This document shows positions 1 to 49,318 of a DNA stretch of 49,318 bases, piece after piece. Source of the stretch: Folioceros fuciformis (Eukaryota); NCBI GenBank assembly GCA_049999805.1, contig JBNGIO010006396.1, positions 347,691 to 397,008 of the forward strand, written 5' to 3'. The position numbers and the translations under genes were made by a program. The notes under the pieces are model-generated. The model made no database searches and was not told the DNA's origin. It saw nothing but the letters and a program-made list of their open reading frames with translations. Numbering within the stretch: the first letter of the stretch is position 1; every line of letters begins with the position of its first letter.

Positions 1-78
1 GAACAAGAGGATGCTTATAAATTTGAATTCAAATACTTGTTTATCTTGGCCAGAAAGTTTGTGAGAATAAGACATATA

Positions 79-1400
79 AAAACCCTAAACCCTAAGATTT
101 CAAAGTTTAGGATTAAGGATTTAAGATTTAGGGTTTAGAGAGAGAACCAAAGTTATTTGCCGAGTTTTAACCTTCATTAGTTGTAAGAGATAGTGTTAAA
201 GCCATGGGTTACGTGTGAATGTATTAGGCTATTGAACGAACCCTAGACCCTAAACCCTAAGACCACACACTATGTCATTATATAGTAACCCCTCATGGTT
301 TATGTCATGACTTTTAGTGTCAATATTAAAGCCAATTCTTATAGTTACTTGGATTGTCCTTAGTTTTTCTAGCTAAGGGTGTTCTTCTTGAAAGCTATAT
401 AGGTAGGATTCATTATCTCAAATTGGCTCTACTCGTTGATCTTGTGATCGTATTGAATAAAGATGAATTAATGTATATTTTAATTAAATTAAATATATGT
501 AGATAAGAAGGATTGACAACTTCACTATTATGTATATATGTGTTTTGATTCTCCTTTGCTCCAATCTTTACCAAAGCATAATACTTCTTTAGTACACACT
601 TGTTTAGGGTTTAGGGTTTAGGGTTTAGGATTAGGGTAAGACTCACTTTGTTGACAAGTACATTCCTTTCCAAGTTGGACACCATTTTATCCTTTTTGCC
701 ATTCGAATCCATGAGAGGACATATGCAAGGTATTTTCCAAATTTTTGAAGTCTTGTACCAAGGGAGTTCACAACGAGAATAATGGGCTTGGTATTCCTCT
801 TAGACAAAGGGAATCTATTGCTCAATAGCTAGCATTGGCAAAGGGTTTCTATCGCTCAATAGCTAGAATTGGCCAAGGGTTTCTATTGCTCAATAGCTAG
901 CATTGGCTAATGCCATATATAAGATGACAATGTTGGCAGGAGTGGAAGAGTATTCTACATTTCTCAACAGCTAGCGTTGGCTAATGCCATATATGGGATG
1001 AGAAATGTCGTCAACAACTCCAATGGTTTTCTCCTCCCAGACAACGAAGTTAGGTGCTATTGGTAGTAATAAGGGTTTAGGGTTTAATAAGCTTTCAGGG
1101 GATACCATGCTATTGGAAGTAATAAGCTTTCAGGTGGTATCCTCTAGTGTCCTTATCATTGGTAGTCATTAAGCTTCATGGGGTTAGGTGTTATTGGGAG
1201 TTATTAGGCTTGAGGGATTAGTTCTAGTGTTCCGCACCATTTATCTCCCTTTCTAGGTGTTTATCTCCCTTTCTAGGTGTAGATGGTTTTTCCAATTGTT
1301 TTTCTGAAATAAGTAAAAAATCTTCTTAGTACAGGTCTAAACCTTAAACCCTAAACCTAAGTATGAAGATGGTTATAACCCTAAACCCTAAACCTAAAAC
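79..1400. repeat. AT-rich repeat region with short interstitial telomere-type (TTTAGGG/CCCTAAA) tracts in both orientations
   Basis: aaaccctaaaccctaa at ~80-95, 241-260 and 1338-1400; tttagggtttagggtttagggtttagg at 604-630 and shorter tracts at 127-138 and 1072-1085. No credible ORF. Confidence 0.85.
807..1000. repeat. 34-bp tandem repeat (3 copies plus a partial fourth)
   Basis: Unit aagggtttctattgctcaatagctagcattggc(a/c) repeated three times at 807-908; ctcaacagctagcgttggctaatgccatat recurs at ~963-993. Confidence 0.85.
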
Positions 1401-1738
1401 ATGATTAAGAATATAAAATCAATTTTAATCCTGATTATGAAATCCACCATATTATGAAAGGGTGTAAGGTTTGAATTATGTTCGGGTAGTAGAACTCGTA
1501 CTACCATCACTCATACTTTACCTGCTTGTCGTACAAAATTGAAAACAAAAATTACGTTCGTCTTTTTCTTAAAGTTCGTTTATATTATAATACTGTATAT
1601 AATTCGTCCTACGTATATGATGTATTAATTGGTTGAGGCCGGTAACCATGACCGGAATTCGGTGACCGGTGGAGAGGGTAATATTGTAATTATCGGGAAC
1701 GGGAGAGGAATGGAAGACATTTGGCGACAGAGCTGGTG

Positions 1739-1823
1739 GACGTGGTTACATGGGGCCCGGCCGGGACAATATCCATCTTATCCGCTCTGCACTCCATTGG
1801 CGGAAATGGCCTTCCCCTTATCC
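1739..1823 (+). promoter_or_regulatory. Candidate light-responsive elements upstream of psbO (G-box-like GACGTGG and two I-boxes CTTATCC)
   Basis: GACGTGG at 1739-1745; CTTATCC (reverse GGATAAG) at 1777-1783 and 1817-1823, 120-200 bp before the ATG. I-box/G-box pairs are typical of photosynthesis-gene promoters. The motifs are short, so this is unproven. Confidence 0.5.
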
Positions 1824-1941
1824 TGGCGGCCAGGTGCAGCAAAGAGCTAGAGCAGAAGCTCGCTTCCTTCACGACCCGCTCGGGCCCAAACTTGTCTCAC
1901 GCGCTGAGCACATCCCTGATCTGTCCACCCGCGTTGCAGCT

Positions 1942-3063
1942 ATGGCGGCCGCTCTCTCCACCGGCTCTGCGCTCAAGGCTGCTGCGTCCCTGGCGCAGCC
2001 GAAGCTGGATGCAGCATGCAGCAGTCTCCGCCCGGCATCCAAGGCGTTCGGTCTCAGGCCCTCGGCCTCCAGGGTCTCCTGCTCGCTGCAGGACGATGTG
2101 AACGGCTTCGTCCAGAGGTGCGCTGATGCCGGCAAGGTGGCCGCTATCTCCTTGGCCGCCTCCGCTCTTGTCGCTACTGTAAGTGTCGCGAATGTTGTGG
2201 TTTGATCCGTTCTGTGTGTTTGTGGTGCCGCATTGCCCTGGTGGTTGGTGAGGAATTGCGTGAAGGAGGGACGCGGGGTTTTGATGTGTGTTGTCTTGTT
2301 GTAGGGAGCGGCTAACGCCGAGGGACCTCCGGCAAGGCTGACGCTGAACGAGATCAACAGCGAGACCTACTTGCAAGTGAAGGGGACGGGGAAGGCTAAT
2401 CAGTGCCCCAAGGTTGAGGACGGCTCGGCGTCCTTCACCATCCCGTCCGGGAGTTACAATGTGAAGAAGTTGTGCCTTGAGCCGACTTCCTTCACCGTGA
2501 AGGCGGAGGGCCAGTTGAAGGGATCTGGAGAGTCGTTCCAGAAGACCAAGCTCATGACCAGGCTGACCTACACCTTGGACGAGATCACAGGGCCGTTGGA
2601 AGTGGGTGACGGCAGTATTAGGTTCAAGGAAGTTGACGGCATCGACTACGCCGCCGTCACAGTTCAGCTGCCCGGAGGCGAAAGGGTGCCATTTCTCTTC
2701 ACCATCAAGGAGTTGGAAGCATCCGGAACCCCGGAGGCCTTCGGCGGAAAGTTCATTGTGCCTGCCTACAGAGGCTCCTCTTTCTTGGACCCGAAGGGCA
2801 GGGGTGGATCCACCGGCTACGACAACGCCGTAGCTCTGCCTGCGGGAGGCCGTGGTGACGAGGATGACCTCGCCAAGGAGAACAACAAGAATACCGAGGT
2901 GCTGGAAGGCAGCATCACCTTCAGCATTGCCGAGTCCAATCCTGAGACGAAAGAATTCGCAGGAGTGTTCGAGTCCTTCCAGCCCTCTGATACTGACTTG
3001 GGATCCAAGGCTCCCAAGGAGGTCAAGATCCAGGGCATTTTCTACGCCCTCCTAGATGACTAG
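1942..3063 (+). CDS. psbO: Photosystem II oxygen-evolving enhancer protein 1 (33 kDa OEC), 2 exons: 1942-2178, 2305-3063 (331 aa)
   Basis: Bipartite transit peptide ending ANA|EG; motifs [93 protein letters not shown]. Phase-0 GT-AG intron 2179-2304. Confidence 0.98.
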
Positions 3064-3989
3064 ATGATAACTGCAGCCTTGTTCATATATTGTTCTGTAA
3101 CAATTTGTATCTCAAGAAAACGCAAGTATGCAACTGCGTCACCATAAACTCGTCGTGTGGAAGCGTTCATCAGGCGTGCTTTCCTGTTGCAAAGTGGTTG
3201 ATGGGCACCCTCTCTGCGACACTCTCTTATACTGGGAGTGAAGTCCCTCTTGTGCTAGCTATGATGCACGAAGTTGCATCTTGTGAGAAATTGTAGCACT
3301 GTGAGAATTTGGATATGTCCAGGAGAAGATGACATCAGCCTTGTGGCCTGGGGCACTCAGGTCTTGCGATCTAAGAGTGAAGTTTTGAGGTGCTGATGCA
3401 GTGTCAGGACAACAACGGGTGTGGAGGAAACCTGGCATCTTGCGCATTTCTTGCGAAGTGGAGAAGACTGTATCTGCTATTGCTTTGTCTGGAGATGGTG
3501 TAGAGTTCCCAAACTGTTCTGAAACATGTCTAGTGTCCTTCATAGCAGGAAGCTCCACACCACAGTTCTTACTACGATTCCGCAGTGGCAATCAGCCATT
3601 CCGTGCCATGCCTTCCATGACCAAGTGAAGTTTGTCAGGCTTGCAATTCTTCAGGCCCTTCCTCTCGCGCACATGCAGGACCAGCGTAGCATTTGAGCAA
3701 GGCTGGACTGCTCCGATTCACCTTCGTCAAGGTCTACTAAGCACCCAACTTATGTGCAAAGTGGTGAAGGAAGAAAGGAGTTAAAACAACAAAAGTTGGA
3801 ATCTGAAATTAGGATTACTCTAACCGCCGGTCCCGCAGGAGTACCAACGCTTTAGATGTCCAAAGCCATAGCGGGAAGAGCAGCAAGCAGCAGCGAGCTC
3901 AGGAGCCCAGCGGATGCTGCCCGTGCTGGGTTTGCTTTGCTGTAGCTCTGCCGCCCGGTGAGCCAGAGCAGCAGCAGGAGCAAAGCGCC

Positions 3990-5021
3990 ATGTTATCTGC
4001 TTGTAGAGCGGCAGCCAGCTCCCTGCGGGGCAAACCTGCAGGTCCGAAGTTTGGTTGCAACAATGTGTGTCTTGCGATCATGGTTCTTGAGGACGGTGGT
4101 AGGGTTTCTGAGCTTGCTTGTGTTGGGGGAGCAGGGTCTGTGGCAGCGGCTTGGAATCGGGCCAGCCAGCGATTGGGTCTCAGCACTGGCGACAGCGCGA
4201 ATTCCCATGACGACTTCAAGCCTGTGCTCAAGGCGCCGGATGCCGCGCAACCTGTGCTGGAGCACATCGAAAAGGTTCGACTCCGGCCGTGCGGGCGAGG
4301 GCTGCAAGGGCAGCTGAGCTGGATTGCATTGGATTTTGGCACTGTCTGCAGAATTGTAGGGCAATCAGGGGCTGGCCATCTTTCCTTTGCTTCTTTTCGA
4401 TCTGCTCTGCTGCGCGATGTTGCAGGATGTGAAGGAGAATCCGATTATGGTGTACATGAAAGGAATTCCAGAGGCTCCTCAGTGTGGCTTCAGTGCCCTG
4501 GTGGTACGCATTCTGAATGAGCATGGTGAGTTGTCGCGGCCTCGTGCGCGCAACCTAGTCTTGCGAGGGGAAGTGTGGCTCCTACGTGGGTTCTGTCCTC
4601 ACGGGGACAACTATGAAACAAGCTGTGCAGGTGTACCGTTCAAATCAAGAAACGTGTTGGCTGATCCTGAGCTGAGGAGTGGCATCAAAGAGTACAGGTA
4701 CGTGGCATTCGCCTGCTTCGAACGCCCACGGATGGTTGGATCGGACTCTTGACCGTTAAGCCTGCTCAAGGACATCTGCTTGTCGTTGTGGTATTGCAGC
4801 AAGTGGCCAACAGTTCCCCAGGTTTATGTAAATGGAGAGTTTGTCGGTGGATCCGACATCATTTTGAACATGCACAAGGTTTAATCAAATCATCTGCTTA
4901 CCAGCTTCTTGTAGACCTCCTTTTCACAGTGAACATAGGTTTGATGCTTCTCAATTGGCACTTGCAGAATGGAGAGCTCGAAGCCTTGTTCAAAGAGGCC
5001 GGGGTTACCAAGAAGGAGTAG
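3990..5021 (+). CDS. GRXS15: Monothiol CGFS glutaredoxin, mitochondrial GRXS15/Grx5 type, ~6 exons
   Basis: Spliced product: [15 protein letters not shown] presequence, [90 protein letters not shown] sites join the pieces in frame. Confidence 0.95.
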
Positions 5022-5513
5022 AGCTAGGTTGCTGGGTTCAGCTGTAACTGTTATTTGCTCACGACTGGGTGAGTTGTTTAGGTAGCCTCTGTTTCTGGCA
5101 GTCTTCAAATGGGGACGGAGCAAGCAAGAATTGCGGATCGTGGACCAGAAAGAATTACGACGGTGTTCCCCTGTTCGATGTGGGAATAAGTGGACAGGAT
5201 TTTTTTTGTTTTTGATCTGTCTGTCTGACTTAATTTGGAAGGAGGTCTAGTTCATGGAGCAATTTTGGCTTAGCCTACTGATTAGGTGTGAGGTTGTGAA
5301 CATTTATGCGGTTGTTCAGGCTTCCTCTGTTGACCATCGAATTCGTCCAAGATGACATTTTGGCTGGTCCATGTCTCCGCAGGGTGGCTGCTTACATGAC
5401 TTTACGGTTGTGACCTGAAGCTGTGGTTCCTCGAGGAAGCATGAGCTTCCAGACTTGGAAGACTGCAGGTGTATGCTATACAGAGACGAAAGATGCAGAG
5501 AAGTTCAGGAGAC

Positions 5514-7033
5514 CTACAAAATCACGGCGACAGGATTTTTAGAATTCGAAGCATCTTGCTGCTTCCTGAAAAGATATCTCCTGCCGCAGACGGGGGGCCT
5601 TATTTTCTTCTCAGCTATGAGACTATCTTCATCTAGCTTTGCCTGCAAAATTGCGGCTTCCTTTTCGGCCAGCAGATCTGCCATGAGACGCCGCTTCTTC
5701 ACTCCTGGGGAGTCGGGATCTGGTCGTGCTAGCACGGCCTGTGACCTGTTGTTCTTGCTGGGCTTTCGGCAAAGCTTCCCTTTCTTGCCCGCAGCGAGAG
5801 CCTCACCAGCAGGAACCGGAGCCTCACCCGCAGCAACAGGAGCCTCACGAGCTGGACCAGCAGTAGCCTCACGAGCTTGAGCAGCAGGAGCCTGACGAGC
5901 TGGAGCAGCAGTAGCCTGACGAGCTGGAGCAGCAGTAGCCTCACGAGCTGGAGCAGCAGTAGCCTCAGCAGCTGGAGCAGCAGTAGCCTCGCTAGCTGGA
6001 GCAGCAGTAGCCTCAGCAGCTGGAGCAGCAGGAGCCACAGCAGGTGTGTTGTCTCCTCTATCCTGGCACATACGCTCTTGTCGCTCCAAGGCCTCAGGCT
6101 TTTGCACTATCTGGGTTCGAACACCTGCGACGTTTTCAGTTGCGTGACCTCCGTTTCCAGCCTCACCCACCGGGGCTGTTGGTGCTGGCGCAGGAAGGGA
6201 TCCTCTGGAAGGAACCGACGATTGCTGCTGCACTGGGTGGCTGACTGCTGCACCCGCTACGACCTCTGATGCTCCAAGAGCAGGAGGAGGGAGTGGCGTT
6301 CCTGGGTGCTCTCCGTCGCGTCTTCCAGCTGTAGGCGGCCGTTCAACAGCAGCAGCAGTAGGGGGGGTCCGGTTACCTGCCGCAATGCCACGCAGCTTGT
6401 CTTGCGTCAAAGGATCCAGGATGCCAGGGAATGGAGAGGAGGTCGGTAAAGGAGGTACCTGTATGAGATGGATGAACGACGTGCACCAACGAACTGTGCA
6501 ACAGGGATTGGAGGTACTGCGCACGGTTTTCCTTCTCCCTGCGCTTCAGCTCCATTTTCTGCGAAATCTGCAGCACAAACTCTTCGTGGATTTTGGCTGC
6601 CACCTGCACTCTCCTGAACATTTCTAGCTCGTAGTCCGCATGCTCCTTGGTCTTACATTCCAGCAACTTCCCTAGCTGGACAAGCTCCTCATCCGCCTGT
6701 GCCATGGCGCTTCTGGCCTGCTCTGCCTCCAATGCCATCTCCCGAACCAGGTTTCCATGCGCCCGGATGAAGAGCTCCTGCGCCTCCTTCACTCCCATCC
6801 CTGCCAGTCGAACTGCAAGTCCGCCGCACTGCAAGAAGCATTGCGAACTCCACCCAACAAGGCAGCGCCCGACATGCACCTGCTTTCTTTTCCCCTGAAT
6901 CAGTTGCTTTCTTGAGTCTCCTTACCTGCCCGTTACAAGGCATCCGAAGTACAGGTGCGTACTGGACTCTCCCAATCGTTGTTCGCATCACTTCAACTTT
7001 TGCGACGTGCGTCACGGCCTTAAAGGGCGTCAC
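5514..7033 (-). CDS. Unassigned coiled-coil plus Ala/Pro-rich repeat protein (family A-related copy A0; spliced or partly disrupted)
   Basis: ORFs 6373-6879 (coiled coil ...AAKIHEEFVLQISQKMELKRREKEN, resembling the coiled coils at 10017-10526 and 29758-30183) and 5514-6524 (EATAAPAR repeats, basic KKRR C-terminus). Exon structure not resolved. Confidence 0.5.
5805..6045. repeat. 24-bp coding minisatellite (~9-10 copies; EATAAPAR-like on -)
   Basis: gctggagcagcagtagcct(c/g)a(c/g)(g/c)a repeated in tandem. Confidence 0.9.
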
Positions 7034-7524
7034 TAATACCCAGCACGGTGTGGTGCTTGCACGGATTCGGCTACCTTGCTCTCATGTTTCCTACTTGCTT
7101 CAGCTCTAGGGGAATGGGTGGATCCCGTGAAAGAGGCAAGCATTTACAAGCATTTACTTCCAGTCCTTTCAGGAATGCCTGAACGGACGCCTGTTCAAGG
7201 CAGGTTGTTGAGGGCAGCATCGTTGCCTGCGGATCTGCACATGTTTGTAGTTGATCTACTACGGATGTACTGGATCCTGCTGCTTCTGGTTTATGTACTG
7301 ACAGGAGGGCTGGTGGGGCTGGTGGGGGGAATTTTGTCAGCTGCTGCCAAGCTGATGCACTGGATCCTGCCATCCACGAAGACCACCACATGCTTGCAGT
7401 CACACGGGCTATAGTGAATCACGTCTGCCTCGCACCTGGAACACCATGTGGAAGAAAGGGTGAGAAATCTGAACATTGAATGCTGCGGTAGGGACCCACA
7501 AAATGTTGGTCAGAATTGGGGGGC

Positions 7525-10500
7525 TCACCATCTTTCAGTTTCCTTGGACAGGATGTCGAACCTCCTTCCCTCCAGAGCATGGCCGAAGGCCAGCCATCTG
7601 TCATCTTCCTTCTCGGATGCAGCATTTCTGTCCATAGCACTTTTGGTGGGCGATTTCACCTGCACCAGCTTCACCAGCTCGCGTCCTGCCTCCGGGAGCT
7701 GGCCTGCTTGCACCAGCGCAGCAGATCCTGCGGCCGCGCATTCCACAGGCCCCGGCAGAGCATCTGACTCAGACTGCGTCGGGGGCTGGAATCTCCAGTA
7801 CCGCAGCTCCCAGTCAGAGAAGAGTTCTCGGGCTCTCCGCACCCGGAACTGGTGCTGCACAGACTGGAGCTCCCTGGTTCTGGTGGGAAACGCCTTCACG
7901 TAGTTCTGGATCAACTCCTTCACATGCTTCCGTGTTTCGCTGTAGCGGTCGAGCTTGAAGCCGGTCTTCCCGAAGGCTAGTATCATGTTCGGCAGTGTCG
8001 TCAATTCCTTATCGGCGACGCTGTCTGTTGCGGATGCCACGGGTTCGTCGTTGGCGTTGCCGCTGCTGACGAGAGGATTCCTGACCCTTCCCTTCAAAAC
8101 TGCTTTGGCCTCGCTGCTTTCCTTCAACTTCACTTTTGACTCTTGCTTTGCTGCAGTTGCTCGCCTCAACCGCTCCTTCAACCGGAGCATAAACTCGCTG
8201 GAGAAGCCGGAGAAGATCTGGCGAAACCCTTCCGAGCTCAAGCCTGCCGCGTCATGCCATCCCTCCAGGTTGAAGTCCCATGGCTCCACCACAGCCACAT
8301 ACGAGGGAATCTTGAGGTGCGCTGGGTCGACGGCGAGCTTCTCGGGGTACTCTGTCTCCCGCAGCTCCCTTTCTATCCTGCTCGACATGGTGGTGAGAAA
8401 CCGCGCTTTGGAGGATGCATAGTTCCCTCTCTGTCGCACTTCTGGGGAGTTCTCCCTGAGCAACTTTCTCTTCTGGCTGTAGGCTTGAATCTGTGCCTTC
8501 CTCTTTTTCTGGCTGTTTGAAGGCTTCTTCGCCTGCTGCTGCTGCAGTCGGAGGCTGTCGTTGCATGTATCATCCAGTATACTTCTTTCCGCACATGCGA
8601 GGGGCTTGGGAGGTCTCCCCCGCTTCCCCAGAATCTGCCAGGCCCGCCACTGGTGGAAGTCCTTCCGATGCGCATTCAGAGATCTCAGCTCTGAGAACCG
8701 TCGGTCGCAGCTGTTGTCCGTGCCTGTGCCACTCAGCTTGCAGATGTATGTCTTCACGCCGTCTTCCACAGTCTCCTCCCACGTTCCATCCTTCTCCTTG
8801 GTCCTGTTTCTCACGGGATCGTCTGCAAACATGGGAGCAAGCCGTCACCGAACTACCTACCCTCTACCACCTTCGCTCACCATCCACGTTAGTTTCTTGG
8901 TTGTGCAGCCTCGCAGAGCTATAGTCCTCACCTTCTGGAGAGCCGAGTGCAAGGATGTCCAGCCTCGGAAGTCCAGCTCCGCACAAGCGCTTCACTTTCT
9001 CACCATCAGCCTGCAACCCAGGTATGCGCCGTGAAGAGTGTAACAACAGCATACTTGCGAGCTAGTGTTTGAACATAGCGACAGGACTACTAGGTACATG
9101 TGGAGGAAGAAAGTACTTCAGAAGCCTGGAGGACGCCTGGCTCTGCTTTGTTGTCATCACTCGAGCTTGGGACAGGACTCAGTGGTGCTTGCTCCTGTTC
9201 ATCGGACCTCAGGTCGTTACCTTGCAACTCGGCTCCAACTTCCTTCTGTCATGAACCAAGACACATCCATTCCAAGCCCATAGTCACCCATTTCGACCTG
9301 GAGCATGTTCTTTTAAGGAAATATCACACCCTTTTCAGGCACTGTCAACTTCCCTTCAGGCAATATCACGCCCATGTTAGCCTGTAGCTGGTGCATGTCA
9401 GCAAATCGCACACCCATCTCATGATCAGCCATTGTCACAAACTTTACCTTTCCATGACAACCGTCCACTGCAACAACGGTAGCCCCTCCCAAACTCCCCG
9501 GGCCTTGCTCCTCCTCCTCACCCGGCCCGCGCCCCACCTCCGCCCCTTCACTTCCCACCAATCCACGTTCCGGTGGGTCAGGCAGCACCTCCACACCCTT
9601 TTCGACATCAGAGTCTTCCTCTCCCTGGCTCCGGCCACTGTCCACAGAACTCTTAACTGGCGAGCAACCCACGGACTTCTCTACCGGGGCCAAGGTTTTA
9701 CAATGCGGGTGATCTTCCCCAACAATCTTCTTGAACACCCTTCTCCTCCTCTTACTCAAGTTTCGATCACACATCACGTCCTCCCCCTTGTTCCCCGTAG
9801 GAGGCGCAATCACCGCTTCCTGATCAGGACCCGGCTCATCGTCCAGGTCAGAATCCAGGTTAATCACCCGTTCTAGATTGTTCAAGACTTCCACTTCTAA
9901 CCTCCTGGCGACCTCCTCCCGTTGCCCCGCTTCTTCAACTTTGATTTCCACGGTGGTGAAGACCACCGGCCTCTCACCACCTTCACTCACACCAACAACA
10001 CCTGCAACGGGCGATGCTATAATTTCATTAGCTTACCCCTACCTTCACAAAACGCAGGATGGCATGAACAGAAGGAAAGTTCTGCACATTTATTGACCAA
10101 CGACCTCGACGAAGACGATCGCATGGGAAAAGCGAGCAAGAGCAAAGCACAACCTGCAGACAAAATTGGAACAGACAGATCTCGCTGCAGCTCAGCGAGC
10201 CTCCTGAGATGCACCATGAGTCCCTCGTTCTCTCTCCTCTTCGTGCTCATGTCTTCCGCCGCCTTCCGCGACAGCTGCTTGTGCCCCATAATCTTGTCCT
10301 CCATCTCCTCCGACATCTTCCGCATCTCGTTCGCATGGGCCCGGCCAATCTCCTCCAGCTCCGACTGCATCTCCCTCAACAATTCATCGTTGCTCTGAAT
10401 CTGCCGTTTCAGCTTTTGGCAAGTGCGGATCACCTGCTGGTGCGCTTGATCCTGCAGTGCCTGCGCCTCCTCCAGAATCATGATTCCCGGCTTCCTTCCA

Positions 10501-10787
10501 CCTGCACCTTCCAGAACTTCCTCCACTCCCCGTCACGGAAAAGCGAATTGTTGCAGCAACATTCAATCACCGCCCGATTCCTGCCCTGGGGCACATGAAT
10601 GCTGCTGAATGGCGTGGAATCGAGGGTCCGTCGTGAAGCGAAGCAGGCGGAGTGGTATGGCTGGCATGTAAGGTGTTACACTTCCTCCATCCCCAAGTCG
10701 GTAGTAGGCCAGGAATGGGAACGGGTCCAAAGCGCTTGATGAAATCATTGCCGCTGCTGGCAACGCCAACAGCCGTTGTTGTTTCAC
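7525..10787 (-). CDS. Family A gene A1: coiled coil, acidic linker, C2H2-like zinc finger, AT-hook, WELRYW domain (multi-exon, possibly with lesions)
   Basis: ORFs 10017-10526, 9313-9990, 8864-9052 and 7525-8832. In-frame GT-AG junctions link the last three exons (..QASE|ADGEK.., ..NVD|DDPVR..). YICKLSGTGTDNSCDRRFSELRSLNAHRKDFH followed by KRGRPPK. The C-terminal domain aligns with ORF 27574-28569. The 5' junctions are uncertain. Confidence 0.65.
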
Positions 10788-11163
10788 TAAATTATCATTG
10801 CTCTTCCCTGCTTAGCTGATAACCACTTTTGTTAGTTCACTTTATCTACTCATTTTGTTTGCGTCTGGCAGGACCAAGATGGCAAGATGTGGAGAGAACG
10901 CATCTCGCATCACGCAAGGAGCCTGTCCATATTTTCTCCTGTGTGCAAGCATCGTACGTTCTCATCACCTCTGCACCTTAATATTTCCTACATCTACCTG
11001 CAGAATTTAGTCACACATTAGCCCAACACCCAACCTACTAGGTCTTAATGCAGCCCAATACCCATCTGCACTAAGTAGGGCATTCACATTGTACAGCATG
11101 AAACACAAATAAGCTTTATTTTAACTAGTTCACAGGGAAAACTCATCACCATACATTATGAGA

Positions 11164-11724
11164 GGATCATAGCACCTCAGAGTCTTGCATCCCTCCAGCT
11201 GGTGAGATGTTTGTTGGTCTCCGCTGAATGGGCTCAGGCTTACTCGGGTGTGTACAGATGCTCATGTAGAGGCCATGGTGAAAGGAATTGGTCCCCCAGG
11301 TGTGAATTCGCAGGCCACTCAAGTCGTGGAAATTAAAAAAGGGATCATGAATGAGCCTGGCTCGGGATCCGGAACGAGTCGACCAGTGGACTTGAACGAA
11401 GAAATGCAGGTGGATGTTTCCTGTAGTAACAAGGAGTCCGATTGCGTGGCCCTTGCACACTTCAGGGAACCCAGGTTTGAAAGTATGCGGACTCTGGCAA
11501 CCCTGCAGGACTAGCGTACCGCATCCGGAACGTCGTCCCAAACAGAGCCAGGAAGGAACTCAAGCTGTGCAGGTACAACTCCCGAGTCTCGTCCTGAACC
11601 TGCGTGCAAGGCTGCCTCGATTTCTCCTGGTGAGTTTATTCCTTTCCAGATAGGGACCCTGGCGAGCAGGCCTAGCGCATGCCGTCCGGAACCTCGTCAG
11701 GAACAGAGCGACCCAGGGACTCTA
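11164..11724 (+). pseudogene. Truncated, frameshifted copy of the 3' part of family B gene B2
   Basis: High nucleotide similarity to 17324-17865 (aggatcatagcacctc...gatg(c/t)tcatgtagaggccatggtgaaagg...ggaacagagcga). An indel near 11500 gives an early TAG. Ends abruptly in AT-rich sequence. Confidence 0.85.
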
Positions 11725-12187
11725 AATATAATCCCTACATATATATTTAGATTCAATCCATTCAATAAAAATATTGAATGCATTAAATTCAACATCATCC
11801 CGTAGTATCTCGTATTCCACTCGCTCGTTCCTCCATAGCCATCTTTCTCAAACTGTAGTACCTTGAGCTAGGAGGATGATTTGTCGAAACCGTAAATAAT
11901 ACTTAGAACGGCGTTTCTGAGAGATCTGTCAGTCTAGGGTCTTCCCCAACACCTGCGTTTGCCCCCAGGATCTTGCATCAGTCCACATCTATGCAACAAG
12001 TTAACCTTTCCGAAGCTATATTTTCAATCAGCGCCCTCATGCAGCGTGCACAGGCAGAGCTGGCCATGGGAGGGCACAGCCCGAGCTGGGAGTGCACAGA
12101 AAAAGCAGAACTAGGCCTGCTCAGGCAGAGCTGGTAGTGCATAGACAGATGAGGCGGATTACAAACTGATACAGACATACCTGAGGG

Positions 12188-13684
12188 CTATTTATAAACT
12201 GACACAGACAAAGCAGAAGCGATCAAGAAACTGTCACACACGGAGCTGAGACAATTGACAAACTGGAAACTTTGAATTGTGGGATCCAGCGACTCACCGG
12301 GAGAAGGAACGATGCAGGCATGTTCAACACTAGGCTCTGGAGGGTGAACAATGACAGCTTGCGTTTCGTCCTGGCTCAGTTCACGACTTCGCTTTGAAGG
12401 CTTCGGGACCCCAGAATGCTCAGATTCAGGGGCCCTCGACTGTGCCAGGGCCAAGCTTCCGCGTTTCCTGCCACGAGAGACATCCACCTGCATTTCCTGA
12501 TGCGATTCTACCGGTCGACTCAGTCCAGCCTGGCCAAGCTCGTCATAATCCCTCGTTTCCAGATCCTCAACACCCTGTAATTTCACATCCGGGTCACTTC
12601 GTTTTGCCATGCCCTCTGCATTTGCACACACCCGAGAAAGCGTCGGACAACTTAAGAAGTAATCACAAGCATGCCCGCAATTAGGGAATCTACAGAACGG
12701 ATGCATCGACTTACCAGGGGAAGCAGCTTGACACGCAGGTTGAGGAGGAGATCCCGGACTACAACTGCCTGCTAGAGGCCTCATATCCCCGAGCCCAGGG
12801 TCTGAGGACCGTGGTAGGGCCAAGACAGCGGATTTGTGGCCACGGGAAGCATCCACCTGCATTTCTTCGTTCAGGGCGGAGCTTAGCCCAGGGCCGCTGA
12901 CCTCCAGACATTGCTGAGCAGCCTGCTCATTCCCGTCGCCTGAGCCGCTTCCTTCTCTCATGGTCTCCAAGCTCACCTGCGTAAGCATACCATGAGGCTT
13001 TGGCCAAATCTCGAGGATACTCCTGTAGAGCTTGTTCAGCTTCTCTTCCGTTTTGGTCAATCCCATGTACATCTGGGACAGTCTGGGAGAGGATCCAGAC
13101 CCAGGCTTGTCCGCCATCCCAAGAGTACGCTGAGATGGGGTCTCGTGCGCCACCTGGATATCCAACGCCGGCACATCCAGTGCATTCTGGGCCGCGACCA
13201 CTCTTTCCCCTTGCCTGGGATCAGACGCAGCAGGAGCAGCCGTCTGCGCAGAGTGGTCCGGTCTCTTGGCATGGGGCCATCTCCCCTTGAACTGTGCCTC
13301 ATGGGCGAAGGTTACCCAGTCCACAGGCCAACCTCTCCATGCGGCAATAGCGCCTTTGGCAAAGGCGATGCCCGAATGGCCCCAATTTGCACCCCTGAGA
13401 GCATAAACCTGTCCTACCAGGGTTTTCAGAAATGCCGACTGTATTGTCCGAGCGTGTGTGAGGCGGATGACACTCGCGCCATTCCAGACGAACTCGTTCA
13501 TCACGTCCTGGTTGCTCACAGTTCGATTCCAGCCACGGAGGTCTCTTGGACGAAGGCCCTGATTGCTCAGGCCCAGGCTGAAGAAGTAGTCCTTTTCGAG
13601 CACAGCACCCCTCCTCTTAGGGTTACCTCCAGCCACTGCCATCGCCATCGCCTGTTGCACCTGCTCCTGCATTGGTCTCGCCAA
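12188..13684 (-). CDS. Family B gene B1: N-terminal 'VDW' domain plus EEMQVDVS repeat modules
   Basis: 498-codon frame, first ATG at 13672, probably reading through short introns (SPG|gtaagt, SPG|gtgagt). Domain KRRGAVLEKDYFFSLGLSNQG...QDVMNEFVW...GIAFAKGAIAAWRGWPVDWVTFAHEAQFKGRW is conserved in two further copies. Confidence 0.75.
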   Translation of the reverse strand: MARPMQEQVQQAMAMAVAGGNPKRRGAVLEKDYFFSLGLSNQGLRPRDLRGWNRTVSNQDVMNEFVWNGASVIRLTHARTIQSAFLKTLVGQVYALRGANWGHSGIAFAKGAIAAWRGWPVDWVTFAHEAQFKGRWPHAKRPDHSAQTAAPAASDPRQGERVVAAQNALDVPALDIQVAHETPSQRTLGMADKPGSGSSPRLSQMYMGLTKTEEKLNKLYRSILEIWPKPHGMLTQVSLETMREGSGSGDGNEQAAQQCLEVSGPGLSSALNEEMQVDASRGHKSAVLALPRSSDPGLGDMRPLAGSCSPGSPPQPACQAASPGKSMHPFCRFPNCGHACDYFLSCPTLSRVCANAEGMAKRSDPDVKLQGVEDLETRDYDELGQAGLSRPVESHQEMQVDVSRGRKRGSLALAQSRAPESEHSGVPKPSKRSRELSQDETQAVIVHPPEPSVEHACIVPSPGESLDPTIQSFQFVNCLSSVCDSFLIASALSVSVYK

Positions 13685-13736
13685 TTTTGCGCCTCGCCAC
13701 GCCTCTCCCCGCTCAACGAGGCTGTGGCTTGCGCGT

Positions 13737-14126
13737 TCAGTTAGCGCAAAACGGGAGGGAAGGAAAGGTCACGGGGCAAAAACACAATAAACCCCTTTTT
13801 CTACAGAAACGGGGTCGGGGTGCCACTGGGTGGACCGAGCTGGGGACCGTGTGAATGAAGAAATTTAGACGGATGCATCTTGTGGCCAGGAATCCGACTG
13901 CTTGGCCATACCACAGTCCAGAGACTCCAGGTCGTAGGATATCGAGCCCCTGGAGAACAACATACATGTACAGCCTCCGCAGAGTCGTCCGGAACCTGAT
14001 TGCAAAGGTGCTTCTGGCTGTAAGACGATGTAATTCCTTTCCCTCGAATTCACACACTTCAAAGTGTTCGTGTTCATGTACTCTTCTCCTCGACTGCAAT
14101 CGAAGCGCAGTATGCCATGAACTCAA
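13737..14126 (-). other. Conserved short reading frame C1 upstream of B1 (unknown product)
   Basis: HEHEHFEVCEFEGKELHRLTARSTFAIRFRTTLRRLYMYVVLQGLDILRPGVSGLWYGQAVGFLATRC. The frame is also open in the duplicate at ~25090-25320. Confidence 0.4.
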
Positions 14127-14726
14127 ACGAGAGTTGTGGTGGTAAATGCAGGTCTGTTGGTAGACTTCAGACTCCCGGAGCGCTCAAACATTATCTTCCA
14201 CTTGGGAAGATCAGCACGCCGAAAGGTAACAAACTGATGCTTGCTGTGAGTGTTTATTTTCACCCCACATTCGAACCATAAAGGGTTGCAGCTGCTCAAG
14301 CGAATCCGGGAGCTCTGCAACACAGCTCGACCTCTGACTTCATTCTGTGGAGAAGCGATCATGTGAAGCGTGAATTCTCGGGTGAGTCGGAAATATAACT
14401 ACAGCTGCAGGAGAGCTTGCCGCCCCGTAGTCGTGCATGTGGATCAGGACCTTCACAATGCTGGCCAATTGACTGTCAACAGTGGTCTTGGTTTATGGAC
14501 ACCCATGGCCATGAATTTTCTTCTAGAAGAAAACAGAACACAGATCTGTGATCCAGCTTGGTTGCCAGTCCATGGTGCTCGAAGGGTTCTTGGAGGTCAT
14601 AAGAATCTATGCTGCAGACATCATCCCAAACCCAAAGGTAGAAATCTGAAGGATTCGTGAACCGTACCACCTTCGGGGTGCTTGAAGCAGAAATGAAGAT
14701 ACATTTCATGGGACGCCTGATTGTCT

Positions 14727-15737
14727 TCAGCAAGTTTCTTTGAGCATTGCTAGTGGAGATTTGAACTCGTTGGCGCTTCTTTCTGGAAGGTCTCCATGAC
14801 GATCCACTGCTAGAGGAAGTAAAGGAGAGTCAGCCCTCTCGTATCTGGACACCGGCACATGTACAAATTGCTTTTCATTGAGACTCCTCTCGACAGTATT
14901 GTCACTAGCCGAAGCTTCCTGAACGAGTGCTGCAGTCTCCACTGCATCCGCACTCCCATGTACAGGGATATCGAGTGACGACATCCTAAGGTAGGAGCTT
15001 CATGAAGCTCAAGCTCCAACTCCAGATTGACTGTATTTTCTCGACCATGTCTGGCACTTGGGCTGCCTTGTGATGGGCCTCGAGGTCAGCCCTTCTTCCA
15101 CCTCGTTGAGAATTACATATGTACAGTTAGAGTACTCCTTTCCTACGCCATTCAAAGTTTGTTTCTCTGCGGTGATTGTTCCAGTCAGACTTTGTTTCCC
15201 TGCGCTGACTGTCTGTTTCACTTTGTTTCCCAGGCCTGTCCTGACTGCTTCGTTCTAACTTTTGTCTCCCTGCAGTGACTGTTTCACTCACAATTTGTCC
15301 AGCCCGGACCTGTTCTTCTCTGCAAGGCCAGACATGTGTAGCCTGTCATCGTCCGAGTCTTCATCGAGAAAAATCATAATTCAAGAATCGGGTGGAATGC
15401 CTGGTTTGTTCCTCTTGGACTGCTGCTGCCTAAACATCCACGGTGCGAAGGAGTGCTCATCTTCACATCGGCAGGAATTCTCTGTTTCCTCCTTCATGCT
15501 GTGCGATTCAGGTGGTTCCATGAAAATTTCATGATAGTCCAGACAGTATTCGACAACCGGATTATGGTCATACATGTTTGCCCTCATGAAATTGACTCTT
15601 TCTTCAGATTGTGCTGCTCCGGGGGTTCGTCCTGTGGCAATGGTGACTCCACCCGACAACTGGCGGTCCCATGTTTGCAGGTCCCAAATTTTATCCAGCC
15701 ACAGCAACTCCTGCACCTTCTCACCCTGCAAGGCCAA
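14727..15737 (-). pseudogene. Decayed long reading frame of unknown family
   Basis: ORFs 15381-15737, 15009-15221 and 14727-14984 share one frame (offsets 516 and 237 nt) and are separated only by in-frame stops. The intervening translation is protein-like (DEDSDDDR...). Confidence 0.45.
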
Positions 15738-16092
15738 CGCCGTCCAGTCAGCTGGGATCCATAAAACTTGGAAAGAAGCTGTCCATTCCGTCTCCTAGTC
15801 CAGAAATAGCCTGCAAATTTGGAAACGAGAATTATACATCGTGATTCTGGGTTGCTGTAGCTGTTCATATATATTCAGTTCATTTCTAGTTGACAATTCT
15901 TAAGTGACATCTCAACTCAAATTCAAGCACGTGTTCGTCCGTCTAAGTAACCAGCTCTCTTTCAAGGTAACTACTGCTGTTAAGCCTTATTTTGTTTCTG
16001 TGCAACGCCGTCGTTTCTCTCCTGTGTTGCCGCCGCGTGAAGCCGGCGGCTCGGTGGATGCATGACCTGACCTGAGCTGGGCAGGGAGAGAT

Positions 16093-18012
16093 ATGGTGCG
16101 ACCAACGCGGCGGGAGCCGCAATCAGAGCAGCAGGGAAAGAAAGACCTTACAGGTGGCGCCGAAAAGAGGAGGAAGCCCGTGTTGGACAGATCTCATTTC
16201 TGCGACATCGGTTTGAGTGACAAGGGCATTGACCCAAGACGCGCCCATACATATGACCAGATTGTGACCAAGCAAGACTTGATGAACGAGTTCCAGTGGG
16301 TTGGGCGTGGTCCCATCAACCTCAGACAAGCTCTCACGATAGAGCGCTCATTTCTGAAAGCCCTGCGGGATAAGGTGTATCCTTATAGAGGCAATTGGGC
16401 CACCGTCGGCATGTGCTTTGCCAGAGGCGCCATCGCCTCGCATAGAGGTTCTCAAGTTGATTGGGCCACCTTCGCGTACGAATCCCAGTTTAGAGGCAAA
16501 TACGCTCTGAAAAGGGCAAGACTTGAGCCTCTGAGCACGGCTGCTTCACCTCCGAGCCAAAGAGAGGTCGTCCGGACTGCTCTCGATTTGTTGAAGGAGG
16601 CACCATGCCAGGAGAACCGGGCGTGCGAGATATCGGAGGAGGAAGAGCTCGGGCCTCAGGAAGGGGTGCTTGTGTGTGTGGGCCAGGAGGAAGAGCTCGC
16701 CGATGAGCCCAGGTCTGACCGTGACTCCGAGTTGTCCAATGGAATCAGGTGCAGCCGAGAGAGGAGGAATAGGGTCTACAACGAACTTAGAAACTGGATA
16801 AAATATCTCCGGATGATCGAGCATGAGAGTATGGAGCGCCAGGCGCGGGGAAGTGGCCCGAGTGAGACATCAAAGGCTGCTCAGAATCTGGAATCAGGCC
16901 ACCTTGAGCTAGGCCCGATTGGACCAAGTCCACAAGTGGACTTCAATGACCAACCGTACATGGATGTCTCCGGTGGTCAGGAATCAGCTTGCTTGCCCCT
17001 GCCACAGTCTTGGACAGGCCCTTGGTTTGAGGATATCAGGTCCTTGCCAAGCGGGCTTGGAAGAGAGCATCCTCAGCCTCGTCCTCAAACTGAGTGCCTA
17101 GTTGCGTGTAGAGGTGAGTTAATTCTTCAGGGTATGTTTGCGCTACGACTACTATCCCTGTAAATAGCGCTACCTCTGATTGTCTGGGCATGCTGACTCC
17201 CCTCATGCCTGGGCACCTTCGCTTCCCTCTTGATATGATGCTACACTTTCTCTGCATGCATGGTTCACAGCTTCAGAATTAACATGCACAACCGCATCTT
17301 ACAGACATCGGTGTAGACATTGTAGGATCATAGCACCTCTGGCATCCCTCCAGCCGGTGAGCTCTTTTGTTTGTCTCCGCTTAATTGTCTCATGCTTACT
17401 CGGGTGTGTACAGATGTTCATGTAGAGGCCATGGTGAAAGGAAGTGGTCCCCCAGGTGTGAAATCGCAGACCATTCAAGTCATGGAAACGAGGGATCATG
17501 AGCCTGGCTCGGGATCCGGACCGAGTCGACCAGTGTACTTGAACGAAGAAATGCAGGTGGATGTTTCCGGTAGCAAGGTGTCCGATTGCTCGGCCCTCGC
17601 ACAGTTCAGGGACCCCACGGTTGCAAATATGGGGACCCTGGCAAACAGGACTAGCGTATCGCCTCCGGAACCTCGTCCGAAACAGAGCCAGCAAGGAACT
17701 CAAGCTGTGCATGTACAGTCTCCAGAGTGTCGTCATGAACCTGCGTGCAAGGCTGCTTTGAATTCTCGTGTTGAGTTCATTCCGTTCCACATCGGGACCC
17801 TGTCAAGCAGGTCTAGTGCATGGCCTCCGGAACCTCGTCAGGAACAGAGCGAGCCAGGGACTCAAGCTGTGAATGTACAACCTCGAGAGTCTCGACATGA
17901 AGCTGCGTGCAAAGATGCTTCGAATTCTACCGGTGAGTTGATTCCTTTTCATGGATCCTCGAATTTCAAAGTCTTAGTTATTTTACTCGTGGCCTGGGAA
18001 TACAGTGTGTAG
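16093..18012 (+). CDS. Family B gene B2 (divergent paralogue, opposite strand, multi-exon)
   Basis: ATG-started 356-codon ORF with KRRKPVLDRSHFCDIGLSDKG...QDLMNEFQW...GMCFARGAIASHRGSQVDWATFAYESQFRGKY. Downstream exon in ORF 17371-18012 has the LNEEMQVDVS module and two 54-aa (162-bp) repeats. Confidence 0.75.
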
Positions 18013-18921
18013 CTGGTCATGAATTGAGACAAGATCGCGGGTGTCAGTAAACGCAGGTATGAAGGGAGACCTACGACTCTTGGAGCTGTCAAGCACCATG
18101 TTTAAGATGGCGAGTTCATGTCACCACGATTGCGAGGTACACGAAAACGTATGAAAACCCCACAGCTAAGCTACCCGCCTCTCCATGCTGATCAGTACGA
18201 GGATGGGAAACCATGCCGTTGCCACAAACAACATGTATCAGTCTGTTGATTCTGTCGATATCGGTACAGTATTCCTAGAGAGCTGGCCTCCCTAGTGTGT
18301 GGTCACTGCAAGAGATCTATGTGCATGTGTATCTGTAGCGGGACCCAGAGGAGACTGAGCAGGTACTTCAACAATTAAGATCTGCGGAGCGTGTTGACAC
18401 GCTCCGTACCCTGTTGTGAGTCATTTCCTTGCCATTTAATGTGATGAACATTGAAAGATAGATTATTTAGATCACGCAGTGCTTGACTGAAGAGTAGTAA
18501 AGAATTTCCGTGCCAGCGATGTTTTCCTGACAAGGTCACAATCTGCACTTTATCCTCTCCGGATCCCGACAAAGACCAACTTCTGGCACGGCAGCAGGGA
18601 TCCAGAAGGGACTGGCCAGTGACCACCCTAAATATAATGGTCGAGGACTGCCAATTAGCTAAATCTTCCAAGGCCCCTGAAGGGAAGAGAGAGGCATGCT
18701 TCTCTGTGCCATCCCAACTTGAACTCCAGCTTATACCTTGGTTAACCTCCTCTTGCGTCCTGTGCTGAAGTAGAATCATTTGCCATTCCATTCAATTTGC
18801 AGCCTTGGCGAAGACACTGGCTGTGCTCTCAGTCACTCTAGTGGGCATGTCCAGGTGGGAACCAGATATGGTAGTTTGGCTATCGTGCAAACCCAGTCTA
18901 AACTGAAGGTTTCTGCTGTTT

Positions 18922-19021
18922 NNNNNNNNNNNNNNNNNNNNNNNNNNNNNNNNNNNNNNNNNNNNNNNNNNNNNNNNNNNNNNNNNNNNNNNNNNNNNNN
19001 NNNNNNNNNNNNNNNNNNNNN
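18922..19021. other. Assembly gap (100 N)
   Basis: Run of exactly 100 N; true length unknown. Confidence 0.99.
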
Positions 19022-19556
19022 TCGTGGTTTTCAATGTAGAATTGCAGCCTGGGATCCCTTTCTAGCATTTTTTGGCCCTTGACAATCCTGCAATCCGTGG
19101 TAATCCAGATTGAGGCAATGTTTATGGACGAAGACCCACACGAGTGCAGTGGTTAAGTCAGGTCACAACATTAAACTATGCATTGATCCGCGAGGTGTTG
19201 GGGAATTCTGGTGCCCAGGGTTAAATACTGGAATCTCCATTTATGTTGGGCTCGTACGAAATTTGAAGTAGGAGCTATGGGAGACCATTAATCAACTTGG
19301 CAAGGTGCAATGTCTTTGTCAAGTTAGCTTCCTGAATAATCCAATTGATACATGCAGTCCAAATCTATCTTGATACAAAGCTGCAAACATTTCTAGCTGC
19401 CTTTGCACCGCTGCTTTCCTATGAAGAATAACACCTAGCCTTAGAGCATGTTTGTCAAAAACTTAGGCTAGATGTTGAAATGCACCTATGATTAGTTAGA
19501 CACATAGTGTTTCACCTCTATACACATCATTCCATGCTAGCTGGGAACATATTTTG

Positions 19557-20304
19557 TATCTTTACGTGGTATCAAGCAAGCACATATCAAGCAAGCACAC
19601 CTATCATTGGATTCAGGCATGTCTTTACATGTATCGTAGTGGGCACACCTCATCACTAGATTCAAGCATGTCTTTACATGTATCGTAGTGGGCACACCTC
19701 ATCACTAGATTCAGGTATGTCTTTACATGGTATCGTCGCAAACACATCTCATCATTGGATTTAGGCATGTCTTTACATGGTATCGTAGCAAGCACACCTC
19801 ATCATTGGATTCAAGCTTGTTTTTACATGGTATCGTAGCAAGCACACCTCATCATTGGATTCAAGCTTGTCTTTACATGGTATTAGAATAGGCACACATT
19901 ATCATCTAATACAAGCATGTCAAGGCATACATTATCACCAAATAGAGGCATGTCCTTACATGATATCAAAGCAAGCAAACCTTATCATCGAATGTAGGCA
20001 TATCATTACATGTTATCAAAGCCAGCACATGTTATCACCGAATACAAGCATGTCTTTACATAGTATCAAAGCAAACACACCTCATCATCCAATTCAGGCA
20101 TGTCTTTACATGGTATTACAGTAGGAACACTTGATCACCAAATTTCACCAAATTCCAATATGGCTTTACATGGTATCAGAGTAGGCACACTTATCACCGA
20201 ATTCAAGTATGGCTTTACATGTTATCAAAGCAGGCACACTGAATTGGGGCATATCTTTACATGATATCATAGCAGCCACACCTAATCACCAAATTCAGGT
20301 ATGC
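19557..20304 (+). repeat. ~50-bp tandem array (~14 units), each containing an LTR-end-like TTACA followed by a tRNA-iMet primer-binding-site-like motif
   Basis: Consensus about CTTTACA-TGGTATC(A/G)(G/A/T)AGCA(A/G)GCACAC-CT(C/T)ATCA...ATTCA(A/G)GCATGT. Best unit tttacatggtatcagagtagg at 20165-20185. The canonical plant PBS is TGGTATCAGAGC. Confidence 0.85.
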
Positions 20305-20879
20305 CAATCACATAATCATGCCACACCCCTTTTTTTATGCTTAGCTATTAGAGGCACAAATGCTTTACAAAGAAGGTAGAAAAGGAAGCCAAACGTCCCG
20401 AATGGCAGAGAATTAGGAAGGAGATACAATTCCTCAAAGAGACATAAGAAAATCTTTTGCATTACGCCTAGCTCAAAACACGTAGTTTTTTACTCTTAAT
20501 TGGCAAAGAATTTTTTCTTAGGGTCACAGAACACAACGAGTATGACTAGGCCTACATTGAAGTAGAATATCTCCTCTACCAGCAATGAAACAAGAATTGA
20601 CTACCTACTTGGACATTATTAATCGCTCCCATAGATGTAAAGGAGTAAGTCATTTCCTACTTGAGTTCTCACTACAAATAGCATACCCTCCATAGGCTCC
20701 CCTTTGTACAAGGAATCAAAGAAGCACAAACCTCAATGATTATACATAAAATCAATAGTGTAGACCAATCACATGCCCACATCATATTCTCACAACACAC
20801 TTACAAAATTGTCCTGACTATGTAGCTAGATGTCTTTTGCATAATCACAAACGTTGTGGGAACGTCAACTTGTCCAAAG

Positions 20880-21300
20880 AAGGCAAGTTCAATGATCAAT
20901 AGCAAAACTTTTCCATATGAAAATTTACAATAACAAACATCCTCAAAGAAAGAAATTTATGGACCTACTTAGGAGGCACAGGAAACCCCATCACCATAAT
21001 TTACCCAACCGTTGGCACAACAAAGGAAAAGAGGAATAAGAAGACGCCAATGAGCTAGCAAGAAATGTTATAATTCAAGGCATGAGCTCAAGCTATGACA
21101 ATGTTCAACAAATTGAAAACACAAAAACTGCAGCAACTACTTGGAAACAATTATATGACACCTTTAGTATCATAGATATAATGCATACCATCGACACACT
21201 TAAACGCTTTTTAGGGTTGCACGCACAAGAAGAAGATATACTCGACCAACAAACCATGAGTTTTGGGATCTAATCACCCACATGGTCGATTATAACATTC
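20880..21300 (+). mobile_element. Degenerate Ty1/Copia gag remnant
   Basis: Broken translation KFNDQ*QNFSI*KFTITNILKERNLWTYLGG...ARNVIIQGMSSSYDNVQQIENTKTAATTWKQLYDTF...TLKRFLGL follows the Copia gag N-terminal/UBN2 pattern. It has stops and frameshifts, lies downstream of the PBS-like array, and no pol is seen. Confidence 0.7.
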
Positions 21301-21319
21301 TAGGGTTGTTTATGACAAA

Positions 21320-21579
21320 TGGTGAATAATAGCACATCTACGAGTACATGAATGTCTATGGAACACAATTTTTTAGCAAGTACTTGGTGAATGATAGTAC
21401 ATCTACGAGTACATGAATGTCTATGGAACACAATTTTTTAGCAAGTACCTGGTGAATGATAGTACATCTACGAGTACATGAATGTCTATGGAACACCATA
21501 TTTTAGCAAGTACCTAGTGAATGATAGCACCTCTATGAATACATGAATGTCAATGGAACTTTATTTTTTAGCAAGTACC
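21320..21579. repeat. 65-bp tandem repeat, 4 copies
   Basis: tggtgaatgatagtacatctacgagtacatgaatgtctatggaacacaattttttagcaagtac(c/t) starting at 21320, 21385, 21450 and 21515. Confidence 0.95.
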
Positions 21580-22980
21580 AACGTAATCGGCTGATAAAGT
21601 TTTTGGCTTTGTTTTATTTTATTTTGGTAGATTATGTGTGTGGCAATAGCATGGGGTATACAAGTATCATGTTGGGAAAAGAAAGAACCTACTTGGGATG
21701 ACTACCTATATAAAAGTTGGACCTTCATAGGTAGGACGTCTATGTAGGAGGTAGTATCTATGTAGGGAAAGTATTTGCGAAGTCACTTATGGAGGGTGTT
21801 TCAGATGATATGAGCTAATAGGTTTCATACTAATTACGCGTATGTGCTTGGGAACATGATGTAGTTCCATGCATACCATAAGCAAATCCTTGGACCTACA
21901 ACTGAAGGTTGGGACTGTGGAGGCTGAACAAGATGTTTAGATACGGAGTGACCACTAGGTTGTCAACTTGGATGACATGGATTTGGCACTATGGAGGCAC
22001 AACCTCCTCCTAGACCAATGTCTTTTTGCCCATCACGAGGAATTGGTAGCCTTGGCGAGGCCACGATGTCTTGAGCCTCATGATGACTATGGCAAGGCCT
22101 CGGCAACCATGTTCTTACCATTAGATTATCAAAAAAATAGTAGTGTACATCCAGAAAGTTTGGATTGGTAACTTGAGGTCGAAAAGAGCACACGGCAAGA
22201 GGGACAGGAAGGTTGCACCTCGAGTAGCACATGAGTCCGAGCTGGGAAAAGGAACCTACTTATGGAGGGAGTAGTAGGGAACCAGCCTACAAAGCAATAG
22301 AGGGCCAGCATATGAAGGGAACATCCCCACCCTACGTAGGGAGGGAGAATCATAGCGAGAAAAGCTCTCCAACATAGAGAGAAGTTAGTTCCTCGAGTTG
22401 AAGGACAAGTGAGGCTTACAAATGTTAGAATAGATTCAGCGGGTGGTGGTGGATGGATACCCCAAGAGATGAATATGAAGGGAAGCTCAAAGGAAAGAGA
22501 TGAACATGAAAGGAAGCTCAGCGAAAACTTGCGGATAAAAGAGAAGGGGGCTGCAATATAACTAATGAAGGAGGGGCTAGCGGCAGCTCAATCAGCTGAC
22601 CTCGCCTCCCTTCAAGACTAGCCCTAGCCACTCTCTAGGAGATTTGAAAAGGGGACTCTAGTTCCATGTTGGCCATGTAAGCCCTCCGCTATATCTCTAT
22701 ATCTGACAAATTATAAATATATTACATAAATTCTCCTATTCCAGTCACTCTTCCTCCATATCCAATCTGCTAACTCTATTACCTTGAGTTAGGGAGTATG
22801 TTTTGTCTAACTTAAGTAATACTTGAACAGTGCTTCCGACAGATTTGTCAGTCTAAGGTCCTCCACAACACCTGCATTTAACACCAATATCCTGGATCAG
22901 TTCATATATGTGCAACAAGTTTATCTTTCCCAAGCTATATTTCAATCAGCGACCTCGTGCGGCGCGCATAGACAAAGTTG

Positions 22981-23310
22981 GGAGTGCAAAATCAGAGCTA
23001 GGAGTGCACAATCAGAGCTAAGGGTGCACAATCAGAGCTAGGAGTGCACAATCAGAGCTAGGGGTGCACAATCAGAGCTAGGGGTGCACAATCAGAGCTA
23101 GGAGTGCAGAGGCAAAGCTGAGAATGTACAAACAAAGTTGGGAGTGCACAAACAGAGATGGGAGCGGGTAGACAGAACTGGGACACGCGCCCAACTCGGT
23201 CTGTGCGCGCACAGTCAGAACTGGAGGGCGCGCACATGCAGAACTGGGGGCGCACCCAGACAGAGCTGGGGGCCATAGACAGAACTGGGCCTACTCAGGC
23301 CGAACTGGTC
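22981..23310. repeat. 20-bp minisatellite (gg(a/g)gtgcacaatcagagcta), ~6 near-perfect units plus a degenerate tail
   Basis: Near-identical units at 22981-23108; degenerate cagagctggg/cagaactggg units to ~23310. Confidence 0.9.
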
Positions 23311-23419
23311 GTGAATACACAGAGGAGGTGGGTTACAAATAGATGGAGACACATATGAGGGCTATTTATAAACTGACATGGACAAAGCTGAAGCGATCAA
23401 GAAACTGTCATGGACAGAG

Positions 23420-24851
23420 CTAAGGCAATCGACAAACTGGAAATTTTGAATTGTGGGAATCCAGCGACTCACCGGAAGAAGGAACGACGCAGGCATGCTC
23501 AACACTAGGCTCTGGAGGATGAACAATGCCAGCTTGCGTTTCCTCCTGGCTCAGTTCACGAGGTCGCTTTGAAGGCTTCGGGGCCCCAGTATGCTCAGAT
23601 TCAGGAGCCCTCAATTGTACCAGGGCCAAACTTCCGCGTTTCTTGCCACGAGAGACATCCCCTTGCATTTCCTGATGCGATTCCACCAGTCGACTCATTC
23701 CCGCCTGGCCAGGTTCACAATTATCCCTCGTTTCCAGATCCTCAACAGCCTGTAATTTCACATCCCGGCCACTTCGATTTGCCATGCCATCTGTATTTGT
23801 ACACACCCGAGATTATAGGCATCGGACAACTTTAGAAGCAATCACAAGAATGCCCGCAATTTGTGAATCTAAGGAATGGAATCGACTTACCAGGGGAAGC
23901 AGCTTGACACGCAGGTTGAGAAGTAGATCCCGGACCACACATGCCTGCCATAGACCTCATATCCACGAGCCCAGGGTCTAGAGACTGTGGCAGGGCCAAG
24001 AGAGCGGATTCATGGCCACAGGAAGCATTCACCTTCATTTCTTCGTTCAGGACGGGGCTCGGCTCAGGGTCGCTCACCTCCACATATTGCTGAGCAGCCT
24101 GCTCATTCCCGCCGCCTGAGCCACTTCCCTCTCCCATGGTCTCCAAGCTCACCTGCGTAAGCATATCGTGGGGCTTTGGCCAAAGCTCGAGGATTTTCCT
24201 ATAGAGCTTGTTCAGCTTCTCTTCCATTTTGGTCAAGCCCATGTACGTCTGAGACAGTGTGGGACAGCATTCAAACTCGGGCTTGTCCTCTTGTGCGTCC
24301 TCATGTCCTGCCAAAGCAAGAGTAAGCTGAGGTGGGGCCTCGTGCTCCACCTGGACATCCAACGCCGGCACATCCAGAGCATTCTGGGCCGCAACCCCTC
24401 CTTCCCCTTGCCTGGGATTAGACGTAGAAGGAGCAGCCGTCCGCAGAGAGTGTTCTGGTATCTTGGGAATGGCCCATCTCCCCTTGAACTGGGCCTCGTA
24501 GGCGAAGGTTACCCAGTCCACAGGGAAACCTCTCCATGCGGCAACAGCGCCTTTGGCAAAGGCGATGCCCGAATGGGCCCAATCGGCGCCTCTGTAAGGA
24601 TAAACCTTTTCTACCAGGTTTTTCAGAAATGCCGTCTTTATTGTCCGAGCGTGTGTGAGGCGGATGACTTTCGCGCCATCCCAGACGAACTCTTCCATCA
24701 CGTCCTGGTCGCTCACAATTCGATCCCAGCCACGGTGGTCTCTTGGACTAAGGCCCTGATTGCTCAGGCCCAGGCTGAAGAAGTAGTCCCTTTCAAGCAC
24801 AGGACCCCTCCTCTTAGGGTTACCTCCAGCCACTGCCATCGCCATCGCCAT
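23420..24851 (-). CDS. Family B gene B3 (close paralogue of B1, at least 2 exons)
   Basis: ORF 23832-24851 (GIAFAKGAVAAWRGFPVDWVTFAYEAQFKGRW) and ORF 23420-23806 (SHQEMQGDVSRGKKRG) match B1. Donor SPG|gtaagt at ~23890. Confidence 0.75.
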
Positions 24852-24999
24852 CGTCTGCTGCTCCTGCTCCTGCTGTTGCGTTGCTCTCGCCGATGCCGCG
24901 ACGCGCCTCGCCTCGCCTCGTCCCGCTTAGCGCAGTTAAAGCTTCCAACGAAAGAGTCGTGTGCGTTCAGTTAGCGCAAAAAGGGAATGAAGGGAAAGG

Positions 25000-25330
25000 T
25001 CAAGTTGCAAAAAACACAATTAACCTCTTTTTATACAGAAACGGGGTTGGGGTTCCACTGTACCGAGGTGGAGACCGGGCGAACGGACAGTTCCGGCCCA
25101 TGCATTTTGTAGCCAGGAATCGGATTGCTTGGCCATACCACAGTCCATAGATTCCAGGTTGCAGGATATCGAGCCCTTGGAGAGCTACATACATGTACAG
25201 CCTCAGCATACTCGTCCGGAACCTGCGCGCAAAGGGGCTTCTCGTGGTGAGACGATATAATTCCTTTCGCATGAATTCAGACTCTTCAGAGTGTTCGTGT
25301 TCATGTACTCTGCTCCTGGAGTGCACGAGA
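25000..25330 (-). other. Conserved short reading frame C2 upstream of B3 (3' part of ORF 25000-25869)
   Basis: HEHEHSEESEFMRKELYRLTTRSPFARRFRTSMLRLYMYVALQGLDILQPGIYGLWYGQAIRFLATKC aligns without gaps to C1. Confidence 0.4.
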
Positions 25331-26264
25331 TGTGCAGTGTGCCTTACTTCTACCCCACAATCCAGATATGCAGAAGCATCAACTGGTCTCAACCGAATGC
25401 TGAAGCTCGGCAATTGAGCTCGACCACTGACCTCATTCAGAGTAGAAGCGATCTTGTGATGTGGAGTGTGACTTCTCGGGTGAGCTGGCCAATCAGAATT
25501 TTCTCTACAGCTGCAGGAGAGCTTGCTGCCCCGTGGTCGTGCACGTACATCAGGGCCGTCACCATGCTGGGTCAATTGGCATCTCCCCAAGAAGGTGTTC
25601 GTGATGATGTTGTGCTGGACAAACGTGGACAAGGGGAGTTTCGGTAAGATGACCCTGGAGGAGGAGGGAACAATCGGGACTGCAGGGAGTGAAGCTGCAG
25701 ATGGAGGCCGGGCCAAGGCTGCAGGGAGAAGCGGAGAAAATACAACCAGGGAAGGGGGGCATAAGGATACTGGCGGAGGGGACGGCCTATCGTCTGTAGG
25801 GGAGGGACACGGGATCGAGTGACAGGACATGTAGGAGAGTACATAGGGGCTGGGCCGGGAGAGGGGCAAGAAGGGCCTTCCTCCAGTTAAACATCAGCAG
25901 GGCATTGACAACATTGACGAAAGAGACCAGAGAGTCTGTCCACTGCTGCAATCATTGTTCATCTACCAATTACACCCCAGGGCCTGCAGAAGGAAGCAAG
26001 CGGCAAGAGTCTATATAGAAATCATGAGTTCCCTCCGGAGTAGGAGATGTACATAACCCATTCAATATCAGAACTCTCCAGTTAAGCCCTATACCAAGAT
26101 GGGACCTATCCTTTGGGTGATCCATATTTGCAAATCGTCGCAGCTCTGCCTCCACAGCTGCCTCCGCTCACTCCGTGGTGAATTGAAGTGATTTAAAGTA
26201 AAAGCTGATGATGCTTATGACCCATGAAGTGTATTTGTGCAGGACGGGGAGTTACAAAGTCTCT

Positions 26265-26530
26265 TGGCAGAAACTTGATGGACTTGCCCACTAGAGCTTT
26301 TTTCTTGGAGAGCCCCGTCCCTCCCTGCTCCAGCACTAGCTCGAACCATGACCACAAGCGGTTTCACAGCTGTTGCTTCGGTCTGCAGCCCAGTAGCCAT
26401 CAGCGCTGCATAATGGGGACGTCATATGTTATCCTTAAAACAGCACATAGACACGGGCAGTGTCCACGTCTTTGCAATAGGCCCTCTGCTGGGAGTTGGT
26501 GTCTCCAGAATCGAATCTGGGAAGCGAATG
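26265..26530 (-). pseudogene. Frameshifted fragment of the family A C-terminal domain
   Basis: Nucleotide match to 27590-27815 (tctcttggcagaaacttgatggacttgcccac; ctctgctgggagttggtgtctcca). Translates as IRFWRHQLPAE / YCKDVDTA / MATGLQTEATAVK with frameshifts. Confidence 0.8.
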
Positions 26531-27573
26531 CTTTGGAGCTTAGATAAGCAAGGAGCTGGTTGATCAACTGGCAGTTGTACTTCCAGTCCGGAGGAAGTAC
26601 AGCCGGGGTAGGGGGACAGGAGGATACTGCGGGTGGTGAGGAGGGGACGGCCTATTGGATGGATGTGGAGGACGGACATAGACCAGGCAGGAAGGGGCTC
26701 CAGTGACAGGAAATGTAGGAAAGTGCATAGGCACTGGGAATGGAGAGGGTCAAGGAGGGCCTTCCTTCAGCAATGAACTTCAGCAGGGAGTTGACACCTT
26801 GACGAAGGGGGCCACAGCTTCTGTTCACGCTGGAAGCAGTCATCTGCGGATGACACCCTCGAAGAAGAAGGAGGTGACAGAGTCTCCTTAAGTGTTTCAA
26901 TCACGTCCCCCGGCTGATGTATTGACACCCTTGAAGACGGAGGGCACAGAATCTGTTCAGTGCTTGAATCAGCGTGCCTGATCTGGGAAATGCTCCCTGG
27001 ATAGAAGTGATTCTGCACTTCACAGATTGGAAACTTTTTATGTATAGCTTATTCAGTCTGGAGAAACCACATCTTTGAGGAAAAAGGGTGCTTTTGAGGC
27101 GTACGAGTCTGTGTGTTGGGTAGGAGGAGAGCCAAGGAAACCTTATCTAGTCACCTTGGCACCACTAGATCTAATTACAGCGACCGTAGACAGCTTAGTA
27201 GCAGTTGGGTCGGTATGAATTAATAACTCATCAAAATGGAACTCTATTCGTCCGTCCTCCGATGTCACATAGCTCGCAGCTCGGTAGGATAGAAGTCTGA
27301 TTTTTATCAAAAACGAACTACTTGGTGCTTGTCGGACGTAAGTTCACTGTACACAAACCTCGGTTGAGGAGAGACTGAGGCTTCGAAGCTGGTCATTACC
27401 CAGCAGCACGACATGGTGGCGATCACAATAACTGTAGTGGATCACATCCCCTTCGCACCTGCAAGGTCACTAGCATCAATCAATATTTCATAAAGAAAAG
27501 ACCAGAAACAACAGAGATGCAGATGGGAGATTTGCATACATTGCGCGAGATCTGGAAGGTGGAGGAAATGGAG

Positions 27574-30300
27574 TTACCAAGCCATGCTGTCTCTTAGCAG
27601 GAACTTGATGGACTTGCCCACGAGAGCTGTTCCCTTCAGAGCCCTATCAGTCTCTGCTCCAGCACTGGCTCGAACGACGTCGAAAAGCTGCTTCACTGCT
27701 GCTGCTTCGGACTGCAGCCCAGCAGCCATGAGCGCTGTGTATCCTTCCAGCACACCAGCAGTGTCCACATCTTTGTAATAGGACTCTGCTGGGAGTTGGT
27801 GTCTCCAATATCGAAGCTCCCAGGCATCAACCAGCTCCCTGGCAACGTGCACCTTGCAAGCCTGCACTGCTTCCTTGAATGCCCGGATGTAGATCTCCAT
27901 GCTGCTCCTCAGGTCCGTCCTCTGGACTTGGTGGGCAGGAAAGTCCTCTTCAGCAAATGCAGATATAAGGCTTGTTGTCTCTTCAGTCAAGTCAGGATTG
28001 GCAACCTTAGCATTCCGCGCCTGCCATGATGGGTGCTGTAACAACACTTTGACCCTCTGCTCCAGAATCTTGCTGAACTCAGATGAGTACATGGTAAAGA
28101 TCTCCTGGAATGCATCGTTTTCCAGGCTTTCTGCGTCCTGCCAGGAGCTCAGGTTGAAATCCGATGGTGAAGTGCACTGGATTAGGAGGGGAGGGGTGCA
28201 CTTGGCATCCACTTCAGATTTGATGCATTTCATCCTCTCTCGAACAACCTTTGTTACCTTCGCTGCAAGGGACGGCAGAGACGTTGTTTTCCTCCTCATG
28301 TAGTTCGTGAGCCGTAGAGCTTCCATCTGCCCAATGGTATCCACTGAAACTCCTGGCACTTTCTGGTTCTGGTTCTTCACGGCTGCTTCATAACTGGCCT
28401 TTGCTGCATCATAGCCAGCCTGCGATCCATCTGCCGGTAGTGGGTACTTCCTCGGACGCCCTCGTCCCCGTTTGACAGGCAGGACTGATAGTTGAATGCT
28501 TCCATTTCCTGTTGCCTCCTTTCCTTGAACCATATCTGAAGAGACCTTCTGAGGAATCATCAACAACAAAGAAGTCAGTATTCCCCATCGTGGTCATCTA
28601 CAGCCATGCTCAACACCGTGTACAATATCATTGCATCGACATGTGCTCACTCAACTCACCGTAGGCAACGGAACCACAGATTGTGGAGCGCCAGGCATAG
28701 GATCTGGAGAAACAATCGTCGAGACTGCCCCGCCACCGGCCTTTGCAAGATCAACCTTCAATGGATATTTCCTTGGCCGCCCTCGTCCCCGTTTCACAGG
28801 CAGGGCTGGATCAGGTGCCTGTGCGCTTGCAGCAAGCCCTGTTGCCACAGTTTGGTTAACCGGGCTCTCTGGTGCATTTGCAGCCACCTGCCAGCACAAA
28901 AGATCACGTCCCTGCCTCAGACGACAAACTTGATAGAGGAAATGTTCACCATCATCAAGTACTTCCACACCTTAGGAAAGGAATCCGGTGTTGGGCAAGA
29001 AATGACATCTCTTGCGGGAACACCAGAAGATGATGTGCCATCAGTGCTCATTCGAACCTCCCCTGATTCTGGAGTAAAAGGAACTGCAACAGGAGAGAAG
29101 CCTCCTTCAAGGGGAAACGCAGTGGTGTTGGACATCGAGTCCTCAGGCCCTGTCGTCATAGTCCTGCTCGCAATAGGTGTCAAGGCTTGCGTCAAGCTAC
29201 TATCTGCTTCTTCAACCGCACCCCACTCCACCAGATGAACCATTGTTTCAGGGTTGGGTTTCAAGGCACTGTCAGAAGTGGTTCTCAAGCCGGGTCTGCA
29301 GCAGGACAATGGTTTGGCATCTGAAACAGGATAATCCTCATCAGCCGAGTCATCGGAGCTGAGGACTATAGGCTCCGGGATTGGTCCCACGGTGGCAGAG
29401 TTAGTGCCAAACTTTCGCCTCTTGCCACCTTCAGACCCAGAATGACCAGTATCCCGCCTGGACGACCGCCATTCTTCGAAACTCACATGCTCAGACTTGG
29501 AACTAAATCCAGAATACCAGTTCCCGACAGATATAGGCAAGATCATGTCATATGGTTCATCATTCTCGAAGGGCTCCGTCTTCACAGAGGCCCCAAAACC
29601 CTCCCAAGCCCCGTGCTCTGGCAGGCTTCCTGCAAGCACAGGAAGTGCACATCGGGACAGGTCACTTTGTTCCACATCAAGTCCTTCGGGAAGGCCTTCT
29701 GTCCCCTGGGAGGATGTGATGGATATGGTTCCTGCCGTAAGCGATCGGGACGTGGCGTCATTCCTGCACTTCGATTGCACAGCTAGCCAAGCATGGCAAT
29801 CCAGAATCAAGCAACTCACCAGAATTGGTCAAGGTCGCCCGCAGGCTGGACACACACTGATGAGCCTGGGCTAGGCGTTGCTGACAATTCGTCAGCTCCT
29901 CGTTCTCTCGTTTCTTCTCGCCCATACGCTGTAGCAGCTGTCCCGCAAAGGTCTCATGGGCTTGAGCTCGCCTGTCCTTCTCCATCATCACCACTCGGTG
30001 AGCTTGTGCTAGCAACTCCACTTGCTCTGATATGCTCTTCATTTCTGCTTCATTTTCCCTCTTCTTCCTCTCCAGCTCTTCGGACATTTGCAGCAGAGAA
30101 GACGCCGCCTTCACCTGCGCCTCTGACATCCCCATCTCCTCGACTAATCCTAGCCACAAATCTCGCAAGGCCTTCCTGAACAAGCACTCAACAAGTGTCC
30201 TACCACCGGATCTGCTGCTCGGCTTCGGCCCCTCTTTCAGGAACCAATCCCAGCTCTACCGCCCCCAAAATCTACCATGGTGTCACATCCTTCCATCACC
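27574..30300 (-). CDS. Family A gene A2: coiled coil, disordered linker, two AT-hooks, WELRYW domain (multi-exon)
   Basis: ORFs 29758-30183, 28917-29819, 28651-28968 and 27574-28569. LPVKRGRGRPRKYPL occurs twice. In-frame junctions FPK|VAANA and PLPT|KVSSD. DFNLSSWQDA...FQEIFTMYSSEF...ARELVDAWELRYWRHQ matches A1. The 5' end is not resolved. Confidence 0.7.
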
Positions 30301-32099
30301 AGATCTCCCCCTGCTGAGCACGAAAAAGGGGCTGCGGCGATCTGGTTGAGCTCCGTAAGGACTCCTGCCACCGCACAGCCCAACTGACGCACGACTAAGC
30401 GCTCCACTGCCGAAATCGGAGACTGTACTTCTTTCCGAGGCGTTATAGGCCTGGGGCGTGAATAACAGACTTTGCAACGTGCCGTGCATGAAAGCCTGGC
30501 AATATTGTCCGTGCTGGATGAGCCCACCTGATCAGATACGTGAAGGCGATCAAGTGTCTCCCACACCCAACAACCTTTTCCCTTTGATGAGAGTCAAAGA
30601 GACGTAACGACATCGGGACATAGAGGTCTTGGTGCAAGCAAGCGGTTCTGCACATCGAGCTGGAGCTAACACAGTCTTCCTCATGCCGACAGCATTCGAC
30701 GGATGCCAAGCCTCGATGGGCAGGTTCAACATCCCCATCTTGAAGCGTGTGAGGCACACAATCTGCAGCTCCCCACAGGTGCGACGGTGTCATGGTGGAG
30801 GCAGAATCGGGCACCACACCCCACCAAGTGGAGATGCTGGCAGCCTCGCGAGGTTGTGGCTTCCCGGCCCCCGAGGCGGATTCAAGCACATGGGCACACT
30901 TGCCTCGGAATGAGGGTGCCAAGCATGAGCCCCCCAGCTGACATGCCGTGCTGACCCATGTTTCCAAACTTTCCAGATTCCGGAATTCCAGATTCCAGCG
31001 GCTCGCAGGGACATTTGTGTGGCCGCGTGATGGCATCTTATCAGCTCCTCACAACCATGTGGCTATGGCGGTTCTACATCCTGTGGTACAACCTGATAGG
31101 ATACCCCGGTTGCCCGCCTGCCAAGCCGCCAATCCTGGCCGCGTATGTATCGAGACACAGCTGATACACAGACCATGCGTGCCTTTCCTTTCACTTTTGC
31201 CTTTGCCTGTGCTCGATCAGAGTTTACATCGTGCTTGTGCCGGAATGAGGAGGAAACGCAAGAGACAAACGAGCACTTCCAACCGGCATGTTCTGTCCTA
31301 AGAGTTGTTATCCACGACAGTTCATGGCCCAGGAATACCGTCACCTTCGGAGTATCATCCACTCATGGGTCATCTTCAAATTCAGCTGCTAAGGCAGTTC
31401 CATCCCATGCTTCATTCACGCTGCGTGTCTTGAGACTCGTGTGTTCACCCTGCTGACAGATTTGAAGCAAGTCAGCCTATTCCTGGAAGTTTAAGCCCGC
31501 CTCTCTCTCTGCTTGCTTTATCTTCAAACCTTGTCCTGCTTCCGAGGCTCAAGATATGCACACCTCTTTTCTAACGAGCTTGGCTCCGAACGGGCCTACT
31601 TCATCCCATATTGGATCGTGAAATTTCGCTGCCCCGCACAGCCGCGGTGGGCGAACGTCTGGGTGCCACCCCTCACATCCCAACGCAAGAGCGGAGAGCT
31701 GCGTCGTGAATTTTTCATCGCGTAGTTTCTTGTGACTGGGAACCGGTGGTGGGCTGTGTAGTCCTCCCATTGTTTGTGCTGCTTCGGATTTGCTGGTTCT
31801 TGACGAGGCTGTGTGTGGGGAGCGCACGCGTTGTGTGGTGGGTGTCCGGCGGTGGAGCTTGGACAGAGCTCAGACCAGGTAGTGAGGATTGGGCTCGGGA
31901 GGGTGTGTGTGCTCCTGTAGGCGGAGCTGGGATGTGGATTGCGCAGGATTTGGAGGGATTTTGGATTGCGTGTTAGGTCTGTGGAAGGTTTGTGGTCGAA
32001 GTGGAAGAGGGGATTTTCAGGTTGGGGAGATTTGGGGCATGAGGTAGCTAGAGACGGGTCTGGTTCTTGTTTTGTTTGGCCAGAAATTGCAACGACGAG

Positions 32100-35000
32100 A
32101 TGGGGGACTGGTACGAGCGGGATTGGATTCGTCGACAGGTGATGTCCTCAAACTGCTAGGGAGAAAAGCGTTTGCGGACTTTTCAGGAATGTCTTTTTTT
32201 TCCCCCTCCTTTGGGAGCCTCACGGTCTAGTCTGCTGTTTGCAGAACAAGGCCAAGCAGTGGCTCGAAGTTGTGACTGGGCAGCCCATACCTCCTGATAC
32301 TAATCTTCAAGATGTACTTGCAGATGGCAATTTGCTGTAAGTTTGCTTTTCGAAGGGACAGTCTATTCGGACTCTGATTCAGGAATATCATTCCCACTAA
32401 TCTTGCACTTTTCAGGTGGTTGGCAGCAAGGAAGATTAAAAGTTTGATGAAGATAGAGGGAACAGAAGAGAAAAACCGGAGGAAGAGTGCTTACACTCGG
32501 TATGACAATGTGGCCGAGTTTATCCAGGTTGGTGACGAGGAATATTACTAGTCCTGTTGCCATCGCTAGATGGTGTTAACATGAAGGACATGCTCATTGT
32601 GCAGGTCTGCAAGGATGTTGGAGTAAAAGACATTGACCTATGTGTGGCATCTGATGTCGTAGAACGAACAGGGGATTTGCATATGCCAGTCACATGTCTG
32701 CGAGCCCTCTCGAAAAAATGCAGAGCAAAGGATCTTCCAGTAAGGGCCTGATGAGCGCTTGATGATTCGATTTGGTATGCTTCACTGGCTTACGGCTGTT
32801 TTCCGTTTTCCAGATTCCAGATTTTGACAATGTGTCAGGCTTTGGTTTGGCGAGCACTCCCGGTACTTCTTTGGGACATCCTATCTGTTGTGGGTGGATG
32901 CTTTTGTTTGCATTTCAGAGAAACTGATGTGTGCAATTGGTGGTCTTGCAGACAGTACAACTAAAGATAATGACAAGTTTCCAGGTCTTGTCATGGTATG
33001 ATCTTCTTACACCTAGTTTCTTGACTCGGGTTTGAAAATGTGTAGGTAGGTCTTCTTGCCTGCTGACTTGAATTTTGTTCGTCATGGTTTTTTTTGTACA
33101 GCCATCTCCCGCACCAGAAGCCGTTGTAAGCCGGTCATCTTCAGAGCTTGATTTAGGAGCTGTAAGGCGCCTTTCAATGGATGACAATTTGTTTAATTCT
33201 CCAGACAGCCTAACTCCTCCTGCGAAGGTGAGCATGGCTTCTTTGCAGTGTGCAGATTTCCCTTAGGTTTCAAGGTTTATCAAGTCTACTCAAATGGTCG
33301 ATGCAGGTACCAGCGGTGGAAACTGCCTCATCTCTGACTCCTGAGAGCTCACAAAAATCCTCTCAAGCACCAACACCTGGAGCTCCAACAACTCCTGAAA
33401 GTCTGCACATACCCTTGCAAGCATTGGATCCTGGCGCTCCAAATGTTGCGACCAATGGATCCATTCCATTGCAACCTCTCCCTGTGGAGGTCCCAAGACC
33501 CGAGTCACAAGCTGCAAGCGAGGAACCTCCAGGTCAAAGAAGATCATCGTCTCCTCCAACATTGGGAACCCCATCACCCATGGGAAGTGGGGATGCCCTT
33601 GGTCCGGCCTCTGAGCAAGGTTTAGGCAAGGTTGAAAGTGATGGTGCGGATACAAGTGGGAAGGAGGAGGCTACTGGTACAGCAGCAGACCTTGCAGGCA
33701 ACAAGATTAGAGGTGCCGGTGCGGAGAAAGTACTTGCAGGTGACAAGGGCGATGTCTCGCGTTCGGTTAACAAGGGAGATATTTACAATTTATCAAGCCC
33801 AACAACCCCAGCCGCCCCAACTCCAGCACCTCCAAGGAGGAGGAGGCCCGTAGATGATTTACCTGGAGGATCTTACATAGTAACAACCAATGACAGGAAA
33901 AGGGACAAGGATCCGCCCACAAGGGGATCTACCACAAAGCCTCAGGCCAGCCTTCCTGACAGAAGGTCAGGTGCAGATGTTTCTACGACGGTTGGTTCTA
34001 CTGCTTCCGATAAGACTAGAAGTGGAGAGCTGTTACCGAAAGTGGTGCCCCCTCCCTCACAGCAACCAGCAGCAGAGAGTAGGGTAACAGATGCCAAAAG
34101 CAGGGCAACAACTCCCGTTGTTCAGCCCGTTACCCGGGAACAAAGCATTGGGAGTACAACGTCCAGGGCAACATCTGCTGCTCCTATGCAGTCTTTAACA
34201 TCAGAGAAAGGTGTATCTTCTGCTCCCTTGAGAACGGCAACCGCAGCTCCCCAATCTCCTGTACCCGAAAAAGTGGCTATCTCAACCACTCCTGTGAGTC
34301 CAGGGGATAAGCGACCTGCTCCGTCTAAGGCGCCTGTTACTGCAGGCAAGACACGCTCTGATGACAAGAAAGCTGGAGATGCTGCAAGGAAGACTGTTGT
34401 GACGTCCCATACAAATCCAAATGGCACCCAGACTCAGATTCCAGCAAAGACAAGTTCTTCAGTTGTCGATGACAAACGGAATCCAGATGTCCCGTCAAAG
34501 GCAACACCTGCTCCTTCCCAGCCTAGACCTGTTGAGAAGAGGCCAGGAAGTGCACCTTCCAAGGACGCTGCGACTGTGGTCAAGCCCAAGACCAGTGACA
34601 CAGGAATGGCCCAGCCCAAGCCCAGTGATAAAGGAAAGGAGGCTGATACACCGACGGTAAGAAAAACTCATACCCATGATGCTTCTGCCACACATTCTCA
34701 TATGATGGTCCCCCTTTTGCAGAATTCTTTAGTTCTAACTCCATTCCCACAGAACCAGGTCTCGAGAAAACGACTATGGATTCCAGTCATAGCAGGTGCC
34801 GTCGCTCTCGTGGGAACTTACCTTGCAGTGCGCTCCAGGTACAGATCCAGGTTGTTTGCTTAGGCAACTAGTGTAACAAAGGGAGCATGGGGAAGAGTTT
34901 TTTTTTCCTTCGCAGGGTTACCTGGGATTTTGCAGAAGTTGCGTTTCAAAAGCAGGTACTTCAACTGCTGAGGTGTAGGGTCCATTTGTCAAAAACAGAT

Positions 35001-35304
35001 CTAGCTGCATAAGGCATCGATGGAGGCAGCGTGCTATCTGTCTACAGATGGCGAGGCCCAACATGTGCCTCAGCTTCCTCCCTGGCTGTTTCTGGGTAGT
35101 TTGACTAACTGCTGCCTCTGTTTGTGTTATGGCTGTGCGTTCAGGAAACCAACGGCAGTGATTTATGAGGTCAAGCAAGGGGACACTCTGTACAAAATCT
35201 CCAGAAGGAGTGGCAAGAGCAACTGGGAAGAGCTGGTTCGGATGAACCCTGACATCAACAACCCAAATCTCATCTATCCTAGTGAACGTCTCAAATTGAA
35301 TTAA
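32100..35304 (+). CDS. Calponin-homology (CH) domain, long S/T/P/K-rich linker, transmembrane helix, C-terminal LysM domain; multi-exon
   Basis: Spliced N-terminus MGDWYERDWIRRQ|NKAKQWLEVVTGQPIPPDTNLQDVLADGNLL|WLAARKIK...YDNVAEFIQ|VCKDVGVKDIDLCVASDVVERTGDLHMPVTCLRALSKKCRAKDLP|IPDFD is a CH domain. TM segment WIPVIAGAVALVGTYLAV. Phase-2 intron 34839-35144 joins in frame to KPTAVIYEVKQGDTLYKISRRSGKSNWEELVRMNPDINNPNLIYPSERLKLN (LysM). Confidence 0.85.
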
Positions 35305-35817
35305 CCAGGGGTAGGTGCACGGATCCTTGCTATATAAGGAGAGCGCTTCCCGCGGATGTGTGAGGGTCAATGTAAATTCATTGGCCATCTGCTTTGTGAG
35401 TCAGGAACCCAAGGTCTCGAGAAAGAAATGTCGAGGGACAAGGTCTTGAAAGCCAATTTTTGCGTTATCGTTTCTTCTGTATCAGCTCTACTTGTGAAAT
35501 TGAAAACCGATTGAACCCTGTCTCTGCGCTGCCCTACTGTAGTACGAATTTCTCCTGTCGGGATTGGATTCCAGGCACAGCAAGGTTGAGCAGTATGTGA
35601 TTTTGATAAGACAAGACTTTTCGTTGTAGAGTCTTCCGAATGACAAACATACTTATTCTTAGCATCATACAAACTTGTAATAAGATCTAATTTGGTCCAT
35701 ATCGCTAACTAGTGCACATACAAGTGGGAAGGAGAACAGCCGAGAAAGTTCTTGCACTGATGAAGGGGATGCCTTCCGTCTTGATCAACAAGCAAATCTA
35801 CACATTTGGATCAAGCC

Positions 35818-35901
35818 AAGTAACTACTCCAACTTGATCTAAGTAACTACTCCCACTTGATCTAAGTAACTACTCCCACTTGATCCAAGTAACTACTCCC
35901 A
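35818..35901. repeat. 23-bp tandem repeat, ~3.6 copies
   Basis: aagtaactactcc(a/c)acttgatc(t/c) at 35818, 35841 and 35864; partial at 35887. Confidence 0.95.
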
Positions 35902-37516
35902 TAGATAGAAGGAGAAGGAGATCCTCCACTTGAATTCGGTACACTGAAAGCATCGAAGTCTACACGTAAGGGCGGCTGTGGCTTAACTTCGGCATACTAA
36001 ATGCACCAAAGTCCAGGAGCAAGGGCGGCTCTGGCATTTGGCACAGCTGTAGCTGACGCAGCAGCAGTAACACGTTTTCTGTCCAGAGAGCTTCAGCACT
36101 CCTCAAGCCATCACGCTGTGAGCTGCCTGCAGCTGTAGTCCTGTACGCGTACACTTGACGTTGTCCCGATCTTGCGATTCCCAACTCTGGGCAATGCCCT
36201 AGATCCCTTTCGATGTGCACAGACTCAAAGGTAACAAGGAAATGCGGAATTCGGGCAAGGTGGTGAACGATCGTGGTTGCAACCATACGTGCAGCTTGTG
36301 CGTCCCACCCTGCTCTACGAAGAGCTAACCCTGATCTGGATACCAATCTGCTGTTCGTTGCGGGAGCTGCATGAGCTAACTGTTGTGCACAGTGGATCAA
36401 GAGCTGCAGCGCTTTTCTTTCCCAGGTTCACCATCGACAAAGTCCTATTGCGATCTGGTACCCAATCTGTCATCCACCTGGGCCGTGGGTCACGGCGTCG
36501 TGTGGTTGAGCTGATTCCATCTTACAGGAGACGTGCCTTCTATGGCCCGGAGCTTCTCACGGAAAGGAAACAGTCTCTGCCAATCTGCCATCGACGAGCA
36601 TGCAGGTTTTGCAATTTAAAATGGATCGCTACTGGATCGGCACGTGATACACCAACCAATCGGGAACCCGGGAGCGTTTAGCCACATCCCATGAAGGGGA
36701 AGCAAAAGTAACGTGGTGAACAAGCATCGCCCCTTCCTGCTCCTTTCGACCATACACGACAAGCATCACATGCCCGAGCACTTGTCGGGCATGGCCAGCA
36801 ATCAGGACATGATCCGTGCACATACCTATGTCACTGCAATCTGTGTTTACGCTGTCAAAAACAAACCCGGCATGCATCTTCCAGACTCAGCACGTTTTGC
36901 ATGCTTGTCAACCAGGCAGCTCCCAAACACGCCATCGTTCAACGATCCTCCCATTCAGCAATGCTACCGCACTTCGGCAACTTCGAGTTCCCTACAAACC
37001 CAACAGTCTTCTGCTTCTCTCCCTCTCCCTCCCGTTCCCCGCATCTCTCCCTACCATCCCCTGATCTCCCCAGTTTCCATGACGAAAGATGCCATCCTCG
37101 AAGAAGTCCATTTCCCTACTTTTGGGAAGGCTTTTAAGCTAAAGGATCCTATACTTTATCGAAAAAGAGATGAGAGATTCCCTTTACCCAAAATTGAGGA
37201 AGAATCACATGGGGGCTAGCCTCCCTCAAAGATCAACCTCGTGACTACATGCAAAACTAATCTGAAGTAGAGTAAAATATAAATTTTAATAAGCCTCTTA
37301 ATCGAAATTATGAAATAAAAACTCAAAAATATTCAAAATTACTAAACTTCAAACTGGCCTAGGACGGCCATGGTGAGCTTGTAGCCGTGAGAAGGAGGTG
37401 AATGTCCATGTCAAGGAGAGTGTCGTGCGGTAGAGATCTATGCTTGATCATCGCTGTGAGTAAATAGTGGATTTCGGTAACTGAACCTATTCTCAGATGT
37501 AATTTCTACAATCAAG

Positions 37517-39130
37517 ATGGCCCGCTCGAAGCGTTGGACTGTCGGCTGCCAGAGGTGCTGCCAAACGAAGAAGGATGTCTTGGAGCTCTTGAATGAAGAA
37601 AAGCACGAGGTGGAAAATGTGCAAGCGAAAGTATGGAGACCGCCGAAAAATCATGTTGGCCAAAGCGCAGATGACAGGAGTGAAGAATTCGACTCATTTC
37701 TTCAACTGGCAGCCTGGAACGCACGCAAGGATCTTCCCGTGTTTGAGCCGAGGTTAGTTGGTGCCGCGCTTCCACCGATTGCGGAGGAGCAATCCGAAGA
37801 CGAGTTATGGCCTATTCCAGAGGAGCGTTCTGGAGAGTTCATTTCGGGCCCCTGCTGGAAGGAGAAGAGGCATCGGGAGAGAGCTCAGCAGGTTGCGGTG
37901 AGGGCACATACGGCAGAGGGAGGAGGAGATTGTGATGTTTCAAACACAGCGGAGCTGCTGGTGCAGGCTCGAGATGACGCAGGAAGTGTCTCACGGACTA
38001 AGGGAAGAGGAACAAGTGAGGAGGAGGTGTTCTTGAAGGATCGGAGGAAGGGTGTGAAGGCAGATTTGGGAGAGCCACCCCGAGTTGACGAACGTGAAGG
38101 TCAGGAGAAGGGGACGCACGTTCTGAGAGACGAGGAGGGGAAGGAGGAAGGAGACGAGAGTGCATGTGTAGATGTGAGCTTGGGACGGGATAGTGAAGAA
38201 CATGAGCTGCAGCTGGTGAGAGAGAGGCTGAAATTCTTGAGGCTGCCACCCGGGGATAGCGGGAAGTCATTGCCGCGTTCTTGTAACACAGAGTACGGCG
38301 ACACAGATGGCAAGGGATTCTCGGACGGAAATCGGCGGACGGTCACATCCAGGGAAGGGAAACAACGGGCCTCACGTAATTCGACCGTAGTGGATCACGG
38401 TGGTCCGAGCAGAAGATGCAATGCACCAGGATACATTGCTGATCCAGACATGTTTGCCTTGGAGGCGACGAGCTGCAAGATCCATATTCAGCAGTTTTTC
38501 GATCAGCTGAGTTCGTCTATGACTGATGCGGGAAGCCACAGGATGAGTTGCAGATTGCAGAATGCCAATAACGATGGAGTGGAAACGTGGCCTTCTGGAT
38601 CCGAGGCGGCAGCGTTCTACGTCAAAGCTTGCGGAACTATGGCCATTTTCCGCAACTTCGAGCAGGAGTCCTTCGGCCTGAAGAACAAGGAGGCGGCCAT
38701 CTTCTCACACCCTTCTTCACGCCAGATTGCCTTCATGGAAGATTTTAACACACAATCAGCCAGTCACGATTCTGTCCTCCAGTTCACGAAGATGAAGACT
38801 GAATTATTGGCAGAGACGTTTGGCTACCCGAGAGAGGATTGGCCTGACCTTCTCACGGAATCTTGTTCCCGAGCACTGCTATCAGTTTGGGGATTGCATA
38901 AGTTAGCCTTTGCCTTCGAGCCTCCCGTTACCATGTTCCAAGTGTTTCCTTCCACATCCTTCGACCCTCTACACATGGAGCCCATATGCACTGAAAAGAT
39001 CCCCAAGTCAGTCTTCTCCAAGTTCTCTGGTCTGGTCCAGGTACAGTTCATGGTGACACCGGGTTTCCATGTACAGGACAAACTGCTAGTCAGGAGTCAA
39101 GTATACTGCGCCAGCCGGAAGGCGACATGA
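37517..39130 (+). CDS. IRK-interacting protein / GIL1-family protein (single exon, 537 aa)
   Basis: The C-terminal FRNFEQESF...FTKMK...DWPDLL...SVWGLHKLAFAFEPPVTMFQV...FDPLHME...VQFMVTPGFHV..LVRSQVYC is the GIL1/IRKI C-terminal signature. Confidence 0.85.
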   Translation: MARSKRWTVGCQRCCQTKKDVLELLNEEKHEVENVQAKVWRPPKNHVGQSADDRSEEFDSFLQLAAWNARKDLPVFEPRLVGAALPPIAEEQSEDELWPIPEERSGEFISGPCWKEKRHRERAQQVAVRAHTAEGGGDCDVSNTAELLVQARDDAGSVSRTKGRGTSEEEVFLKDRRKGVKADLGEPPRVDEREGQEKGTHVLRDEEGKEEGDESACVDVSLGRDSEEHELQLVRERLKFLRLPPGDSGKSLPRSCNTEYGDTDGKGFSDGNRRTVTSREGKQRASRNSTVVDHGGPSRRCNAPGYIADPDMFALEATSCKIHIQQFFDQLSSSMTDAGSHRMSCRLQNANNDGVETWPSGSEAAAFYVKACGTMAIFRNFEQESFGLKNKEAAIFSHPSSRQIAFMEDFNTQSASHDSVLQFTKMKTELLAETFGYPREDWPDLLTESCSRALLSVWGLHKLAFAFEPPVTMFQVFPSTSFDPLHMEPICTEKIPKSVFSKFSGLVQVQFMVTPGFHVQDKLLVRSQVYCASRKAT

Positions 39131-40324
39131 CATCAGCGTCGGTGCCTGCCTTTTAACGTCAAGCCTCAACAGCATGGTGAGAGGGGCATTGGACCGACAG
39201 TACCAGGACCGTGAAGGCGCAACCTCCAAGCTTTACCCTAACCGGGATTTACAAGCTCCGTGCCCTTCCTTCCCCCAAAGCAGGCCAAATGACATTCGGC
39301 ATGTAAAGCATGCATTTGCACATATTCGCTAACGCCACCTGGTGTTGGTTCCTTCGCCAGCCAACTCGCAATTGGCCCACGATGGCATTCGAAACAAGCC
39401 TGGGTCTCTGCTCGTACCTTCACCGACAACGTTTCTCTGTTTCTCTTGCGTGCCCACAAGGCGGAATGTGGCAAGAGTAGATTATTCTTTTGTTTCCTTA
39501 CTCGATAAAGTCAATCTTGTTTTCTCCTTGTTTATACAGGGGTAGAGATGTTTCGAAATTGTGCAGAAGCCTGACTACTCGGGCTGCTGGCCACGCGGTG
39601 AAGGACTGGCTACCGCGCCCGCCTCTCCCGGCCTCTCACGGCCTCGCTGCTTGCGCCTGCTCTTTCGGCTTTGATTGCCCCTTCGTCCTTTCTTCTGTAG
39701 CTTCCTTCCCGAGGTTCGGCCGTTTGATCCACGATGAAGCCTCTGATCAGCGTTTGTACTTTTGCCATTATGGTGGGCAGCTGCAGATCTGCATGCCTCG
39801 GCAGGGTAGAGTAGGAAAGAGATATTGTATTTAGGATTGACGGAGAGTAGGAGCGGTGAGGAGGACATTCGAGATTGTGGGCTCTTGCGATGGCATTGCC
39901 AATTTTTTACCTTCTGTGATGGAGTGCAAAGAGCGTATGCTTCAAGCAGTGGGAGGCGGAGCTTTCAGAGCGTAGCATGCACGTGGAGCATGTGAAGGTT
40001 GTCAGGTGGGGCTAGGTGGCTTGGAGGTGAGCTGGAGTTGAATTGGCGCTTGTTGGGCGTTTGTCAGGGAGCTTTGTTGCGGGGGTGTGAACGTTGGGAA
40101 TTTGCCTGTGGGTCTGTGCAGAACAGGGTTCTATGGACAGACTGCGGCAGTGCGTCGTCGGATCGGGACCAGGTGTTGGGAAATTAGGCGTTGGGCAGGG
40201 GGACGGGGGTGGCTTTGGCTGCTGGGATTGTTGATAATTGACGCTTGAGACGGTGAAGGAATTCGGACACAGGCTGGGGGCTGGTTGGAGTTAGTGTATT
40301 GTGGTATGGTTGGTTGAAGGAGCC

Positions 40325-43284
40325 ATGACGGTGGCAGAGGGTAGGAAGAGGCTCGACAAGACGTTAGCGTCACCTGCTCTTACCGACAAAGCTACCGTTA
40401 GGAATATAGTGTACAGCCAGCTCCTCAGATCGTCTCCTGTGGTTCCAGGTAACTTGCCTCTTGCAGTAACGGTGTGGGTGGTGCGATTGTGCGTTTAGGA
40501 GGTTTGCGGTGAACGGTCTGCTAATGTTGGGGCTTGGGTTTGCGGCCAACCACAGATGGGAAGGATGATTTAGCTCAGGCAGACTTGGGGAAGCCTCCCG
40601 TGGAGGCGATTGATACGTATAGTGGCGAGGTTTGGGCGTTTCTAGAAGCTTTGAGGAGCACCTCGGGAGATCGTTTTGGGAAGCTCAGCGAAGGTGATGA
40701 CGATCATGGCGGATGGAAGGTAATGTGGTCGTGTAACCTAGTGGCAAGTGAAGGAAGGACACATAAGATGCATGTAATGAGTGTGATTTTCTTCTCCTGG
40801 TGCAGTTGAAGGAGGAGACAAGCCGATTCCGAGTCATGTACAGGGAAGGCTCTGACGGGACACCAATCCACACCTTGTGTTTGGAGGGAATCTTGGAGGG
40901 TCATATTCCTAATGGTAAGCTTTCAACGGTGCAGCTTGAAGCATAAGAGGGCTTCTTTAATGGGTTTATCATTGGCTTCGATAAGCATTGAGAGTAAGGA
41001 CGCCTCTTCCGGCATTTCTTGCAGCACTCTGCGTGAGCTGGGAAGCGCCTCTGTTCAGAGAATGGTAAGTCGATTCAATGCCTTGGTGTTCAGACATGTC
41101 ATCTTGTCCTGTGAACTTCACCTGAAAACTCAATTGGATTCAAGGTGGCCGCAATTTTCGATTCCAAGTTTCAAGATTTTGGAGTCAAAGTGGGTGCGAC
41201 GGATACGGGTTGGGCAAGACTTGGCTGCTCTCAGGTATGGAAAGCTATCAAGAATGCTCCATTGTTCCAACAATAGGTTCTTGACTGAACATTTCATTCT
41301 GAATGAAGGCTTCGTTTTTTGTGGATGCATCATGATGTACGTGTTGCTCTTATGAGAACGGCTCGTATCCTCAGATTTAAAGTACCATGGCCGTTTGCCC
41401 AGAGAGAGATTGTGTTTTCTTTGTTTGAGCTGGAGTACTTTCAGGAGGATCTTATTTTTGTACTTATGCATTCTGTAAGTGGCAGCTCTTGTCTGTTTCT
41501 ACATGTAGCAGATAATCCGCAATTGCTCATTTCACAATAGTGTGCATATGAGTGGGTAATTCCCTGAGCTGGGCTGACATTGGGTAGAACATTTCGACCA
41601 GGTTCCTCCAACGGATAGAATTGAAGAGAAAGCTTATGGATTCAGTGTCACGGATATCCCTCCAATCCCTCACTCTGTGGTGCGCATGGACCTCGGTGGT
41701 GGTTTTGTCTTGCAAAGAATGGCATCGGGTGTTTCGTATTTTCGGTACACTCCAATGCCAGTCGTTTTCAAACTAGAAGCATTTTGCAGAAGATGTGCAT
41801 AGATGGTATTGTAAAGCATATTCCTTTTCTTCTGGCAGAACGATCATGAATCTGGACATGAAGCTGGACTTCGTGCCACCCTGGGTCATAAATTTCATGT
41901 CCAGGCAACTAGCGGGTCAGGGATATAAGCTGTTCCAGAAGGTACTCTGCTGCTTTGGCCGGAAAAATTCTTTCTAATGGTTTCTGTTGCTCCATGTGCT
42001 TAGGTTTGCTGTGTGCCTTTCTTGTTTTAGGCTGTTTTGCAAGTGGATGCTGGGAAGGGTGGAAAAAGCTTTCAGCAACTAGTCAAGACTGAGCCATTGT
42101 ACGAACGGGTTCGGCAGGCACTGGAATGTGCAGAGAAGTACGAGTTTGGGAACTTGAATGTTGCAGCGGAGCAGGTTTCAGCCATGAAAGAAAGCACTCG
42201 AGACAAGGGAAAATCTTTGCAGGGGAGTCTGCGGAGGCTGGGCAGTGCAGAGAACTACCGGGTGGCACCATTACCGGAGGCACAGCCGCCAATAGCTCAG
42301 CCGGATCCTATTGTCCCTGATCCGGCCTCTACTGTTCCTGTCAAGCTGGCTGACTCAGGAGCCATCGAACCGACTTCGTCAACAAGTCCCATGTCACCTC
42401 CTAGTGAACAGAGGCTGGTGAGCCCGGTACCTGAGTCAGACAAGGGGAGCAGTGTGACAATCCCTCCTGTGGACGATGCTACAGATCCAGAAGTGAAATG
42501 GGCGTTACAAGTGTTGGAGAGAGTTATTGCCTATGTGAGGCAACATGGGACAGGATCTCTTCCTTGCCTCCAGCCTCGTGAGGAGCCCACTATCGTGGAG
42601 GAAAGACAACAGGATCAACCTCCGATTCAGCCGGAGGGCAATGTTGACTACCGAGCTTCTCAGCTGAAGATGGCAGGTGGGAATTCTCATCTCTCTGTTG
42701 TGGAACGTACAACAGAGAACGTTGTCAGCAGAGGTCCAGGACCTGTGAAGGTGGAGGCCAAACCTGTGACGGCGGAAACCAAGCCTGTGAAGGGGGAGAC
42801 CAAACCTGTGAAGGTGGAGACCAAACCTGTGAAGGTGGAGACCAAACCTGTGAAGGTGGAGACCAAACCTGTGAAGGTGGAGACCAAACCTGTGAAAGCG
42901 GAGGCCAGACCTGTGACGGGGGATGCCAAACCTATGATGGTGGAGGCCAAACCTGTGAAGGCTGATGCCAAACCTATGATGGTGGAGGCCAAACCTGTGA
43001 AGGCTGAGAGCAAACCTGTGAAAGTGGAGTCCAAACCTTCTTCACCTCAACGAAAGGGTCGTCCTCAGCGGACGGATTCTGGTCCACAGCAACCCCAGAG
43101 ATGGTCGATGTTCAAGTGCATACCGAGCAGGCTGAGCAGAAGACCTCCTCTGCTGATTGATGGACCACCAGAAGGGGAAGGGAAAATGCGTGAACAAATC
43201 TCTCCGGCCCTGCCCCGGAGTCCCGACACTGGCGAAATTGTATCAGTAGGCAACTTGTGTATAAGCGAGACAGACAGAAATTGA
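40325..43284 (+). CDS. START/polyketide-cyclase-like lipid-binding superfamily protein, multi-exon, with a long low-complexity C-terminus
   Basis: Exons RKRLDKTLASPALTDKATVRNIVYSQLLRS, HGGWK|LKEETSRFRVMYREGSDGTPIHTLCLEGILEG, WPQFSIPSFKILESK, FKVPWPFAQRE, VVRMDLGGGFVLQ, RTIMNLDMKLDFVPPWVINFMSRQLAGQGYKLFQK, DPEVKWALQVLERVI. GT-AG boundaries. Confidence 0.88.
42740..43037 (+). repeat. Coding 21-bp tandem repeat (KPVKVET-like, ~14 copies)
   Basis: aaacctgtgaaggtggagacc and variants within the last exon of the START-like gene. Confidence 0.95.
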
Positions 43285-43395
43285 CTGGTCTGGATTCGAG
43301 AACAACGAGACTGGACCTCGTGCGTCGTAAGCATTGGCTGCCTGTGGAATTTTGTTACAGCGTTAAACTGGCAACTTCTCTGCCGATGTAAAAGA

Positions 43396-43425
43396 CGCAG
43401 CGACCCAAGAACAGACTTTCTTGTT
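43396..43425. promoter_or_regulatory. Candidate AW-box (minus strand) next to a CTTC/MYCS core upstream of STR
   Basis: 43396-43409 reads CTTGG-gtcgctg-CG on - (CnTnG-n7-CG); TCTTGTT at 43419-43425. Both lie ~200-230 bp before the first ATG. Confidence 0.4.
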
Positions 43426-43628
43426 TAGCAGTTCTCGTTTTCATCGTCCACGTGAGAGGCCATACAAGTGGACCTCGCATGGCAGAAGCGCGCTTGAGCG
43501 CAAAGGAATTGTCGTCTCCAGGCGATTACTCAAATGCGTGAGCCCACGTATTGGTACATGGTCCCTGCTGCAAGCATTTGCTCTTGTGAACGGCGCCAGG
43601 CTGCTGTAAGTCTCGGTGGAGTTCATGG

Positions 43629-46600
43629 ATGTTTGTGAGACGTCTTGAACGAGTCGAGACTGTAGGGATGGCGCCAGGGAGGTCTGCTGCTGCAGCTGCT
43701 CATGAGTCCCCGGACGAATCGGCGATCAAGACTCTCGAGAGCCTCCTCATTGATGACAGCAACCTCCCGGCAAATGACCCAAAACTGCCGAATTCCGGGC
43801 CCCATACCCAGTCCTGTGTTGGTGGGCACTCCAATACGACTTACAGTCTTGCTGGCAAGACTTGAGCAGTCGTTGGAGGACTGAGCTCACTCGTGTTGCT
43901 GCCTGCAGGTGATTACACCTCTACAACACAGCGAGCCATGAGGAAGTCTCGGATCGGGAGCTCAGGGATGTTCACCATCTTGCCCGGGGGCGGGCTCGAG
44001 TTTCAGGATCTCACGTACACTGTCATGAAGAAGGTATTGTCATCGAGCGTCGAGATGAATTATATTAGCCAGTGTGTATGTAGTAGCATTGGCTGGAATG
44101 GCAGCAGCAGCAAGGAATTGAAGTGCGAGGCCTGTCGTCTTGAAGGTGACAATGGAGAACAAGTCCGTTGTGAAGAAGGAAGTGAACCTGCTGCATGGTA
44201 TCACTGGAAACGCTGCTCAAGGAGAGGTAGGCAGTATTAGCTCGCCACATGGAGCTGGTGCTTGGAAGTCGGATCGTGTGTCGGTACAGCTCTTGAAAGA
44301 ATCACGAATCTAGCAGAATAATTGCGTTCCGAATTCTGCTCCCGGCAGGTGACAGCGATCATGGGGCCGAGTGGTGCTGGAAAGTCCACCTTCCTGGATG
44401 CTCTGGCAGGAAGGATCTCATCTGGAGCTTTGGAAGGAAGTGTCATGGTCGATGGCCAGCCTGTGACTGCTAGCGAAATGAAGATTCTGTCCGCGTACGT
44501 GATGCAGGATGACCAGCTGTTCCCCATGCTCACGGTCTTTGAAACCCTCATGTTTGCTGCGGAAGTCAGACTGCCTCACCAGATGTCGACTGAGGACAAG
44601 AGGGCCAAAGTAGTTCATCTCATCGACCAGTTGGGGTTGACGGTAGGTTTACAGTCAGACAGCCCAACATCCCAAGCCTTCTTGGTATCACATCGAAAGG
44701 ATGCAAGAGCGTGTAACGGGCATTGAACATCTGATGAAGGGAGAAGGTTTGTCTCGATGCATGTCCTGCAGGGAGCCACCAACACTTACATCGGGGACGA
44801 AGGTCGGAGAGGGGTTTCGGGAGGGGAAAGGAGAAGAGTGTCCATTGGGGTGGACATTATCCACGGACCTCAGCTGCTGTTCCTGGACGAACCCACGTCC
44901 GGATTGGACTCCACCAGTGCCTTCAGCGTGGTGGAGAAGCTGAAGGCCATAGCTCAAGCTGGCAGCACGGTTCTGCTCACCATCCACCAGCCTTCCTTCC
45001 GGATTCAGCAGCTTCTCAGCAAGATTATCATTCTTGCCAGGTACAAGCCACACCACTCAGGTCATGCCAAACAAGGATTCTCTGTGATACTGGGATCTCG
45101 TCACAGCCTTCACAATCATGGACTCCGAAATGTACTCCATCCTACATGCGTGGGATGTGTAACATGTTGGGTTCTTGGATGCAGAGGACGGCTCATCTAC
45201 CAAGGCCCGCCTTCCAGCGTGGAAGCTCATCTGTTGGCATTCGGGCGAGAGGTTCCGTCATCCGAGAACAGCATCGAGTACCTTCTGGACGTGATAGTGG
45301 AGTACGACAAATCCGATGTTGGGCTGGACCCGCTGGTGCAGTTCAATCTGGATGGCAAGAAGCCCATGCCGGACCACACACCTCAGCCACGGACTCCTGG
45401 ACAGGTTATCTCCCGGTCTGGAGAGCTCACCAGCATCGTGACCGTCCCCCGATTTGGACATGTCCTTGCGGAGGCCAAAGGCTACCCCAACTACAGCAAC
45501 AAGGCGTCTCGGGAGAACTCGCCAGCTCGCACGCCAGCAGCCACTCCCAGGACAGGGCAAGGACAAGTGAACGACTACTTCGATCCCTACGACAGCTATG
45601 ACCACTCCTTGAACGCCAGGGACAAGGTGCCCAAGCTGGCTGTTCTTTTCTACAAAGATCTGGGAGAGTGGTTTGACAAGGACAGAGCTGGAGCAGGAAG
45701 GACACCCAGCCGGGGAGGATTGTTCCAAACAGGTGGAGCCCCCAAGACACCGAATTATGTTGTGCGCAGAACTCCTTTGAGGTGAGTTGGGTGGAACCTT
45801 CCGGTTGTTGGATCGGGTTCAGGATCTTTGGATGCTCAGATCGGAGCTAGATCTGGATGATTGCTCAGAATTTTGCTGACTGGAGATGAGTTTCAAAACC
45901 CTCAGGGTACAAGCTCCTGCTACTACTACTGGAAAGATTGCCACCCCGAATCGAAACTCTGCAGCAGCCGCAAACAAGTTACATCACCTGAGCAAGTCCT
46001 TCACTCCCGGACGCACCATGTCAGAGTCCGAAGGGACGCTTGAATCTGACGACTTCGACACACTGTCGGACGAGTTGATCGAACACAGAAAGTTCGCAAA
46101 TCCATGGTTCAGAGAGGTGAGCCTGCAGATGCCTTCGCGTACCTGATCGCTCTGCTGAAAAGAGACACATTTTGAGAAGCCATTTGACAACGGTATGTAT
46201 GCTGCCAGGTGAAGGTACTCATGTGGAGGAATTTTCTCAATATCAAGCGGACTCCCGAGCTATTTCTATCCAGGCAAATGGTTATCACCACCATGGCATT
46301 CATGCTTGCTACGTTGTTCAAGAGACCGCCCCATACTGTCTCTGGAGCTACGAATATCCTGTCCTTCTACATATTCGCTGTATGTCTTCTCTTCTTCTCC
46401 TCCAATGACGCAGTTCCAACATTCATCCAAGAAAGGTTCATCTTCATCCGAGAAACGTCCCACAATGCCTACCGGTCTTCAACGTAAGCCGCACCCGCGT
46501 AAATCACGGTCCTACTACATCTCCAAGTCCTCACGGAGTCAGAGTCTTTTGTCATTCGACCCCAGCATTTGGAACTAATCTGCAACTGTGTGTGTTTCCT

Positions 46601-47208
46601 GCAGATATGTGATTGCGAACTTCCTAGTTTACCTTCCTTTCCTGGCCATACAGGCTATGACCTTTGTGCTCATCACGTGGTTCGTCGTCCTGAACTTCCA
46701 AGGGGGTTTGCAGGGCTTCATGATCTTCTGGGTCATCCTGTACTCATCTCTCATCACGACAAACTCTTTCGTCATGTTCGTCAGCGCTATGGTGCCCAAC
46801 TACATTATGGGATATGCAGCTGTAATCGCCCTCACGGCTCTCTTCTTCCTCACCTGTGGCTTCTTCCTTGATAGGGAACACATCCCCAGAGTGTGGATCT
46901 GGCTTCACTGGTTGTCTACAATCAAGTACCCCTACGAAGCTCTAGTCCACAACCAGTTTCGAAAGATAGATTGTTACAACAACGCAAGCCTGCCGTTCCT
47001 CCCAGTGCCTGGTCCCCTGGTGGCACTCGTGCCTTCCGCCATCGATGTCGCTAAGGACTGCAACATCAATGGGCAAGACATCTTGAAGGCTCTTGCCATC
47101 AAAGGCGGCATCACTACAGATGTTGGGGTTCTTCTTCTCTGGGGTGTCTTTTATCGAGCGCTGTTTTACATCATACTGCGCTTCTACTCCAAGAATGTCC
47201 GAAATTGA
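43629..47208 (+). CDS. STR: ABCG half-transporter STUNTED ARBUSCULE (STR) orthologue, ~9 exons (start ATG 43629 or 43668)
   Basis: Walker [38 protein letters not shown], signature [12 protein letters not shown], Walker [16 protein letters not shown]-type features: [31 protein letters not shown], long TP-rich linker with [52 protein letters not shown]. Confidence 0.92.
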
Positions 47209-47242
47209 CATCCTCGAGTACTAGCAACCGAGGTACGTGCTA

Positions 47243-47302
47243 GTAGGGTTAGGGTTACGACTAGGGTTACGACTAGGGTTACAGTTAGCGCTAGGGTTAG
47301 GT
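47243..47302. repeat. Degenerate telomere-like TAGGGTT tract just after the STR stop
   Basis: tagggttagggttacgactagggttacgactagggttacagttagcgctagggttagg. Confidence 0.7.
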
Positions 47303-47582
47303 TTGTTAACGCAATTTTGCGAATGAAGTCGACGTAGCCACATGGATGCACAGGGCTCGAAGCTGAGCCCTGAGGGAATGGACACCATGTTCTCTAGTTC
47401 TTGTGTTTTCTATTTGCAGACGTTGTTGGGTTTCCAATTTACTTTCCTTTTCCATTCTTTGCTTTCAAGAAACGGGCATTTATTATTTATTAATATTTAA
47501 TTTCTTATTATTATTAAGACGTTCACGATTTTAATGCACACAAGTTTAACAAGCTGTGATGAGCCAATAATAGATAGTGTTG

Positions 47583-47985
47583 ATTAGAGGTTGGTTTCTA
47601 ATTTAAAACAGACTAATATTAATTAGAGGTTGGTTTCTAATTTAAATTAGACTAATAATAAATATTACCAATTAGAGGTTAGCTTCCTATAGTGGGTTTG
47701 CTATCGCATAGGTCTATAAGAGGAAGCCACAACCTTCTATGCTCTATTGGTGTAGACACACTCATCCACAACCTTCTATGCTCTATTGGTGTAGACACAC
47801 TCATTCCTACTTGAGTGCTTACCATCAATAAAAGCTTGAGAAATGGAGTAAGAACTATTGCTCATACATAGTTGCGAGTCACGTATTATTGCCTCCTTCA
47901 ATATTGCTCCTCCTCAAGGCTTTCATCTTTCTCAAGACTTTCATGGTTCTCAAGGCTTTCATCTTCCTCAAGACTTTCATCTTAT
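47583..47985. repeat. Cluster of short tandem duplications in an AT-rich leader (about 39-bp x2-3, 40-bp x2, 18-bp x4)
   Basis: attagaggttggtttctaatttaaa...; ccacaaccttctatgctctattggtgtagacacactcat twice; ctcaag(g/a)ctttcat four times. Confidence 0.8.
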
Positions 47986-48114
47986 TGAGACAAAAGAAAC
48001 AAGGAGTAGTCTAACTTCCATCTTGATTGAGAAGCAATATATAAAGGGTACAACTTCAGATTTAGGACAAGAAGTAGATCTAAGTGGCGTTTGAAGCAAG
48101 GAGAACTGTGAGAA

Positions 48115-49318
48115 ATGACGAATCAAAGGGCTCAAGGACAAATGCCTATCTTGATACATGCGGGTCTGATGCCCCTTAGCATGGAAGACATAGAAGAGTT
48201 CAAGCCTAAAGCAAAGGAACTTGGTCTTACTTTCTTGACATGGGAATGGCGACATCGACATGCTCTACTAATCCAAGAGTGTTACAAAAACTGGCAGGCA
48301 AACCAAAGAGGAGCATGCGTTCGGAGAAATCCATCATCATGGACCGCACACCACTTTCGAAAGGCACTTGGAAGAGACCCTTCTGAACGTGGAGTTGTTT
48401 TTAGCAGGTATTCGAATTCAAAGGCAGTGATTGTGACGGACGATTGGTTTACAGATGAACCTCGTCACCCTAAAAATGGATGGAGGATTAGTTGCCTTAT
48501 CAACAAGGATCATCAAATATTTGCGCGAATTCTATTAGCTATTACTGGACATAAATATATGTCTTATTTAAGTAATGGCAATGTTTGGTTTCTTCAACAA
48601 GTTTTTCAAAAGACAAAGATTGATTGGGGTTCTAGCTTGCTCTTGCTAGCCAAAGAAAGTCTTAGGTCCTTGGAAAAGGGCGAGGTCTCTTCTTTCCTCA
48701 CTCCTCTCCTTGTTCACTTATACAAGGCTCACGGAGTGTTGAGTTTGCAGGAGGAGGAAAACTCAATGCTATACCTAAAAGGCATCCACAAGTTTGTCGA
48801 TATTCCCCAAAGAGACATCCAAGAGGAGACAAAGGATAACTCATCATCATCTTCGTTGCTAGGAGACACTTTGTCGAATGTTAAGAAATGCTCGATGGAG
48901 ATCAATCAGAAAGATGAGCTTGCCCAAAAGGGCCAATTCGTAAACCAAAGTAAAAACGATGGACAACTTACTCAAATTGCAATAGTGTCTCACTTGGCAG
49001 GAGAGAGCAAGAAGGAACAGCCTACTCGAAAAAGGAAATTATTAAGAGAGAGCAACAAGGAGGAACCCTCTCGAAAGAGGCAATCGTTAAGAGATAGCAA
49101 CAAGGAGCAGCCTTATCAAATGAAAGAGAAGTTGGATTCACAACTTAAAAATGTAAGGAAAATGCTCATACGTAACCTGAAAGAAGGCTCTTTCAAAAAT
49201 TACACATCCTACTTATTTGAAAAAACGAAAGGGCTACCTTTTACAAACTTCAAGGAAGATATTCCCATCTTAGAGAAGGAGATTGAACTGTTAATAAGCA
49301 TAGAAAAGAAAGCAGACA
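48115..49318 (+). CDS. Open-ended (>=401 codons) intronless ORF, probably transposon-associated
   Basis: No stop from ATG 48115 to the window end, hence absent from the ORF track: ELGLTFLTWEW...RRNPSSWTAHHFRKALG...FTDEPRHPKNGWRISC...KIDWG...SFLTPLLVHLYKAHGVL, then a charged tail. AT-rich composition unlike the host genes. Confidence 0.75.
   Translation, partial: MTNQRAQGQMPILIHAGLMPLSMEDIEEFKPKAKELGLTFLTWEWRHRHALLIQECYKNWQANQRGACVRRNPSSWTAHHFRKALGRDPSERGVVFSRYSNSKAVIVTDDWFTDEPRHPKNGWRISCLINKDHQIFARILLAITGHKYMSYLSNGNVWFLQQVFQKTKIDWGSSLLLLAKESLRSLEKGEVSSFLTPLLVHLYKAHGVLSLQEEENSMLYLKGIHKFVDIPQRDIQEETKDNSSSSSLLGDTLSNVKKCSMEINQKDELAQKGQFVNQSKNDGQLTQIAIVSHLAGESKKEQPTRKRKLLRESNKEEPSRKRQSLRDSNKEQPYQMKEKLDSQLKNVRKMLIRNLKEGSFKNYTSYLFEKTKGLPFTNFKEDIPILEKEIELLISIEKKAD

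Follow-up and report, generated by a model that had tools for sequence, protein, structure and literature searches.

A hidden ten-exon gene of Folioceros fuciformis encoding a putative calponin-homology-like head, a membrane helix and a terminal LysM domain

A spliced gene and its transcripts

The DNA analysed here, referred to below as the window, is a stretch of 49,318 nucleotides from Folioceros fuciformis, and the gene described in this report occupies positions 32100-35304 of its + strand. Only unrelated fragments are evident in this region when open reading frames are listed. Nevertheless, a preliminary description made from the letters alone had proposed that one gene is hidden behind these fragments and can be assembled through canonical splice sites. 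This proposal is confirmed. Ten exons join to give a single frame of 730 amino acids (coding sequence of 2193 nt), every one of the nine introns has GT..AG borders, and all nine are absent, with exact borders, from the contigs of a public run (X1) that we take to be RNA from these intron-less contigs alone. All ten X1 contigs (10/10) agree with the gene region at an identity of at least 99% and with zero differing letters, and the positions of their joints were read after applying the stated cut offsets. A further run (X2) yielded matches of only 19-21 letters, and two others (X3 and X4) have no contig on the gene region. Contig depths in data of this type are a poor measure and do not reflect isoform ratios.

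The gene is preceded by a 5' leader (31500-32099, + strand) that is transcribed and unspliced, as the first X1 contig record is continuous over 31500-32135 and, by its own numbering, begins 108 letters beyond 31500 in the upstream direction. Four upstream ATGs, with short frames of 2-21 codons, are present in the leader, and an in-frame stop (32049-32051) is located ahead of the ATG at 32100. Exon 1 (32100-32138) carries this start codon and is connected to exon 2 in an X1 contig by the joint 32138/32245. Exons 2 (32245-32336), 3 (32416-32527) and 4 (32605-32739) contribute to the calponin-homology (CH)-like N-terminal domain, and exons 5 (32814-32862), 6 (32952-32995), 7 (33102-33227) and 8 (33307-34656) code for a spacer; the joints of all of these exons are seen in X1 contigs. 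The end of the spacer (34753-34773) and the transmembrane helix (34774-34830) are encoded by exon 9 (34753-34838), whereas exon 10 (35145-35304) adds six linker residues, the LysM domain (35164-35298) and the stop codon (35302-35304). All exons are on the + strand, as is a 3' untranslated region that spans at least 35305-35522, given that the third X1 contig record covers 35142-35522.

The last intron (34839-35144, 306 nt, phase 2) separates the transmembrane exon from the LysM exon. The preliminary description had placed an in-frame phase-2 intron at precisely these coordinates, and had proposed RNA evidence across the 34838/35145 junction as a check. This joint is found in X1 contigs, where the transmembrane exon is spliced to the LysM exon, with a shorter side of 26 letters plus 4 ambiguous ones that falls under the 31-letter rule of thumb. 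We read this short side as that of a 31-mer contig stopping at a splice branch. The joint speaks against the notion that the LysM exon is a separate gene.

Minor forms of the transcript are also evident. A second X1 joint (34955/35145) points to another donor site, at 34955/34956, and partial retention of the intron is seen in one contig (34927-35171) that is unspliced. Among 12 exon layouts modelled for the 34955/35145 form, nine run into a stop upstream of the LysM domain, as for example at the TAG of 34861-34863, and the other three keep the domain in frame. If exon 9 runs straight on in this form, the resulting tail would have about 10 residues. The preliminary description had also considered the opposite case, with transcripts ending at 34863 and the LysM exon forming part of another gene. 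This fails for the 34838/35145 form, but the minor form may indeed end at that codon.

Elsewhere in the window, a PsbO gives 375-387 bits with five chains, which we take to be those of seed plants, and 309 bits with the next group, presumably from Chlamydomonas. A neighbouring gene is GIL1/IRKI-like with a profile score below the cutoff. Together, the PsbO scores and this neighbour support a streptophyte origin for the window. The window is also rich in repeated transposon-like frames. No match to the window was returned by Rfam profiles, and no tandem repeats were found in the coding region.

Domains and predicted topology

The N-terminal domain (32245-32739, + strand, about residues 14-125) appears to be a CH-like domain of the IQGAP type, although this assignment is weakly shown. 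When exon 2 was compared with the PDB, the only matches at E ≤ 10 were three chains of the IQGAP1 CH domain (2rr8, 3i6x and 5l0o; E 0.024-0.027), wherein 27 residues of the exon (residues 2-28, positions 32248-32328) align with residues 51-77 of the 3i6x chain (29-55 in 2rr8). Exons 3 and 4, each alone, matched nothing in the PDB at E ≤ 10, and exon 4 had no usable match in the ESM Atlas. Likewise, exons 2, 3 and 4 gave no Pfam match when each was searched alone, where the domain in question (PF00307) is split across all three. The N-terminal CH domain of the preliminary description consequently stands in part: the exon 2 match is weak but specific, whereas single exons fail to reach the Pfam family. 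The IQGAP1 CH domain has been called the actin-binding domain of that protein (PMC6829592). The two proteins are alike in that the first helix region of the IQGAP1 domain aligns with exon 2 and in that each appears to carry a single CH domain at its N-terminus. However, the present protein is devoid of IQ, WW and GAP-related regions, and the alignment covers the exon 2 part only.

A spacer of 526 amino acids (32814-34773, + strand, exon 5 through the beginning of exon 9) connects the head to the membrane helix. It is of low complexity, being composed of 61% S/T/P/A/G/K, and carries a net charge of -14 over residues 131-330 and of +23 over residues 331-656. No family was matched when the spacer exons were searched against Pfam.

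The helix (residues 657-675, or up to 677) is the sole strong hydrophobic segment of the protein, with a Kyte-Doolittle value of 2.06 over 19 amino acids compared with 0.91 for the next peak, and it is flanked by basic residues on both sides (SRKR before, RSRK after). It is preceded by 656 residues and followed by a tail of 53-55 amino acids that is essentially one LysM domain. The N-terminus is acidic and charged, and lacks a hydrophobic segment. Thus, a single transmembrane helix with basic flanks and the absence of a signal peptide, both noted from the letters at the outset, are borne out.

Given that there is no signal peptide and that 656 residues come before the helix, we infer that the head and spacer should reside in the cytosol and that the LysM domain should lie across the membrane. 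The basic residues on both sides of the helix leave its orientation unfixed by charge. In tail-anchored proteins, the single helix is followed by about 30 residues at most (PMC8644595), and strict membership in this group is therefore excluded by the 53-55 residues found here. Basic residues adjoining the helix have been reported for tail anchors of plant organelle outer membranes (PMC8644595), and the RSRK sequence that follows the present helix may be compared with these.

The terminal LysM domain is of the cysteine-free bacterial type that had been proposed for it. The Pfam search called for by the preliminary description matched the LysM exon to PF01476 with 43.7 bits (cutoff 20.9, E 2.7e-11) over profile positions 1-42 of 43. 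Its best solved relative is the SafA LysM (PDB 7r1l), with 45 residues aligned at E 1.5e-7. Ten PDB matches have E ≤ 0.01; they comprise bacterial LysMs, LysMs of fungal lectins and fusion constructs, with no plant receptor among them (0/10). Nearest among the solved structures are the bacterial peptidoglycan-binding LysMs of SafA, a Thermus endopeptidase and LytE. The plant-receptor LysM families in Pfam did not reach their cutoffs (LysM2_NFP, 21.7 bits versus 36) and, in combination with the PDB matches, this excludes a LysM of the plant receptor type. The protein-language-model clusters nearest to the LysM exon consist of small single-LysM proteins, and the few of these with recorded taxa are bacterial or viral, which we treat as no more than a lead. 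No kinase domain was detected by Pfam in any exon.

Relatives and known systems

Searches for protein homologues with the spacer exon scored 8000 candidates, none of which reached E ≤ 0.001, and those with the LysM exon and with exon 4 produced seven and three candidates, respectively, with no relative among them, which is weak evidence. When protein representatives were queried with the LysM exon, 5095 proteins matched at E ≤ 0.001; 149 of the best 150 have at least three matched stretches and the remaining one has two, such that a single-LysM orthologue could not surface among the matches listed. A metagenome scan with the exon 4 frame gave 593 pattern matches and no relative. The corresponding scan with the LysM exon identified 72 loci, with identities of 37-54% for full-domain matches and up to 73% for short partial ones, and we take these loci for generic LysMs that are probably of bacterial origin. 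The preliminary description had allowed that CH(-LysM) homologues may exist among uncharacterised plant proteins, and none came to light in these searches. A search of the literature for calponin homology or CH domains with LysM found nothing relevant, as the papers pairing these terms are unrelated by title. The union of a CH-like domain, a helix and a LysM domain is a new domain combination, and no functional description of it was found in the literature.

The closest layout among known proteins is that of PPASP, a streptophyte protein with computational support only, which tracks the plastid peptidoglycan pathway (PMC4815162, 2016). There, members are described as short proteins that open with a helix of roughly 21 amino acids followed by a single terminal LysM; their proposed location is the outer membrane of the chloroplast, where the LysM domain would contact peptidoglycan-derived GlcNAc (PMC4815162). 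No follow-up studies of PPASP were found in the literature searched. The present protein shares with PPASP a hydrophobic helix and then a C-terminal LysM, the lack of a transit peptide and a streptophyte source; its helix and LysM domain are separated by a gap of eight to nine residues, and the LysM runs to the C-terminus. However, the PPASP helix is N-terminal, whereas 656 residues, comprising the CH-like head and the spacer, come before the helix here, and the two have been compared by layout. A long CH-bearing form is not reported for the Phytozome species searched for PPASP (PMC4815162), and therefore the gene may lie outside the PPASP family.

Another point of reference is DipM, a LysM protein that in a glaucophyte resides at the peptidoglycan layer of the plastid and in a moss at the surface of the chloroplast (PMC4015805). 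It offers a precedent for a nucleus-encoded LysM protein that acts on plastid peptidoglycan between the envelope membranes, but it is a hydrolase, soluble and of cyanobacterial descent, in which several LysM repeats accompany an M23 peptidase domain (PMC4015805). In contrast, the protein described here combines a single LysM with a membrane helix and a head that is predicted to be cytosolic, and an enzyme domain is missing. Bacterial single LysM modules such as that of SafA provide the best solved match and are similarly cysteine-free, but the present module is eukaryotic, is separated from its helix by an intron and is fused to the putative cytosolic head.

LysM domains are otherwise known in plants from LYK, LYP/CEBiP, LysMe, LysMn and F-box-LysM proteins, and CH plus LysM is not among the architectures named in the available part of the survey by Zhang et al. 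2009 (PMC2728734). Unlike these proteins, the present one has a single LysM of bacterial type and lacks a signal peptide, kinase, GPI signal and F-box. LYK/LYP receptors are defined by a signal peptide, by two to three LysMs linked through cysteines, and by either a kinase or a GPI anchor, and these features are not found in it.

Analogies can also be drawn with two kinds of proteins in which a long spacer connects a cytosolic part that binds the cytoskeleton to an anchor in an organelle membrane. In nesprin/KASH proteins, a CH head is linked through a long spacer to a helix, beyond which a short luminal tail ends in the KASH peptide at the C-terminus. CHUP1 has an N-terminal anchor and carries neither a CH domain nor a LysM. 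The C-terminus of the present protein is a LysM domain instead of a KASH peptide, and spectrin repeats are also missing. It belongs to neither family.

A possible tether between the cytoskeleton and plastid peptidoglycan

Of the explanations that we considered, our tentative preference, to which we assign a probability of roughly 0.35, is that this protein tethers plastid peptidoglycan to the cytoskeleton. A 730-amino-acid single-pass membrane protein with a CH-like head, a disordered 526-residue spacer, a helix and a bacterial-type LysM tail would reside in a membrane that is most likely the plastid outer envelope. In the intermembrane space, its LysM domain would bind the peptidoglycan layer, much as PPASP is proposed to do, and its CH-like head would hold actin filaments. 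The relic wall of the plastid would in this manner be tied to the host cytoskeleton, and the arrangement could contribute to plastid anchoring, positioning or division. The plausibility of such an actin-to-peptidoglycan link is raised by PPASP, which joins a helix to a LysM and tracks the pathway, and by DipM.

There is a bolder version of this proposal, which we regard as rather doubtful, wherein the protein would be the first physical coupler of the relic peptidoglycan wall to the host cytoskeleton and hence the plastid equivalent of the LINC bridge of the nucleus. Peptidoglycan under the outer envelope would be gripped by a helix-LysM anchor of the PPASP type, and an actin-binding CH head would be held on a 500-residue leash in the cytosol. 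The background question is why plastid peptidoglycan synthesis persists in so many land plants, and by what means the host side holds or reads this wall, for which PPASP is the only proposed peptidoglycan-associated envelope protein. A PPASP-type module with a cytoskeleton-binding head would suggest a concrete function, namely wall-to-actin coupling, and would offer a starting point for studies of localisation and of knockouts. If true, plastid peptidoglycan in land plants would have a mechanical role in the anchoring, movement or division of plastids.

The choice of membrane is the first matter on which other explanations diverge. Architecture and topology would also fit a type II protein of the plasma membrane, whose apoplastic LysM recognises chitin or peptidoglycan of microbes, or else a wall component that bears GlcNAc, while the head couples to cortical actin. 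Such a protein could be a kinase-less sensor or a wall-membrane-cytoskeleton linker, and would represent a new sort of LysM protein at the plant cell surface, lacking a kinase and connected directly to the cytoskeleton. We judge this to be somewhat unlikely. The helix, at 53-55 residues from the C-terminus, must insert late or post-translationally, which is unusual for cell-surface receptors. Plant surface LysM proteins also differ in their signal peptides, their two or three LysMs and their cysteines, and the receptor LysM families remain under cutoff while the nearest solved LysMs are bacterial. On the other hand, LysM domains bind chitin and other GlcNAc glycans as well (PMC4815162), and the plant LysM proteins with assigned functions are reported to sense chitin or bacterial peptidoglycan (PMC4815162, PMC2728734). 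An endomembrane location (ER, Golgi, nuclear envelope or vacuole) strikes us as improbable. The protein would then be a nesprin/KASH analogue that positions an organelle on the cytoskeleton, with a luminal LysM bound to GlcNAc glycans such as the N-glycan core. Its layout does match that of nesprins, but it has no KASH-like C-terminal ending, and nothing in this analysis ties the LysM to luminal glycans in plants. Helices that emerge late often enter the ER, but the present one is moderately hydrophobic with basic flanks, as reported in plants for organelle outer membranes (PMC8644595).

Other explanations concern the head and the origin of the gene. It is unlikely, in our estimation, that the N-terminal domain is no cytoskeleton binder, either by adopting a non-CH fold or by using a CH domain for protein-protein contacts, in which case the gene would specify a LysM protein anchored in the membrane whose head serves signalling or scaffolding instead of tethering. 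Actin binding is not universal among single calponin-type CH domains, and exon 2 is the sole source of a match. That match is nonetheless to a domain called actin-binding (PMC6829592), it covers the opening part of the domain in both proteins, and the ordered N-terminal region is of about the right length. We give little credence to the idea that the gene is a young, lineage-restricted chimera, formed when exon shuffling joined a helix-plus-LysM exon pair to a CH-domain gene, that is transcribed without a conserved tethering function. Favourable to this idea are the lack of a relative in any search, the abundance of repeated transposon-like frames in the window, and the placement of the LysM on a separate exon, following an intron that is the longest of the gene and is spliced in alternative ways. 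However, the blank searches for relatives are all weak, and the contig depths reported for the two sides of the last intron are similar (56.6 and 58.6), by a measure that is a poor one. Moreover, the frame is intact across 10 exons, and the LysM domain keeps a full-length profile match.

Gene model and splicing

Canonical splice sites linked across 31500-36000 yield a ten-exon gene on the + strand (32100-32138, 32245-32336, 32416-32527, 32605-32739, 32814-32862, 32952-32995, 33102-33227, 33307-34656, 34753-34838 and 35145-35304), all nine introns of which are of the GT..AG type. The spliced frame of 2193 nt encodes a protein of 730 aa and closes with TAA at 35302-35304, and the ATG at 32100 is preceded by an in-frame stop at 32049-32051. 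The start, the end and the last intron (34839-35144, phase 2) had been placed at exactly these positions in the preliminary description. The constituent domains of the protein are known already; no description was found of the combination of a CH-like head, a spacer, a membrane helix and a LysM domain.

Contigs from a public sequencing run (X1), in which 71% of the words sampled from 31500-36000 occur, were aligned to this region, and all ten agree with it at an identity of at least 99%, without a single letter that differs. The run type is only guessed as RNA; the occurrence of intron-less contigs beside an unspliced one points to RNA. Ten segments are skipped by these contigs, and nine are exactly the predicted introns. 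After the cut offsets stated by the aligner are applied, the joints on the + strand are 32138/32245, 32336/32416, 32527/32605, 32739/32814, 32862/32952, 32995/33102, 33227/33307, 34656/34753 and 34838/35145. A single contig of 2742 letters extends from the 5′ leader to exon 8 and includes 88 letters beyond joint 34656/34753.

The junction that brings in the LysM exon, 34838/35145, had been proposed for checking and is present in the X1 contigs. Its shorter side comprises 26 letters plus 4 ambiguous ones, fewer than the 31-letter rule, as might be expected where a 31-mer contig terminates at a branch between splice forms. Chance origin is ruled out for the exact 26-letter match at the predicted acceptor 35145, and the exon 10 contig begins at 35142, the point where all forms converge. 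Minor forms are indicated by a further joint at 34955/35145 and by a contig that is unspliced over 34927-35171; the last intron shows an alternative donor at 34955 and partial retention. Of 12 exon layouts modelled with the joint 34955/35145, nine have a frame that stops ahead of the LysM, and the other three (cassette exons from 34872, 34886 or 34896) keep the LysM in frame after an insert. Read-through from exon 9 in this form meets TAG at 34861-34863 and leaves about 10 basic residues behind the helix, a short end resembling a tail anchor. The opposing case, in which transcripts stop at 34863 and the LysM exon belongs to a separate gene, does not hold for the 34838/35145 form, and a form without the LysM may exist alongside it. 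Contig depths of 90.2, 24.4 and 16.5 are unusable as isoform ratios.

At about 700 nt by contig numbering (31392-32099), the 5′ leader is of unusual length, and it carries four upstream ATGs with frames of 2-21 codons; alternatively, the contig may have merged an overlapping transcript. At 35818-35901, some 300 bases past the last base (35522) of the 3′ contig, a 23-base unit stands in 3.7 tandem copies.

Domains and predicted membrane topology

Exon 10 translates to 52 aa that match the Pfam LysM profile from position 1 to 42 of 43 (E 2.7e-11, 43.7 bits, cutoff 20.9). Its sole other Pfam match, LysM2_NFP, is sub-threshold (21.7 bits, cutoff 36). At E<=0.01, exon 10 has ten matches among the solved structures of the PDB. 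The top matches are to bacterial proteins, namely SafA (E 1.5e-7), a Thermus endopeptidase-related protein, LytE, YaaH and TsaP, and the rest comprise one fusion construct and two CVNH-LysM lectins from fungi. With no plant receptor LysM among these matches and no cysteine in the exon, the earlier view of this domain as being of the bacterial type is borne out.

The putative CH domain is divided over exons 2-4, none of which matched a Pfam family when searched singly. Exon 2 (30 aa) retrieves three PDB chains at E<=10, all of them the IQGAP1 CH domain (2rr8, 3i6x and 5l0o; E 0.024-0.027, which is weak), through 27 residues at the beginning of that domain. This match is specific and correctly placed. 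Exons 3 and 4, searched singly, found no match in the PDB, and exon 4 found nothing in the ESM Atlas. In the remainder of the head, the sequence has what we take to be the pattern typical of the C-terminal part of calponin/IQGAP-type CH domains; this serves as a lead rather than a test. We consider the N-terminal domain to be probably a CH domain.

The spacer (526 aa, 61% S/T/P/A/G/K) is acidic over its first 200 residues (net -14) and basic over the membrane-proximal 326 (net +23), and neither a Pfam family nor a tandem repeat was found in it. The helix at residues 657-675 averages 2.06 on the Kyte-Doolittle scale over 19 aa, which is moderately hydrophobic, the next best segment anywhere reaching 0.91. 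It is followed by 53 residues (21-residue window) or 55 (helix ending at 675). The N-terminus of the protein is charged and acidic. The flanks of the helix are basic on both sides, with RSRK after it, and do not decide its orientation. Given that there is no signal peptide and that the only helix comes after 656 residues, the head and spacer would be cytosolic and the LysM would lie across the membrane, according to general membrane-insertion rules (review PMC8644595). In plants, anchors of organelle outer membranes are reported to carry basic motifs adjoining the helix (PMC8644595).

Relatives and candidate roles

Word-index protein searches with exon queries returned no relative. A metagenome scan likewise returned none for exon 4, and for exon 10 only matches read as generic LysMs. 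A full-library protein search with exon 10 gave 5095 matches; among the best 150 of these, 149 contain at least three matched stretches, so any single-LysM orthologue would be hidden. These blank searches are weak, and it does not follow that the protein stands alone.

The nearest described protein by layout is PPASP, a streptophyte protein that is itself uncharacterised. Van Baren et al. 2016 (PMC4815162) looked in Phytozome for families present exclusively in plants whose peptidoglycan pathway is complete, and described PPASP, which consists of two parts, a hydrophobic helix of 21 aa and a LysM at the C-terminus. The protein lacks a transit peptide and is suggested there to reside in the outer chloroplast membrane, its LysM on the GlcNAc of peptidoglycan intermediates. 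The C-terminal module of the 730-aa protein copies this layout. The motif search of the 2016 study reported only short proteins starting with the helix, which counts against membership of the 730-aa protein in PPASP; any long form in the species searched is unreported there. No later work on PPASP was found beyond the original paper among the literature matches listed. A LysM protein, DipM, does act at plastid peptidoglycan (PMC4015805). CH plus LysM is not among the plant architectures named in the available part of Zhang et al. 2009 (PMC2728734), and a literature search for calponin or CH combined with LysM found no relevant paper.

Because the C-terminal module has the PPASP layout and the moderately hydrophobic helix is followed by RSRK, we tentatively favour, with a probability of roughly 0.35, a protein that would sit in the plastid outer envelope, hold plastid peptidoglycan through its LysM and bind actin through its head. 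The predicted arrangement might instead belong to a plasma-membrane protein acting as a glycan sensor or a wall linker, which seems somewhat unlikely, or to an endomembrane tether, which seems improbable. It is equally improbable that the gene is a young chimera with no conserved function. That the head does not bind the cytoskeleton is unlikely, and would be compatible with each of the other readings. What makes the domain combination interesting is the testable connection that it suggests between the cytoskeleton and plastid peptidoglycan; the support for this connection is purely architectural.

Neighbouring features of the window

A PsbO (oxygen-evolving enhancer protein 1) coding sequence occupies 2305-3060 (+) as a single unbroken frame, with 8c29_O as its best PDB match (386.7 bits). 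The five best chains, at 375-387 bits, are presumably seed-plant PsbO, and the next group, at 309 bits, is presumably from Chlamydomonas. Together with the GIL1/IRKI match described below, this places the window in a streptophyte, probably a land plant. A glutaredoxin match (PF00462, E 3e-8) marks an exon at 4360-4752 (+). A long frame is repeated in three copies, at 12188-13765 (-), 16066-17160 (+) and 23832-24923 (-), with pairwise identities of 74%, 34% and 38%; a Pfam scan of the first two found no family, and the frame is probably an uncharacterised transposon protein. A second related pair, 7525-8841 (-) and 27574-28590 (-), shares 29% identity (E 2e-20) and likewise matches no Pfam family; each of its frames lies within a few kb of a three-copy-family member. 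The next gene downstream of the LysM gene is a 549-aa open frame at 37481-39127 (+) that ends in a match to the GIL1/IRKI C-terminal domain slightly below threshold (23.8 bits vs 27). It is followed at 42031-43281 (+) by a frame of many tandem seven-residue Lys/Pro/Val/Glu-rich repeats, for which the Pfam match is only sub-threshold and low-complexity, and at 44322-47205 (+) by an ABCG-type half transporter of several exons (ABC_tran E 9e-15, ABC2_membrane E 1.6e-20). An assembly gap of 100 N spans 18922-19021.
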